From an uncultured delta proteobacterium (lineage in GTDB: Bacteria > Desulfobacterota > Binatia > Binatales > Binataceae), in the NCBI GenBank assembly GCA_963794325.1, contig CAWCDG010000005.1:363517-427516 (forward strand): a stretch of 64,000 nucleotides of DNA, in the 5' to 3' direction. The notes under the pieces are model-generated. The model was not told the origin of the DNA. It searched no databases and saw only the letters and a list, made by a program, of their open reading frames with translations. The translations under genes were made by a program, and so were the position numbers. Each line of letters opens with the position of its first letter. Within the stretch, counting starts at the first letter, position 1. Below, piece after piece: positions 1 through 64,000 of the stretch.

Positions 1-1580
1 TACTTCGAGTAAGTACCGTGACAGTCCTCGCATCGAACCTGGATGGGCCCACGCACCTCATCATATAGCTTGCCATTACCATGTGCGTCGCCAACGAAAT
101 GGCAGTCTGCGCATTGCATTCCGTATTCATTGTGGATGTCCTGCAGCTTGACCGCCCGCCGCCACTTGTACTTGTTGTCTGCGATCACGTGATCGTGCTT
201 GTCGAGCAGATTACCGTGGGTATCGTGCTTCCAGACGTATCTGAATAGCCAGCCATGACCATGGAAATCGGCGAGCTGCACCCGGCTGAGTTTGGGATTC
301 AGCTCAGAACTCGCCTGCAGGAACTTCCGATCCGACCATAGACCTTTGACGTTGGCGCCCTCGGGATTCGCCATCAGGTCAACCGCTTCTTCGTCCGCTC
401 CGGGACGCTTGGCCTTCTTTGGGTAGAAGAACTCACCGTCACTTTCATTGTCCCACCAGATGGTGCCGAAGTAACTGTTAGTGACGGTAGTCCCCGGATG
501 GACATGGCATACGACGCACTGGGACGAAGGAATTGAATTAGTCAGTTGATGCTTGATGGGATAGCCTGACACATCTTTAGGTATCGACTTGTCCGCCGAC
601 GCACTGTGGCCGGTATTTCCGAACTTTGCGAAGGTTCCCGAATGCTCCTTGTCGCTATCGTTCGCATAAACGACGTGGCAAGAGGTGCATCCGCTGGACC
701 TATAGTCGCCCGGATGATCGTTGGTGCCGAGAAACCACAGCGTTGGATCCATGAGACGGGTCTTGTGCAGGCTGAGAAACACAGGGTCCGTTCGCACCTT
801 GGTGCCCAGGCCTCGGACACTCAGGCGGTTTTCGCCACGCTCGAAGACACGAAGGACGTTGCCGGGCTGTGAGATCTCAAAGCGGGCGAGCGGATCCAGA
901 TAAGGCACGACTCCATGTTTGAGGGTGTCCTCCGCAGTGGGAGGGGGAAGTGTTTGCACGCGAGTAGGATTGCCGTTCTCCGAGTAGGACTCGCCGAATC
1001 GCCCGATTTTCTCAGGATAAACTCCGTTGTTGTATAGCGCCGCTTCCCACAGCATGGGACCGGTCGCCATCATGCTCTTGCGGACGTTCTCGACTTCGTC
1101 GATGTGGCATCCCTTACTGCCGCAACTCATACGCGCCGCGCGCAAATCGCCCGGATTCACAAATCGCACAAACTGCGGCGACTCGTTGTTTAACATCGAA
1201 TAGGAGCGCACCGGATTCTGGCCGCTCTTTGGCCAATCTTCGGGATAAAGCGGCTGAACGTGAGCAGTTTCTTTTTTTGACGCCTTAGGATCTCCGCCGT
1301 GACAATCGACACATCCTATGGGCAGTTTGTCGGGATGCATCTCCTCGATTCCTGCGTGACAACCGGCCGCTTTGCAGCCGACGCTTTTCGCATCCGCCTC
1401 GGCCTGCGTCTGATCGGAAATGTCCGGCGGAATTATTACTTTGGCGTCTGCAAGGCGGGCTGGTACTGAATGCTCCGGAAGCATCGCGCCAGGATTTGCA
1501 GGATCGTAAGCGCGATTGCATCCGAGATACACCATAGCTGTGCCGAGAATCGCGCATACCACGAGAGCTACGCGCAGCAT
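1..1580 (-). CDS. Large multiheme c-type cytochrome, probable lipoprotein (3' end runs off the window; absent from the ORF track)
   Basis: Manual translation from ATG 1580 (in-frame GTG at 1622 also possible): [25 protein letters not shown]..., open to position 1. Heme motifs CKAAGCH, CVDCH, CGSKGCH, CTSCH, CVVCH, CADCH, CEDCH. Hydrophobic N-terminus ends in a lipobox-like YLG-C. Confidence 0.9.
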
Positions 1581-1641
1581 GGTTCGTATCAACTGCGTAG
1601 GGTGGTCTCGGCTCGGTATCACTCTCGATCGCTCCGACTGC

Positions 1642-3636
1642 TCAATAGGTCAGCGTGAGATTCATGAAGCTCGAGAAGAGCGTCTTTGCCTGATAGATAT
1701 CGCGAAACCCATTGCCAGGAGCCAGGACCGAGAACCCGCCGGTCACGATGACGTTATCAATCAGCAGCGGTCGGTAACGGAACGCGACACTGTAGTCAAA
1801 ACCAACATTGTGACCCAGGTCATTTTGATGGAGTATCGATTCCAGAACGGCAACCTTGTCGAACTGGATGAAGCTCACGTTAAACATCGCCATAAGCTCA
1901 GGCGTGATCTTGGCGTCAACACCCGCGTTGTACTGCAAGACGCCGGGATTCACGAAGTTTGCCTGCCCCTGTAGTTTGTCACGCAAATCCGGAACCAGGC
2001 TCAAAGGATTGATCAAAGGAACTTGTGTGCCGGACAAGCCGATACCCACACGGTTGAAATAGGAGAATGGGACTCCGGAGAAATTCGGATCGTCCTGTAT
2101 CGTGTCGAATCCGCTCGCGGTATGCCCGTGTGGGTTGCCGCTCCCCGACGCATAGAAAAAGGAGCCCCTGAATCGGAGCCAATCGTGATCGTACGAGAGC
2201 TCGAGCGCTGCCATCTGCGCGTTGATATTGACCTTGTGGCCGGCGATGTCGTTGAAGCCGTCGTGGCCAACGGCTTCGTAGAACGCATGCGAGACGTTGA
2301 TTCGGCCTATGTGACCGTCACTGGTACAGCCGAAATAGGCCGTATCGACAGCGTGAGGTTTAACCGTTCCGATCAACGACGGACGCACCAGGAACCCATT
2401 GTCGTTGTATAGGATGTGTCCGTTGTCGTTGTTATAGGCGAAGTCTAACTGCATATTGTAGCCGTCAAACAGAAAATCCTGACGGGTGAAGTTGAACAGT
2501 CCTATATTCTGATCGCGCCCGACGAATAGCGTGTTCAGTCCGCTGTTAGTGTCCTTTTCGAGAGGCCTGAAGTATGCGAGGTTCCATTGATCGCGGTTCG
2601 ACTCGAAATTGCCGAACAGTCGAATGCCCGGATCGTTGTCAGAGAAGATGAAGCCACGGAAATCGCTGGTGAAACCCTGAACACCCGCAGTCACTGACAC
2701 GATGTCGTAGTAAGGGCTGAGGTCGGCGAGCTTGTAGGATACGAAGGCCTCCTGCACCGCGATGTGGCCGTTGGTGCGAGTGGTTCCATCGGCCGGATTG
2801 ACATTGACGATCCCTCTTTCGTTTGTGTCCAGGTAGTTGAGATTGAACACCGGGGTAAACTTGAATTCCCAATCAAGCGGCTTGAAGCCCGCATCGCCAT
2901 GGAACAGGTCGAACGAAAAAATCAGATTTTCCTGAACTGAAGTCTCGTCGCCGCTGCCAAAAAAGTTTGAACTATTCGGGCTCTGGGTGCTCACTCCGCT
3001 GGCCACCGGTAGCCGTTTGAACACCCAATCGACGTCATTGACTCCGGTCAGATCCAAAAACGTGTGGTCGCCAATAATCGGATAGTCGCCTTTCAGCACG
3101 TTCTGGTCGTAAGGATCCCACCAATGCCCCAACTGATACGGGTATTCGCCGGGGGTATTGAGCGTGTAGCGATCCCAGTCAGGAAATCCTATGCGCCATC
3201 GATCCGGTACCGGGATGAAATCCTGATCCGGAGTGGACTTAACCGCGGGCTCTAATACCGGTGGCGCAAAACCAAGCGGCGCCATCGGATTAGTCGCGCC
3301 GCTCCATTCGGCGGCCTGCGCCTTCAGCTTCTCGTCGGTCGAGCTGGCGCTGCTTTTGTTTGACGGGCTCGAATTGGACGCTGCCTCCGTCGACTGGTCG
3401 TCGTTGGCCGCGACTATTCGTGGAAAAAATATTGTGACAGAGACGAGGAGACCGACAACGCTCAGGCGGAGCAGGCTTCGAGAACCGATAGCGAATCGCG
3501 AGGTCGCGACCACCGCAGGAGCCCGACTGTTATTCAAAACAGGCGGAACATATTCCAGACGTTCGCATAGTGTCAACCATTGCGGAGGCCCGGCTTGACT
3601 CTGGGCAAGTCCTCTTGTGTATTGTAGCCGACTCAA
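1642..3636 (-). CDS. Outer-membrane beta-barrel protein (true start probably downstream of 3636)
   Basis: 664-aa ORF with a signal-like segment ([20 protein letters not shown]), many alternating aromatic/polar strands and a C-terminal MNLTLTY beta-signal. Directly upstream of the multiheme gene. Confidence 0.75.
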
Positions 3637-3702
3637 TCCGGGGATGATCTTTTCCCCAAGGTCGACTGCTCGCTATCGTTCGCTGGGGGCCTGGAGCAAC
3701 GA

Positions 3703-5277
3703 ATGGGTGACAAGCATCGAGCTGCAAAGGAGGGCGCCAGCGTGCGTCGAGGAGCGATGGTCCTGCTCGCCTTCGTTCTTAGCGCGATGCATCCTGTTGC
3801 CGTTTGCGCGCTCGAAACGTTGAACACAGCGCCTCTCACTGTCAGCGACGTCGAGAACATAATCTCGGCGGCCGTGACCCGTGCGGTGCACGACAGAGTG
3901 GCTGTGATTGTTGCCGTAAGCGATCGCGAGGGTAACCCGCTCGCCGTTTACGACATGACCAACGCTCCAACCGGCAGCAAGGACGCCGACGTCATCAACA
4001 GAATTGCGACGCTGCCCTGCTCTCCTCCCACCACAACGCCTTGCAATCCGACTCTGGCAGAGCGCACTGCGCTGGAAAAAGCCCGGACGGCGGCATTTCT
4101 GAGCAGCGACCAGGACGCGTTTTCGACCTTGACCGCTGCGACTCTGGTCGCAACTCACTTTCCGCTGCATATCTCCAACACTGCACAAGCGCCATTGTTT
4201 GGCCTGCAGTTTTCTCAACTCCCATGCAGCGACGTGACGCCGGCTAACGGCGCGACTGGGGCGCTCGGCGGTATCCCGCTGTACAAAAATAACGACATTG
4301 CCGGTGGAATCGGCGTCGACGGCGCAAGCAAGGGCGAAAACGAAAAGATCGCGTTGGCCGGCGATTCGAAATACAGCCCGAGCGCCGCAATCACCGCCAA
4401 CCAGATCTACCTCGGCGGATTTCAGCTGCCATGGACCAATCAGCCGCCGCCGAAGCGGCTCGCATTGATTCCATTCGCCAGCCTCCCCGGAGCCCCCAGT
4501 CCGAACTACCCGGACATAATCGCCACTCCACCGACGAGCTTCCCGCCCGCGGTGTTTGCAGGAGTCGCAGGCGAGATTCGCTTTCCAATCGTGGACAGCT
4601 CGAGGCCGGTTCCGGTGAAGCTCACGGCGGCGGACGTGACGACGATAATCACCCAGTCTGTTGCCATAGCCAAACAGACCCGCGCGGCGATTCGCCAACC
4701 TATAGGGGTGCCCGCGCGAATGCAGGTCGGCGTGACCGATCTCGATGGCTCAATCCTTGGCGTCTTTAGAACTAACGACGCAACCATGTTCAGCCTGGAT
4801 ATTGTTGTGCAGAAAGGTCGCTCAGTAACCGCATTCAGCGATCCCAATCAGCCTCTCGGTCATCAGTTGCGGCAATCGCTCGGAGTCGGCGCCAATCGCG
4901 AGATTGCCTTCACGACGCGAACGATTGGATTCCTGGCCCAGCCTTTCTATCCACCGGGCATTGACGGGACATCGCCGGGACCGCTACTCCACTTGCAGGG
5001 TAATCTGTTTAAGATGAAACCGACGGCGCCATGCATTCCCAATGGTGTTACCAACGGCGATGGCATCACCGCGTTTCCGGGTAGCACTCCGCTGTACAAG
5101 TCGGGGATCCTCGTCGGCGGGCTCGGTATCAGCGGCGACGGCGTCGACCAGGACGACTATGTGACAAACGCGGGCGCAGCAGGTTATCTCCCGGACCTAT
5201 CCATTAGGGCAGACCAGATTGTGTTTCGAGGCACCCCGCTTCCATTTTTTAAATTTCCGCGACAGCCGGGTTTATAG
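3703..5277 (+). CDS. Secreted heme-binding protein with two GlcG/HbpS-type domains
   Basis: Signal peptide. Two copies of the family motifs: AVSDREG...ALEKARTAAFLS...GGIPLYKNNDIAGGIGVDG and GVTDLDG...VQKGRSVTAFS...PGSTPLYKSGILVGGLGISGDGVDQD. Confidence 0.8.
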   Translation: MGDKHRAAKEGASVRRGAMVLLAFVLSAMHPVAVCALETLNTAPLTVSDVENIISAAVTRAVHDRVAVIVAVSDREGNPLAVYDMTNAPTGSKDADVINRIATLPCSPPTTTPCNPTLAERTALEKARTAAFLSSDQDAFSTLTAATLVATHFPLHISNTAQAPLFGLQFSQLPCSDVTPANGATGALGGIPLYKNNDIAGGIGVDGASKGENEKIALAGDSKYSPSAAITANQIYLGGFQLPWTNQPPPKRLALIPFASLPGAPSPNYPDIIATPPTSFPPAVFAGVAGEIRFPIVDSSRPVPVKLTAADVTTIITQSVAIAKQTRAAIRQPIGVPARMQVGVTDLDGSILGVFRTNDATMFSLDIVVQKGRSVTAFSDPNQPLGHQLRQSLGVGANREIAFTTRTIGFLAQPFYPPGIDGTSPGPLLHLQGNLFKMKPTAPCIPNGVTNGDGITAFPGSTPLYKSGILVGGLGISGDGVDQDDYVTNAGAAGYLPDLSIRADQIVFRGTPLPFFKFPRQPGL

Positions 5278-5322
5278 ATATCGGAGCCAAGGTGTAGAAG
5301 TGATGCCGAGAGGGAGGTCCAC

Positions 5323-5961
5323 ATGAACAAACCAACGAGTAACCTTGCCGCGTTCCTCATGATGGCGCTCGTGGCGGGCCTTTTCGCGTTGACGCCATCC
5401 GTAGTGCTGGCCGACGGACATGCGTACGTCGGTGAAAGCAAATGCGAGGACTGCCACGATTCGCAGCACGAAAAACTCGACGTCATCGGCCCCGACGGCA
5501 CTAAGTCCGACCCGGTCACTGTCTGGATGAAGGACCCTCACCATAAGGCATTCGATGCGTTGACTGGGGATTGGGGAAAACAGGCGGCCAAAAAAGCGAG
5601 CGTCGCCGATCCACAAGCTGACGGATCGATGTGCCTGACTTGTCATGCCACCGGCACGGGCGGCAACAATCCACCTGATCCTAGTGAAGGAGTGTCATGC
5701 GAGGCATGTCACGGTGCAGCGGCTGACTATGTGGCAAGAGACAAGCACGGCGAGATCGGCAACGATCCGGCGAAAATGGCGGCGGCGGTAGCGCTGGGTA
5801 TGATCGATATGCGCAAGATTGACGTGCGCGAGAATAATTGCCGCGGCTGTCACGTGGTCGATACTTCCAAGCGGCCCTGCTATCGCGCAAGCGAGAAGCC
5901 CTTCGACGTTCACAATGACAAGAAGTTCCGGCATTGGAGAGATAACATCCCGCCAATCTGA
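5323..5961 (+). CDS. Periplasmic tetraheme cytochrome c (c554-like family)
   Basis: GGAGG RBS, signal peptide, YVGESKCEDCH, CLTCH, EGVSCEACHG, CRGCH. Confidence 0.88.
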   Translation: MNKPTSNLAAFLMMALVAGLFALTPSVVLADGHAYVGESKCEDCHDSQHEKLDVIGPDGTKSDPVTVWMKDPHHKAFDALTGDWGKQAAKKASVADPQADGSMCLTCHATGTGGNNPPDPSEGVSCEACHGAAADYVARDKHGEIGNDPAKMAAAVALGMIDMRKIDVRENNCRGCHVVDTSKRPCYRASEKPFDVHNDKKFRHWRDNIPPI

Positions 5962-6032
5962 TCTGATCCTGGGTTGAGCCGCTAACTGCATCATGAGGGG
6001 CCGGCGGGCTAGCCGACTCCTTATGTCGTCGA

Positions 6033-7500
6033 TCAGAATCCTTTTCGAGTCATGCGGATACCTATCGATTTCATGAATGCGGTCGGCAACTCCGCATTTA
6101 GCATCGCGAACACGAAGTCGTTCTCGATTTCAATCGGCTCGGTCAGCCTTACGACGCTCGGATTGGCTTCTTGGCGCTCCGCGGAGGGTGTCTGAGGCGC
6201 TCGCTCTTCGGTCTTGCGGCTTCTGAACGATGTTGTCAGCCACGCGAATAAACCACGCCGCGGCGGTTGTTGAGCAGACTGGTCTGTCGTTTCCTGCACC
6301 TGCTGGCGCGATGATTCCGCCATTGGAGCAAGGACGACTTTGCCAGGTTTGATCTCGGTCACTTGACTCCACGGATACACAGTAATCTGCGCTCTCTGCT
6401 GCAGGTCGCTGATTTTTACGGCGTTCTCAGGCGAGACCCGCGAACTGAGTGCCGCGTCGCGGAAGGAGTAGGAGACGGTATTGCGCAGCGCAGGATCCGC
6501 GAGCATCTGTGTCACCTCGGCGCCGGAGTTTCCCCCTCCAACGACCAGGACCCGCTTGTCCTTGAACTCCTCGGGCTCGATCAGGCCGTAGAAAACGCGA
6601 TCGGCCGTTTCGCCATCAACATTCAGCTTGCGTGGAGTGCCACGCACGCCGATTGCCAGGACTACATAGCGCGCTTTGAAGCTTTTGCCGGGACGCGTTG
6701 CGATTTCAAACAATTCGTCGGCCCGACTTATGGAAATGACCTCCTCGCGCTCATTGATCTGGAGCTGCATCGTACGCAGCATCTCTTCCCATTTTTCGAC
6801 CAGCTCTTCCTTGGTGCGATCGCCCTCCAAATAGAAGGAGCCGTATTCATCCAGCTCGATTGGACTTGCCTGAACAAACTTGCCGCGCGGAAAGGTGCGG
6901 ATCGTGCTTGCCGCAGTATCTTTCTCCAGCGCCAGGTAGTTCAGCCCATTTGACTTGGCCGACCATGCCGCGCCGATTCCCGTCGGACCGCATCCAACTA
7001 TCGCGACGTCGTAAACCTCGGGCTCGACCGCTCGCTTCTCATGTCGAATCGCATTGGCAATAGCCACAACCACCTGGCGGCCCGAACGCATCACAAGATT
7101 GATCGAGGACGTTCGTCCGCTAGCTTCGCCGGCGACATAGACGCGTGGGACGTTGCTCTCATAAGTGTCGTCGAGCACGGGAATCTCCGGCGTTCGCTGT
7201 GGACCGGAGTCCGAAACCAGCCGGCGACGTGATTCCGGCGGCAGATAGCGGAGGTAGCCAACTCCGATCAAGGTCATAGTCACCAGTGCGAGGATCGCGA
7301 GCCACCACGGACGCAACGTGACCCTTCGAAGCGCGATGCTCGGAGATCCATTGTGCAAGCCGTGCAACGAAATCGTGTAGGCCGCAAGCCGCAACTCCGG
7401 CGGTTGATGGGGCCGGGTCGTAGGCGCCTTGGACGGGAAATCCTTGATCAGTTTGCCGCCGCGATAGTAGGTGTGGAACGCGTGGCAATCAGCACAGGCA
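6033..7500 (-). CDS. FAD/NAD(P)-dependent oxidoreductase (thioredoxin-reductase/YpdA-like) preceded by a TM helix and a heme motif; probably the C-terminal half of a fusion with 7501-8580
   Basis: VAIVGCGPTG, VVLAIGVRGTPRKL, VLVVGGGNSG motifs; TM helix PWWLAILALVTMTLIGVGYL. The frame stays open upstream of the track start (7394) and encodes NACADCHAFH (CADCH at 7482-7496). Confidence 0.8.
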
Positions 7501-8580
7501 TTAAGCGTCTTCTCCCATGGATAACTCCAGTACCTCGAGCTGACCAGCTTCAGCTCGACTCGAGCTCAGGATGCCAAGGGGGTCTGTCCATGACGCTACT
7601 TGCCCCGAGGGTGTTCCTGCCTCGTGCGCGTGACAACTGAAGCATTTCCCGATCTCTCTGGTGCTCGAATCCCGCGGCTTCTCACTCTCCTCGATATGCA
7701 GATGACACTCGGCACACTCCGCCTTTAGATGACCCGCGGAATGAGGTGTGAAAGTCGCGTTGATAGGACGGAACACTGCTGACTCAACAAACGGGATTGT
7801 CGGAGGCTCGGGCGTAGCGCTGCCGGCGGCGCTCGCGAGCTTCAAGTCTTCGTCCTGCCAACTCGAATGGCAGGTGCTTGCGGTGCATCCGGTGGTTACT
7901 ATCGCAAATTCTTCGGGCTTTTCGCGTGACGGAGCGCTCACCAGATGACACGACCGGCAAGCGAGATGCTGTTCCGTGTGATCGAGCCCGCCGGCCAGCT
8001 CCGCAGCGGCCTTCTCGGCAGCTTGCTTGCGCGACGCTGATCGCATCCTTTGCGCGTCGGTTCTCGCTTCCCGCAAGTGTTTGAGAGTGTCTTCGAGATG
8101 CTGCTTATGGTTGAAGTCCTTGGCAAAGTTTTGGATCGACTTCCATTGAACATGCAGGCTGTGACCGTGTGCGCCGACCCCAGCTATCGAGTCATGCGCA
8201 TGACACGCGCTGCAACTAGTTCCCGAAGTGGCGACAAAATCGACCTTGCGGCCCTTGTGATCCGTATGGCAAGAAAGACATGCCAGTTGATCGTTGAAAC
8301 CAGCCAGATGCTTTCCGGGGTCCAGCCCAACGTCCTTGTCGTCGAGATTGACGTTCAAGTGGTCGGAGTTATGAATAATGTTACCGTGACAATCGACACA
8401 TCCGGTGCTGGCTAACGCGACGCCGCTCCACGGCTGGTGGCATACGGCGCAGTTTCCACCGAAGGGCTCGTGACCTTCAAGGACAGGGCCCGGCGAATAA
8501 CTTCGATGGAATGAGAGCAGGATGGCCAGCACCGCCAGTGTGACTATGCCGGCGACTGTCAGTTGGCTACGGCGCTTCAT
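7501..8580 (-). CDS. Membrane-anchored multiheme cytochrome c (cytochrome c3-like), N-terminal half of the probable fusion
   Basis: ATG 8580 overlaps the upstream stop (ATGA). N-terminal TM, SPGP motif, CAVCH, CVDCH, CLSCH, CSACH, CRSCH, CTASTCH, CAECH, CFSCH. Confidence 0.85.
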   Translation of the reverse strand: MKRRSQLTVAGIVTLAVLAILLSFHRSYSPGPVLEGHEPFGGNCAVCHQPWSGVALASTGCVDCHGNIIHNSDHLNVNLDDKDVGLDPGKHLAGFNDQLACLSCHTDHKGRKVDFVATSGTSCSACHAHDSIAGVGAHGHSLHVQWKSIQNFAKDFNHKQHLEDTLKHLREARTDAQRMRSASRKQAAEKAAAELAGGLDHTEQHLACRSCHLVSAPSREKPEEFAIVTTGCTASTCHSSWQDEDLKLASAAGSATPEPPTIPFVESAVFRPINATFTPHSAGHLKAECAECHLHIEESEKPRDSSTREIGKCFSCHAHEAGTPSGQVASWTDPLGILSSSRAEAGQLEVLELSMGEDA

Positions 8581-9512
8581 ATTCCGCCGAAGTAAAGAAC
8601 CCCTACCACGTGAAATATCAGAAGTGCGAATGTCAGCACCGATAAGACTATGTGAAGATCCAGCCACCCAGTGCTGAGATGAATATTGAAAGAGTTATGA
8701 TCGAGATTTACCTTGCGAGCCGCGAGGGCTAGAAGCTCGCGATAGGTCTTCTCATCGCCGGATTCTGCAATCCTTGCGGCCGCCGCCGCGCAGACTTGCT
8801 GACCGGGATCGATACCCTTTATCGTCGCCATCAAGAGAGTCCATCTCGACGCGGATCTATCGCTGAGAAGTATAGGCTTGATGTGGTCGATGTATGCCTT
8901 GGTTAGCTGCTCGCTATGCCCGAGAATTTTCTCCTCTGCCTCGCGATAGACCGCGCTGACCTTGGAATCGACATCCTCGAGCCGCACCTGGTGCTCGGCG
9001 AGCCGCGTCATCGCGTGCGGAAGTTTGTCCTGCAGTATCGCGCCGAAGATTCCGCTGATGAATAGCAACAGCACGAGTGTTGCGAGCGCAGCCTCCAAAG
9101 GACTCATCGCGGTCGTGGTGATGTGCCACGACAAGGGCAGCAACGCGAGCATCCCGAGCGTGAGATGAAACGCGCGCCATGTTTCGAGCCGATCTAGCTG
9201 GACCAGCCGATGTTGAATTGAGGCTGGAAAGATCTTCCCAGTGAATTGCAGCACGCGGATCGAGAACCAGATGTTGCGCTTGCGGACGCTGTACCATGCG
9301 ATCGCGATAAAGCTTGCCAGCGCGATAGAGCCCGACCAGTATTCTCCAATCTCACGCCCGAAGGTTGAAGTCGCCGCGTTCAGGCCTGCCACCGCGATCA
9401 GACAAATGGTCAGCCAGAGCCAGATGCGGATCGGGATCGCGCGACCTCGGCGATCGCGAATATTCAAGGTTGGTCGGTTTGCGGCGGCGGCTCGAGCCTC
9501 TCGAGTAGCCAT
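8577..9512 (-). CDS. Polytopic membrane protein with four TM histidines (putative heme b / ferric-reductase-like)
   Basis: Several TM helices; His pairs WRAFHLTLG...LSWHIT and WLDLHIVLS...LIFHVVG. Confidence 0.65.
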   Translation of the reverse strand: MATREARAAAANRPTLNIRDRRGRAIPIRIWLWLTICLIAVAGLNAATSTFGREIGEYWSGSIALASFIAIAWYSVRKRNIWFSIRVLQFTGKIFPASIQHRLVQLDRLETWRAFHLTLGMLALLPLSWHITTTAMSPLEAALATLVLLLFISGIFGAILQDKLPHAMTRLAEHQVRLEDVDSKVSAVYREAEEKILGHSEQLTKAYIDHIKPILLSDRSASRWTLLMATIKGIDPGQQVCAAAAARIAESGDEKTYRELLALAARKVNLDHNSFNIHLSTGWLDLHIVLSVLTFALLIFHVVGVLYFGGI

Positions 9513-9515
9513 CGG

Positions 9516-11190
9516 CTAGTCGTTCGAGCCCATGGCTTTTCTGACGCGATCGGGCCCGGCGATTACCACGCCGGTCGCGGTCGGGAAGAGATCGGAAGGC
9601 TTGATTCTCATCGCGGAGCCCGTCGGGCACGCATGAACACATCCCATGAACGGAAGCCCGTCGCACAGATCGCACTTTATGGGATAGGCAGCCGGGATGT
9701 GGGCCGCGCTCTTTGACAAAGACTCGGTGCTCGATTCGGACTGCTCTTTGGATGCCTGATTGCGGCCAAGAATCCGTTGCCAGAGGCTGCGCTCGATCCG
9801 CTCGTGATCGCCGCGCTCGTGACTCGCAAAGATCCTGCTCCATAGGCCTTGTTCGACCGCGTGTGAAGGAACCGGATAAGGCCGGAAGAATTCTTTGCCG
9901 AGAGTCTCGGCTTTTCGATCCTGCGCCGCATCGAACTTACCGGTCTCGATCATCGCGATGTTGTCGTAGGGGCAGGCGATCGCGCAATTGCCGCATCCGA
10001 TGCACATGTCGTATTGAAAGTAGATCTCGCCTTCCGGCCTTCGCTTGACCGCGCCGGTCGGGCAACTGTTCATGCATTTGGGATCGTCGCAATGGCGGCA
10101 CGCGGCCGGTATCAGGTATTTGCCCAGCTGGATCCCGGTCCTAATCAGGCGGCTGGTGCCATGAAGCGACTCGCACGCGGTTACGCAATTATCGCACTTG
10201 ACGCATAGGTCCAGATCCATCACCAGCAGCGCATCGGCCTGAATGACGCCAAACTGTCCGCTGTCTTTCAGAATCTCCGATAGCTCCGGCGTCAACTGTT
10301 CCTCAGCCGCGAGGCGGCGTTCTATGGTCGAACGCACTTGCGCTTCGGCCGAAGGAAATTGCTTGATGAGAGCCGCGACGTCCTCGCCGAGAATCTTGAT
10401 CACCTCGCACTTACCCGCCGTTAAGACGCTCGCATTGCGAACGCCGCCACCGCCGATCAGCGACATCTCGCCGAAATACTCGCCGGCCCGCCGATATGCG
10501 AGCACCCGTTGAGTGCCATCTTTGGCTTGGCGGACAACTTGGACGTAGCCGTCGCGGACGATGTACAGACTGTCGCCGACCTCACCCTGCTTGACCAGCA
10601 CGATTCCGCGTTGGTCGTAGCGTTTGATCTCGCAATCCGCGAGCAGGCGATCGATGAACTCGTCCTTAACGCCCTTGAAGAGCTCGAGTTCATTGACCAT
10701 CACGCGAATTGCGCGTTCGCGAAATCGGGCGGAGAGCAAGGCGCGTGCCTCGTCATTCGTTTCGACAAATTTGAGGCAATGCCGCGGGAATGTAGAAGAT
10801 CTCGGCACCGTCCTGCGCAGCGACTATATCCAGCGTGCGTGGAAGTCCGCCCAACGCGCCCATTTCGCCGTAGAACTCGCCGGCGACACGCGCGGCAACC
10901 TTGGTCCTGACCGCGCCATCGATTTCGAAGAGGTCCACGCCGCCCTTCAGAATGAAGCAGAGATCGAGCTCATATTCGCCCTTACTGCAGATGAGCTCGC
11001 CCCGGCGAAAATTCGCGAGGCGCATCGCAGCCTCGGAATCAAAGCCTTTCAGGAATGCGTCGCGCTGTTCGTCAGAAAAATGTTTGAAGAGATCGAATCC
11101 GGAAAGCTCGGACCACAATTCGTTCCCGGGCCTTCTAATCGGTACTCCAGCAAAACTCACAGGGCCACCGGCTACCGTGCCGCTGCTCAT
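9516..11190 (-). CDS. Protein with two cyclic-nucleotide-binding domains and a 4x[4Fe-4S] (DmsB/NrfC-type) domain; one frameshift near 10787 joins track ORFs 10753-11190 and 9516-10808
   Basis: GEFYGEMGALGGLPRT and GEYFGEMSLIGGGGVRNASV cassettes; CVKCDNCVTAC, CRHCDDPKCMNSCP, CIGCGNCAIACP, KCDLC...CVHACP. Removing one C from ATTCCCGCGG gives continuous ...EIFYIPRHCLKFV... Confidence 0.85.
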
Positions 11191-11225
11191 CTGTCAATAG
11201 CGGCCGACTGAACCGCATTTCGCTT

Positions 11226-11948
11226 TTAGAATCTTTCCTTGAAGGGACGGACTTCGAGCTCCATCGTCCATGCGCTCGGATCCTGATGCGCGAGATGCCA
11301 GTAGGTCTCTGCGATCGCCTCGGGCTTGAGAAAGTCGCCGTCTTTCAGGCTCGGCTTTAGTCCCCGCGCGCCAGGGATGTCGATGCTGCCGTCCACGTTG
11401 ATCCACACCACGTGGATGCCTTTCGGACCAAGGTCGCGAGCGAGTGATTGCGCCAGCCCGCGCATCGCGAACTTCGCGGGTCCAAACGAGACCGACTTCG
11501 CCCCAGCCTTCACGCCGGCGGTCGCCCCGGTGAAGAGCATCGTGCCATGCCCGCGCGCGATCATGCCGGGCGCGACTTCCTTGGCTGCGACGAACGCCCC
11601 GAGCGCATTCACCCGCCAGTCCGCTTCGTACTGCTCGGGCGTGATCTCTGTGATACTTCCGAATGCGCCGGTGCCCGCGTTATAGAGGAGCACCTCGGGC
11701 TCGCCGAGTTCTTTCCGAATGACGCGAAACGCATCGGCTATCTGCGCGGGATCGCTGACATCGCAACTGACGTCCAACACCGTCGCGCCGCTCTTCCGGA
11801 CCTCGCCAGCGAGTGCTTTCAAATACTCCGCTTTGCGCGCGAGCATGGCGACCGCGTAGTTCGTAGCGAAGCGACGGGCGAGTGCGGCGCCAAGTCCCGG
11901 ACCGACTCCGATAACGACCGCAACAGGTTGGTTAGACAGGGTACCCAT
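11226..11948 (-). CDS. Short-chain dehydrogenase/reductase
   Basis: GVGPGLG, YNAG, FTGATA, FGPAKFAMRGLAQSLARDLGPKGIHV. Confidence 0.92.
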   Translation of the reverse strand: MGTLSNQPVAVVIGVGPGLGAALARRFATNYAVAMLARKAEYLKALAGEVRKSGATVLDVSCDVSDPAQIADAFRVIRKELGEPEVLLYNAGTGAFGSITEITPEQYEADWRVNALGAFVAAKEVAPGMIARGHGTMLFTGATAGVKAGAKSVSFGPAKFAMRGLAQSLARDLGPKGIHVVWINVDGSIDIPGARGLKPSLKDGDFLKPEAIAETYWHLAHQDPSAWTMELEVRPFKERF

Positions 11949-12024
11949 AACTGGTGCTCCTTTGTGCGTGACGCGCTAGCGACTGCTCGCCAAGTGCATT
12001 CTCGCATGACACTCCAGTGATTGC

Positions 12025-12882
12025 CTATTTGTCTGCGGCGACATCGGAGCCGCTCCGGTCACTGGGTGCAGGGGTCACCCCTGCCGCCAGGATCGCGAGC
12101 GCGGTCTTGTGCAGCTCGCGATCGCCGGCGGCGATGATTTGTCCACCGTCGTACGGCGAGCCGCCCGACCAGTTCGTCACGACTCCACCCGCAGCCTCGA
12201 TGATCGGGATGAGCGGCTGGATATCGTAAGGCTGCAAGCCCGATTCGATAACCAGGTCGATGAAGCCCGCGGCGACGAGGCAGAACGAATAGCAATCGCC
12301 GCCGTAACGCCTCATGCGCGCCTTCGACGCCACCGCTCGAAACGCATCGCGCTCGCCCGGTCCCGTGAACATCGCAGGATCGGTTGCGCTGACGATCGCG
12401 TCGTCGAGCCGCCGGCATTCCCGCACGTTAAGCTTGTCGCTGGAACCGCCGCGCCTCAGTTCGGCCCCCATGCGCGAACCAACGAACGTCTCACCCGTGT
12501 ACGGCTGATGCATCACGCCAATCACCGGCCGCACACCGTCGTTGAGTGCGATCAAAACTCCCCAATGCAGTTGTCCGATAATGAACGCTCGCGTGCCGTC
12601 GATCGGATCGATGATCCAGGTGAGCGGGTCGGTGCCGGCTGCGAAGCCATGCTCCTCGCCGAGGATGTTGTGGCCGGGATAGACGCGCTGAATCTCGTCG
12701 CGAATCGCCTGCTCCGCCGCACGATCGGCGAGCGTCACCGGATCGTAGCCGGCCCCGGCGATCTTGTTCTCGACCTCGAGGCGCGCGCGAAAGTGCGGCA
12801 GGATCGTGCGTCCCGCGAGGTCCGCGAGATGGCACGCGAATGCGGTGTACTCCGAGATCGCGCGATCGTCCATCGTCGTCAT
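12025..12882 (-). CDS. hisN: Histidinol-phosphatase, inositol monophosphatase family
   Basis: DPVTLADRAAE, ILGEE, WIIDPIDGTRAF, YGGDCY, LQPYDI motifs; start placed at ATG 12882. Confidence 0.82.
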   Translation of the reverse strand: MTTMDDRAISEYTAFACHLADLAGRTILPHFRARLEVENKIAGAGYDPVTLADRAAEQAIRDEIQRVYPGHNILGEEHGFAAGTDPLTWIIDPIDGTRAFIIGQLHWGVLIALNDGVRPVIGVMHQPYTGETFVGSRMGAELRRGGSSDKLNVRECRRLDDAIVSATDPAMFTGPGERDAFRAVASKARMRRYGGDCYSFCLVAAGFIDLVIESGLQPYDIQPLIPIIEAAGGVVTNWSGGSPYDGGQIIAAGDRELHKTALAILAAGVTPAPSDRSGSDVAADK

Positions 12883-12983
12883 AGTTGGCAATCGAGGAAG
12901 TTTTTGCAATGCATGGAAGGCGATAATGTTGAAGGGCGGCGCAATAGTTGGACGGCCCAAGTTTGCGAGTTGACAAAATCCTT

Positions 12984-13646
12984 GTGAATACCGAACGAAT
13001 CAGAATCGAAAGGGACCGCGCGGCTTTACTGATAGTCGACATGCAACCGGATTTCCTTCCGGGCGGCACATTGCCCGTCCCCGGAGCGGACGCGATTGTG
13101 TCCCCTATGCGCAAACTAATGAACTCCGGGTGCTTCGACTTGATCGTCGCATCGCAGGACTGGCACCCGCGCGACCACGTTTCGTTTGCCAGCAACCATC
13201 CTGGTCGAAAGCCGATGGACACGATCGAGCTCTACGGCCATCCGCAAACCCTCTGGCCCGACCACTGTATCCAGGGCACACCGGGTGCCGCGATGCATCC
13301 GGAGCTGCCTTGGGAGAGAGTCGCCGCAATCATCAGAAAGGCCACCGATCGACAAACTGATTCTTACAGTGCGCTTCGCAACAACTGGAATCCGCAAGGC
13401 AATCGGCCGCCGACCGGACTGACCGGTTATCTTAAGAATCGAGGCATCGAAGATCTCTTCCTATGCGGTGTCGCCGGCGACTTCTGCGTCAAATGGACTG
13501 CCGAGGACGCCCTCGATGAAGGCCTCCGCGTGCACGTAATTTGGGACCTATGTCGATCTATCGATCCTTCATCTGACGAGCTAGTCGCTCGCGCGCTCCA
13601 CTCGCGCGGCGCCGATATCATCTCCGTCCTGAACCTGCCGCTGTAG
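12984..13646 (+). CDS. pncA: Nicotinamidase/pyrazinamidase
   Basis: LIVDMQPDFLPGG, SQDWHP, LWPDHCIQGT, DSYSA, GVAGDFCVKWTA; start placed at GTG 12984. Confidence 0.9.
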   Translation: MNTERIRIERDRAALLIVDMQPDFLPGGTLPVPGADAIVSPMRKLMNSGCFDLIVASQDWHPRDHVSFASNHPGRKPMDTIELYGHPQTLWPDHCIQGTPGAAMHPELPWERVAAIIRKATDRQTDSYSALRNNWNPQGNRPPTGLTGYLKNRGIEDLFLCGVAGDFCVKWTAEDALDEGLRVHVIWDLCRSIDPSSDELVARALHSRGADIISVLNLPL

Positions 13647-13689
13647 GCTCGACGGCAAGCGTTCCCGCAAGTGTGCCGCATAGCCGCGG

Positions 13690-15117
13690 TTACGGGACTT
13701 CGGTGCTCGCGTCCAGCCACGCGAGCATCAGCTCATTCACCATCGACGGATCGAGCGAGGCCGCGCCGCCGCCGTACACCGCGCCGCTGCGCGCGGGCGT
13801 CGCCGGCGGATTCTTCGCGTATTCGACGCCGGCCGCGATGTCCCTGACGAAGCGCGTCGCAACTCCCGGCAGCGTCTGCGGCAATGTGACGCACAGATGA
13901 AAGCCCGCGGGCTTCTGAAGCCCGTTGAGACGCCATCCGCGCTCCGCGAGAAAATCGTTCACGTGGTAGATATCCACCTGGTCGGACGTGAACGCGATGC
14001 AGTAGGTCGGCTTGCCGATAATCTTGAGCTCAGGGATTTTTGCGACTCCTGTTTTGATCGTATCCGCTGCCTTCATGATGCGCCGCGTCGCCTTCAGGTA
14101 GCCCTCCTCGCCGAGCGTGACCATCGCGGCCCAGGTCGATGCGCTGATTCCCTCCGAGCGGCTGCCGGCAACCGTCGGCGACGCATACAACCCGCCCTGC
14201 CAGTCGGTGATCGAAAAGTACATGCGCCGGCGCAACGCGCGATTTCGATAGAGCACGACTGACGCACCCTTCAGCCCATAGCCCCATTTGTGCGTGTCGC
14301 AGGACATCGAGGTGACGCCCGGCAAACGGAAGTCGAACACAGGAATGTCGTACCCGAGCTTCGCGATCCACGGCAGGATGAACCCGCCGAAGCAGCTATC
14401 GACATGCAGGCCGATGCCGGCTTCTAGCGCGAGGTTGGATAACTTCTCGATCGGATCGATCAACCCGTGCGGATAATTCGCCGCCGAGCCCGCGATCGCG
14501 ATGGTGTTGGGACCGATTGCGCGCCGCATCGCGTCCACGTCGGCCAGGTAATCGGGGCCGACCGGTACGCGAATCAGCTTGATGCCGAAAAAGTGCGCGC
14601 CTTTTGAAAATGCCGGATGAATCGTGTCCGGCACCACCATCTCGGGCGCCGTGATTGCGCGCTCGGCCCGCGCTTTCTCCCGATACGCCAGCATAGGCAG
14701 GATGATGCTCTCGGTGCCGCCCGACGTGATCGCGCCGCACACGTCGGCCTGCGGATCTTTCTCGCGCGCCAGCTCTGCGCCGAGCATCCGCGCCGTCATC
14801 GCGATTACTTCGCCCTCGAACTTGGTGCCGCTCGGGCACATGTCGCGCTGCAGCAGGTTGACGTGCGAAAAGAGCGAGAACACGCGGTTGAGGTAAGCGT
14901 AGTGCTCCATCCCGCCGTGGTAGTAGGTGCCTGATATCTGGCCGGTCTGCCAGCGTGCGTTTTCCTCGCGCGCGATGCTGCGCAGCTCGCGCATGACGTC
15001 CTCGGGCTTGCGGCTCTTTGTGGGCAGCTCGCGATAGGTCTCGAAGGTTTCGCGATAGGGAAACATATCTCCGAAAGGCCCGGAGGGTTCTTGCTGCTTC
15101 TTCGCTGCTTTGGGCAT
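13690..15117 (-). CDS. PLP-dependent sphingosine-1-phosphate-lyase-like enzyme
   Basis: ISGTYYHG, TSGGTESI, LHVDSCFGGF, SCDTHKWGYGLKGASV, DWQGGLYASPTVAGSR. Confidence 0.88.
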   Translation of the reverse strand: MPKAAKKQQEPSGPFGDMFPYRETFETYRELPTKSRKPEDVMRELRSIAREENARWQTGQISGTYYHGGMEHYAYLNRVFSLFSHVNLLQRDMCPSGTKFEGEVIAMTARMLGAELAREKDPQADVCGAITSGGTESIILPMLAYREKARAERAITAPEMVVPDTIHPAFSKGAHFFGIKLIRVPVGPDYLADVDAMRRAIGPNTIAIAGSAANYPHGLIDPIEKLSNLALEAGIGLHVDSCFGGFILPWIAKLGYDIPVFDFRLPGVTSMSCDTHKWGYGLKGASVVLYRNRALRRRMYFSITDWQGGLYASPTVAGSRSEGISASTWAAMVTLGEEGYLKATRRIMKAADTIKTGVAKIPELKIIGKPTYCIAFTSDQVDIYHVNDFLAERGWRLNGLQKPAGFHLCVTLPQTLPGVATRFVRDIAAGVEYAKNPPATPARSGAVYGGGAASLDPSMVNELMLAWLDASTEVP

Positions 15118-15183
15118 GGAACGACTCCTTGGAGATCTCTCGTCGATTTGAATACTAGTCCATCGACCCGTTCAATCCGACGC

Positions 15184-16761
15184 TCATGTGCCCGGGTTGA
15201 GGCGGCGGTAGATCGCGCGGTTGCGCTTGTAGAATTCGAGGAATTCGCGGAACTGGCGATCGTAGATGCGCCGGTTGATCTCGATCGGCCGATACTCGGC
15301 GGCGATCTTCACCCGTCCAGAGATTTCCTCGATCGTAATCTCGCCCAGCGCGGCAAACGCCGCCATCGCAGCGCCGACAGCGTTGGCATTGCGCGGATTG
15401 GCGACCTGCCGCACTGTGCATCCGAGTACGTCGGCCTGGATCTGGCACCATAGATCAGAGCTCGCGCCGCCGCCGATGAAATTGAGCTGCTCGAACGGCC
15501 GCCCAATGAACTTCTCGAGGTGACCCTTGAGCCATCGCAGGTTGTACGCGACGCCTTCCATCACCGCGCGCACGTAATGGCCGCGGCTGGTGCGCGCAGT
15601 CTGGTTGAAGAAGGCGCTGCGCGTCGATGCGTCCTCGTGTGGTGCAAGCACCCCGTTGATCCATGGCGTGAAGATTAAGCCGTCGCTCCCGGGCGGGACT
15701 TCCGCGGCGAGCCGGTTCATGTCGGCATAAACGTCGATGGGAGAATTCGCACTTCCAGCGGGATACAAAATGTCTTTCAGGAATTCGAGACTGCGACCCG
15801 CGGCGCCCTGCTCGGCGCCCACCATGTAGCGACCCGGGAGCGCAGCCGGCATCGCAGTCAGCATGTGCAGCGGATCGGTTTTCTTCGCCGGCACATGGCA
15901 GCTCATCCACGACGAGGTGCCGATATAGAAGTATCCCTCATAGTCGCGCACGGTGCCGGCGCCTAGGGTCGCCGCATGGCCATCGGCGGAGCCCATCACG
16001 ACGCGAGTTGAAGGCGTCAGGCCGAGGTCCGCCGCGACCCCGGGTTTGATTGGGCCGAGCACGGAGTTGACCGGCCGCAAGTCAGGCAACTTCGCGCGAT
16101 CGACTCCGGCCATCGCAAGCAACTCGGGTACATAGTCAATCCTGTCAGGATTGCGAATGTCAGTTAACCAGTAAGTGAACATCGTCGCGTACGACGCCGC
16201 AAATTGCCCGGTGAGGCGCAGGTTGAGGTAGTCCATCGGCTCGAGAAACTTGAAAGTCCGCGCATACATCTCGGGTCGCTCGTTCTTGATGAAGAGGATA
16301 TGCCCGAGGCCATCGACGCCCGATTGAACTGGCGCGCCGCCCGTGAAGCGCAGCCATTTGAGCACCTTGAACAGTCCGTAGCCCTGGATTCGCGGCCATC
16401 CGCCGGAGACTGCGCGATTGTATTTCGCGCCGCGCGTGTCCATCCACGAGATCGCATTCCCGATTGCCGCGCCGCCCTCATCAACGGCCACTGTGACAGC
16501 CCACAGCGTGGTGCATGCGACGGCGATGATCTGTTCCGCTGGTACGCGCGAGGCCGCGATCGCCTCCTTCGCTGAGCCGCACACGGAGCGCCACCATTCC
16601 TCGGGATCATGCTCGACCGCACCGCCCTCCATGAACATCGTAGTGGTATGACGGATTGCCGATGCGACGACTTCACCCGCACTCGAAACAACGGCGGCCT
16701 TGGTGCTGCCGGATCCCATATCGATGGCGAGCACGTATTTCAGCGGAATGGAGGATGGCAT
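15184..16761 (-). CDS. FGGY-family carbohydrate kinase (xylulokinase-like)
   Basis: LAIDMGSGSTKA, SWMDTRG, IGTSSW, RAVMEGVA, GGGASSDLWCQIQADV. Confidence 0.9.
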   Translation of the reverse strand: MPSSIPLKYVLAIDMGSGSTKAAVVSSAGEVVASAIRHTTTMFMEGGAVEHDPEEWWRSVCGSAKEAIAASRVPAEQIIAVACTTLWAVTVAVDEGGAAIGNAISWMDTRGAKYNRAVSGGWPRIQGYGLFKVLKWLRFTGGAPVQSGVDGLGHILFIKNERPEMYARTFKFLEPMDYLNLRLTGQFAASYATMFTYWLTDIRNPDRIDYVPELLAMAGVDRAKLPDLRPVNSVLGPIKPGVAADLGLTPSTRVVMGSADGHAATLGAGTVRDYEGYFYIGTSSWMSCHVPAKKTDPLHMLTAMPAALPGRYMVGAEQGAAGRSLEFLKDILYPAGSANSPIDVYADMNRLAAEVPPGSDGLIFTPWINGVLAPHEDASTRSAFFNQTARTSRGHYVRAVMEGVAYNLRWLKGHLEKFIGRPFEQLNFIGGGASSDLWCQIQADVLGCTVRQVANPRNANAVGAAMAAFAALGEITIEEISGRVKIAAEYRPIEINRRIYDRQFREFLEFYKRNRAIYRRLNPGT

Positions 16762-16794
16762 CAGTAATTCCGCTCGCGCTGGACGGTTTCGCGG

Positions 16795-17940
16795 CTACTC
16801 TTCTGTCAGCGCGTTCAGGTCGGAGATCGCCTCGACGAAGTCTTCCATGAACTCTTTCACCACTGCGCGAGTTGATTTCACGCTGTCGATCAAACCGACG
16901 CCCTGGCCGACGAAATAGGTGACCATTTCGCGCGCCTTCGGGTTGCCGCGCTCGGCTGCGAGATCGACGGCGTGGAGAGCAGGCTCGCTGATGAGGCTTT
17001 GCAGCGGCATCGGCAGCGCGCCGGGGCTGCCCGCGCCCTCCCACGCGTCGGTCCAGGTCGAACGCAACTGGCGCGACGGTTTGCCAGTGCGGCCTTTGGA
17101 ACGAACGGTGTCGCGCGATCGCGCTTCGATCATTTTCTGGCGAAAGATTTCCGAGGTCTCCGATTCCGTCGTCGCCAGCCACACCGACCCGGTCCACACG
17201 CCGGCCGCGCCCATCGCCATGCAGGCCGCCATCTGGCGGCCGGTCATGATGCCGCCGGCGGCCAATACCGGAACCTCGCGGATCAATTTGATCGCGCGAA
17301 GCACTTCGGGGATAAGCACGATAGTCGAGACTTCGCCGCAATGGCCGCCAGCCTCGCCGCCTTGCGCGACAATTATATCGACTCCCGCTTTGGCCTGGCG
17401 CACTGCATGTTCCGGCGCTCCCACCAGCGCAGCGACCGGCACTCCATGCTGATGGCCCATATCGATCATGGCCTGCGGCGGCACGCCAAGCGCGTTGGCG
17501 ATCAATTTGATCGGATGCTGAAATGCAGCCTCGAGCAGCTTCAGCGCGTATTCCGGCTGAAACGGGACGGGCCCATCGGGAGACCTGACGCGCCCTTCTT
17601 CAATCGCCTGCGAGGGCTCGATTCCATGCCTGGAAAGGAGATCGCGCACGAAATCCTTGTGTTGCTGCGGGATGCGCTCCGCGAGCGAGCGGTTTGTGAC
17701 GCCCTGCTCGTATTTGATCGAGAGGTTCTCCGGAATGAGCACATCGATCCCGTATGGCTTGCCGTCGATGTGATCGTCGATCCATTTCAGCTCGCGCTCG
17801 AGCTGATCGATCGTGAAGGCGGTTGCTCCAAGCACTCCGAAACCGCCCGCCCGGCTCACGGCGGCCACCACGTCGCGGCAGTGGCTGAACGCCACCAACG
17901 GAAAATCGATGCCGAGCATTTTACAAATCGGTGTGTTCAC
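16795..17940 (-). CDS. Nitronate monooxygenase / FabK-like FMN-dependent oxidoreductase
   Basis: AFSHCRDVVAAVS, AQGGEAGGHCG, VLAAGGIMTGRQ, GVWTGSVWL; AAGGAG RBS. Confidence 0.88.
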   Translation of the reverse strand: MNTPICKMLGIDFPLVAFSHCRDVVAAVSRAGGFGVLGATAFTIDQLERELKWIDDHIDGKPYGIDVLIPENLSIKYEQGVTNRSLAERIPQQHKDFVRDLLSRHGIEPSQAIEEGRVRSPDGPVPFQPEYALKLLEAAFQHPIKLIANALGVPPQAMIDMGHQHGVPVAALVGAPEHAVRQAKAGVDIIVAQGGEAGGHCGEVSTIVLIPEVLRAIKLIREVPVLAAGGIMTGRQMAACMAMGAAGVWTGSVWLATTESETSEIFRQKMIEARSRDTVRSKGRTGKPSRQLRSTWTDAWEGAGSPGALPMPLQSLISEPALHAVDLAAERGNPKAREMVTYFVGQGVGLIDSVKSTRAVVKEFMEDFVEAISDLNALTEE

Positions 17941-17967
17941 TCTGACGACTCCTTGCAGCTCATGATT

Positions 17968-18042
17968 CTATCTGCCGATTCGTCGCGCGTTGAGCTCACT
18001 GAACCATACACCACCATCGGGCGCGATATCGATTCCGCGGCA
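17968..18042 (-). pseudogene. 3' remnant of a Vgb (virginiamycin B lyase)-type beta-propeller gene
   Basis: RGIDIAPDGGVWFSELNARRIGR-stop resembles one Vgb repeat; no matching upstream continuation. Confidence 0.55.
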
Positions 18043-18322
18043 AGTTGAGGTCTCGCCACTGCGCAAGGATTTCGATTTCATTTTCGAGTTGCCCGCGTCG
18101 GTGTTCGAAGGAGTCGCGGCGGGACTGATCGACTTGATCGACGCCGGATTAAAGGACAGCGTCAAGATCACCGGGGATATGAGAGTCCTGATCAGGCATG
18201 CAGAATTGGTGAACGTGATCTACGGCGTTTACGCGCGCGAGATCGAAACGACTTGGCCGAAGGGCAAGCCGGCAAGACCGGCGACGCGATGCTCCGCGCC
18301 GATTCGCGTCGCGTCGCTATGA
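18041..18322 (+). pseudogene. 5'-truncated SCP2 sterol/lipid-binding-domain-like gene
   Basis: DFIFELPASVFEGVAAGLIDLIDAGLKDSVKITGDMRVLIRHA resembles the C-terminal half of SCP2; no start or RBS. Confidence 0.5.
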
Positions 18323-18913
18323 AGCTTCAGCGGCCTTCGCCGCCATCGTCGCGTGGGCCCACCAGACGAGCTCATCCAAAGCCGACTTCGTGGCAGCAAG
18401 CAGGCTTGCCTCGATGTCTTCGATGGGCTTGTTTGCCCCCATCGGGGAGGTCGACATGAAATCGGCGCCGCCAATGTGGACGGAGGCTGCGGTCGAAACC
18501 ATTCGCAGCGCAATCGCGATGAGGCCTAGATGCTCAACCGCCCGCGCCGCTCCGCTTCCCCCGTAACCAATGGCAGTGAACGGCTTCCGTCCCCACTCCT
18601 TATAGGCCTGGTCGAGTGCGTTCTTCAGCACACCCGTGATCGAGTGATTGTATTCGGCGACCACGAAGACGAAACCGTCATACCGTGCGAGCGTTTTCTG
18701 CCAGCGCAATGCCTCGGCGTTCTCGCTGGGCATCGAGATAAGCGGCCCCTTCTCATCGAAGAACGGCAGCGGATGGTCGAGGAGGTCAAGAAGCTCCGCC
18801 TCGATGTCGTCACGGGCCTGTGCCTGCTTCAGCATCCAGCCAGCGGCCTTGTCGGCGTACCGACCGGGCCGGGTGGAACCAATCACGACGGCGATGCGGG
18901 GTTTCGTGGTCAT
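18317..18913 (-). CDS. NADPH-dependent FMN reductase
   Basis: IGSTRPGR, AEYNHSITGVLKNALD, GYGGSGAARAVEHL. Confidence 0.92.
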   Translation of the reverse strand: MTTKPRIAVVIGSTRPGRYADKAAGWMLKQAQARDDIEAELLDLLDHPLPFFDEKGPLISMPSENAEALRWQKTLARYDGFVFVVAEYNHSITGVLKNALDQAYKEWGRKPFTAIGYGGSGAARAVEHLGLIAIALRMVSTAASVHIGGADFMSTSPMGANKPIEDIEASLLAATKSALDELVWWAHATMAAKAAEAS

Positions 18914-18938
18914 GATAACTTCAAATTTTGATTTCGGA

Positions 18939-19430
18939 TGCCGCTGTTCAACCTATTCGCTGACTTTACGACTCGTTTCGTGTGGTATCGGTCTCGATGG
19001 GCTAGGGCTTGGGGCTCGCGTCCATCTCGGAGGCCCGCGCCAGTGCTTGCGTGTCGACATACTCCTGGATGTTCGTCAGTTTGCCGTTTCGAACGGTAAT
19101 GGCGAAGACAAAGTGGTCCTCGAACGTCCTATTCGTGGCTTTGACTTTCCCCCTCGCGAAACCGACGACCAGAACCCGGTCTCCCTGCGCTACGAATTCG
19201 GGGGGATTTGGGAATGAAGTTTCCATATTTTTGGAAGCCTTCTGAAGCAAGTCCGCCAATCCCGCGTGCCCGCGGTACGTGCCGGCCAGCGGCCAGTCCT
19301 CGCCCGGAATGATCCACTCGATATCTTCGGCACACAACGCCAGCAGACCTTGCCTATCGCTGCCGCCCATTGCTGCAAAAAAGTCCTTCACAATCTGGAC
19401 ATTCTTCTGAATGCTCATCGAGATCTCTCC
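18939..19430. repeat. Copy 1 of a diverged direct repeat (SnoaL gene plus 3' flank)
   Basis: TGCCGCTGTTCAACCTATTCGCTGA..TTTACGACTCGTTTCGTGTGGTATCG..TCTCGATGGGCTAGGGC recurs 1169 bp later at 20108. Confidence 0.85.
19002..19418 (-). CDS. SnoaL/NTF2-like (ketosteroid-isomerase-like) protein
   Basis: NVQIVKDFFAA, EDIEWIIPGEDWPLAGTYRGH, EFVAQGDRVLV, EYVDTQALA; GGAG RBS. Confidence 0.9.
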   Translation of the reverse strand: MSIQKNVQIVKDFFAAMGGSDRQGLLALCAEDIEWIIPGEDWPLAGTYRGHAGLADLLQKASKNMETSFPNPPEFVAQGDRVLVVGFARGKVKATNRTFEDHFVFAITVRNGKLTNIQEYVDTQALARASEMDASPKP

Positions 19431-19466
19431 ATTTCTCTCTACATCGGATCGCGCGGTGTCGGTAAA

Positions 19467-19892
19467 TCAGCCGACACCGACGCCAAGTTGTTGCTGCATT
19501 ACAGAAGCCGCATTGTAGCAATGAAAGGAAATGATCTTTCCATCCTCGAGGTGAAAAACATCGCAAGACGGGACATCTATTGCCTTGCCCGTGGGAGCTA
19601 GAGTTCCAGAAGCAAGGACCAGCTCACCTTTATGCGTTCCCCGAGTTGCGAGCTCGACAACGACGACGTTCTCCGCGACGTAGATGCTGATCAACTCACG
19701 GTGGACATCAGGAAATGCACTTGCGAAGCCGGCAATAGAGTCACCAATGGCCTGCCCGCGAAACTTTTTGCCGGAAGGAATGTCGTACATGTATCCTTCC
19801 TCAGAGAAGAGAGAGACAAACTTCTCTCTATCCGTTCCTTGCCCCTCTGCGGCGGCGTAAAGCTCTCTGATGAGTTCTTCATTGCGAAGCAT
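19467..19892 (-). CDS. SnoaL-like / ester-cyclase family protein
   Basis: AFPDVHREL, RGTHKGEL, APTGKAIDVPSCDVFHLEDGKI. Confidence 0.88.
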   Translation of the reverse strand: MLRNEELIRELYAAAEGQGTDREKFVSLFSEEGYMYDIPSGKKFRGQAIGDSIAGFASAFPDVHRELISIYVAENVVVVELATRGTHKGELVLASGTLAPTGKAIDVPSCDVFHLEDGKIISFHCYNAASVMQQQLGVGVG

Positions 19893-20067
19893 ATTTAATC
19901 CTTCCCGCAGTCGGTTACTGTCTGTTGACTTGCTGCCGGTGGTGTTGTGGATCTGCCGGTGAGTCGTACTGTCGGTGATTCAGCCGATATCGACTTTCAT
20001 GGCGATATCCCAGGTGCCGGCTCCGATCACCCCGTTAGGGGGTCCTTGTTCCACGCCCGCGCGCAGC

Positions 20068-20122
20068 ATGAACGCGCGCGGCACGCTGTTTACGGTTCAG
20101 AAGGCGTTGCCGCTGTTCAACC
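20068..20122 (+). pseudogene. Inverted internal fragment of an SDR gene
   Basis: MNARGTLFTVQKALPLFN, nearly identical to LNTRGTLFTVQKALPLFN of the SDR at 21436-22170 but on the opposite strand. Confidence 0.75.
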
Positions 20123-20600
20123 TATTCGCTGAGTTTACGACTCGTTTCGTGTGGTATCGATCTCGATGGGCTAGGGCCTGGGGCTCGCGGCCGTCTCGGA
20201 GGCCCGCGCCAGTGCTTGCGTGTCGATATACTCCTTGATGTGCGCTATTTTGCCGTCTCGAATGGTAATGTCGAAGACCCACTCGTCCCTGTACGGCTTA
20301 TTCGTAGCGTAGATTTTTCCCGTAGCGACGCCGATGACTAGAACCCGGTCTCCCTGCGCCACGAATTCGGGGGGCGTTGGGTATTTCATTTCCACCTCTT
20401 TGGACGCCTTCTTAAGCACAGCCGCCAATTCCGCGTGCCCGCGGTACGTGCCTGCGAGCGCCCAGCCCTCGCCCGGAATGATCCACTCAATATCTTCGGT
20501 AACCAACGCCAGCAGATCGTGCTCATTGTAGCTGCCTATTGCTGCAAAGAAATCCTTCACAATTTGGACATTCCCTTCGATAGTCATCGATATCTCTCCT
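20108..20600. repeat. Copy 2 of the diverged direct repeat
   Basis: Matches 18939-19430, including the non-coding flank and the RBS region. Confidence 0.85.
20171..20587 (-). CDS. SnoaL/NTF2-like protein, paralog of 19002-19418
   Basis: Same length (138 aa) and motifs: NVQIVKDFFAA, EDIEWIIPGEGWALAGTYRGH, EYIDTQALA. Confidence 0.9.
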   Translation of the reverse strand: MTIEGNVQIVKDFFAAIGSYNEHDLLALVTEDIEWIIPGEGWALAGTYRGHAELAAVLKKASKEVEMKYPTPPEFVAQGDRVLVIGVATGKIYATNKPYRDEWVFDITIRDGKIAHIKEYIDTQALARASETAASPRP

Positions 20601-20681
20601 TTTTCTTACACTAAGTGTGTCCGATCTAATCGGACGTTTCGCAACCGACCTTCTTAGGCCAAACAAACGGTCGTAAATCGA

Positions 20682-21284
20682 TTACTGCTCCTTCTTGAAC
20701 AGGTCCTGGAAGATGAGCCGACCCCAGGTTTTTCCGCGTGCGTGCACCAGCGCGCCACCCTCGTTGAGCTTTCCCAGGTTGACGGGTGCGAACCCGAGTT
20801 GTTTGGCCAAATCCGCCACGGGAGCGGTCGCGTCCTCGTCATCGCTCGACAGGAAGACGACCCGGTGGCCGCCCTCGACGATCGGGTCGGTAGCCAGTGT
20901 GGCCGCAACCAGGTGATTAAAACCCTTCACCAACTTGGCGCCGGTGAACGACTTCGCAACGAATGCGGAGGACGGGAGACCGTCCAGTTCCTCAGGTGGG
21001 ACTGGAAACGAGTTCATCGCGTCGATGACCGTCTTGCCTTTCCAACTCGGCAGGGCCTTCGCAATCTCGCGATGTTCCCCGAACGGAACCGCCAAGATGA
21101 TTGTGTCAGCCTCGAGTGCATCCCGCAGCGACTTGGCGACGACCGTGGATCCAATCGCCCGAGCCTGCGGTGCCAACGCCTCGGGGGGCCGGTGACTCGC
21201 AACGGTCACGTCGATGTTTTTACGGGCGAAGGCGTGGGCGAGGGCCTGACCTATCTTTCCGAATCCTACAATTGCATAGCTCAT
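20682..21284 (-). CDS. NADP oxidoreductase, F420-dependent family
   Basis: MSYAIVGFGKIG, IILAVPF, VIDAMN, LVKGFNHL; GGAG RBS before ATG 21284. Confidence 0.88.
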   Translation of the reverse strand: MSYAIVGFGKIGQALAHAFARKNIDVTVASHRPPEALAPQARAIGSTVVAKSLRDALEADTIILAVPFGEHREIAKALPSWKGKTVIDAMNSFPVPPEELDGLPSSAFVAKSFTGAKLVKGFNHLVAATLATDPIVEGGHRVVFLSSDDEDATAPVADLAKQLGFAPVNLGKLNEGGALVHARGKTWGRLIFQDLFKKEQ

Positions 21285-21435
21285 AATATTTCTCCGATCC
21301 TTGTTGATATTGATTCCCAGCCTTCGACGGTGTGGGACATCAAATTCCGTTCTGCGGCCACCTTCCATAAACGTCCCGCGGTAAATCACTTTGCGGGCGG
21401 CCGGAAGGTCAGCCACTAGCCGAGGTCTGCAGACG

Positions 21436-22170
21436 TTAGATGGCCGTCATGCCGCCGTCGACGGACAACTCCACCCCATTCACGAAGCTCGAATCGTCTG
21501 AAGCAAGAAACAGCGCGACCGTCGCGATTTCCTCAGGTTGACCCATCGTTCCCCGCGGGATCAGGGATTCGAACATCTCCTTCGCCTCCTTGGTGAGAAC
21601 TTCTTCCTGCATCGGTGTGGCGATCGGCCCCGGGCCCAGCACGTTCACCCGGATCTTCCTGCCCTTCAGTTCGTTAAGCCACGTGCGTGCGAAGGAGCGC
21701 AATGCTGCCTTGCTCGCCGCATACACGCTGAAACCAGGAAAACCCTTCACCGAAGCAACTGATCCGGTCATGATGATCGATCCGCCATCGTTGAACAGCG
21801 GCAACGCCTTCTGAACCGTAAACAGCGTGCCGCGCGTATTCAGGCCGAAGGCCGCATCGAAGTGCCGCTCGGTAATCTCGCCCAGTGGGACGGCTTCGCC
21901 CGTGCCAGCGCTCGCGAACAGGACGTCGATCTTGCCCTTTTCTCGCTTGACCGTAGCGAACAGACGGTCGAGGTCGTCGAGATTTGCCGCGTCACCGCGC
22001 ACGCCGGTCACGTTCCGGCCAATCAACTTGACGGCCTCATCGAGCTGCTCCTGCTTCCTACCCGTGATGAAAACGTAGGCGCCTTCTTCAACGAACAGCT
22101 TGGCGCTCGCCAGCGCCATGCCGCTCGATCCCCCCGTAATGACTGCAACCTTACCTTCAAGCTTTCCCAT
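21436..22170 (-). CDS. Short-chain dehydrogenase/reductase
   Basis: TGGSSGMA, YAASKAALRSFARTW, IRVNVLGPGPIATP, VDGG. Confidence 0.95.
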   Translation of the reverse strand: MGKLEGKVAVITGGSSGMALASAKLFVEEGAYVFITGRKQEQLDEAVKLIGRNVTGVRGDAANLDDLDRLFATVKREKGKIDVLFASAGTGEAVPLGEITERHFDAAFGLNTRGTLFTVQKALPLFNDGGSIIMTGSVASVKGFPGFSVYAASKAALRSFARTWLNELKGRKIRVNVLGPGPIATPMQEEVLTKEAKEMFESLIPRGTMGQPEEIATVALFLASDDSSFVNGVELSVDGGMTAI

Positions 22171-22505
22171 AATTACTCCCTCTGGTACATGTTTAGCATT
22201 CAGTATAGTGAAATAGATTCTTTGGCAAAGGACGAGAACTGCTCGAAAGTCCTAATCTTTTGTCCATTCGTCCAAAAGAGGGGGCTAGGTTGGACTGTGG
22301 TCTAGCACTGCGCTCGGTCAATATGTAGCAGATGCAACTGGTTGCGGCTTTCGCGACCAAGCGAAGTAGTCAAAATCGAGGGATCGTTGTCTGAATTGCC
22401 TTCGGGACCCAAAGAACCGGGACGGTGAAGGCTTCCAAGATCGGGTCGGATTCCAACGTTTCCAAAGGAAAGTAATCAACACAGATTCCAGTAGAGAGGT
22501 TTCCA

Positions 22506-23471
22506 ATGGACCCGATAACAGACATCTTCAGAACGATGCACGTAACCGCTTTCGGTCTGCACAGGCTCGAAGCCACAGCCCCGTGGGGCGTAATACAGGA
22601 GAAGCAGACCGAGGAAAAAGTCACGCCTTCCGACAAAAAGATTGCACCCACAGATTTGGCTCACTTCGCCATGCTTTCGCGCGGCAACTGCTGGCTGAGT
22701 GTGGAAGGGATTCCGGAGCCGATTCCCCTCACCGGTGGTGATTGCTTTTTGCTGGCCCGGGGGACTTCGATTGTTTTGCGCGACAGCCCACGAACACGTC
22801 CAAGGTGGAGTTTCCGCGAGATCGGGGCCAAAGCCAAAAGTAATGTCGCTCATTATGGAGGTGGTGGCGCACCGACGACAATCGTCTGTGGGTCCTTGAG
22901 TTTCGATCGCGCCAGCCTCAAGCCGATCACTCAGTTATTGCCGAGCTTCATTCTGATCAAGGCCGAGCAGGCACGCACGCTTGCTCTTCACAACACAATG
23001 CAAGCGCTGGCATCAGAAATGGCAGAACAGACGCCGGGATCTGAAGCAGTCGCGACCCGGCTAGCCGAGGTCCTATTTATCCAGGTACTCCGGGCGCATA
23101 TCGCGTCGGGACCGAAACGCAACAAAGGATGGCTTCGTGCTGTTTTCGATCCTCAAATCGGCACTGCCCTGAGTGCCATTCACGACAGAGTGAATACACC
23201 TTGGACGGTCGAATCCCTGGCCGAAGCGGCGGGTATGTCTCGCTCCGCATTCGCAGCACGATTTAAAGAGCTACTCGGACAAACACCACTGGAATATGTA
23301 ACCGAGTGGCGGATGCAGAAGGCGATGCAGCTACTACAAGAGCGTGACAAAAAGCTCATAGACGTCGCTCGGTTGGTCGGTTACGAGTCCGACGCTTCGT
23401 TCAGTAAGGCGTTCAAGCGAGTTGTCGGGGCCAACCCTGGTGAATACCTCAAACGATCTGACCGTGCTTGA
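22506..23471 (+). CDS. AraC-family transcriptional regulator with N-terminal cupin
   Basis: WTVESLAEAAGMSRSAFAARFK, WRMQKA, VGYESDASFSKAFKR; divergent from the SDR cassette. Confidence 0.95.
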   Translation: MDPITDIFRTMHVTAFGLHRLEATAPWGVIQEKQTEEKVTPSDKKIAPTDLAHFAMLSRGNCWLSVEGIPEPIPLTGGDCFLLARGTSIVLRDSPRTRPRWSFREIGAKAKSNVAHYGGGGAPTTIVCGSLSFDRASLKPITQLLPSFILIKAEQARTLALHNTMQALASEMAEQTPGSEAVATRLAEVLFIQVLRAHIASGPKRNKGWLRAVFDPQIGTALSAIHDRVNTPWTVESLAEAAGMSRSAFAARFKELLGQTPLEYVTEWRMQKAMQLLQERDKKLIDVARLVGYESDASFSKAFKRVVGANPGEYLKRSDRA

Positions 23472-23684
23472 CGGCTGGCGCGGTCAGGCAGGGGCATTTT
23501 CATTTTTCGATTCTGCGGTTGAAGTCAGTCGCGCGCGCGAGTCCGATGTACCCGATCGCGACATTGATTCCTTGGGCACCGCCGGCGCGGCTCGGCTGGC
23601 CGAATCCGCGGCGCGGGTCTATAAGCTGGAAAGAAGAACGCGCACGGTACTTGCTTCGATGGCGCTGACGGCAAGGAGGCTACA

Positions 23685-25439
23685 ATGGCAAAAATCGACG
23701 GCGGCGAGATGCTGGTACGGACACTCGAGCATGAGGGCGTTCACGAAATTTTCACGCTCCACGGCGGCCATCTTGATGCGATCTACGCCGCGTGCGCTGA
23801 GCATGGCTTGCGCGTGATCGACACTCGTCACGAGCAGGCGGCGGCGCACATGGCCGACGGATGGGCGCGCACGACTGGGCGTCCGGGCGTCGCCATCGTT
23901 ACGGCTGGGCCGGGAGTCACCGACGCGGTCACCGGAGTCGCCAACGCGTTCATGGACTCGATCCCGATGATTCTGATCGGAGGGCGAAGTCCGTTAGCCG
24001 ACGACGACAAGCTGCCGCTGCAAGCCGTCGATCAGATGGGCATCCTGCGCCCAATCACCAAGTGGGCGCGCAGCGTCACGCATACCGAGCGGATTCCGGA
24101 ATACCTGGCGGCCGCATTCCGCCACGCAACTACCGGCCGCCCCGGACCGGTGTTCCTCGAGCTGCCGATTGACGTGCTGTTTGCGCGCGTCGATGAAGAA
24201 CGCGTCGAATTTCCCAGAGATCGGCTCAAGGAGCCGGCGGGACCGGGACGAGCCGCGCTCGCGCAGGCGCTCAAATGGCTTCGCGAGGCGAAGCGGCCGG
24301 CAATACTTGCGGGCGGCGGAGTATGGTTCGCGCAGGCCGCGGCGGAATTGACACGTTTTGCCGAGCTGACCAACACGCCGGTGATGACCAACGCCAAGGC
24401 GCGCGGCTCGATTTCCGAGGAGCATCCGCTGTGCTTCGGCGGCTTCGGCGCGATTCATCCCACGATCCATGCGAAAAGCGGCGGCAGCGCCGATCTCGTA
24501 ATTCTGCTCGGTACGCGAATTGGGATGTTCACCGGCGGTCGCAACTCGGTGATTCCCGGCGACGCACGCGTAATCCAGGTCGATATCGAGCCCGAGGAGA
24601 TCGGGCGCAACCGGAACATTGAACTCGGCATCGTTTCGGACTGCGGCGAGTTCCTGCGCCAGGCCTGCGACGCGGCGAAAAACGAAAAGTTCGATCGTCA
24701 CGAGGAATGGATCGAGCGGTTGAGCGCGGTCCGCAATGCGATGCGCCATCGCTTCGACGATGCACTCAAAGATCGGCCCGGCCCGATTCATCCGGCGCGG
24801 ATGGTGCACGAGATCGCGAAGAGCCTAAGTCCCGATGCGATCGTCGTCGCCGACGGCGGCGAAACCGCCAATTGGATGTCGAATGCATGGACCGCGCGAC
24901 ACCCCGGCCGATTCCTCTCGCATGGTTACCTCGGATGCCTTGGAACCGGCCTGCCTTTCGCGCTCGCGGCAAAAGCGGCGCATCCGGACAGCCAGGTTTT
25001 TTGCATCGTCGGCGACGGGTCGGCGGGACTCAATTTCGCGGAGTTCCATACCGCGGCGAAGAACAACCTGCCCATCACTGTCGTGATCAACAACGACCAG
25101 CAATGGGGGATGTCGAAGCACGGGCAGGAGCTGATGTGGGGGAAGGGCCGCAGCATGGCGACCGAACTCGGGATGGTTCACTACGAACGCGCGGCTGAGG
25201 GTCTCGGCGCACAGGGCGAACTAATCGAGCGCGCGGCGGATATCGCACCTGCAATGAAGCGGGCGCTCGCATCAGGACGGCCCGCCTGCCTCAACGTCGT
25301 CACAGACCGCGATGTGATCGAGCCGGGCACTCTCGCGATGTACAGCGCCGGCCTTTCCGGACCCGCAAAGGAAAAACCAAAGCCCGACGCCGGCGGAGAA
25401 ACTACGCTGCCCTATTACGGAAAGCGGAAGCTTGATTGA
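23685..25439 (+). CDS. Thiamine-diphosphate-dependent enzyme (acetolactate synthase / benzaldehyde lyase-like)
   Basis: AAGGAGG RBS; TRHEQAAAHMADG, TAGPGVT, GPVFLELPID, GDGSAG...INNDQQWG. Confidence 0.93.
   Translation: MAKIDGGEMLVRTLEHEGVHEIFTLHGGHLDAIYAACAEHGLRVIDTRHEQAAAHMADGWARTTGRPGVAIVTAGPGVTDAVTGVANAFMDSIPMILIGGRSPLADDDKLPLQAVDQMGILRPITKWARSVTHTERIPEYLAAAFRHATTGRPGPVFLELPIDVLFARVDEERVEFPRDRLKEPAGPGRAALAQALKWLREAKRPAILAGGGVWFAQAAAELTRFAELTNTPVMTNAKARGSISEEHPLCFGGFGAIHPTIHAKSGGSADLVILLGTRIGMFTGGRNSVIPGDARVIQVDIEPEEIGRNRNIELGIVSDCGEFLRQACDAAKNEKFDRHEEWIERLSAVRNAMRHRFDDALKDRPGPIHPARMVHEIAKSLSPDAIVVADGGETANWMSNAWTARHPGRFLSHGYLGCLGTGLPFALAAKAAHPDSQVFCIVGDGSAGLNFAEFHTAAKNNLPITVVINNDQQWGMSKHGQELMWGKGRSMATELGMVHYERAAEGLGAQGELIERAADIAPAMKRALASGRPACLNVVTDRDVIEPGTLAMYSAGLSGPAKEKPKPDAGGETTLPYYGKRKLD
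25398..25439 (+). repeat. Direct repeat copy 1 (3' end of the TPP enzyme gene)
   Basis: GAAACTACGCTGCCCTATTACGGAAAGCGGAAGCTTGATTGA; 39/42 identical to 26582-26623. Confidence 0.9.
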
Positions 25440-25661
25440 AGAGATTTGAACCTTGCCGGCCGCGAACGCCGCCGACGTATCCGAAGTAACGCAGCACTGG
25501 TTCCATCGGACACATTTTCCGAGGACCAAGTTGCCCCTTATTCGATCTCATCCGCCTTTCAGACGCCCAAACTTGGCGAAAAGTCATTCAGCAGGCTCGG
25601 GCGTTTGGTACGCGCCTTGCTGCTCTTCCTATGGGCGTTTTAGTCACGGGAGGAGGACGGA

Positions 25662-26447
25662 ATGGACAGACGGAAAAACGGGACATGGACAGATTTCGAT
25701 TTGCTGAATCAGTTGAATCCCCTGTCGTTTCTGTCACCCCTCGCGATGCACGAGCTCGCAAGCGGACTCAATTCGGCAAACTTCAGAAGGGGCGCGCTTA
25801 TCCTTCCTGAAGAGGAGCTCGCCGCAGGTGTCCATATCCTGCTGAGGGGCGTTGCGAAGATTACTTGCCTGAACACGGCTGGTCAGCGTGTAACCGTAAA
25901 TTTACTCGCGCCAGGTCCAATCCCGCAGTTTGTTTGTCACCCAGCCCACGCGTGGCATTTTCGATGCGAGGCTCATAGTGATTGCAGGGTCGGCAGTCTG
26001 AGCTGGGAGCAATTCGACGTCATCACCAGGGACGCGCCGAGATCTGACCTAAGAAAATTTCACGAAAACAATCTTACGGAATGGTATCGGTTCTTCGGAG
26101 GGAGCCTCGACCTTCGCGAGCGCCTTTTGCTGACGCTTCGTAAATTGTGTTCGATCTTTGGAGTCAAAGATTCCCGAGGTACGCTCTTGCGAGTCTTCCT
26201 CAGCCACAACGATTTGGCCGGCCTGGTGGGTGCGACACGGCCGAGAGTCACCGAGCATATAGCCGAGTTCGAGCATGAGCATCTGCTTATTCGCCAAGGC
26301 CGGCAAATGATTGTGAAGCTGGACAAGCTCGATAAATCGATCAACTTCCCACCGCACAAGTCGAATGACTCACCGTCAAGAACTGGTGTACCAATCCAGT
26401 TTCAGAAGGTAGCCCAGCTCTATAGTCGACGCTCGATGGCAGGGTGA
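25662..26447 (+). CDS. Crp/Fnr-family transcriptional regulator
   Basis: GGAGG RBS; cNMP-like fold (VHILLRGVAKI) and HTH LSHNDLAGLVGATRPRVTEH. Confidence 0.88.
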   Translation: MDRRKNGTWTDFDLLNQLNPLSFLSPLAMHELASGLNSANFRRGALILPEEELAAGVHILLRGVAKITCLNTAGQRVTVNLLAPGPIPQFVCHPAHAWHFRCEAHSDCRVGSLSWEQFDVITRDAPRSDLRKFHENNLTEWYRFFGGSLDLRERLLLTLRKLCSIFGVKDSRGTLLRVFLSHNDLAGLVGATRPRVTEHIAEFEHEHLLIRQGRQMIVKLDKLDKSINFPPHKSNDSPSRTGVPIQFQKVAQLYSRRSMAG

Positions 26448-26581
26448 CCCGGCCGGAGCAGGCGACCACCCGTCAAGAGCATCAGCAGCCACCACCGGGT
26501 CAGCAACCCGACAAGGCAGCACGGGGATGGTACTAGCAAACCGTAGTTGTGAGGAAAAAACCCTGGGCTGATACCGGCTGC

Positions 26582-26623
26582 GAAACTACGCTGCCCTACT
26601 ACGGCAAGCGGAAGCTGGATTGA
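26582..26623 (+). repeat. Direct repeat copy 2 (orphan 3' end of the TPP enzyme gene)
   Basis: GAAACTACGCTGCCCTACTACGGCAAGCGGAAGCTGGATTGA encodes the same ETTLPYYGKRKLD-stop. Confidence 0.9.
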
Positions 26624-27212
26624 GAGGTGGCGGCGCGGGCAGGTGGCCGAGCCCGCGGTCCGATCGCAGATAAGCTTTGGCGTCGCGAATCGCGCTGGCG
26701 AAACACGCCGACCCGTCGAAGTACGGGATCTTGTAGTGGCAGCATTCTCGGCGCAGGTATTCGCTGAAGATGCGAAGCTCGCCGATCAGCTTGAGGAGAC
26801 GGGCATCGTCGAGTTCTTCCGTCCAATCTATCACGTCCACGACATGCGCCCGGATCGCATGCAGCTTCTTTACCGGATCCACATCCGCATAGCCGATGAA
26901 ACAGGCCTTAACGCTGATCTGAGCACGGTCACCGAACTCCATCAGGTGCTTCGGTAAGAGCACGTCGCCTTCCAGCAGAAGATCCTCGCCGCTGTGCAAT
27001 ACATCGCTGGCAACCTTGCGGATCGTCGGCCAGACTACTTCCATCCTCTTCAACGCAGGATCGCTCACCCGCATCCCGAGTTCGGGCACCGCGCTCGCCA
27101 AACTGGCGATCAGAGTGTCGATCGAAAAGTACGGAAGTCCATGCTCGGCGAGCATTCGTCGAGCGAGCGTGGTTTTCCCCGAGCGCGGGGCGCCGCCGAT
27201 CATATAGAGCAT
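26586..27212 (-). CDS. P-loop NTPase / nucleoside-kinase-like protein
   Basis: N-terminal Walker A IGGAPRSGKTT, LLLEGD Walker-B-like motif; GAGG RBS. Confidence 0.8.
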   Translation of the reverse strand: MLYMIGGAPRSGKTTLARRMLAEHGLPYFSIDTLIASLASAVPELGMRVSDPALKRMEVVWPTIRKVASDVLHSGEDLLLEGDVLLPKHLMEFGDRAQISVKACFIGYADVDPVKKLHAIRAHVVDVIDWTEELDDARLLKLIGELRIFSEYLRRECCHYKIPYFDGSACFASAIRDAKAYLRSDRGLGHLPAPPPLNPASACRSRAA

Positions 27213-27479
27213 CTGCTTTTACCTCGTAACGGCCTGCAGGCTGCCGCAACTTTAAGCAAGGTCTCTGCCAAAGATCGGCATTCGGAAAACCGCTCAAATG
27301 GAGAAGGATCTGAGTGTAAGCATATCTACCGATCGGTCGATAATGTATCCGAACGACCCAAGGGTGATTCGTTTCGCGCCACCGCGGAAACGTTCTATCG
27401 ATGGGCAGTGCACTTTTGAATAAAGTCCTGGCAATGTTGGCGCCTGCGGGGTCCGGATGAAAATGCGAGGCAATGCAGG

Positions 27480-28493
27480 ATGAGTGACGCGGGAGCTGGA
27501 ACACATGCCGCCTTGCCGATGCGCAAGGTACCGATCGATGTCATGCGCGCGGTGAGCATGCTCTACATCGTCGGATTTTGGCATTTGCTCGATTATACGA
27601 AAGTCGGGACATGGCATTATAACCCGGTCACCTATCGCCTCACGGTTGGAGCGCTTTCCCTTTTCGTCCTGATCTCCGGCTTTCTGACCGGGCGCAAGGA
27701 CGGCGGTCTGGCCCGAGGCGAAATCTGGAAATTCTATAAGACGCGGTTCTGGCGCATCTATCTCCCGTTCGTGATCGCCTCCGGCCTGTTTCTGGTCGCG
27801 GGCGTGAGCGACGCGGTTCCGCTCTTCAAGGGCGTCACACTCGTCGCCATGCTGCTCGCACCGCCGCCGTACACACTGTGGTTCGTAAACATGATCGTTC
27901 TCTTCTATCTGATTGCCCCGCTGCTCATCAGTTTGCGTGGGAACGAGGTGGCTTACGTCGCCTCATGCACGGCGATCGTCGGAGCCATGATTCTGTATCA
28001 AGCGGTGACGGGCAGGATAGACATGCGCCTTATCCTCTACTTCCCTTGCTTCGCTGCGGGCGTATTTCTGGCCGGCGGGGCCCTGCCGTCATCGACGCTA
28101 AGCCTCATCGGCCTCCTACTTCTCGCCGTTCTGTCTCTCGTGCCTACGCTGGCAGATCCTTCATGGAGCTTGGAGGGCGATCCATGGGCGGCGCCTTGGG
28201 TGCTTTTCAGCTCTATCGCAGCCTTTGTTGTCGTGATGCGCGCTGGCCGGAATCTAAAGCCGCACGCGATTCTCACGCAGGTCAGCGATGCGAGCTTCTT
28301 CATGTACCTTCTGCATCGTCCCCTCTATATTTGGACGCAGTTTGTTTGGTTTCCGATCAGGGAGAATGAGCAGGTTCTTTATCTGTTCTTCGTATGCCTG
28401 CCGATTATCGGGATCGTGTCATGGCTTTGCCAGAGCGCTTACTCAGGATTTTTGCAACGGCGTGAGGTTCGAGTCGCAGCGTCGCCGGGATGA
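27480..28493 (+). CDS. Acyltransferase-3 (OafA-like) membrane protein
   Basis: IDVMRAVSMLYIVGFWH, LFVLISGFL, RFWRIYLPF, LWFV, SFFMYLLH; many TM helices. Confidence 0.88.
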   Translation: MSDAGAGTHAALPMRKVPIDVMRAVSMLYIVGFWHLLDYTKVGTWHYNPVTYRLTVGALSLFVLISGFLTGRKDGGLARGEIWKFYKTRFWRIYLPFVIASGLFLVAGVSDAVPLFKGVTLVAMLLAPPPYTLWFVNMIVLFYLIAPLLISLRGNEVAYVASCTAIVGAMILYQAVTGRIDMRLILYFPCFAAGVFLAGGALPSSTLSLIGLLLLAVLSLVPTLADPSWSLEGDPWAAPWVLFSSIAAFVVVMRAGRNLKPHAILTQVSDASFFMYLLHRPLYIWTQFVWFPIRENEQVLYLFFVCLPIIGIVSWLCQSAYSGFLQRREVRVAASPG

Positions 28494-28513
28494 CCACGGC
28501 AAAGTGCCGAAAT

Positions 28514-29236
28514 CTATTTCGTCCTGGCCTTGGTGTAGATCCCGTTGAAGCTGACGTTCAGCCCGCCGCAGTTGTTGTTATCCGACGCGACCAGGTAGGG
28601 TCCGCGCCGATGAAGTTTAACCACGCAAGACGATTCGTCATTGCCTTCCCTGAACACCAACTCCTTCTGTCCCGCCGCCAAAGGAGCGCGAGCCGAAAAG
28701 GCTCCCTCATTGACGGTTTCAGCGGTTTGGTAGTAGGCCTGTCCGTCGCCGGTGACTTGTCCCGCGGCCGCCGTCTTTATCTCGATAGAATCACTTTCGT
28801 ACTTCCACGTTCCGATCAAGAAATCGACCGACATGCCGTTGTCCTCAGCCATCGCCTCAAGGTTCTCGACCGGAATGAAGCCGGCGACGATCTTGCCATT
28901 GGACCTGCCATAGTAAACGCATCGAAAACCTCGATTCGGTGGGCCCGCGAAAATGACATCACCGCTCACCAGGTAGGTTTTTTGACGCGATCCGCACGGC
29001 TGGTCTTTCCGGCAGGGCTCAGTCTGCTTGTATAGATAGGCGCGCTCCGCACCCGAGCTTGGCTTGACCGCGAACAACGGAGCGTTTTCATAGGCAGAGT
29101 CATAGGTTAGACATTCCTGCTCCGCCTTGGGTTGTTCATCGGCGAAAGCGGTGGGAGAGCCTGGCAGTCCCGCTTCGAGCAGCACCGCGAGCGAGAGTGT
29201 CAAAAGCGTTCTGATTACGGGTTGCGTATCTATCAT
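28514..29236 (-). CDS. Secreted hypothetical protein (Cys-containing)
   Basis: Signal peptide after ATG 29236 (LLTLSLAVLLEAGL...AFA), TYLVSGDV, C-terminal DNNNCGGLNVSFNGIY. Confidence 0.65.
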   Translation of the reverse strand: MIDTQPVIRTLLTLSLAVLLEAGLPGSPTAFADEQPKAEQECLTYDSAYENAPLFAVKPSSGAERAYLYKQTEPCRKDQPCGSRQKTYLVSGDVIFAGPPNRGFRCVYYGRSNGKIVAGFIPVENLEAMAEDNGMSVDFLIGTWKYESDSIEIKTAAAGQVTGDGQAYYQTAETVNEGAFSARAPLAAGQKELVFREGNDESSCVVKLHRRGPYLVASDNNNCGGLNVSFNGIYTKARTK

Positions 29237-29402
29237 TGTGGTCCCAAGGTTATCGGCGTCTGTTGCGGGCCGCCACCCGCCGGCGCTTGGTCGCGGAGAA
29301 ACTTCGCTGGTACGACTTTTCAGCGGATGCGCTAAAATGAAAAAGCCGCGTGGCGGCTCAAGATCGAGGCAGACAAACCTGATTTGAGACGAATCGTTTG
29401 CC

Positions 29403-30188
29403 TTAGTGACGTCGCGGATCGACCCGCGGAACAAGCGCAGTGGCCTGAGCATTTATGGAATCGAGAAGCTTGGCGACCTTCACAACCATTTGTCGTCCCT
29501 GGCGAATCATGAACTTTTCCCGTTCCAATCGCGCCAAATGCTCGGTGACTCTTGGGCGCGAGGCGCCCACCAGGTTGGCGATATCCTTATGGCTGAAGGC
29601 TACCCGGAGCAGAATGCCCCGCGACTCCTCGACTCCAAAGTCCGAGCATAGTTCCAGCAGCGCGATGACTATTCGCTCGTGCAGGCCAAGGTTCATAAAA
29701 CTCGAGCTGCGCAGGAGAAGGCGGTACCATTGCTTCAAGTCGTTGCTGTGAAATTGCCTGAAGGCGGAATCGGGAGCATTTGGGGTAATTCCGCCGAAAT
29801 CAGCCCAGCTCACAGTTCCAACGCGGCAATCGTTGTACGCTTCGCATTGAAAACCGGATTGACTCAGCGGCAGCGTTGGGAAATCTGGAATCGGCCCCGG
29901 CGCCAGCAGCGCCACCGTGACACGCTGGTTGCGCGCGGTGCGGCAGGTGACCCGCGCAATCCCTGAGATCAGAATGTGCGCACCTTCGGCCAGCGAAACG
30001 TCGCGCAGAATGAGAGCGTTTCGTTTGTAATTGGTAATCGAGAGCGCGCTCGCCAGAAGTCTGAGTTCAGACGGAGAGAGCCACGACAAAGCTTTGATTC
30101 GGCTTAGTTTGTCGAGATCGGTTTCCCGAGAAGAATTTTTCTCATTCAAAATTGCACCGCGCAGGATCGAGCGCATATCCAGGGGCAA
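29403..30188 (-). CDS. Crp/Fnr-family transcriptional regulator
   Basis: AHILISGIARV, LLAPGPIP, HTH FSHKDIANLVGASRPRVTEH; close paralog of 25662-26447. Confidence 0.88.
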   Translation of the reverse strand: MPLDMRSILRGAILNEKNSSRETDLDKLSRIKALSWLSPSELRLLASALSITNYKRNALILRDVSLAEGAHILISGIARVTCRTARNQRVTVALLAPGPIPDFPTLPLSQSGFQCEAYNDCRVGTVSWADFGGITPNAPDSAFRQFHSNDLKQWYRLLLRSSSFMNLGLHERIVIALLELCSDFGVEESRGILLRVAFSHKDIANLVGASRPRVTEHLARLEREKFMIRQGRQMVVKVAKLLDSINAQATALVPRVDPRRH

Positions 30189-30250
30189 GCCTGAATAACG
30201 AGTGCGAATATGTTTCTAAGCTGAATGAAGTTAGGTTCAAGGCCAATTCC

Positions 30251-30264
30251 GTTACAAAAGGAAC
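30251..30264. promoter_or_regulatory. Candidate Crp-family operator GTTACAAAAGGAAC
   Basis: Imperfect palindrome between the divergent Crp genes; identical 14-mer at 37213-37226. Confidence 0.55.
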
Positions 30265-30384
30265 AAATCCTCCGTTGTTTTATGGCACCAATTGTCGTCA
30301 TATCCGGCGACTCTGCTCGACGCCCGCGGTCGGACGGATTCGATTAAGCTTAAGGGACAAGAGTTCGCTTCAATCTTTGTAGCT

Positions 30385-31134
30385 ATGCCATCACGCTCGA
30401 AACCCGGCAAATCCGTCAGGCAACGTGGGGCCAGGCCTCCTCAGCCTCGCGCATTCAACCCTCAAGATTTAGGGAAATTGAAAGGGCTGGCGGGTCTTTC
30501 CGTGCGCAAATTGGAGGCCTTGCGCGCCAGGATGAAGATTCGGCAGTTTTCCAGACACACTATCGTCTACAAGGAGGGGGAATCGGATGACGCCGTGTTC
30601 GTCCTGCTCTCGGGCATCGCCCGGCTGGTCTTCCTCAACCGAAAAGGAAAACGCAATCTGCTCGAAGTGCTGGGACCCGGCGACGTGATCCAAATTCCGT
30701 CATTGTTGCCCGACATTCATCACAGACTCACTTGCGAGGCCTTTACGGATTGTCAAATCGGGTTGATAAGCCCAACCGCGCTGGTGGAGGGCGTCGTCGG
30801 CATTCCGTTCCGCGATTTCGGCGAAGCGCTCAATCTGACCGTCGGCCGATGGTGGGCGCTGCTGGAGCGCCATTCAAACTTTCTCAGCCAGACGGTTCGA
30901 GAGAAAATCATGCTCGCCTTGCTCGATCTCGGCCGCAAGTTCGGTCAGCGAGACGACCACGGGATAATCATAGATCTGGGTCTAAGTGGTAAGGACATCG
31001 CGGACCTCGTGGAGAGCTCGCGGCCGAAAGTGAGCGAGTGCCTCAAGCAACTGGTTGCTGAAGGCGTGGTGAAGCGCGACCACCGCCGTTTCATCATCGA
31101 CTCGGCAAAAATCCAGACCAGCCTGCGCTCATAA
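30385..31134 (+). CDS. Crp/Fnr-family transcriptional regulator
   Basis: VYKEGESDDAVFVLLSGIARL, HTH LSGKDIADLVESSRPKVSEC; start placed at ATG 30385. Confidence 0.88.
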   Translation: MPSRSKPGKSVRQRGARPPQPRAFNPQDLGKLKGLAGLSVRKLEALRARMKIRQFSRHTIVYKEGESDDAVFVLLSGIARLVFLNRKGKRNLLEVLGPGDVIQIPSLLPDIHHRLTCEAFTDCQIGLISPTALVEGVVGIPFRDFGEALNLTVGRWWALLERHSNFLSQTVREKIMLALLDLGRKFGQRDDHGIIIDLGLSGKDIADLVESSRPKVSECLKQLVAEGVVKRDHRRFIIDSAKIQTSLRS

Positions 31135-31337
31135 CGGATTTTCTCCTGCGACGACTCTTTCGGTTCCTCGGAGCTCAATCCTGATAGCAGCAGCCGACGT
31201 CGATACTCGATCATCGTTGTCGCGACTGCTGTATAGTAGTACGAAATATTTTCTCGCCATCGCGCCGGTCTCTCGCCCCTGCGTGTTTCAAAAAAATTAA
31301 TCGGGCGCGGTGGCCGCTCGGAGCAAGGTCCAGATAA

Positions 31338-32576
31338 ATGACTATCGCTCTCAAAGCTGCACGGATCTTCGACGGCAAGTCGGATCGGATTGAAGCAAGT
31401 GGCGTGCTCCTGATCGAGGGAGAAGAGATCGCCGCATGCGCCCCCGACCTGCAAGTCCCGGCCGGCGCCGAACTGATCGATCTCGGCGATGTGACGCTGT
31501 GTCCCGGCTTCATCGATGCGCACACTCATCTGACAGTTGGGGTGAAATCCTATAACGAGTTCTTCATCGATCGCTTTCGGCAGCACGTCGCGGAGAAAGC
31601 GTACCAGGCGGCGGTCCATGCCCGCGTCACGCTGGAGGGCGGCTTCACCACGGTGCGCGACGTGGGATGCCTGTATCCCGACAGCTTTATCGATGTGAGC
31701 CTGCGCAATGCGATCGCCAAGGGACAGCTCCCGGGTCCGAGGATGCTGGTGGCGATCAATCTTATCGGCGCGACCGGTGGGCATTCCGATCGCAATGCAG
31801 GCCTTCACTTCCGCGCCACCGGCAGAGAGTCCGACTACACTGACGGCATCGCGGACAGTCCGGCCGGCCTGCGCAAGGCGGTGCGCTTCAACGTGAAGTA
31901 CGGCGCCGACGTGATCAAGTTTTGCGCGTCGGGCGGCGTCATGTCGCTGGCCGACGAGGTCGATACTCCACAGCTGACGCTCGATGAAATGACGGCCGTG
32001 GTGGACGAGGCGCATCGGCTGCGCAAACGGGTCGCGGTCCATTGTCATGGCGACTCCGCTGCGCGCGACGCGATCGAAGCGGGGGTTGATTCCATCGAGC
32101 ACGGCACCTTTCTCCGCGATGAGACGCTCGAAGCGATGAAGGCAGGCGGGGTTTACCTGGTGCCGACGCTGTTGGTTCAGCATCAGCTTGGGCGCGGGTT
32201 GGATCGGCTGCCGCCCGAGCTGGCCGTCAAGGCCCGCCAGGCAATCGAAGCGGCGCCCGGGATGGTCAGGCGCGCGCTGGAGATCGGAGTGAAGATCGCG
32301 CTTGGCACCGACTCTGGAGTTTGCCGCCACGGAATAAACGCTCGCGAGATGGGTCTGTTGGTGAAGGCCGGCATGAGTCCGATCGCCGCGCTCAAGAGCG
32401 CCACCTCGGTGAACGCTGAACTGCTCGGTCTCAGCGGGAAGATCGGAACGCTGGAAGCGGGCAAGCGTGCCGATATCATTGCGGTGCCGGGCGACCCCGG
32501 CAACGATATCAGGGTCACCGAAAGAGTGGTGTTTGTAATGAAGGACGGAAAAATTGTCAGGAACGCCGACCGCTGA
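31338..32576 (+). CDS. Metal-dependent amidohydrolase (Xaa-Pro dipeptidase-like subgroup)
   Basis: PGFIDAHTH, GFTTVRDVG, GADVIKF, AVHCHG, SIEHG, GTDSG. Confidence 0.93.
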   Translation: MTIALKAARIFDGKSDRIEASGVLLIEGEEIAACAPDLQVPAGAELIDLGDVTLCPGFIDAHTHLTVGVKSYNEFFIDRFRQHVAEKAYQAAVHARVTLEGGFTTVRDVGCLYPDSFIDVSLRNAIAKGQLPGPRMLVAINLIGATGGHSDRNAGLHFRATGRESDYTDGIADSPAGLRKAVRFNVKYGADVIKFCASGGVMSLADEVDTPQLTLDEMTAVVDEAHRLRKRVAVHCHGDSAARDAIEAGVDSIEHGTFLRDETLEAMKAGGVYLVPTLLVQHQLGRGLDRLPPELAVKARQAIEAAPGMVRRALEIGVKIALGTDSGVCRHGINAREMGLLVKAGMSPIAALKSATSVNAELLGLSGKIGTLEAGKRADIIAVPGDPGNDIRVTERVVFVMKDGKIVRNADR

Positions 32577-32587
32577 GGCAGTAAGAA

Positions 32588-33436
32588 ATGCGGGTTGATA
32601 TCGGCGGTTGCAGGATGTTCTTCGATGTCGAAGGGGCCAAGCTGCGGCCCGACGGACCGCGGATGCGCGAGGTGCCTACCCTGCTCTTGTTACATGGCGG
32701 CCCCGGCGCCGATCATTCGATCTTCAAACCCGCATACTCGCAGCTCGCCGACATCGCGCAAGTCGTTTATTTCGACCATCGTGGCGATGGACGCAGCGAC
32801 GGGCGCGACGACTCCGAACAATGGAGGCTTTCGCAGTGGGGCGATGACGTAAAGGCGCTGTGCGACGCGCTCGAGATAGAACGGCCAATCGTCATGGGGG
32901 TGTCGTTCGGCGGTTACGTCGCGATGTCTTACGCGCTGCGCCATCCACAACATCCCGCCAAACTGATTCTTTGCAGCACGGCGGCATCGCCCAGCAAGAA
33001 AGAGATACAGGTCAAAGTTTTCGAGGGGCTCGGTGGAGCGGCGGCCGGTGCGGCAGCGAGAGCATTTCTCGAGGATCCCACGCGGGATGCAACGCGCGAG
33101 TTTCGGCGCCTATGCGGCCCGCTCTATCACCGCAGTCCCCACGACCGGAACATCGATGCGCGCACGATCTGGAATCCGCGCTTGATGGCTGCATTCCGCC
33201 GCGGCGAGAGAGAGTCGATGAACTTCCTGCCGGAACTCCACCGGATCAAGTGCCCGACGCTCGTGATGGTAGGCGAGGACGACCCGATGACGCCGGTAGC
33301 GTGCGCCGAAGAGATCGTCGCGGCGCTGCCACCGGAGCTGGTGCGCTTCGAACGATTCGCCGGCGCTGGCCACGGCATCGTCGCCGATCAGCCGGAACGA
33401 TTTTTTGAAGTGATCCGCGCGTTCATCGCCGCGTGA
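32588..33436 (+). CDS. Alpha/beta hydrolase (proline iminopeptidase-like)
   Basis: LHGGPG, DHRGDGRS, GVSFGG nucleophile, GEDD, AGH. Confidence 0.9.
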   Translation: MRVDIGGCRMFFDVEGAKLRPDGPRMREVPTLLLLHGGPGADHSIFKPAYSQLADIAQVVYFDHRGDGRSDGRDDSEQWRLSQWGDDVKALCDALEIERPIVMGVSFGGYVAMSYALRHPQHPAKLILCSTAASPSKKEIQVKVFEGLGGAAAGAAARAFLEDPTRDATREFRRLCGPLYHRSPHDRNIDARTIWNPRLMAAFRRGERESMNFLPELHRIKCPTLVMVGEDDPMTPVACAEEIVAALPPELVRFERFAGAGHGIVADQPERFFEVIRAFIAA

Positions 33437-33456
33437 GCGGACAACGAACACGACTC

Positions 33457-35001
33457 CTAGAGCGCGCCGAGAATTCCGCCGGGAACGTTGTCCCATGCGC
33501 GACGCTCTTCTTCGAAGGGCGCATCGGCGACGCTGCTGGTCTCGCCGAGTAGCATCGTTGCGCGGCGCGCCTCGGTGTATCCCGGCCATGCGCCGAGGCT
33601 CGCGCAACCGGGATCGCCGGTGCGCGCGAACGCGAGCCACGCATCCTGCATCTCGCCAGCAAGCTTTTCAGCCGCCGGACCTTCGCCGGCGAAACGACGC
33701 ATTCCCGCCAGATGATTAGTGCCAAAGACGAAGCCGAGCTCCAGCGCGTGGCACGAGCCCAGCGCGCCGCGCATCGCGGGTGACCGCCAGGTGAAAAGAT
33801 AGTTGTAGATGCGCTGCTCGCTCCGTCCGTGGATCTCCGCGAGACGGACCCCCGGCATCCTGAAGACGCGGTCGGTCTCGATCGCCGAAAATAACTCCGG
33901 CGGCGTAGTCGAAGCGCCCGCGGATGCACGTGCGCGCTCGTAAGTTGCGATCACCGAGCCCGCGAAATCCGTGGGCAGCCGCTTGCTCATCCGCGCAAGC
34001 AGGCCGGCCTGGTCCAGTTTCTGGGCTGAAGGATCCATTGCGGAGAATAATTTCCATTCCTCGAGATTGGACCCAACCATCACCGCGACGCCGGCTGCCG
34101 AGCCTTGCGCCACCATCTCGATCAACTCGCCCGGAATGACGGTGCCGTCCACCACCGGCTGGTAAGCCATCCCCAGCTCGCGATCGGGCGTCTTGCCGTC
34201 CGCGCCGAACACACCGGTGAGCAACTGAGCAACTGGCAGCGCGCGTATCGCTTCAGCGTCGTCGGCGGAGACGCCCAGCTTCGACAGCACTCGCTCGGCC
34301 GTCCGGTTCGCCCTCGCCACCGTCGACACGGTGTCGCACGACCCGCTCTGCGCGATCGCTTTGTGGAATAGACCTCGCGCCGACGGCATTGCCAGCAGCG
34401 CCCCGACGCTCATACCTCCGGCCGATTCACCGAAGATCGTGACGTTGTCGGGATCCCCGCCGAATTCGGCGATATTGTCGCGGACCCATTCGAGCGCTGC
34501 GATCTGGTCGAGCAGCCCTTCGTTGCCGCTCGATGGAATTCGTCCGTTGGTGACGTCGTTGAGACGCAGAAAGCCGAGCGGTCCGAGCCGGTAATTAATC
34601 GTGACAATGACCACGTCGCCGCGCCGGGCGAGAACCGCGCCGTTGTAAATTTCCTGCGAGCCCGCGCCGATCGTAAATCCGCCGCCATGAATCCAGACCA
34701 TCACCGGCCGCCGAGCGCCATCGAGTCCTGGCGTCCACACATTTAGATTCAGGCAATCTTCCGAGTGCGCTTGATCGATCTTCATCGCGGCGAGGGCCTG
34801 GTTGGTAACCGGGTTTTGATGCGCAACCGCGCCAAAGCGCCGCGCATCGCGAACTCCCGTCCACGGCAGTGGCTTCTCGGGAGGAAGCCATCGCCGAGCG
34901 CCGTCAGGAGCCGCCGCGAACGGCACTCCTTTGAAGACGAACAGCCCGTCCTGTTCCTCACTTTCGAGTCTTCCGTAGCGGGTCGATACGATCGCGCTCA
35001 T
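33457..35001 (-). CDS. Type B carboxylesterase (p-nitrobenzyl esterase-like)
   Basis: SEDCLNLNVWTP, WIHGGGF, FGESAGG, CHALELGFVFG. Confidence 0.95.
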   Translation of the reverse strand: MSAIVSTRYGRLESEEQDGLFVFKGVPFAAAPDGARRWLPPEKPLPWTGVRDARRFGAVAHQNPVTNQALAAMKIDQAHSEDCLNLNVWTPGLDGARRPVMVWIHGGGFTIGAGSQEIYNGAVLARRGDVVIVTINYRLGPLGFLRLNDVTNGRIPSSGNEGLLDQIAALEWVRDNIAEFGGDPDNVTIFGESAGGMSVGALLAMPSARGLFHKAIAQSGSCDTVSTVARANRTAERVLSKLGVSADDAEAIRALPVAQLLTGVFGADGKTPDRELGMAYQPVVDGTVIPGELIEMVAQGSAAGVAVMVGSNLEEWKLFSAMDPSAQKLDQAGLLARMSKRLPTDFAGSVIATYERARASAGASTTPPELFSAIETDRVFRMPGVRLAEIHGRSEQRIYNYLFTWRSPAMRGALGSCHALELGFVFGTNHLAGMRRFAGEGPAAEKLAGEMQDAWLAFARTGDPGCASLGAWPGYTEARRATMLLGETSSVADAPFEEERRAWDNVPGGILGAL

Positions 35002-35049
35002 CTGTTGTGTCCTCGTGAGTCCCAGGGATTCGCCTTCATGATCTTTTGA

Positions 35050-35247
35050 TCACGAGGTCAAAGTCCACAGCGGGTCGCCATTCTGATCACGAGGTCCAGC
35101 GTCCATTGCGGTGTACCATGGCGCGCTTGTGTGGGCTCGAACAGCGCCTGCTACGTTACCGACAATGGCCCTGGCTTGTGCGGCGTGCGCTGACTGGATC
35201 GCCAGCGACACGCCCACGATAAATCCAGCCAGAATCGTCAGCCGCAT
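35050..35247 (-). CDS. Small secreted hypothetical protein
   Basis: Signal peptide MRLTILAGFIVGVSLAIQSAHA; 13 bp downstream of the BON gene. Confidence 0.5.
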   Translation of the reverse strand: MRLTILAGFIVGVSLAIQSAHAAQARAIVGNVAGAVRAHTSAPWYTAMDAGPRDQNGDPLWTLTS

Positions 35248-35260
35248 ATTTTATACTCGG

Positions 35261-35674
35261 CTAGCTCTGAGGAACTGAAGGGTCTACTTGCAGATCGTTG
35301 GTAACATTTCGCACACCGCTCGCATCCTTCGCGATCGCTACCGCGCGCGACGCGACGTCCGAATCGTGTACGCGGCCTTCCAGCGTCACGACGCCGGCGG
35401 TTGTGGTGACGTGAATCTGGCCGGATCTCATGTCCTTGGCAGCAGCCAGATTTGTTTTCACCGCTGCTGTGATAGTCGTGTCATCCACCGCGGTGACCGC
35501 GCCTTGATAGGCGTTCTGCGCCGCGCCTTCTGTGTCTTCGCCTGCCTGATGCATCGAAGTACTGGCGGGAACCTCTGAGCCGGCGCTCGTCTCCTGTGCG
35601 ATAGCTGGAATTGCCAGCCCAAATCCCAGAACCATCGCAGGTACCATAGCCAGTATTTTGTTCTTGCTTTTCAT
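35261..35674 (-). CDS. BON-domain (OsmY-like) protein
   Basis: AAGGAG RBS, signal peptide, DDTTITAAVK, IHVTTTAGVVTLEG, GVRNVTNDLQV. Confidence 0.9.
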   Translation of the reverse strand: MKSKNKILAMVPAMVLGFGLAIPAIAQETSAGSEVPASTSMHQAGEDTEGAAQNAYQGAVTAVDDTTITAAVKTNLAAAKDMRSGQIHVTTTAGVVTLEGRVHDSDVASRAVAIAKDASGVRNVTNDLQVDPSVPQS

Positions 35675-35750
35675 AGCTCTAATCTCCTTGTTAAGTTTCA
35701 GTGGATCGAAATTTTAGGCGGCCACCGTATTTCAGAATGCACATCGCGAC

Positions 35751-36158
35751 TCAGGGCAGGCTCGGTATCGCCTTTACGATCTTCAAGGTGCGCCGAACGA
35801 AGTTGGTCAGCTCGTTGAGGTCTATCGGGCCAGAGGTGGTGCAGCCGGAATCAGGTCCGCGATAATGTCCCTGCGCGAAAGCGTGGATGGCGTCGAGGTC
35901 ATCGAGCAGTTCACATGCAGGATGCTGCTTGCCGGTAGTGCGGATTTTCTCGATGATGCGCGCGAGAGAGTCATCCGAATCGAAGAACGTCGGATATGTG
36001 AAGGTGCAGTAAGTCACGACGACGAACCGCATCTTCGTGACCATCTCTTCGGGCCGTCCCTCTCCGGTTTTGTAGAAATACAAAAGATCGACGATCGCGG
36101 ACGCGACACGTGAATTGCGCGAACCCTCAAAGCCAATATCTGCAGCTTCTAACGTCAC
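35751..36158 (-). CDS. Hypothetical protein resembling the isolated C-terminal domain of AAA_13/RloC-like ATPases
   Basis: KMRFVVVTYC...YPTFF...DSLARIIEKIR...LDDLDAIH...IDLNELTNFVRRTL; resemblance from memory only. Confidence 0.45.
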   Translation of the reverse strand: MTLEAADIGFEGSRNSRVASAIVDLLYFYKTGEGRPEEMVTKMRFVVVTYCTFTYPTFFDSDDSLARIIEKIRTTGKQHPACELLDDLDAIHAFAQGHYRGPDSGCTTSGPIDLNELTNFVRRTLKIVKAIPSLP

Positions 36159-36216
36159 TCGCCACCTGTTCTTACCGGAAAGCCCGGTTTCTGTTTGAAA
36201 ATCAAATGCACGAGCC

Positions 36217-36768
36217 TTACTTCATGCTGGTGCGATTGTTCGCCGGATTCTCGGAACTGCCCATCGCTGAGCGTTTCTGCAGGTTCTCGGTCATTGCAAG
36301 GTTCGCCTTCAGGATCGGAAGCGTCTGCTCGACGTAGAGCTGCATGTCGCGATCGTTTCTGAAACCGCGATTGGCGGTCTTGAACGTTTCGATCGCGCCC
36401 TGCTGATCGCGAACCGACCTGGCAAAGTACGCCTCATTGAAAGCGCCGCCGTTCAATTTCGACATTTCGTCGTCTGCAGCGGTGTCCTTTTTGTACGCGT
36501 TCAGCGTGATCTTCCGCGAATCGGCCAGTGCCTTGACGGCTTCCTGGTTGGCTTTAAAATCGCCGGTCATCGTATCCGCCAACGTGATCATGGCCTGATT
36601 GTCGCCCGCCTTGCTGCGGAGCATTGTCGCCGCGTCCTGTTGTTCGTAGTTCATCTGATTCGCCCCGTTCAAAAACGTCATCGCACTCTCCGATGCGGCG
36701 GAGGCCAACTGCGGAATACTAAGTGCACCTACTAGTGCAAGCAGCGCGGAAGTTGATTTCAGGTTCAT
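36217..36768 (-). CDS. Secreted DUF4142-like helical protein
   Basis: Signal peptide, LNGGAFNEAY, YVEQTLPILKANL. Confidence 0.75.
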   Translation of the reverse strand: MNLKSTSALLALVGALSIPQLASAASESAMTFLNGANQMNYEQQDAATMLRSKAGDNQAMITLADTMTGDFKANQEAVKALADSRKITLNAYKKDTAADDEMSKLNGGAFNEAYFARSVRDQQGAIETFKTANRGFRNDRDMQLYVEQTLPILKANLAMTENLQKRSAMGSSENPANNRTSMK

Positions 36769-36864
36769 CTCGAGGTCTCCTAAGTCTATTAGTTAGTATA
36801 GTTCTGTGGATCACTGACGATAGCAGCTAGTGAGCAAATGTACATCTTCAATGCGTCTGTCTTA

Positions 36865-36878
36865 GTTATTCGGATAAC
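36865..36878. promoter_or_regulatory. Palindrome GTTATTCGGATAAC (candidate Crp-family site)
   Basis: Perfect GTTAT-N4-ATAAC about 100 bp upstream of the DUF4142 gene. Confidence 0.45.
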
Positions 36879-37212
36879 CAAACCTGGCGTCAGTTGAATA
36901 GCCAGTGCATGGCAAATGACTATTTGCCAACCACAGAGAAAATAGTCATTGAGTATTAGCAACTGGCGCTACGTAGATGGTGTGATATCGCGCCGATGAG
37001 CCGTCGTCGCGGGCAGTCTCATGCACTACGCGACGGTCTGTGAGCTTACCTGCCGATTCGTCTTCAGACCGGGATTCTGAAACCGGGAAAAAAGAAAGCA
37101 CGCGTCGGCTTCACCATGAGGGCATATGGCCGAGCGTGCTTTCGGATCGCGGGAGGCGAAGCCGACGATCCCTGTTGTAGTGGCAATGGGCGGTCGACGC
37201 CACCGCCGATGG

Positions 37213-37226
37213 GTTACAAAAGGAAC
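37213..37226. promoter_or_regulatory. Candidate Crp-family operator upstream of the biosynthetic operon
   Basis: GTTACAAAAGGAAC, identical to 30251-30264. Confidence 0.55.
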
Positions 37227-37675
37227 GATTCTGAACGTTCTCATCGTTCACCGCACACCATGCCGTCAGTACACCCCGATAGGTGCCTTCCGTAACATTC
37301 CGGATCGCGCAAAACGAGGGAAATGTGCCCTCGATCCGATCGCCGGTGTTCTCTGAAGAACGTAAAACTTAGACCGAACGGGTCGTTTCCTTGACCCTGC
37401 CAGTGGGCGCGCCCAAACTTGAAATGGTCAGGACCGACATATGAATCGGGTCCGACTTTGATCCGGTCTGACTGTGGGCCTTTCTCTCGCCTTCGACCAC
37501 TTTCCGACAGACCAACACTAACCCTTTAGAAACGAAGGCCTGTAGAGGCTCTCATGAGACCGCCTCATCTGTCGCAGGCGGAACCGATTCATCGCAATCG
37601 CGACAGTTGGAGCTCTCGATTGGGTAATTCCACGACTTTCGTGGCGTCTATCTGGGTACACAAGGGTCAGCAACT

Positions 37676-39562
37676 TTGAATCCAACTCGCGCCAAACTTT
37701 CAAGCTTAGTCGAACTCCTTCGATTGCGCGCGCTCGAACAGCCAGCGCACCGGATTTACACCTACCTTACCGACGGAGAAACTGAAGGAGCGCATCTGAC
37801 CTATGAGGCTTTAGACCGGCAGGCACGGGCTATTGCTGCGTTGCTCCAGAGCTACAACGCAAGCGGAGAGCGGGCACTGTTACTCTATCCAGCAGGTCTC
37901 GAATTCATCTCCGCTTTTTTCGGATGCCTATACGCCGGGGTTATTGCCGTTCCGCTGCCGCCGCCGAATACGGCTCAGCCACAGCGTGCGCTCTCACGGT
38001 TTCGCGCAATCGCGAACGACGCTCAACCGACGGTGGTTCTGACTACATCGTCGATACTCTCGAAGATCGAGGGTGTGTTCACTCAAGCTCCCGGGCTGCG
38101 CACGCTGCGTTGGATTGCGACCGACAAGATACTAGGCAACGCCGCCGATGAATGGCGCGACCCTGCGGCGACTCCCGGCACGCTGGCTTTGATCCAATAC
38201 ACCTCGGGCTCCACTGCCATACCGAGGGGCGTGATGGTCAGTCATGGAAACCTGCTCGAAAACTCCGCTCACATCGACCAGGCATTTGAGATTTTGCCGG
38301 ACGACGTTTCGGTCACATGGTTGCCGGTGTTCCACGATATGGGACTCACCAATGGAATTATCCAACCCATGTATGGAGGGCGTGAGTGCATTCTGATGCC
38401 GCCGCAGTCCTTTCTTCAGCGGCCGGTGCGATGGCTGCAGGCAGTTTCAAAATATCACGCCACTATCAGTGGAGGCCCTAACTTCGCCTACGAAATGTGC
38501 GCTCGCAAGGTTACTCCCGAGCAGCTAAGTGCGCTCGACCTTAGCAGTTGGAAGTTGGCCTACGATGGCGCCGAGCCCGTCCGCGCGGACACGCTGAAGC
38601 GGTTTGCTACGGCCTTCGCTCCTTGCGGATTCCGTCCAAAGTTTTTCTATCCGTGTTACGGACTGGCCGAGGCCACGCTGATCGTTTCGGGAGGCTTTGT
38701 TAAGGACGAGCCTATCCTGCGCACGATGCAGGTGTCGGAGCTCGAACACAATCACAACACTGTCGTCCAGGTTTACGACCATCGGGTGAACGTCCGCACT
38801 CTGGTTGGCAGCGGTCACGCGGTAGCGGACACAAAAATCGTTATCGTCGATCCTCAGTCGTTGACAGCTTGCGCCTCCGATGAGGTTGGCGAAATCTGGG
38901 TCTCGGCCCCAAGCGTGGCCCAGGGCTATTGGAACCGGCCTGAGGAAACCGATCTCACCTTCCACGCCTACCTGGCAGATAGTGGCGAAGGTCCGTTTCT
39001 GCGCACCGGAGATTTGGGATTCCTCGGCGACGGAGAGTTGTTCGTCACCGGACGCTTGAAGGATCTGATTATCATCGGTGGCCGCAACCTCTATCCGCAG
39101 GAAATTGAACTGACTGTGCAGCAGAGCCATCCCGCGGTGCGGCCGGCTTGTTGCGCGGCGTTCTCGGTCGAGGTCGCGGATGAAGAACGGCTCATCGTCG
39201 CCGCCGAATTGGAACCTCGCTACGCGTCGAATCTGTGTTCGGCTAATGGAAATGGGAACGGCAACGGGCACGGGAACGGCAATGGAAACGGGAACGGCAA
39301 CGGAAATGGGAACGGCAATGGACACCGCAACGGAAATGGCAACGGCAACGGAACTGCGCATCCGAATCACAACGGACGGCTGCCGCTCGACGTCGATGCG
39401 TTAGTGCGTGCCATCCGGCGCGCGGTGGCCGAGGAGCATGACGTGAGAGTGCATGCCGTCTTGCTGCTGCGAGCCGGCAGCATGCCAAAGACTTCCAGCG
39501 GCAAGCTCGAGCGCCGCGCATGCCAAGCTGGTTTTCTGGACGGCACGCTCGCAAGCCTCTGA
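37676..39562 (+). CDS. Fatty acyl-AMP ligase (FAAL)
   Basis: QYTSGST, WLPVFHDMGL, GGPNFAY, CYGLAEATL, FAAL-type insertion before LVGSG, FLRTGDLG, KTSSGKL. Confidence 0.95.
   Translation: MNPTRAKLSSLVELLRLRALEQPAHRIYTYLTDGETEGAHLTYEALDRQARAIAALLQSYNASGERALLLYPAGLEFISAFFGCLYAGVIAVPLPPPNTAQPQRALSRFRAIANDAQPTVVLTTSSILSKIEGVFTQAPGLRTLRWIATDKILGNAADEWRDPAATPGTLALIQYTSGSTAIPRGVMVSHGNLLENSAHIDQAFEILPDDVSVTWLPVFHDMGLTNGIIQPMYGGRECILMPPQSFLQRPVRWLQAVSKYHATISGGPNFAYEMCARKVTPEQLSALDLSSWKLAYDGAEPVRADTLKRFATAFAPCGFRPKFFYPCYGLAEATLIVSGGFVKDEPILRTMQVSELEHNHNTVVQVYDHRVNVRTLVGSGHAVADTKIVIVDPQSLTACASDEVGEIWVSAPSVAQGYWNRPEETDLTFHAYLADSGEGPFLRTGDLGFLGDGELFVTGRLKDLIIIGGRNLYPQEIELTVQQSHPAVRPACCAAFSVEVADEERLIVAAELEPRYASNLCSANGNGNGNGHGNGNGNGNGNGNGNGNGHRNGNGNGNGTAHPNHNGRLPLDVDALVRAIRRAVAEEHDVRVHAVLLLRAGSMPKTSSGKLERRACQAGFLDGTLASL
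39245..39352 (+). repeat. In-frame hexamer repeat encoding a 36-aa Asn-Gly tract
   Basis: 18 units of AAYGGN-type hexamers, two of them variant (HG, HR). Confidence 0.95.
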
Positions 39563-39571
39563 GGTGTAGCG

Positions 39572-42500
39572 ATGGCCGGGAATCCTATCACGGGTGAAAT
39601 AGCGAACACGTCGATCGCGACGGCAAGTCCCCAATTGGACACTTATAGCGCCGAGGTCATCGAAAAATGGCTCGTCGATAAGCTCTCCGAGCTGCTCGGG
39701 GTCGCTCCGGAAGAAATCGACGTGCGGGAACCGTTCGCCAGCTACGGAATGGGCTCGACCGAGGCAGTCAGCCTCTCGGGCGAACTCGGCGATTGGCTCG
39801 GACAAAAAGTCGCCGCTGATTTGGCGTACGAGTTTCCAACTATCGAAACGCTGGCTCGGCATTTGAGCGGCTCGACCGATGAGTCGCGACCCGACGCTCG
39901 AAACGACCTGGCCTCGGAGTCGATCGCGATCATCGGAATCGGCTGTCGGTTTCCCGGCAGCATCGGTCCTCAGGAGTTCTGGCAGTCTATCCGCGACGGG
40001 ATTGACGCAATCACGGAAGTGCCGGCCGACCGCTTCAATCTCGACGAGGTTTACGATTCGGATCCAACTGTCCCGGGCAAAATAAGCACGCGATGGGGCG
40101 GCTTTATCGATCAGGTGGATCAGTTCGATCCGCAGTTCTTCGGCATCTCGCCCCGCGAAGCTGCACGGATGGATCCGCAGCAACGCCTGTTGCTCGAAGT
40201 AACCTGGGAAGCACTGGAAGACGCGGGGCAGGCGCCCGAGACACTTACCGGAAGCCAGACCGGCGTCTTCGTAGGAATCTCGAACAACGATTACGGCCGG
40301 ACCCAGTTCGGCGATCTCAGCCGCATCGACGCGTACGCGGGAACCGGCAACGCACTTAGCATCGCCGCCAACCGGATTTCGTACCTGCTGGATTTTCGCG
40401 GACCCAGCATCGCGATCGACACTGCATGCTCGTCGTCGCTGGTCTCAGTCCATCTCGCATGCACCAGTCTGCGCAACGGTGAATCGACCCTCGCGCTAGC
40501 TGGCGGCGTGAATCTGATCCTGTCGCCTGCCATCACGATGAATTTTACCAAGGCCGGCGTGATGGCGCCTGACGGGCGCTGCAAGACCTTCGACGCGGGC
40601 GCCAACGGCTACGTCCGCAGCGAGGGCGCAGGACTCGTCGTGCTCAAGCCTCTCAGCCGCGCGCTGGCCGACGGCGATACTATTTACGCCGTCATCCGTG
40701 GCAGCGCCGTGAACCAGGACGGTCGCAGCAACGGCCTGATGGCGCCGAATCCGCTCGCGCAGGAAGCCGTCTTGCGCGAAGCATATCGCGCAGCCGCTGT
40801 CTCAGCCGGCGACGTTCAATACGTCGAGGCGCATGGCACCGGTACTCTGCTCGGCGATCCGATCGAGGCGCGAGCGCTCGGCCGGGTGCTGGCCGACGGC
40901 CGTGCATCGGGCAATTTTTGCGCGATCGGTTCGGTCAAGACCAATATCGGGCACTGCGAAGCGGCGGCTGGCGTCGCCGGACTGATAAAGGTCGCGCTCG
41001 CGCTTAAGCATGCTGAGATTCCGGCGAGCCTGCACTTCCAGGAGCCCAATCCTCATATACCTTTCGACCAACTCCCGATTCGCGTGCAGACCCGGCCGGG
41101 TCCGTGGTCTGAAGAGAGCGGTCCACCGCTGGCTGGCGTCAGTTCATTCGGATTCGGCGGCACCAATGCTCACGTGGTCATGCAGCAGGCCCCCGAGTCG
41201 CGAAGTAAGAATCGCGAAGCGTCCGCGATCAAGTCCTGTTACTTTCTACCGCTCTCGGCGCGCAGTCCCGAGGCTCTGCAGGCCGTCGCGCGATCCTACC
41301 TGGAATTTCTGGCGAGCTCTGAGTTGTCGCTGCACGACATCTGCTACAGCGCGAGCGCGCGCCGCGGTCATCACGACTATCGCTTGAGTGTAACCGGCGA
41401 TGCGTCGAATCAACTTATCGACGGGCTCGAGGCTTTCCTCAAAGGAGAGACTCGCGCCGGTCTTTCGTCCGGCCGCAAAGCTCTCGGCGCGCACAAAAAA
41501 CTGGCTTTTGTTTTTTCCGGGCAAGGCTCGCAATGGTTCGGCATGGGCCGCACGCTCCTGCACGATGAACCCGTCTTTCGCGAGATGATCGAGCGATGCG
41601 CGCTGGCGCTGCGGCCGCATACCGACTGGTCCTTGATCGCGGAACTGGCCGCCACCGATCCAACCGAATCGCGGCTCAACGAAGTCGACGTAATCCAGCC
41701 TGCGCTGTTCGCAGTTCAGGTCGCGCTCGCAAGTCTGTGGCGCTCATGGGGTATCGAACCCGATGCGGTCGTTGGCCACAGCATGGGCGAAGTCGCGGCT
41801 GCGTACGTCGCCGGCGCAGTCAGCCTCGAAGACGCGGCGCTGATAATTTGCACCCGCAGCAAGCTGGTCAGGCGTACCGTCGGGCAAGGCGCGATGGCGT
41901 CGGTGGAGCTTTCCATCGAAGACGCTCGCCGCGCGATCGCAGGCTACGAAGATCGCGTTTCAATCGCGGTCAGCACCAGTCCCACGTCCACGGTCCTGTC
42001 GGGCGACCCGACAGCGCTCGCGGAGATACTCGAACAGCTTCAGGCCCGCGACGTCTTCTGCCGGATGGTGAAGGTGGACTTCGCCTCGCACAGTCCGCAG
42101 ATGGATCCATTGCGCGCCGAGTTGATGCGCGCGCTGGAAGAGGTGCAGCCGCATCTCGCGTCGATCCCGATTTATTCGACCGTGCTCGACTCGGTCGCCG
42201 ATGGCTCGGAGTTCGATGCGCTCTACTGGGCGCGCAATCTCAGGGAGCCGGTGCTTTTTTCCGCGTCGGTGCAGCGCCTGCTCGAAGATGGCCATGAAAC
42301 CTTCGTCGAGATCAGCGCGCATCCCATTCTGCTCAGCGGAATCCAGCAAGGGATTCATCACGCGGGCAAAGAAGGCGCGGTGCTCGCCTCGATCCGGCGC
42401 GAGGAAGACGAGCATACTGCGATGCTGCGGTCGCTGGGTCTGCTCTATTGTTCGGGATATGCAATCGACTGGAATCGCATCTACCCCGAGCGAGGTGCAA

Positions 42501-45487
42501 ACGTCGGCCTGCCCGGTTACCCATGGCAACGGCAACGCTGCTGGCTCGAGCCAGGCGCAGATCGCAGCCAGCCGATTCACTCGGCCACCAGAAATTCTCT
42601 ACTGGGACACCATTTCAAATCAGCCGCGTCGGGCGGCGCCGACTATTGGGAAATCCGGCTGGACAAGGAGTCGCTGCCTTTCCTCGATGACCATCGAATC
42701 GAGAACGTCGCGGCCTTGCCCGCATCGGTCTACGTCGAAATGGCATCAGCCGCCGCACAGGTGGCGCTCGGTTCGAAATCAATCGCGCTAACCGATGTCG
42801 AATTTCACCGCGCGCTCTTCATTCCCGATGGCGCAAGCGTCACGATTCAAGTGATCGTCGCGCCCGCCGCGGACGGAGCAGCGTCGTTTCAAATTCTCAG
42901 TTCTTCTGCTGGAACCGGCTCGTCCGCCAGGTCATGGACTCTGCATGCGTCTGGCAAAGTGTGTACTCAACCGGTTTCTGGCTCAGCGCCTGTCATAAAA
43001 GAAGAGTCGCTCGACGATATCCAGCTTCGAAGCTCTGACAAAGTCTCAGGGCCCGACTACTATCGACAGCTTAGTGCGAACGCGATCCAGTACGGGCCCT
43101 TTTTCCAAAGCATCACTCAGTTGTGGCTCGATGGTAAGAACGTCCTGGGTGAGCTGCAAATTTCAACTGATCAGGAGAGCAACTTCAATGCCTATCAGCT
43201 TCATCCAGCGGTTCTCGACGGCTGCTTACAGGTCCTTGGAGCAGCGGTAGCGACGGAAGCAAGGCGAATCGGGAGAGAAGGCACCTACATACCAACCCGC
43301 ATCGGTCAGATCCGCATCCTTAGCCGTCCCGGCACACACCTATGGTGTCGCGCGCGCATCGTCGACGACAATGCCAGCGGGATCGTCGGAGAACTAAGAC
43401 TCCTGGATGACGCCGGAAAGCTGGTCGTCGAACTTGAGGGTGTACACTTCGAATCGTTGGACCAAGGTCTCAAAGAAAACCTCGATGACTGGCTCTATGA
43501 GCTCAAATGGCAGCCGAAAGAACGCGTCTCAGGAAACATACCGCCATCGAGTCCTGGAAGCTGGCTTATCTTTGCCGATAGCAGCGGCGTCGGAGAGTCG
43601 TTGCGGCAAATCCTGGAAGCGCGGGGAGAAAAAGGCATCCTCGTCTCGCGCGGTAAAGCGTACGAGCGCACGGATAGCACGCACCTTTGCATTCGTCCCG
43701 ACGAGCCAGAGGACATCCGGCGGCTGTTCGAGAGCGCGACGGATTCCGATCAACCTGCATGTCGTGGAATTGTCCATCTGTGGAGCCTCGACGCCTCTCT
43801 TCCCGAAACTGCTACTGCTGCTTCGATGGAAGCGGCGCAGACTCTCGGCTGCGTCAGCGCTTTGCACGTGGTGCAGGAGATGGCCGGCGCCCGATGGCGC
43901 GAGCAGCCTCGTCTTTGGCTGATTACTCGAGGAGCGCAGGCAGCGGGCAACGATTCCCGGCCGGTCGACGTCGTTCAAGCGCCTATCTGGGGACTAGGTC
44001 GAGTTATCGCCCAGGAGCATCCCGCATTTTGGGGAGGGCTGGTGGACCTCGAGCCCTCGTCTTCTGCTGGCGATGGCTCAGCTCGTCAGTTGTTTGAGGA
44101 AATCTCCTCTCCCGATGGTGAGAATCAGGTTACTCTTCGCAGCGGGCAGCGGATGGTGGCGCGACTCGCTCGAAGGCGCGAATCCAGCGCACGCGAAACT
44201 CCGCTGCGATGGCGTTCTGACGGCAGCTATCTGATAACCGGAGGCCTCGGCGACCTCGGCCTGAAGGTCGCGCGCTGGATGGTGTCGCAAGGTGCTCGGC
44301 GCCTGATCCTTTTAGGACGCACGCAGCTTCCGCCGCGTTCGAGCTGGAGCTCGCAGGAGGCCGGCAGTCACCTGGCTCGACAATTTGCCGCGATTCGGGA
44401 ACTCGAAGAATCCGGGGCCAGCGTGCATCTGGTGTCCGCCGATATCGCGGATGAAACACAGATGAGCGCATTCCTCGATCGGTTTCAGGCTGAAGGTTGG
44501 CCCCCGATTCGCGGGGTTGTGCACGCGGCGGGAGTGCTGCAGGACGGCCTGCTGTTACAACTCGATGCGGCCGCGATGAACAAGGTTCTGCGGCCAAAGA
44601 TGGTCGGCGGATGGATCCTTCATCGCCTGCTTCGAGAAGCTCCACTGGATTTTTTCGTAGTCTTCTCTTCGGCCGGTTCCCTGATTGGGCAGCCCGGACA
44701 GGGCAACTACGCCGCCGCTAACAGTTTCCTCGACGCGCTCGCGCATCATCGAAACGCCCAAGGCCTTCCAGCTCTGAGTATCAACTGGGGAGCATGGGCC
44801 GAGTTGGGATTTGCCGAGACCGAAGGCGGCAGGAGTCTGACCAGGCGCCTTGCGCTGCTGGGAATAAGAAGCATGCCGCCCAAGCTGGCGCTCGAGGTCA
44901 TGGATCGCCTGCTGCGCGAAACTGCCACCCAGGTCGTGGCGCTTCCAGTGAACTGGAGTAAGTATCACGAGTTCTATGGAATAGGCACTGAGCCGCCACT
45001 GCTCTCCGATCTTGCCAATGAAGAAGCGGTTAGCCCATCTCAAACGGTGCATCCGGGCGAAAAGCGCGGCGCGATACTCGACGCGGCTCCCCTGGAGCGC
45101 GCCCAGTTGCTGCAGTCCTATGTGACTGAGCAGGTAGCTCGTGTGCTCGGCCTATCGCCCTCGCAACTGGATATCCAGCAACCACTGACCAACCTGGGAC
45201 TGGACTCGCTGATGGCGGTCGAGCTGAAGAATCGCATCTCGGCGGATTTGGGCGTCAACGTGCCGATGGTGAAATTTCTCCAGGGCTTCAGCGTCGCGCA
45301 GGCAGCAACCCAGCTCCTCGAGCAGCTTACGGCGGAAGCCGGCAATCCGTCAGCCATTCGCTCCTTGGCGCGCGATCGCGAGAACGATCAAATCGACAAA
45401 CATCTGATAGCCAACATCGACGAGCTTTCGGAGGAACAGGTCGATTCGATGCTCGCCGATATGCTGACTAAAGATGCGGTTACCTAG
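39572..45487 (+). CDS. Type I PKS: ACP-KS-AT-DH-KR-ACP
   Basis: ACP GMGS; KS DTACSSS/HGTGT/NIGH; AT GHSMG, VDVIQ, FASH; DH DHRIENVAALP and HPAVLD; KR TGGLGDLG, LQD, YAAAN; ACP LGLDSL. Confidence 0.96.
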   Translation: MAGNPITGEIANTSIATASPQLDTYSAEVIEKWLVDKLSELLGVAPEEIDVREPFASYGMGSTEAVSLSGELGDWLGQKVAADLAYEFPTIETLARHLSGSTDESRPDARNDLASESIAIIGIGCRFPGSIGPQEFWQSIRDGIDAITEVPADRFNLDEVYDSDPTVPGKISTRWGGFIDQVDQFDPQFFGISPREAARMDPQQRLLLEVTWEALEDAGQAPETLTGSQTGVFVGISNNDYGRTQFGDLSRIDAYAGTGNALSIAANRISYLLDFRGPSIAIDTACSSSLVSVHLACTSLRNGESTLALAGGVNLILSPAITMNFTKAGVMAPDGRCKTFDAGANGYVRSEGAGLVVLKPLSRALADGDTIYAVIRGSAVNQDGRSNGLMAPNPLAQEAVLREAYRAAAVSAGDVQYVEAHGTGTLLGDPIEARALGRVLADGRASGNFCAIGSVKTNIGHCEAAAGVAGLIKVALALKHAEIPASLHFQEPNPHIPFDQLPIRVQTRPGPWSEESGPPLAGVSSFGFGGTNAHVVMQQAPESRSKNREASAIKSCYFLPLSARSPEALQAVARSYLEFLASSELSLHDICYSASARRGHHDYRLSVTGDASNQLIDGLEAFLKGETRAGLSSGRKALGAHKKLAFVFSGQGSQWFGMGRTLLHDEPVFREMIERCALALRPHTDWSLIAELAATDPTESRLNEVDVIQPALFAVQVALASLWRSWGIEPDAVVGHSMGEVAAAYVAGAVSLEDAALIICTRSKLVRRTVGQGAMASVELSIEDARRAIAGYEDRVSIAVSTSPTSTVLSGDPTALAEILEQLQARDVFCRMVKVDFASHSPQMDPLRAELMRALEEVQPHLASIPIYSTVLDSVADGSEFDALYWARNLREPVLFSASVQRLLEDGHETFVEISAHPILLSGIQQGIHHAGKEGAVLASIRREEDEHTAMLRSLGLLYCSGYAIDWNRIYPERGANVGLPGYPWQRQRCWLEPGADRSQPIHSATRNSLLGHHFKSAASGGADYWEIRLDKESLPFLDDHRIENVAALPASVYVEMASAAAQVALGSKSIALTDVEFHRALFIPDGASVTIQVIVAPAADGAASFQILSSSAGTGSSARSWTLHASGKVCTQPVSGSAPVIKEESLDDIQLRSSDKVSGPDYYRQLSANAIQYGPFFQSITQLWLDGKNVLGELQISTDQESNFNAYQLHPAVLDGCLQVLGAAVATEARRIGREGTYIPTRIGQIRILSRPGTHLWCRARIVDDNASGIVGELRLLDDAGKLVVELEGVHFESLDQGLKENLDDWLYELKWQPKERVSGNIPPSSPGSWLIFADSSGVGESLRQILEARGEKGILVSRGKAYERTDSTHLCIRPDEPEDIRRLFESATDSDQPACRGIVHLWSLDASLPETATAASMEAAQTLGCVSALHVVQEMAGARWREQPRLWLITRGAQAAGNDSRPVDVVQAPIWGLGRVIAQEHPAFWGGLVDLEPSSSAGDGSARQLFEEISSPDGENQVTLRSGQRMVARLARRRESSARETPLRWRSDGSYLITGGLGDLGLKVARWMVSQGARRLILLGRTQLPPRSSWSSQEAGSHLARQFAAIRELEESGASVHLVSADIADETQMSAFLDRFQAEGWPPIRGVVHAAGVLQDGLLLQLDAAAMNKVLRPKMVGGWILHRLLREAPLDFFVVFSSAGSLIGQPGQGNYAAANSFLDALAHHRNAQGLPALSINWGAWAELGFAETEGGRSLTRRLALLGIRSMPPKLALEVMDRLLRETATQVVALPVNWSKYHEFYGIGTEPPLLSDLANEEAVSPSQTVHPGEKRGAILDAAPLERAQLLQSYVTEQVARVLGLSPSQLDIQQPLTNLGLDSLMAVELKNRISADLGVNVPMVKFLQGFSVAQAATQLLEQLTAEAGNPSAIRSLARDRENDQIDKHLIANIDELSEEQVDSMLADMLTKDAVT

Positions 45488-48400
45488 TGCCTGATGTATC
45501 CAATCGGATCGCCGGCCTCTCATCCGCGGAAAAACGTGCACTGCTTGCCGATCTCCTTCGGGAAAAAGCGCGCGCGGTCGAGTCATTCTATCCACTGTCC
45601 TACAATCAGCAGGGGATATGGTTTCTATCTCAGTTGGCGCCTGAGAGTATGGTTTACAACGTCAGCTTCGCCGCACGAATCACCTCGGAGCTTGATGTCC
45701 CCGCGTTGCGCCGATCGTTTCAGGCTCTCGTCGATCGGCATCCTTGCCTGAGGACCACCTTCACCGTGCGCTCCGGGAAACCGGTGCAACGGATCCACCA
45801 GGGCGCGAAGGTCCACTTCGAAGAGTTGGATGCTTCAGCATGGTCGCGAGACGAGATCGAGTCTCGGTTGACCGACGAAGCGCATCGTCCCTTTGATCTC
45901 GAGCAAGGTCCTTTGCTCCGCGTGAGTGTCTTCAAGCGATCCGAGCGGGAACACTACCTGTTGCTGGTCGTGCATCACATCGTGATCGACTTCTGGTCGC
46001 TCGCGATTCTTCTAAATGAGCTCGGCGTGCTGTACCCGGCGGAAGCGGCGGACCGGCGGGCGACCTTACCACCGCTTCACCTGCAATACGGCGACTACGT
46101 TCGCTGGCAATCTGAAATGCTGGCGGGCGCGGAAGGTGAGCGTCTATGGGGCTACTGGCGCAAACAACTAGCCGGGTCGTTGCCGGTGCTGGAGTTGCCG
46201 ACCGATCGTCCGCGCCAGCCGATACAAACGCATCGCGGCGGATCGCATGACTTCGTCCTCAGCGACGAATTGAGCGGGAAGCTGAAGCTGCTCGCGAAAG
46301 CTCAAGGTGCGACACTCTATGTAGTCATGCTCGCCGCGTTCCAGGCGATGCTTCACTACTTGTCGGGGCAGGACGATCTGATCGTGGGCTCGCCGGTAGT
46401 TGGCAGGAGTCGCGCCGAGTTTGAAGAGATCGTCGGGCTTTTTACTAATCCGGTTTTCTTGCGAGTAAGTCTCTCCGGAAATCCGACCTTCCAGGAGTTC
46501 GTAAGCCATGTGCGGCATACGGCGCTCGACGCGCTCGAGCATCAGGACTTTCCTACGCTGCTGTTGGTCGAAAGACTAAAGCCTGCTCGCGATCTTAGCC
46601 GACCGCCTATATGCCAGGTTATGTTCGTGCTGGATAAGCCACATGGGCTTGCGGAACAGGGCGCACCTACCTTCGTACACGGGGAAGCAGGGCCCACCAT
46701 GAACTCTGGAGGGCTGGTACTGGAATCTTTCCCGCTCGAACATCGGTCCGCCTCGCTGGACCTTGTATTGCTGGTCGTCGAATCGACGCAGTCGCTCTCG
46801 ATTTCCATGAGATACAACGCCGAACTGTTCGACCACTCTACCATCACTCGGTTTGGAAAATACTTTGAGGTTCTGCTTCAGCACGTAGTCAGTCATCCGG
46901 ACGCGCGGCTCAGTGCCTTGGCTGAAGTACTCGACGCGGCGGACCCGAAGCACCAATCGGCCGCACGCGAGGAGCTGGAGATCCTCGACGACGGCGAGAG
47001 AGCGCGAGTGTTAGAGGAGTTTAACCAGACTGCCGCTCCCTATCCTGACGAGGTCTGCATCCAGCGCTTGTTCGAAGAGCAGGTGGAACGTACGCCAGAC
47101 CGCGTTGCGCTCACCTTCGAGAATCAAAACCTGACCTATGCGCAGCTCAACGCCCGCGCAAATCAACTCGCACACTATCTGCGCGCGCGGGCAGTGGGGC
47201 CCGAAGTGCTTGTGGCGATTTGCATGGAGCGGTCTCTCGAGATGGTCGTCGCGCTCCTCGGCGTTCTCAAGGCGGGCGGCGCTTACTTGCCGATCGATCC
47301 GGCTTACCCCAGGGAGCGGCTGGCATTCGTTCTGGAAAATGCTCGGGCGCAAGTGCTGTTGACGACGGAGCCGCTGCGCGAGCACATGCCGGATCAAGGT
47401 GTGCAACTGGTATGTCTCGACTCCGATTGGGAATCGATCGCCCGCGAGAGTTGTGACAATCCGCCGAACGTGACCACGGCCGGCAACCTGGCTTATGTCA
47501 TTTACACCTCCGGCTCGACCGGGCAACCCAAGGGCGTGATGGTCGAGCATCGCGGCCTTAGCAACACGGTTAAGTGGCTATCGCAAACACTGGCGATCAC
47601 CGCGGACGACAGCACTCTGCTCAAGACTCCGATCACCTTCGACGCCGCGGGGCGCGAGCTCTTTCCAACACTCTTGGCGGGAGCGCATCTGGTAATCGTG
47701 GAGCCCGATGCCCACCGTGACACGCGCTATGTAGCAGAGAAAATGCGCGACCACAGCGTCTCGATACTTCACTGCGTCCCCTCTTTCCTGCGCCTGTTGA
47801 TAGCGGAATCGGCTTTCGCCGACGCCGTGACCTTGCGCGCGGTCATGAGCGGCGGCGAGGCGCTGACACCGGACATAGTCGCGGAGTTTGGCCGTCGCTC
47901 CAAGGCCAGCTTATACAATGTCTATGGGCCGACCGAGACGATTATCGACTCGGCGTACTGGCTATGCGACGGAACCAGCGATGCTTCGATAGTGCCGATA
48001 GGACGACCTATTCCAAACGCGCGCATGTACATTCTGAACAGAGCGCTGCGCCCCGTGCCGATCGGAGTTTCCGGAGAACTATACATAGGTGGAGTGAGTC
48101 TGGCACGTGGCTACCTGAACCTGCCGGGTCTGACCGCCGAGAAGTTTATTCCGGATCCTTTCTCCGGCGAGCCCGGCAAGCGGCTCTATAAGACTGGCGA
48201 CCTGGCGCGCTATCTGCCTGATGGAAATATCCAGTATCTCGGTCGCGGCGACTATCAAGTCAAAATCCGCGGCTTCAGAATTGAACTCGGAGAGATTGAA
48301 GCGGCCCTTACGCAATATTCGTCGATCGCTCAGGCGGTTGTCACAGTTCACGAAGGCGCGCATGGAGAAAGGCGGCTGGTCGCGTACGTGGTCGCTCAGC

Positions 48401-51400
48401 CGGATTGCGCTCCGACCCCGATTGAACTGCGCACGTTTCTGAAAGACAAGCTGCCTGACCACATGGTGCCGGCGGTTTTCCTGATGCTCGACCGGTTTCC
48501 TCTAACTCCCAATGGAAAAGTGGATCGGCGCGCTCTGCCAGCGCCCACCGATACGAGGCCGGAATTGGCCAGAGCATTCGTGGAGTTCCGCACACCCACG
48601 GAAGAGCTGCTCGTCGGCATCTGGTCGCAAGTCCTGGGCGTCGAGCGCGTCGGCATCTACGATGATTTCTTCGACCTGGGAGGCCACTCGCTGCTTGCTA
48701 CTCAAGTCGTCTCTCGAATCCGTGAAACCTTTCAGGTGGAGATGCCGCTGCGTCGTCTGTTCGAAACCCCTACGGTGGCAGATCTTGCCGACAGCCTCGA
48801 TCTATCGCGGCGCGACGACAAGAGTCTACAGCTGACACCTATACAACCTGTTCCTCGAGATGGAGACCTGCCGCTCTCCTTTGCTCAACAACGGCTATGG
48901 TTTATCGATCAACTTGATCCGGGAAACTCGGTTTACAATTTTCCGGTAGCGGTCCGACTAAAGGGCTCGCTCAACCTTGCTGCTCTCGAACAGAGTCTCA
49001 ACGAAATTGTGCGGCGCCACGAAGCTCTGCGCACGACATTTTCGACGGTCGATGGACAACCTATTCAGGTAATCGCGCCGAGACTCACCATAGGACTGCC
49101 AGTCATCGATCTGCGAGAGCTATCCGAGGCTGAGCGAGAGAACGAGGTTCAACGGCTGGTAGTCGAAGAAGCTCGGCGACCGTTCGACCTGGCCAAAGGT
49201 CCGCTGCTGAGAGCGAGCGTGCTGCAGCTTGCCGAGGACGAGCAAGTCGGGCTTCTCACGATGCATCACATCGTCTCAGATGGCTGGTCGGCCGGCATCC
49301 TGGTTCGCGAGATGGCGGCGCTCTACCAGGCGTACTGCTCTGAAAGCCCGTCGCCGCTGCTTGAACTGCCAATCCAGTACGCCGATTTTGCCTACTGGCA
49401 GCGAGAGTGGCTGCAGGGTGAGGTACTTCAACGGCAAATCGACTATTGGAAAAAGCAGCTCGAGGGCGCTCCGCCGTTGTTGGAACTGCCGGAGGACCAT
49501 CCCAGGCTGGCGGTGCAGACTTTTCGCGGCAATCATCAATCGTTGCTGTTGCCCAAAGAAGTCGGGCGCGCACTGAAAGCACTTAGCCGGGATGAAGCCG
49601 CCACGCTTTTCATGACGCTGTTGGCGGCGTTCAAAGTCCTACTGCACTGCTATACCAGGCAGGACGATGTGGTCGTAGGCACGCCGGTTGCCAACCGCAA
49701 CCGACTCGAGATTGAAGGACTTATCGGATTTTTCGTAAACGCGCTGGTATTGCGCACTGACCTATCCGGTGATCCGAGCTTTCGAGAACTCGTGCTGCGT
49801 GTGCGCAAGGTATGCGTGGACGCTTACGCTCATCAGGATCTGCCGTTCGAGCGGCTGGTCGAGGAATTGCACATCGAGCGCGATCTCAGCCGCAATCCGC
49901 TGTTCCAGGTGATGTTCGTTCTTCAGAATGCGCCGATGCAGGCGGTCGAGCTGCCGGGCCTCAGCTTGAATCCCGTGATTGCAGACGGTGGGACTACTCA
50001 CTTCGACTTGACGCTTCACATCGTCGATTCCGAGCAAGGTCTGCTTGGGACCGTGGCATACAACACCGACCTGTTTGACGCCGACACGATAACTCGCATG
50101 TTAGGCCATTTCCAGACCTTGCTCGAGACGATAGTTAAGGATCCCGACCAACGCCTTTCTCACCTATCCCTGTTAACTGACGCCGAGCGCCAACAAGTCC
50201 TGGTGGGGCGGAATGACATCCCTCATGACTATGTTCCAGGGCCAGGTATCACTGAGCTTTTTGAGGCTCAGGTGGAGCGAACGCCCGACGCGATAGCACT
50301 CGTCTTCGAAGACCAACATCTGACTTATCGCGAGCTGAACGTGCGCGCCAACCGGCTTGCTCATAGCCTGCGCAAATTAAACGTGGGACTGGAAGTTGCT
50401 GTCGGTGTTTGCCTCGAGCGTTCGTTGGAACTGGTAATCAGCTTGCTTGGTGTTCTCAAGGCAGGAGGCGTCTATCTGCCGTTGGATCCTGCCTACCCAA
50501 AGCAACGCATTGGCTTTATGCTGCATGACGCGAACGCTTCGGTGCTCGTGACGGAGAAGCGGCTGATTCAAAACTTGCCGGAGCATGGCGCGCGAGTGAT
50601 CTGTTTGGATTCAGACGCGGAATCTCTCAGCCGGGAAAGTGCGGAAAATCCGGCGAGCTCGGTCGAGCCTGAAAACCTCGCGTATATCATCTATACCTCG
50701 GGCTCCACCGGTCAGCCGAAGGGAGTTCTCGTTTCGCATGGCTCGATCGCCGAACATTGCCGCGATGCTGAAAAGTACTACGAGCTGAAACCCACCGACC
50801 GGGTACTTCAGCTAGCTTCAATGAGTTTTGATCTGTCACTGGAACAGATACTGCCAACTCTTATTGTCGGCGCGCGCCTGGTTGTGGTGAAAGAACTATG
50901 GCGGGCGGAAGAGTTCCATAGCAGAGCAGCCGAACTCGAACTAACTGTAGTGGATCTTCCGACTGGGTATTGGCAGGAGCTGGTCCAGGAATGGGAAGGC
51001 GCAGCGGAACCGGTTTTGAATTCGCAATACCGGCTGTTTGTCGTGGGCGGCGAGACTATGTTGCCGGAAATTCTCGCTCTCTGGCTGCGGACCGCGCTAA
51101 GTTCCGTGCGTCTGATCAATGCCTATGGACCAACCGAAGCGACCATAACCGCGACCGCGTTCGAGACTGCATCGCGATGTGGAACAAATGCGCGGCTTCA
51201 TCGTGTTCCAATCGGTCGCCCTCTGGCTAATCGAGAAATCTACATCCTCGACGGACATTGTAATCCGGTCCCAATCGGAATTCCGGGCGAGCTTCATATC
51301 GGCGGCAGGAGCCTCGCGCGAGGATATATGAACCGGCCGGACCTGACCGCTGAAAAGTTCATTCCGAATCCGTTCAGTAACATAGCCGGCGCGAGGATGT

Positions 51401-52905
51401 ACAAAACCGGCGACCTGGCGCGTCACTTGCCCGACGGTAACATTGAATACATCGGACGTACCGATCATCAGGTGAAGATCCGCGGATTCAGAATCGAACT
51501 CGGAGAAATCGAGGCGGCTCTCGCGCGACATACTTCGGTGCGTCAAGCGATCGTGTCGGCGCATCAGGACGTCCACGGAGAGAAGCGGCTGGTTGCCTAC
51601 GTCGTCGGCGACCCCGAGCATCCGCCGACCGCCAATGACCTGCGCAGTTTTCTGAAGGACAAGGTTCCCGAATACATGGTGCCTTCGGTCTTCCTGTTGC
51701 TTGAGACGCTTCCTACTATGCCCAACGGAAAAGTGGATCGGCGTGCGCTGCCAAAGCCAGACCAAACGCGACCCGAGATGGGTAGAACATTTGTGGGGCC
51801 GCGAGACGAGCTGGAACTACAACTGACCGGTCTCTGGGAAGAAGTCCTGGGTATCCGGCCGATCGGGGTAACCGACAATTTCTTCGAGCTCGGCGGGCAT
51901 TCTCTGCTGGCGGTGCGCTTGTTTGCGCTAATCGACAAGCGGATGGGTAAGAGACTTCCGCTAGCGGCTCTTTTTCGAGGAGCAACCATCGAAGGTCTGG
52001 CTGAGATCGTGCGTAAGAACTCTTTGTCAGTGACACCGTCATCGCTGGTGCCTATCCAGCCTGACGGCAGCAAACGACCGCTCTTCCTCGTGCATCCCGC
52101 TGGTGGACATGTGTTTCCGTTCATTGGGTTGGCGCAATGTCTAGGTCTCGATCAGCCCTGTTACGGGTTGCAAGCCCGGGGCGTGGAAAATGGGCAGGAA
52201 CCACACACCCGGATCGAGGACATGGCCGCTTGTTACGTTGAAGCTATTCAGTCCGTGCAGTCGGAAGGTCCCTATCTGTTAGGCGGCTGGTCGATGGGCG
52301 GTGAGATAGCATTCGAGATGGCTCAGCAGCTGCACGCGCGGGGACAGAGAGTGGCGTTGCTGGCTCTACTCGACGCTCGCATTCCCTCCACCGCTGAGAA
52401 TGTTACCGACGAAGATTTTGAAGCAATGTTGATGGCCGATGTCGTCCGCTATTTCGGTCTTTCGGCGGATTTCAGTGCGTCCCTGGCGTTTCTTCCGCAA
52501 GATGAACTCCTGGCGCGAGTGCTCGAGCAGGGGAAAAGAGCCGGCTTGATACCCGCTGATATCGAAGCCGCGCAGGCGCATCGGCTGATAGAACTCTGCA
52601 AGTCGGATTTTCGAGCTAGTCGGAACTACGTACTCCGTCGCTATCCCGGTCGAGTGACTCTGTTCAAGGCTAGCGAGAATCTTTCGGGAAATCCCATTGA
52701 CCCGACCCTGGGGTGGAGTGATTGGGCCGAAGGAGGGGTAGATGTGCAGATCGTGCCAGGCAATCACGCGACCATGGTGTACAAACCCAATGTCGAGACT
52801 CTAGCGGAAAAGCTGGCGACATGCATCGAGCAGGTACAGCTGGATCTCAAATGCCAGGGCAATAGGATCGAGCTATCGAACGAATCGATGAAGGACGCCC
52901 GATGA
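45487..52905 (+). CDS. Bimodular NRPS: C-A-T-C-A-T-TE
   Basis: HHIVIDFWS and HHIVSDGWS; two [22 protein letters not shown] domains; two GGHSLL T domains; TE GWSMGG. Confidence 0.97.
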
Positions 52906-53180
52906 ACAACGAAGATACCGAAGATACAAAATATAAGGTCGTGGTGAATGACGAAGGGCAATACTCGATTTGGGCTGCCGACCGCCCGAATCCCGGTGGC
53001 TGGCGCGACGCACCTAAGAGTGGCTCTAAGTCAGAATGCCTGGCTTACATTAAAGAAGTGTGGACCGATATGAGACCGCTTAGTCTTAGGAACAAGATGA
53101 ACAATCCCGCAAGCGTCCTCGAGCTTTCAGGTGCTCATTTGAACGGAAATCACCTGAAAGCGAGCGAGAAGAAATCTTGA
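52902..53180 (+). CDS. mbtH: MbtH-like protein
   Basis: [32 protein letters not shown]; ATGA overlap with the NRPS. Confidence 0.95.
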
Positions 53181-53926
53181 TCGTCGCCTCCTCATCAGAC
53201 TCGTGGATTGCGGGGCGCAAGCCGAACCCGCAGGCGCGCTTGCGTCTGTTCTGTTTTCCGTACGCCGGCGGCGCGGCATCCGTGTTTCGCAACTGGTCAG
53301 ACGGACTGCCTGCCGATGTCGAGGTATGTCCGATTCAGTTCCCCGGGCGCGGGACTCGATTGATGGAGCCTCCGTTCAGCGAGCTTTCGCTTCTGGTCGA
53401 GGCGCTGGCTGTGGCGCTACTTCCACTGCTCGACAAGCCCTTCGCCCTATTCGGTCACAGCCTTGGATCGTTGGTGTGCTTTGAACTCGCCCGTCAGCTC
53501 CGGGCAAAGCATCAGGCACGTCCCGTCCGCTTGTTTGTATCGGCAGGACCTGCGCCGCAGATTCCTCATCGAGGTCTGCCGATCCATAACTTGCCGGAAG
53601 AAGAATTCTCTGCGGAATTGCGTCGTTTGAACGGAACCCCGGAAGAGCTCCTGAGTCACAAGGAACTGATGGACATCGTGCTTCCATCACTGCGCGCGGA
53701 TTTTGCGCTCTACGAAAGCTATCGATACTTGTCAGGGCTTCCACTGAATTGCCCGATTTCCACTTTTGGCGGTTTGAGCGACCAAAGAGTTAAGCCCGGC
53801 GATCTCGAAGCATGGCGCGATCAGACCTCTGTTTCCTTTTCGATCAGGATGTTCCCCGGCGATCATTTCTTCCTGAAGACCACGCAGCCGTTGCTTCTTC
53901 GGGCCCTCTCGCAGGAACTGCGATGA
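53177..53926 (+). CDS. Type II thioesterase
   Basis: [27 protein letters not shown]. Confidence 0.95.
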
Positions 53927-54705
53927 AGAGCTGGGAAATGACGTCCGCTGATTTTGATTCTGTCTGGTTCGCGCCGCCTGAGCGTTTGATCCTGGGTAAC
54001 AACGCGGTGCATGTTTGGCGAGTCAGTCTGGATCAGAGCCCCTCGCAGATAGCGCTCTTTCAAAGCAGTTTGGACGACGATGAACGATCGAGAGCAGATC
54101 GATTCTACTTCAGCCGCGACCGCGAGCGCTTTATCGTAGCTCGCGGTATTCTCAGGGCTATCCTCGGCCGCTACTCAAATAGAGCACCCAACACCCTCTG
54201 CCTTCAGCTATAACACTCATGGAAAGCCCGCGTTGGTCTCGGAATCTGACCCAGATGCGATCCGCTTCAACCTTTCCCACTCTCACGGAAAGGCTCTCTA
54301 TGCGATTAGTCGCGGCCGCGAGGTCGGCGTAGATCTCGAATTCATCCGCTGCGATTTGGAGGCGGAGCAAATCGCCGAACGATTTTTCTCGCACAGCGAG
54401 ATCGAGACGCTCCGGGCGCTTCCGCCCGAGCCTTCGGAAATACGCATTCTTTCTCTGTTGGACTCGCAAGGAAGCCTACATCAAGGCGCGAGGTGAAGGA
54501 CTCTCAATGTCCCTGGACCAGTTCGACGTGTCGCTGACGCCCGGAGAACCTGCAGCGCTGCTGCGCACCCAACCCGGATTCAGACGAAGCCCTTCGTTGG
54601 TCTCTGCTGAACCTGAACCCCGCCTCCGGCTACGCTGCTGCGCTCGCCATCAAAGGGCGCGACTGGACTTTGTCGTGTTGGCAATGGCCGCTATCCGGCG
54701 ATTGA
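53923..54705 (+). CDS. Sfp-type 4'-phosphopantetheinyl transferase, three +1 frameshifts (about 54200, 54425, 54575; likely sequencing errors)
   Basis: Read across frames: [49 protein letters not shown]; ATGA overlap with TEII; stop at 54703-54705. Confidence 0.85.
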
Positions 54706-54875
54706 GCGTTAATCCGCTCCGGCACGCAATCAGAAGAGTTTGCTTCCCCGCCTCGGAAGGGCATAGGCTGAGGTTACCTCCCGAGAGTTTGCCTCCATCT
54801 ACAATCTCTGCCCGAGGAAGATTGCAGATTTCCACGCGGTATGCGTGCCGAGCGTGTGTGCCTGAGCGGCCCGGG

Positions 54876-55887
54876 ATGCTTGAACCTGGCATGCCGGCGC
54901 GATCGTCGTCTTGGTTTAGGAGCCACAAATTTATGGAACCAGTGCTTCATCGATCCGGTTTGTGTTCTGGTCGCATCGTTGACGGTGTTCGCGGCAGCTT
55001 AACTCAATCGCCCACTGTCGGATATGCGGACGTGGTTCAGACGCCCAGCACGGAGTCGAGTGCGGGAGACGAGATGGATACCTGGCTCGTGACGCGCGGC
55101 TTGATCGGCAACGCGATGATCCGCGAACAAGCCGGAAGTGGCATAATGACTCCGCCGCCAGGCACCGAGGTGGACGAAACCCGGCAAACGGCGAATCTCA
55201 CGGGCGAGGTGCTGAACCAGGTCAAGTCGTGGAACGAAATCGATTGACGACGACACGATTCATATCGAAGTGACGACGCTATCTACCTCCCAGTTCGAGG
55301 TCGCCTTCTGGCTGTTTCCCAATCATCGGAAGGGTTGCACCATGTACAAGTGGACGCTTTACGATCATGGCCGCGCGCTGCAGAGTGCGTTCTGGCGCAA
55401 CAATGCACCCGTGATGCGGCTGGCCGGGGCAGCGGACCTGCCACATGATTTGTATCCAGACTCGGTTCCATGGATGGCGTTTATGCGCGTCCTCAACGTG
55501 CGCCGCGCGACGGCGGCGAAGGCATGCTTCATCAGCAGATCACGCCGTACAGCTACGTTGGCCAGGAGGTTTGGGCGACTAGCTCCGAATCAATCAGCGT
55601 GCCGGCCGGTACATTCCCGGCGCTTAAGGTGAGCGCGAAAGTCGATATAACGACCGATAATGCCGAACTGGCCGCACTTCGTCCTGCAAGTGATCAAGCC
55701 GGTAATTCCGAAGAACACGCTGTACTTTCGAGGCGGCGCCGCCTTACCGGTTGCTCAAGCAGGAAGGCACGACCTTCGTCGGTGGTCCCGAAGTAACGAC
55801 AGAGCTTATTCGTTTCTACACTGCCGGAGCGCAGCCGGACTCCCGGTCGCTTCGGCGCCGGCATCCTCACTGATCGCGAAACCATAG
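54876..55887 (+). pseudogene. Multiply frameshifted secreted protein with a VPAGTF (DUF3108/TapB-like) motif
   Basis: Track ORF pieces join into ...LYPDSVPWMAFMRVL/RDGGEGMLHQQITPYSYVGQEVW...ESISVPAGTFPALKV.../MPNWPHFVLQVIKPVIPKNTLYF/EAAPPYRLLKQEG; boundaries approximate. Confidence 0.55.
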
Positions 55888-56012
55888 CTGTCTGTCGTCA
55901 CTCCGCGTATCAGCAGGGGTAAGCGCAATCGCACCGATTGCATTGGATCGTCATTTCTGTCAATAAGGTAATAGCTAATTAGCATCCAATAACATGAATA
56001 ACGATGAATAAT

Positions 56013-56026
56013 GTTCCCAGGAGAAC
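56013..56026. promoter_or_regulatory. Palindrome (T)GTTCCCAGGAGAAC(A), candidate Crp-family site
   Basis: TGTT-N8-AACA about 75 bp upstream of the diiron oxygenase gene, in an AT-rich spacer. Confidence 0.45.
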
Positions 56027-56098
56027 ACAAATCGCCCGGACGTTGGACGTGAGCCTAAACTGTCGTAATTTGCAACTCAAAAAGAGTTCTGGAGAGTT

Positions 56099-57205
56099 TT
56101 GATGCCCGAAGAGTTTGCTGTTCCTGAAGAGGAGAGCGTTGGGAAAGAGGTTCACCCCGACGCCTACTTCGATTTAATTCGCAGGCTTAGCCACCAATCA
56201 GTGGTGAAACATTTCGATGCGTATGTGGACATTGACTGGGACAATCCTCAGTTCCGCATCGATCACGACGATTCGCGATGGGAACTGGAACCGGACGACG
56301 TGCTCGGCGCGACCGAGTGGTATCGCTCGCAGCCGGCAGGTATCCGGTCAAGAATCGGTCTCAGCATGCTGGCCAACTTCATGAAGATCGGTGTGGTCTT
56401 CGAGTACGTGCTCAAGCGCGGCCTGCTGGACTTCGCGAGCCGGATTGCCAAGTGGAGTCGCCGGAATTCCGTTACTGCTACCACGAGACCATCGAAGAGG
56501 CGCAGCACTCGCTGATGTTCCAGGAGTTCATCAACCGGACCGGCTTCAGACATTCCCGGATTAAGTGGGCTCGAACGCCGGTATGCGGATTTCGTGGTCA
56601 AGTACGCGCGCAAGTTTCCGGAACTGTTCTTTGTCTTCGTACTGGCGGGTGAAGATCCGATCGATTACGTGCAGCGCCAGAGTCTGCGCAAGAACCGGGA
56701 GGAGATTCATCCTCTGTTTCGACGAATCATGCAGATTCACGTCACTGAAGAGGCGCGCCATATGAGTTTCGCGCGTCACGCTTTGCGCAAGCGTGTTCCG
56801 GAGCTGAGTAGAACCCGCAGGGCGCGGCTCGGAGTTTGCGTGCCTCTAATCCTTGGTGTCATGAGCAAGATAATGATGGAGGCGTCGCCACGGATAGCGC
56901 GCGAGTATAACATTCCGCACGAAGTCGTGGACGCCGCCTATCGCAAGAATCCGATTCATCGTGCGCGCATGAACGAAGCTTCGACCAAGCTGTTCGGCCT
57001 ATGCGAGGAGCTGGCGCTGACTAACCGATGGTCACTACGTCTGTGGAGCGCAATGGGCATCCTGCCCGAGACCGGAACGTTCGCCAGAGCTGCTACGCAG
57101 GTTAGGTGGTCATTCAGCCGACGGCAGCTGTTTGACTACTACGCGTATCGTCGCTTACTACCTGGCCGTCGCGCAGACGGATCAAGCGATGAGCCCGCTC
57201 CATGA
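56099..57205 (+). CDS. AurF-like diiron oxygenase, frameshifted near 56445 and 56550; 3' end uncertain
   Basis: HFDAYVDIDWD, VFEYVL, YHETIEEAQHSLMFQEF, LAGEDPID, HVTEEARH across three frames. Confidence 0.8.
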
Positions 57206-57827
57206 CCTGAGGATCGTGGGTCGAGAAGAGGAAGGTCGTACCGGTCGTACGATTAAGCTGTTCCATAACATCCAGCAGAGCGATAGCAGAAGCAGAATCC
57301 AGATTTGCCGTGGGCTCATCGGCAAGAATCAGCGCGGGTTCGGTGACCATGGCGCGAGCGACCGCGACTCGTTGCTGCTGACCGCCGGACAACTCCGCGG
57401 GACGGCGATCTTCGAGACCGGCGAGACCTATTTCCGAAAACAGTTTCTCGACTTTTTCCCTGCGCTTGCGTGCAGGCATCCCCTGCAAGAGCAAAGTAAA
57501 CTCCGCGTTCTCCAAAGCAGTAAGGACCGGCAGCAGGTTATAGGTTTGGAACACAAAACCGATGCGCTGCAAACGCAAATGGGCCAGCTCGCCTGAGGAT
57601 AAGGCCTGAAGGTTCTGGCCTGCGACCCATATATCGCCGGTGTCCGCGCGGTCGAGCCCACCGATGATGTTGAGCAGGGTGGTTTTGCCCGAACCGGACG
57701 GACCGGCCGTAGCCGCAAACTCCCCGGCGCCGATAGTCAAAGTTACTCCACGCAGGGCAGGGACCTCGATTGGTCCTGTGCGATAGGTCTTTCGCACGTC
57801 GTTCAATTTAACCGCCAATTCGTTCAT
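57114..57827 (-). CDS. ABC transporter ATP-binding protein (LolD/MacB-like)
   Basis: GPSGSGKT, LSGGQQQRVAVARA, LADEPTANLD, STHD. Confidence 0.95.
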   Translation of the reverse strand: MNELAVKLNDVRKTYRTGPIEVPALRGVTLTIGAGEFAATAGPSGSGKTTLLNIIGGLDRADTGDIWVAGQNLQALSSGELAHLRLQRIGFVFQTYNLLPVLTALENAEFTLLLQGMPARKRREKVEKLFSEIGLAGLEDRRPAELSGGQQQRVAVARAMVTEPALILADEPTANLDSASAIALLDVMEQLNRTTGTTFLFSTHDPQVMERAHRLIRLRDGQVVSDDTRSSQTAAVG

Positions 57828-57840
57828 AGCATCCTCTTTG

Positions 57841-59130
57841 CTAAAGCACCTTCAAAGCATCCGGTAGGTCTGTCTGCGCCGCCTTGAGGGCAGGATAAAA
57901 GGAAATGATTGTCGCCATCACGAATACGATGCTTACGGACCAGACAATTCGGTCGACACTCAGGCGCGAGTAAAGAATAGGATCGAAAACAAGTGCAGGT
58001 GGGAGACCCGCCTTGAAAACCCAGCGGAGATCCAATCCTGCTGTTGCGAAATAATGCTGGACGCTCAAGCCCAAGGCCAGTCCCAAAGCCAGGCTGATGG
58101 CGGTCAGGGCGAGAGACTCGCCGACGACCATTATTGCAAGCTGGCGAGGCCGCAGACCGAGAGCTTTGCTGACACCAAATTCATATCGGCGCTCGAGCAC
58201 TCGCATAAGAATCGTGTTCAGGATTCCCAATCCCACCATCGCGAGAATCACGCCGTTCATGATGTAGTTGAAGGCGTGGTCCAGGCCGAGAATCTGAGCG
58301 AGCATCGGGAGCGACTCCCGCCACGTCAGCACTTCGACCGGCGATCCCGCCAACTGCTTGCGCAAAGCTCTTGCTACCAGCGGCGAGTCGCCTTCCTGTA
58401 CCAGCAGCAGGGCAACCTGGGTCACCCGGCCGTCGGTCACTCCTAGCAGAGCTTGAGCCGAGGACAAGGGCAGGTAAATCATGTTGGCGTCGATCGCCTG
58501 CAGGCCAGTGCGAAAAATACCACTCACTCGCAGGAGAGTGCTTTGCATCTCATCGCCAGCTCCAGTCTTGACGCCCGCCTGCGTCAGCGTCTGAGTCATC
58601 AGCACGGCCTTGGAACCTATCTTCAACTCGAGCTTGCGTGCCAGCTCGTCGCCGACCACGACGCTCGAGAGCTTGTCGTTACTTGTAAGATAGGTGCCTT
58701 CGACCATCCGCTGAGGAACCAATGATACCGCGCGTTCATCTTCCGGTATCACTCCCACAATTCTGACGCCGGCAGAGCTGGCGGAAGTGCTTAGAAGACC
58801 GGTGGCCAGGAGCCTCGGACTAACTCCTTGCACTTTGTGCTTGAGGTTTCCGGTTTTCAAAAATGTCTGGACGTCGGATACGGCTTGTGCTGGAAGGAGT
58901 AATTCGTCGGAGCTCGACTCTTGATAGCCTTTGGCCTGGACGACAACATGGCCCGGTCCAAACCGCACTCCGTCCGCAATCGTTTGTTCGTGGCCGCCAT
59001 CGAGCAGGCCCAGAGAGATCAGCAGCAATGCCAGCCCGAGACCCAGGGCGAGTGCGGTCAGTAGCGTACCTCGGGGATTGCGCCAGAGATTGCGCCAGCT
59101 AATCTTCACGAGAAGGAATAGACTCGTCAT
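57841..59130 (-). CDS. ABC permease, LolC/E (FtsX-like)
   Basis: SWRNLWRNPR, large periplasmic loop, GILNTILMRVLERRYEFG, YPALKA. Confidence 0.92.
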   Translation of the reverse strand: MTSLFLLVKISWRNLWRNPRGTLLTALALGLGLALLLISLGLLDGGHEQTIADGVRFGPGHVVVQAKGYQESSSDELLLPAQAVSDVQTFLKTGNLKHKVQGVSPRLLATGLLSTSASSAGVRIVGVIPEDERAVSLVPQRMVEGTYLTSNDKLSSVVVGDELARKLELKIGSKAVLMTQTLTQAGVKTGAGDEMQSTLLRVSGIFRTGLQAIDANMIYLPLSSAQALLGVTDGRVTQVALLLVQEGDSPLVARALRKQLAGSPVEVLTWRESLPMLAQILGLDHAFNYIMNGVILAMVGLGILNTILMRVLERRYEFGVSKALGLRPRQLAIMVVGESLALTAISLALGLALGLSVQHYFATAGLDLRWVFKAGLPPALVFDPILYSRLSVDRIVWSVSIVFVMATIISFYPALKAAQTDLPDALKVL

Positions 59131-59132
59131 GG

Positions 59133-60392
59133 TTAGACCTTACGCATCGCTTCCGTCGGCCTGAGCTGAGCGGCTCGCCATGCGGGATAGAGCGCAGACA
59201 CCAGCGCGGTCGCGGCGAGCCCGAGGGCTGCTTGGCCGTAGGCGGGAAAATCCTGCCGACCGTACCATAGATGGCCCACCACAACTCCCGCGACGGAGAC
59301 CACCTCGCCGGTAGCGCCGCCTAAATCCAGTCCGTGTGCCTGCAAATACCAGAGCAGTGGAACTCCAAGCGTTGCTCCCACGACCAGACTGGCTAAGCCT
59401 AAGCCGGCAGCTTCCGTCAGGATCAGCCTAATCACCTGGGCGGGGCGCATACCGACGGCCATCAGCATACCAAATTCACGGGTGCGCTCGTACACCGCCA
59501 TGAGCATCGTGTTCATGACCCCAATAACCGCGACCAGGAAAAAAATAAAGAAGAGAACTACCGTGACGCCGTGATTGAATTGAACGTAGTTGGCCAATTC
59601 GGGTGCGAGCTCCGGCCATGCCATTACCCGAACGGGCAGAGTCTTACCCAGTTTGACCTCGAGTGCGGCCGCCACTTTGGTAGCTGCGTTGATGTTATTC
59701 AGCTTGATACCAACTTCATGGATGCGGGCGGGCGCAAGGTGCAGAAGGTCCTGTAGCGAAGAGAGAGTCATGAGAACCAGACCCCGGTCCACCGCATCAA
59801 GACCGGTGTGAAGAATCCCCACGACGGTATAAACGTCGTTGCCCATCGATCCGTCGGCCGCCTGCGTCAGCAGAACGATTTGTGAGTTCAATTCGATGCC
59901 GATCGTGCTGGCGAGCTTATCTCCTATCACCACTCCTTTTGGCACCCGGGCCGTCAGGTAACTACCTTTCGCGATCTGAGTGTTGAGAGTGGTGATTTTG
60001 GGTTCCTGGTCAGGCACGACTCCCATCAGCTCCACACCAGCGGAGCGATGAGCCGCACTTAGCAAGGCGTAACCGTATACCCGCGGCGCCACGGCAGAAA
60101 CGCGGCTATCGGCGGATACGGCGGCGAGCAATGCGCTGACATCTGTCCCTTTCCTGCCGCCCAGAGTTTTCTGAAGGGAACGATTCGGATAGTAGCCGGG
60201 AGCATGTATCTGGATCTGGGACATGACAAGACAGGTGCCGTTCTGGATCATCTGCCATCGCAGGCCTGCCATCAGACACGCGACGAACAGCAGCATCGCA
60301 TAGCCGAATGCGATAGCCGCCATCGTGATAAAGGTCCGCCGACGATTGCGCCAGAGATTGCGCCACGCGAGTTGTAGGAGCCCTCCGTTCAT
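59133..60392 (-). CDS. ABC permease, LolC/E (FtsX-like)
   Basis: AWRNLWRNRRRT, GVMNTMLMAVYERTREFG, YPAWRAA. Confidence 0.92.
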   Translation of the reverse strand: MNGGLLQLAWRNLWRNRRRTFITMAAIAFGYAMLLFVACLMAGLRWQMIQNGTCLVMSQIQIHAPGYYPNRSLQKTLGGRKGTDVSALLAAVSADSRVSAVAPRVYGYALLSAAHRSAGVELMGVVPDQEPKITTLNTQIAKGSYLTARVPKGVVIGDKLASTIGIELNSQIVLLTQAADGSMGNDVYTVVGILHTGLDAVDRGLVLMTLSSLQDLLHLAPARIHEVGIKLNNINAATKVAAALEVKLGKTLPVRVMAWPELAPELANYVQFNHGVTVVLFFIFFLVAVIGVMNTMLMAVYERTREFGMLMAVGMRPAQVIRLILTEAAGLGLASLVVGATLGVPLLWYLQAHGLDLGGATGEVVSVAGVVVGHLWYGRQDFPAYGQAALGLAATALVSALYPAWRAAQLRPTEAMRKV

Positions 60393-61159
60393 CGTTTCTG
60401 GTTGGGCAGTGAAAACGTCCCTGCGACGATTGGTACGTCGAACGCGATATCTTCGTAGTCAATAGTCGTGTGCGCACCTGCCTTGTCGGCAGTTTGCATG
60501 ACCAGGCGGGTCGGAATGACCTTACCGCTTTTTGTCTTGTACTCTGAGAACGTGAGCTCCCGAGCCAGCTTCCCGTCCTCGCCATAGTAACCCTGCCAGG
60601 TGGGGACCGAGTCCGCCTGCCTGAACTGCAGAACGATCTTCCCCCACACGACCGCCGCATCCGGCTTTGGGGTCAAGGTGTATTCGATCACCGCAACCCC
60701 GCCACGCTGACCTTCAAAGGAGGTGCCGATAGTGTAATCGCGCGTGAGGAAAGGCTCTTTGACGAGATCATCGATTGTGAAGTCGCTCCCCATCCACGAC
60801 GTCATCGCCATGGACGAGGGGATTTTGACCGTTCGGTTCGATTTCGGCAGGTAGTACCTGATGTTGCTGCCTTCTTTCAGGATGGCGGTGCCCGCTTCAT
60901 CTTGAGGACTGGTAATGCGTACCAGGACCTTGTCGCCGAGCGACCAGATCTTCATCGATAGGTCACGTTGTCCGTCTTCATTCGAGATCTGCATCTTCAC
61001 CGTAGCGATACTGGACTTGCTGCTGAAAAGACTGGCTATCCGTTCCACAGCCTCTCGCGCCTTTTGATCGTCGGTCGCACGAGCCGTGTGAGCGAGGCTT
61101 AAAAATGCCAGACCTAGAACTAAAGCTGCGCTTGTCTTCTGCCAATGCGTAAAAGTCAT
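60389..61159 (-). CDS. Outer-membrane lipoprotein-sorting (LolA-like) protein
   Basis: Signal peptide, GTAILK, SWMGSDFTIDDL, AAVVWGKI, IPTRLVM; ATGA overlap with the permease. Confidence 0.88.
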   Translation of the reverse strand: MTFTHWQKTSAALVLGLAFLSLAHTARATDDQKAREAVERIASLFSSKSSIATVKMQISNEDGQRDLSMKIWSLGDKVLVRITSPQDEAGTAILKEGSNIRYYLPKSNRTVKIPSSMAMTSWMGSDFTIDDLVKEPFLTRDYTIGTSFEGQRGGVAVIEYTLTPKPDAAVVWGKIVLQFRQADSVPTWQGYYGEDGKLARELTFSEYKTKSGKVIPTRLVMQTADKAGAHTTIDYEDIAFDVPIVAGTFSLPNQKR

Positions 61160-61163
61160 TGCA

Positions 61164-62270
61164 CTAACCAATCCTGCACTTAGGCATAAATTCGCTTTCG
61201 ACCTCAACCGCTTCTTCCGCGAGCGGCGCTCTCATAGCCAGTCCCATAGGTATTCGCACGATGAAATTGAAAACAGTTACAGCCAGCGACAACGCAAACA
61301 GGGCATCCTTGGAGGCAAATCGGGCGAAGGCCACCGTGAAGACCAGCTGAGTGGTTCCGACTCCACCCGGTGAGAGGGCCGAATTCCCGATCGCCACGAT
61401 GAACGGCGTCAACGCTAGTGTCTGAGCTAACGATATTCGGATATGAAAGCTGACGAACTGACCATAGAGCGCAAAGCCAGCGCCCAGGACGATTAGAAGC
61501 CTGATGCCGAGAAGTTTGAAATATTGTGACGGCCGCGCGAGGCGGAAGCTCTCCATCGAAGGTCGTTCGTAGATCCATCGAAGCCAATTGCCGACGCGGA
61601 GCCGCTCGCCCCATAGAAGAAAAAACGAAGCGATAAGACAGCCGGCGCCGAGTGCGCCCGCCGCGTATCCGAGACCCAGCCTAATCGGCGAGGTCGGGAC
61701 GAGAACCATCGCGATGAGCGCCAATGCGGCCAGCAGCATCGCGTCGAGGTAAGCCTGGAACAGCAGGGTGCATCCGGCCATTAGCCATGGCACGCGCTTG
61801 CGCGCGTGCAGAAAAAGCACAAACGCGCCACTGGCGACGTAGGAGTTCACAATCTGAAGGAAATAGACAGCGGCCATAGTCGGCAACAGTTCGGTCACGC
61901 CGGTCGTGCCGTGAAAGTCACTGAACAAGCGGGAATACAAGACTGACTCGCCGATAAACCAGAATAGAAAGCCGCCCAGACTGGCAAGCATAAAGATCCA
62001 GAGCGTGGCGTGGCTGGTGGCATCGACCACTTGCGTCAATGAGACGCCGCGTGCGGCATAGCATACGATCGCGGCTGCGATCGCATAGGCCACGAGGTTT
62101 TGCGCCAGGGTTTTATGCGTTGCGCCGCTTCGGATCTTCGAAGCGATTCGGGGCGACCAGCTGGGCGTCCCGGTTGGTTGCTCTGCCGCCGCGTTAACGA
62201 GAGGCGAGGCAGCGTCTTTTCTTAGAGATACTCGCAAGGCATGTTTCAGGAAGCGTCGATAGTCGTCCAA
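61164..62270 (-). CDS. Lysylphosphatidylglycerol-synthase TM / flippase-like membrane protein (start uncertain)
   Basis: About 8 TM helices with the SPGGVGTTQ motif. Confidence 0.7.
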   Translation of the reverse strand: MDDYRRFLKHALRVSLRKDAASPLVNAAAEQPTGTPSWSPRIASKIRSGATHKTLAQNLVAYAIAAAIVCYAARGVSLTQVVDATSHATLWIFMLASLGGFLFWFIGESVLYSRLFSDFHGTTGVTELLPTMAAVYFLQIVNSYVASGAFVLFLHARKRVPWLMAGCTLLFQAYLDAMLLAALALIAMVLVPTSPIRLGLGYAAGALGAGCLIASFFLLWGERLRVGNWLRWIYERPSMESFRLARPSQYFKLLGIRLLIVLGAGFALYGQFVSFHIRISLAQTLALTPFIVAIGNSALSPGGVGTTQLVFTVAFARFASKDALFALSLAVTVFNFIVRIPMGLAMRAPLAEEAVEVESEFMPKCRIG

Positions 62271-62289
62271 TAGCGATCATGTAATAAGT

Positions 62290-62335
62290 GCGGCAGCCCC
62301 GCACGACGCTAATTTACGTCGCACGGGTCTGCCGC
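62290..62335 (-). terminator. Long imperfect hairpin downstream of 62355-62702
   Basis: GCGGCAG-CCC..GACG / CGTC..GGG-CTGCCGC stem; only a weak U tail. Confidence 0.5.
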
Positions 62336-62354
62336 TCCTTAGGCGAAGAACCTT

Positions 62355-62702
62355 CTAGTAGTTGCTGCTAGTACTCGAGGAATGCTCATGCTCGCTGGAG
62401 TCGCCATTGGGCGAGCTGTCGCTCGACGACGACGCGTGGTGTTCGCTGGTTGTGGTCGGCGCTTCGGCTACCGGAGGTGGCGCAACCACCACCGCAGGTT
62501 CCGCAACCACTACCGGAGGAGCAGGTGCAACCACTACTGGGGCCGAATAAACGACGGCGGGTGGTGCGGGCGCCACACTAGTGGTCTCGCTTGACGAGCT
62601 CGAGGTGTCAGTAGTTTCGGCGAATCCCACAGCCACGCTGCCAAACAGGGCTGCTGCGCTGAGAGCGATAGTCGCCGTTTTCAATAAAGTTTTCATAATC
62701 AT
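62355..62702 (-). CDS. Small secreted Ser/Thr/Pro/Val-rich low-complexity protein
   Basis: GGAG RBS, signal peptide MKTLLKTATIALSAAALFGSVAVGFA, APAPPxVV repeats. Confidence 0.75.
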   Translation of the reverse strand: MIMKTLLKTATIALSAAALFGSVAVGFAETTDTSSSSSETTSVAPAPPAVVYSAPVVVAPAPPVVVAEPAVVVAPPPVAEAPTTTSEHHASSSSDSSPNGDSSEHEHSSSTSSNY

Positions 62703-62862
62703 GTCTCCTATGGGTCTTCAGTTGACGGGCTTTGATTCAGACTAAGATTGCATTGACGTTCGCCGCAAGGACCGTCGATGTATTGACTGCAGTTTGAGTG
62801 CTTCGGAGAACTCCAAGGGCGATTAGTGCGTGCGGGGCTATCAAAAAGACGATGATTGAAGA

Positions 62863-63756
62863 TCAGGCCATCAGACCCGCTGCACGCCACTTCGGAGCGA
62901 CTTTTTCATCGACGACATCGATTTCGGTCAGGAATTCGACCAGTTCCTTCGACATCTCGCGTCGGATACGTGCCCGACGCGGGTTGTTCCTTGCTATCTC
63001 AAGGGTTTCAGCAGGCAAGCCAAGATTCTTGTAAATGTCCGGATGTACCAATTGCCAGATTATGATCCTGGTCGCGAGCAACCCGTAACGCTGGGCCATC
63101 GAGCGCCGGAACTTTCCGATCCGCGGCCAGTTCTGCTTGAGATATTGATGCGCATAACCGCGATGCCGCGCTTCCTCGAGCATGTGAATCTTCGACAACT
63201 CGCGCATCACAGGATGGCACTCTGGATCCTGAGCGGTCCGGCTATTGAGGTACCCGGTGACGTCCTCAGCGGCCAGCGTGCTAAGCATCATCGCAACTCT
63301 CGAGGTCAGATACTTGCTGAAAAACGCAATAAGACTCGAGAGGCGCGGCTCGTACCACGGAACGCCGCAGCGCTTGATCGCTTCGCCGAACATCATGGAA
63401 TGACGGCATTCGTCGGCTACTTCTATCTGCATCCAGTAGAAGTGGGGGTCGAGCGGGCTAACATTGATCAGGTAGTCCATAAGCTTGAAGGAGAGCTGAT
63501 TCTCAAACCAGATCGTGGTAGCCAATGCGCTGCATGCCTCGTGCATCGAGAGCTTTATCCTTTGCTCGCGTGTCATTTGGTCCCACAGCTTCGTCCCGTA
63601 CAACGAAACCATGTCCTGCGGCATGTAGAAGTATGAGTAGTCGAAAGGAACGCTCCAATCGATTTCCTTGTAGGGATCGAAAGACTTCCGATGCGCCGCA
63701 TCGATGATGTGCTGCAGATACTGTCCGCTGATCTCTTCGCGAAACATGGCGCTCAA
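62863..63756 (-). CDS. AurF-like diiron oxygenase
   Basis: SFDPYKEIDW, SLYGT, IWFEN, ADECRHSMMF, AAEDV, LEEARH. Confidence 0.88.
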   Translation of the reverse strand: MSAMFREEISGQYLQHIIDAAHRKSFDPYKEIDWSVPFDYSYFYMPQDMVSLYGTKLWDQMTREQRIKLSMHEACSALATTIWFENQLSFKLMDYLINVSPLDPHFYWMQIEVADECRHSMMFGEAIKRCGVPWYEPRLSSLIAFFSKYLTSRVAMMLSTLAAEDVTGYLNSRTAQDPECHPVMRELSKIHMLEEARHRGYAHQYLKQNWPRIGKFRRSMAQRYGLLATRIIIWQLVHPDIYKNLGLPAETLEIARNNPRRARIRREMSKELVEFLTEIDVVDEKVAPKWRAAGLMA

Positions 63757-63974
63757 CTTCCCGAAACGCTTCGATGCGTCGCGAAAAGCTCTCCGAGGCC
63801 TTCAACGGAACGAAAAAGGGTCTGATCTGGCGAAGTCGTGGCTAAAGGCGAATAAAAGGACCACGGTCGGGCCGGATCAAATTCGGACTCAAAGACGGTA
63901 TTGAATCCAACAAACCGATTATAACCATGATACTAACGGCGGTCGGCCGGTTGACTGAAATCTACGACGCTTTG

Positions 63975-63988
63975 GTTATATGAGTAAC
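63975..63988. promoter_or_regulatory. Palindrome GTTATATGAGTAAC, candidate Crp-family site
   Basis: GTTA-N6-TAAC upstream of the second diiron oxygenase. Confidence 0.4.
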
Positions 63989-64000
63989 GTTAGTTGCTTG

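Follow-up and report, generated by a model that had tools for sequence, protein, structure and literature searches.

What kind of electron-transfer system, if any, is encoded by seven adjacent genes rich in haem c and Fe-S motifs in an uncultured soil bacterium? The genes occupy positions 1–11190 of the window (the whole 64,000-nucleotide stretch of DNA analysed here), which belongs to an uncultured delta proteobacterium (Binatia; Binataceae). The initial annotation proposed a path, gated by a cyclic nucleotide, from NAD(P)H and flavin through Fe-S clusters and haem b to periplasmic c-haems and on to an outer-membrane barrel. The answer that we favour, and consider fairly probable, is that the region is the Binatia version of a 'ptd-like' electron-transfer system composed of a core and an outer module.

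Gene content of the region

All the features claimed for this region are present and above chance: the cluster holds ~23 haem c sites, whereas the remainder of the window, surveyed as a baseline through its 124 ORFs of 100 aa or more (28,558 aa), yields 0 CxxCH motifs. The same genome encodes 3 cytochrome c assembly proteins. The count of seven genes (g1, g2, g3, g4, C, B and A) was borne out once the listed ORFs g9 and g8, as well as g6 and g5, had each been joined over one extra base, i.e. by reading the region through two 1-nt frameshifts. As claimed, there are seven or more haem motifs in g1 and four in g4, and the nine of C appear only when its frameshift is read through. Motifs and Pfam matches bear out the four [4Fe-4S] motifs (g8), the two cNMP domains (g8 and g9) and the FAD/NAD(P) motifs (g5), and the four-His membrane protein and the outer-membrane barrel were likewise recovered. 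The supposed double heme-binding protein does carry two HbpS-like domains, a family label under which haem binding is putative.

Gene A (9516..11190, minus strand) was split by the ORF listing into g9 (10753–11190) and g8 (9516–10808). Comparison with homologues places a single extra C near 10785 that breaks the gene in this assembly, and a short-read contig (99.7% identical, depth 13.5) has one letter fewer at 10785. In 51 of 54 loci the two halves are read in a single frame, and most homologues among the 120 listed are ~500–580 aa long with 97–100% coverage of g8. The gene thus read encodes ~555 aa, with two cNMP-binding domains (Pfam cNMP_binding, 3.8e-18 in g8 and 1.1e-09 in g9) and a four-cluster [4Fe-4S] domain of the DmsB/NrfC type, whose four Cys groups (g8 residues 202, 237, 269 and 379) are matched by Pfam Fer4 families. 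No signal peptide or TM segment was found in A, which judging by its sequence is a cytoplasmic protein. Its best NCBIfam matches are DsrO (3.2e-19) and DmsB (7.1e-17), all scores lying under the curated cut-offs.

Gene B (8577..9512, minus strand) encodes a protein of 311 aa for which five TM helices are predicted, TM3 and TM5 bearing two Hx13H pairs. Of these His residues, H116 and H130 show no variation among 44 B (g7) sequences, and conservation of H287 and H301 is 90% or higher. Comparison of B (model pLDDT 84.6) with solved folds gave no significant match; its Atlas neighbours include a 'Ferric reductase like transmembrane component' (0.92). Below the Pfam thresholds, DUF4079 was matched by 20 and DUF4405 by 8 of the 44 sequences, and PF01794 by 3 of 8 Planctomycetota homologues (best score 26.1 bits, curated cut-off 28). 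We regard B as a candidate for a transmembrane wire of two haems b, with a distant likeness to ferric reductases.

Gene C (6033..8580, minus strand) combines a TM anchor, a nine-haem cytochrome c domain, a second TM helix and a TrxR/YpdA-like FAD/NAD(P) domain. With TM helices flanking it on both sides, the haem domain is predicted to be periplasmic and the FAD/NAD(P) domain cytoplasmic. The ORF listing had divided the gene into g6 (7501–8667) and g5 (6033–7394); it is broken in this assembly by an extra base near 7517. The frame change falls at ~7521 in tblastn with the intact L001 ORF, and short-read contigs show one letter fewer at 7517, this intact form being found only in contigs of a strain ~96% identical. 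On the minus strand, the g6 frame carries seven CxxCH motifs and one CxxxxCH, and the ninth motif (CADCH) lies just beyond the frameshift in the g5 frame. Nine haem motifs are present in all 26 fused C ORFs of more than 700 aa (26/26), and in 46 of 53 related loci a single open frame runs through both the cytochrome and the flavoprotein half. The flavoprotein part has two GxGxxG motifs and a Pyr_redox_3 match (4.9e-34). Its nearest sequence relatives in the PDB are YpdA/Bdr, TrxR and TrxR-type ferredoxin-NADP reductases, and it contains one Cys and no CxxC.

The A-B-C core

The core of the region is an A-B-C operon. B starts 3 nt past the stop of A, and the ATG of C at 8580 overlaps the stop of B as ATGA. 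This order is kept across 59 Binatia-type loci, with matches to the pairs g8/g7, g7/g6 and g6/g5 in 55, 55 and 53 of the 59, respectively. In the control for frame sharing, B and C occupied one frame in 0 of 55 loci and A and B in 3 of 55. Natural A-B fusions make up four representative clusters (P0248, P0249, P0250 and P0360) and carry cNMP, Fer4 and B together. A and B are also neighbours in almost every Binatia locus and in 10 of the 12 from Planctomycetota.

Complexes between these proteins had been envisaged in the initial annotation, and for the pair formed by the Fe-S part of A (residues 185–430) and B one was predicted with an ipSAE of 0.67, compared with 0.10 for the best control; the 0.67 mark is reached by 58 of 80 solved complexes and by 2 of 110 mismatched pairs. 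The prediction runs had at least 80% of contacts in common and a partner pLDDT of at least 71. In the predicted interface, Fe-S motifs I and IV of A (199–215 and 385–398) face the cytoplasmic loops of B by H116 and H287.

A different kind of flavoprotein, with FAD_binding_6, NAD_binding_1 and Fer2 domains, adjoins an A-B-decahaem set in 4 of 12 Planctomycetota loci. The occurrence of this unrelated FNR-type protein beside A, B and a cytochrome supports NAD(P)H as the partner. In the other 8 of these 12 loci, which had been picked by B, no flavoprotein was recognised beside the core in a Pfam scan of selected neighbour ORFs only.

Of the path proposed initially, the inner part, from NAD(P)H and flavin through Fe-S and haem b to the periplasmic c-haems, is well supported by these sequence and model data, because gene fusions, a tight operon, the conserved four His residues, the predicted A-B interface and the replacement of the flavoprotein by a non-homologous one all point to it. 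The flavoprotein domain of C would oxidise NAD(P)H in the cytoplasm and pass electrons to the four [4Fe-4S] clusters expected in A, which would dock on the cytoplasmic face of B. Via two bis-His haems b, B would then move the electrons over the inner membrane, where they would be taken up by the periplasmic nine-haem domain of C, held beside B by its two TM helices. The haem, Fe-S and flavin cofactors are those that the cluster proteins would be expected to bind, and the flow is taken here to run outward. It may be under the control of a small-molecule signal acting through A, with its two cNMP-binding domains. Gating by a cyclic nucleotide is suggested by domain membership, and cNMP-type domains elsewhere (CooA, NtcA, CprK) bind ligands besides cyclic nucleotides; the same genome encodes 15 class III cyclase domains.

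The outer module and its probable link to the core

Gene g4 (5323..5961, plus strand) encodes a c554-like tetrahaem cytochrome c, predicted to be periplasmic, with four CxxCH motifs, a signal-like N-terminus and a PF13435 match (2e-10). The product of g3 (3703..5277, plus strand) is a secreted protein that begins with a hydrophobic segment and has two HbpS/GlcG-like (DUF336) domains (PF03928, 1.3e-25, in 3 stretches); its PDB sequence matches, the PduO C-terminal domain and EfgA, are weak.

Gene g2 (1642..3636, minus strand) encodes an outer-membrane beta-barrel of ~18 strands. Its true start is probably near 3483, since relatives align only from residue ~72–85. It has no Pfam or NCBIfam match. 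The AlphaFold2 model (pLDDT 74.2) is all-beta over the modelled residues ~134–612, with AlgE as best PDB match (E 3e-18, TMt 0.62–0.71), followed by porins of 16–18 strands; MtrB is absent among the 50 structural matches listed. As modelled, the barrel is AlgE-like and not MtrB-like, and at this size its bore may not be wide enough to enclose a multihaem cytochrome.

At the left edge, g1 (1..1622, minus strand; ORF listed as 3–1622) is cut by the window start, leaving the N-terminal 540 aa with five CxxCH and two CxxxxCH motifs, seven in all. The gene continues for 2,134 nt past the window start (G000:C5:361383-365138), and completing it from the upstream contig, as had been suggested, gave a protein of 1251 aa with ten haem motifs and a C-terminal LVIVD beta-propeller (PF08309, 1e-24). 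Of the 8 homologues examined, 7 carry a signal peptide with a lipobox-like Cys, and a PDB sequence search returned no relatives at E<=1.

The co-occurrence of these genes in other genomes was checked in Binataceae, a second Binatia family and Planctomycetota. Among 151 Binataceae genomes, B was detected in 52, g2 in 18, g1 in 18 and g3 in 15, and all 19 genomes with g1, g2 or g3 were B-positive (19/19). Core and outer module lie on separate contigs in three well-assembled genomes (G246, G208 and G252) and in six further assemblies, four of which have at least 250 contigs. In the second Binatia family, B-like, decahaem, g3, g2 and g1 genes lie on one strand. In 301 Planctomycetota genomes, g1 was found in 18 of 24 B-positive genomes versus 25 of 277 others, and in 14 of the 18 with both genes they are at most 17 kb apart. 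Of the 12 Planctomycetota loci chosen by B, 6 contain g1, and g3 adjoins g2-g1 in 7 of 8 further loci from this phylum. This co-occurrence in three lineages supports a link of the core with the genes for the barrel, the lipoprotein cytochrome and the HbpS-like protein.

For the outer part of the path, g4 would be the likely periplasmic shuttle, and the decahaem-propeller lipoprotein g1, together with the barrel g2 and g3, the likely terminal station at the outer membrane. Passage across the outer membrane, and hence the trans-envelope stretch of the path first proposed, is something that we infer, because the g2 barrel is ~18-stranded and AlgE-like and not an MtrB-type sheath.

Alternative readings

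The two modules could instead be unrelated systems that are only sometimes neighbours, with A-B-C an inner-membrane redox device and g3-g2-g1 an independent outer-membrane or periplasmic unit, e.g. a surface redox enzyme or an adhesin with its own channel. They form separate transcription units in the window, 33 of the 52 B-positive Binataceae genomes lack g1, g2 and g3 with these queries, and g2 belongs to a very large family that extends across many phyla and accounts for 7,993 of 8,000 scored candidates. In Planctomycetota, 25 genomes have g1 and no detected B, and in 3 of 8 sampled 'B-negative' loci the fetched 15–20 kb around g3-g2-g1 contained no A, B or C. However, 2 of these 8 loci hold a B-like gene missed by the genome scan and 5 a C-like cytochrome, the adjacency recurs in the second Binatia family and in Planctomycetota, and B accompanies g1, g2 or g3 in every Binataceae genome that has them, including the three well-assembled ones in which the modules are unlinked, all of which makes separate systems unlikely. 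The same wiring could also run inward, g1 oxidising a donor outside the cell or in the periplasm (Fe(II) or reduced humics, for example) and C, B and A delivering electrons to NAD(P)+ or some other acceptor in the cytoplasm. The sequences are compatible with either direction, and iron oxidisers use multihaem-plus-barrel systems (MtoAB, PioAB) for electron uptake. Electrons flowing this way would leave the positive side of the membrane for the negative one and then reach the low-potential NAD(P)+ couple, i.e. move uphill, in an operon in which Pfam and NCBIfam recognised no energy-coupling subunit; TrxR- and FNR-type flavoproteins and ferredoxin-like Fe-S proteins suit NAD(P)H oxidation at least equally, and we think inward flow quite improbable.

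We give similarly little credence to B being a quinone-reactive cytochrome b that forms with C a quinol:cytochrome c (or reverse) oxidoreductase like Geobacter CbcL/ImcH, A and the flavoprotein being regulatory or sensing. In extracellular electron transfer, quinol is usually oxidised by a di-haem b paired with a multihaem c, and the Planctomycetota loci L103 and L107 and the G038 locus have B and a cytochrome with no A nearby. Against this stand the position of A next to B in most loci of Planctomycetota and Binatia, the A-B fusions, the predicted docking of the Fe-S cluster region on the cytoplasmic face of B, and the presence, fused to C or as a neighbouring gene, of flavoproteins of two non-homologous kinds. 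That the operon is decaying in this organism, with both frameshifts real and A and C pseudogenes, is highly unlikely, even though two 1-nt insertions fall inside 3.3 kb of one operon and at 7517 the intact form is seen only in contigs ~96% identical to the window. The 99.7%-identical contig lacks the extra base at 10785, the reading frames remain uninterrupted and conserved both before and after the shifts (71–78% identity to L001 over the whole gene), and split forms in relatives come largely from a few assembly series, as expected from assembly error.

Relationship to known systems

In NOX/ferric-reductase-domain systems, including MsrQ with the flavin reductase Fre, electrons go from NAD(P)H through flavin and two stacked bis-His haems b to an outer-side acceptor. 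The region resembles them in its electron logic, in the His pairs of B on TM3 and TM5 with a spacing of ~13, and in sub-threshold family and Atlas similarity. It differs in that a four-cluster Fe-S protein would stand between flavin and haem b and the flavin domain is on another polypeptide, also with nine c-haems, while B has no solved-fold match and stays under the curated PF01794 cut-off. With MtrCAB/Pcc the region shares a multihaem lipoprotein gene adjoining an outer-membrane barrel gene, with periplasmic multihaem cytochromes nearby. Against an MtrAB-type barrel, the comparison drawn in the initial annotation, stand the ~18 strands, the AlgE best match and the lack of MtrB among the 50 matches listed; moreover, DmsE/MtrA-family (TIGR03508) scores are 18–20 bits against a cut-off of 192, and g1 has no MtrC/MtrF-domain Pfam match.

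The four Cys groups of A have the same spacing as in DmsB/NrfC/DsrO, but A scores below their curated cut-offs, is fused to two cNMP domains, and has no Tat signal and, as noted initially, no molybdoenzyme or NrfD partner, its predicted partner being the 5-TM B with its paired His residues. In Tmc/Hmc of sulfate reducers, multihaem c on the periplasmic side, a cytochrome b in the membrane and an Fe-S protein in the cytoplasm together span the inner membrane. The plan here is the same, but the protein families are others (HmcA, HmcB and TmcA matches are far under cut-offs), and the region has an NAD(P)H flavoprotein and cNMP domains besides.

The initial statement that no characterised system of this composition was known needs amending, as a putative operon of this kind, ptdABCDEFG, has been named in a 2024 preprint that calls its function completely unknown and likens it to porin-cytochrome complexes (10.1101/2023.11.21.568154). 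According to its description, ptd comprises a multihaem protein with a beta-rich C-terminal domain, a porin, an FAD/NAD(P) oxidoreductase, a periplasmic tetrahaem cytochrome, a cNMP-binding Fe-S protein, a ferric-reductase-like membrane protein and a periplasmic 9–10-haem cytochrome (10.1101/2023.11.21.568154). Matched by that description, all seven component kinds are shared with the region studied here. The Planctomycetota locus L101, of ptd type by order and content, holds homologues of A, B and g4 and of the cytochrome portion of C; the g2 profile has no match in it. As far as the description goes, the ptd flavoprotein is separate and FNR/flavohaemoprotein-like, whereas here a TM helix joins a TrxR/YpdA-like flavoprotein to the cytochrome in a single protein. 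The outer cytochrome of ptd is a pentahaem protein with a beta-sandwich, compared with a decahaem lipoprotein with an LVIVD propeller in this region, which also has the double HbpS-like protein in addition. The hosts given for ptd are marine or saline, unlike this soil bacterium. Set against ptd as described there, the Binataceae region is a new variant of a kind of system that has been described and is as yet uncharacterised.

Gene content of the cluster

Nine reading frames were delineated in positions 1-11190 from an ORF listing combined with Pfam and NCBIfam searches. On the minus strand lie g1 (3-1622), a multihaem cytochrome gene truncated by the window start, and g2 (1642-3636), which matches no family. 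They are followed on the plus strand by g3 (3703-5277), HbpS-like in three stretches, and g4 (5323-5961), which is c554-like. The remaining five are again on the minus strand: g5 (6033-7394; Pyr_redox_3, YpdA-like), g6 (7501-8667; cytochrome c3-like), g7 (8577-9512; a membrane protein), g8 (9516-10808; cNMP_binding and Fer4 families) and g9 (10753-11190; cNMP_binding). A motif script counted five CxxCH and two CxxxxCH haem motifs in g1, four CxxCH in g4, and seven CxxCH plus one CxxxxCH in g6, together with four [4Fe-4S]-type Cys groups in g8 and two GxGxxG motifs in g5; CxxCH was absent from the 124 other ORFs of at least 100 aa in the window. The source genome comprises 4.45 Mb in 10 contigs, of which the window covers positions 363517-427516 of contig C5, and its near kin carry the labels Candidatus Binataceae or Binatus. 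Elsewhere in the window, positions 37676-52905 hold a hybrid PKS-NRPS cluster that encodes a 628-aa acyl-AMP ligase, a polyketide synthase of 1971 aa (KS-AT-DH-KR-ACP) and an NRPS of 2472 aa, which has two modules and a thioesterase.

Comparison with related loci indicated that two pairs of these frames are split genes. Among 59 Binatia-type loci, the counterparts of g6 and g5 form a single open frame in 46 of 53 cases and those of g9 and g8 in 51 of 54, while the same test applied to the neighbouring genes as a control gave a common frame in 0/55 for B-C and 3/55 for A-B (genes as defined below; loci L060-L080 from a pattern scan, ordinary small ferredoxin-like proteins, were left out of the synteny counts). 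Locus L001, 87% identical to the window, has an intact 881-aa ORF that matches the window in two frames with the switch near 7521, and the ninth haem motif of this protein sits past the switch. At the g9/g8 overlap the window has an extra C in a CCC run relative to homologues; the listed homologues of g8, mostly of about 500-580 aa, cover it to 97-100% and begin with the second cNMP domain. Logan contigs from public soil runs have exactly one letter fewer than the window at both sites. The extra base is missing at 7517 from X2 and X3, the sole two bridging contigs, both about 96% identical to the window, and at 10785 from X1, which has five other differences in 1,582 nt at a depth of 13.5; X2 is clipped at 10789 and so is uninformative for the second site. 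The most likely cause of the frameshifts is errors in the assembly consensus. Read through both shifts, as the homologue frames and the Logan contigs indicate, the genes are A (9516-11190), B (8577-9512) and C (6033-8580), which with g1 to g4 brings the total to seven, as the initial annotation had counted. The multihaem, Fe-S, cNMP and flavin content that it had ascribed to this set was borne out by the motif counts, the Pfam searches and the frame tests.

Proteins of the A-B-C core

Three nucleotides separate the stop of A from the start of B, and the stop of B overlaps the start of C as ATGA. Both cNMP domains of A are well above the Pfam cut-off (PF00027, 65.7 and 38.6 bits against 27.5) and keep the Gly-Glu ... 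Arg pattern of the phosphate-binding cassette, readable in the translations as FGE...R and YGE...PR; they are candidate sensor domains of the CRP/PKA type. The four Fe-S motifs, at residues 202, 237, 269 and 379 of g8, have Cys residues invariant in 11 sequences, and Pfam places Fer4 families here. Both a signal peptide and a TM segment are absent. Four Cys groups, presumably for four [4Fe-4S] clusters, are a feature shared with DmsB/NrfC subunits, but A falls below every NCBIfam cut-off for that family (e.g. DsrO, 69.3 versus 200), and Pfam and NCBIfam scans of the nine ORFs revealed neither a Tat-exported catalytic partner nor an NrfD partner. The genome of the window encodes cytochrome c assembly proteins as well as 15 class III nucleotidyl cyclase domains that pass the Pfam cut-off, most of which lie within open frames of 900-1200 aa, and the latter number points to an unusually rich cyclic-nucleotide signalling.

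Protein B has two pairs of His residues, each pair 13 residues apart within one TM helix (TM3 and TM5). In a 44-sequence alignment H116 and H130 are invariant and H287 and H301 are at least 90% conserved. The ferric reductase/NOX superfamily has matching His pairs on two parallel TM helices, and those of B are predicted haem sites. One Atlas neighbour of B is annotated as 'Ferric reductase like transmembrane component' (0.92), and sub-threshold Pfam matches among the 44 members are to DUF4079 (20/44) and DUF4405 (8/44). PF01794 is hit by three of eight homologues from Planctomycetota, at 26.1 bits or less where the cut-off is 28, and not by the window protein. The AlphaFold2 model, though confident (pLDDT 84.6, pTM 0.75), had no match at E<=0.001 in a Foldseek search of the PDB. 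VIA second-look and wide fold searches returned generic helical bundles within noise (best Z 8.9 and 9.1), as was the designed two-haem bundle 7ah0 (Z 8.2, VIA), and a PDB sequence search gave nothing useful for B, g2 or g1. The Atlas and Pfam leads are weak but mutually consistent, and hint that B may belong to the world of di-haem cytochromes b and ferric reductases. The family is large: among 1.84 billion representatives the B profile matched 989 at E<=0.001, of which 161 remain at 1e-10 and 24 at 1e-30.

In protein C a TM helix precedes the haem domain and a second one separates it from the flavoprotein domain, and nine haem motifs were present in all 26 fused C ORFs longer than 700 aa. 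By comparison with PDB sequences, its flavoprotein domain is nearest to YpdA/Bdr (1.7e-18), TrxR and TrxR-type ferredoxin-NADP reductases; it has a single Cys and CxxC is absent. Through this fusion one polypeptide would carry both the NAD(P)H site and the periplasmic haems. Examined by eye against the TrxB of the same genome, the flavoprotein domain (6033-7394) looks circularly permuted: the usual end motif, T..N.P.VYVAGE plus a helix, comes directly after the TM helix, and C terminates where TrxB runs on towards that motif. BLASTP did not align the permuted segments; Pfam gave only a weak match (E 0.0019), in which residues 65-112 align with the C-terminal part of the Amino_oxidase profile.

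Evidence for A, B and C as one unit

The pairing of the Fe-S protein with the membrane protein, as held by the initial annotation, agrees with structure prediction. None of three controls exceeded 0.10, whereas the complex of B with residues 185-430 of A scored 0.67, a mark that 58 of 80 solved complexes and 2 of 110 mismatched pairs attained, although this calibration is only approximate because our own alignments were fed to the prediction. At least 80% of the contacts were common to the runs, and partner pLDDT was at least 71. In the predicted interface, Fe-S motifs I and IV of A would face B loops 78-89, 104-113, 161-178 and 277-284, which are modelled as cytoplasmic and adjoining the two cytoplasm-side His residues. 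The same two proteins also occur as natural fusions, four among the 150 listed B relatives (771-871 aa, with cNMP, Fer4 and B); some of these may be artefacts of long-read MAG assembly, but P0250 and P0360 have other sources. One of the four, P0248 (814 aa, on the contig of locus L040), is an A-B fusion by Pfam, and in two Binataceae contigs (G233:C9 and G301:C1) B-matching frames of 824-832 aa suggest the same from frame length only.

The B profile matched 24 of 301 Planctomycetota genomes. In the 12 loci fetched from them, B always adjoins a cytochrome with 9-10 haems (12/12) and A is adjacent in 10, while the TrxR-like domain is absent. In four of these loci (L099-L102) a protein with FAD_binding_6, NAD_binding_1 and Fer2 domains stands by the A-B-cytochrome set instead. 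That two unrelated NAD(P)H flavoproteins serve the same set is the strongest argument for NAD(P)H as the cytoplasmic partner. B-cytochrome fusions suspected in L104 and L105 resolved, by six-frame search, into separate genes in a GC-rich genome. Among the Planctomycetota loci of this type, FHA domains were seen on the FNR-type flavoprotein of L099 and L100 and on the cNMP-Fe-S protein of L099 (frames L099:5899-7515, L099:7550-9565 and L100:12699-14327), which suggests an added control layer that may depend on phospho-threonine.

The outer module

Extension into the upstream contig completed the truncated left gene: g1 encodes 1251 aa with 10 haem motifs and LVIVD repeats (1e-24), and a lipobox-like Cys ends the signal peptide in seven of eight homologues. 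Its match to ExtM is short (73.5 bits, cut-off 800), and a literature search largely outside the subscription journals found nothing relevant pairing LVIVD with multihaem proteins. Downstream of g1 on the same strand, outside the window, is a 228-aa FecR-domain protein (PF04773, 3.1e-09; L083:161-847). The second cytochrome of the module, g4, shows weak homology (21-31% identity) to tetrahaem or pentahaem genes of six of the 12 Planctomycetota loci.

The model of g2 is a barrel of about 18 strands (pLDDT 74.2). Of the 50 PDB matches shown, the alginate exporter AlgE ranks first (E 3e-18, TMt 0.62-0.71), followed by porins of 16-18 strands, and MtrB does not appear; an MtrB-type reading of this barrel was rejected. 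In MtrCAB, by contrast, a 26-strand MtrB-like barrel sheathes a decahaem, and for the MtrA/DmsE family (TIGR03508), whose cut-off is 192.2 bits, g4 and g6 reach only 18.2 and 20.5. Residues 52 to about 185 of g2 (the first ~133 of the model) have low confidence, with pLDDT under 50 at about 108-185. This last stretch of some 80 residues before the barrel (window 3080-3330) is among the most conserved of the protein, with invariant R, W, P, G and K-G-D. The N-terminal region might act as a plug or bind a partner. The family to which g2 belongs has no name and is very large, with members labelled as Binatia, Acidobacteria, Rokubacteria and NC10, to some of which a CarboxypepD_reg domain is added.

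Association of the core with the outer module

Co-occurrence was counted in 151 Binataceae and 301 Planctomycetota genomes with queries of unequal sensitivity. Among the Binataceae, which are kin and hence not independent counts, B was found in 52 genomes, g2 in 18, g1 in 18 and g3 in 15. B is present in all 19 genomes with g1, g2 or g3, and these three are absent from all 99 others. In three genera of mixed presence the patterns coincide (three and three genomes in g150, five and five in g168, and four in the genus of the window, plus one with a divergent B). Against linkage counts the lack of detected g1, g2 and g3 in 33 of the 52 B-positive genomes. In three well-assembled genomes (G246, G208 and G252) the two modules lie on separate contigs and still co-occur, and g3 is found with the core in some genomes and with g2-g1 in others.

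One genome of another Binatia family, G038, was at first taken to have a g3-g2-g1 triad without the core, a reading overturned by the B profile, which revealed that the triad is directly preceded, on the same strand, by a divergent B-like gene and a 10-haem cytochrome; A was not seen at this locus. As this B had been missed at first, a negative result with a single-protein query means only that B was not found with that query. In the Planctomycetota, g1-like genes occur in 43 of the 301 genomes, namely 18 of the 24 that are B-positive against 25 of the 277 others, and in 14 of the 18 genomes with both, g1 and B are on one contig no more than 17 kb apart. A sample of eight was taken from the 25 genomes that have g1 and lack a detected B: g2 adjoins g1 in all eight and g3 does in seven, with a B-like gene in two, an A-like gene in four and a C-like cytochrome in five, and in three the fetched stretch held no A-, B- or C-like gene. 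Some Planctomycetota versions (L111, L113, L114, L115 and L118) carry open frames with 13-18 CxxCH near g3-g2-g1, and in these A follows B instead of preceding it, which gives the order B, A, cytochrome. The genes thus recur together in Binataceae, in a second Binatia family and in Planctomycetota; given this recurrence in three lineages and the exceptions, the association of core and outer module is strong but not obligatory.

Relation to the ptd operon

The initial annotation knew of no characterised system with this composition. The composition has in fact been described, though never characterised, as the putative operon ptdABCDEFG of marine Alphaproteobacteria, Gammaproteobacteria, Nitrospirales and Planctomycetes (10.1101/2023.11.21.568154). 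The available part of that preprint lists a beta-sandwich pentahaem, a porin, a flavohaemoprotein-like FAD/NAD(P) oxidoreductase, a tetrahaem, a cNMP-binding 4Fe-4S protein, a ferric-reductase-like membrane protein and a decahaem, likens them to porin-cytochrome complexes and states that their function 'remains completely unknown'. Later literature on ptd was not found in a search that lay mostly outside the subscription journals. A paper on the Binatota (PMC8262859) did not, in its searchable part, contain the terms 'multiheme', 'extracellular electron' or 'cyclic nucleotide'.

The Planctomycetota locus L101 reproduces the ptd content and order as given in the available part of the preprint, and its counterparts of A, B, the cytochrome and the tetrahaem show homology to the window genes. 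A corresponds to PtdE, the A profile reaching E 1.1e-42 on the cNMP-Fe-S protein of L101. B corresponds by position to PtdF, which lies beside PtdE; its ferric-reductase label is sub-threshold, and the B profile matches the gene after the A-like gene in L099-L102 (E 1e-10 to 4e-16). The cytochrome domain of C follows B as the decahaem PtdG follows PtdF and is homologous to the decahaems of loci L097-L108, but has nine motifs, not 10. The periplasmic tetrahaem PtdD is matched by g4. PtdC, in contrast, is a separate protein of the FNR type, unlike the YpdA/TrxR-like Pyr_redox_3 domain fused to the cytochrome in C, and we found FNR-type flavoproteins only in the Planctomycetota loci L099-L102. 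At the outer membrane, as far as the published descriptions allow comparison, the pentahaem PtdA with its C-terminal beta-sandwich differs from g1 with its 10 haem motifs and LVIVD propeller, and the profile of the AlgE-like g2 found nothing in L101 that would correspond to the porin PtdB, itself compared by description only. The double HbpS-like g3 is an addition with respect to the ptd genes as described. From the L101 homologies and the shared composition, the cluster is therefore a variant of the ptd kind, linked to it by way of L101.

Proposed mechanism

The gene content gives the architecture of the system. On it we infer cofactor binding, a direction of electron flow, gating and a crossing of the outer membrane. 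NAD(P)H would reduce the FAD of the cytoplasmic domain of C, from which electrons would pass to the four [4Fe-4S] clusters of A, cross the membrane on two haems b of B and reach the nine c-haems of the periplasmic domain of C. They might then be handed to the tetrahaem g4 and on to the decahaem lipoprotein g1 at the outer membrane, acting with g2 and g3, the cNMP domains of A modulating the flow. The inner part of this path, from NAD(P)H to the c-haems, had been proposed by the initial annotation and draws support from the fusions, the synteny and the docking, while the MtrAB-type barrel of that proposal has given way to the AlgE-like g2.

A more far-reaching reading, which we hold to be rather unlikely as a whole, is that the seven genes form one regulated 'electron valve', an analogue of NADPH oxidase in bacteria to which an Fe-S wire and about 23 c-haems are added. 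A cyclic-nucleotide signal would let an aerobic soil methylotroph dispose of an excess of NAD(P)H electrons, which would cross the inner membrane and, through a new outer-membrane station of 18-strand barrel, decahaem-propeller lipoprotein and double HbpS-like protein, reach an extracellular acceptor, in a quinone-independent extracellular electron transfer common to Binatia, Planctomycetota and the marine ptd hosts. 

The wiring of the system is made testable by the cytochrome-TM-flavoprotein fusion, the fusion of Fe-S and membrane proteins and the swap of unrelated NAD(P)H flavoproteins. Models of outer-membrane crossing have to reckon with a barrel partner that does not resemble MtrB. The matter extends beyond one genome, with the B family numbering 989 representative clusters at E<=0.001 and the linked set recurring in Binatia, in Planctomycetota and, according to the available part of the preprint, also in marine Alpha- and Gammaproteobacteria and Nitrospirales (10.1101/2023.11.21.568154). 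If the reading of the cluster is right, these bacteria would possess a quinone-independent, NAD(P)H-fed and signal-regulated electron exit from the cytoplasm, its parts combined as in no studied respiratory or extracellular electron-transfer system.
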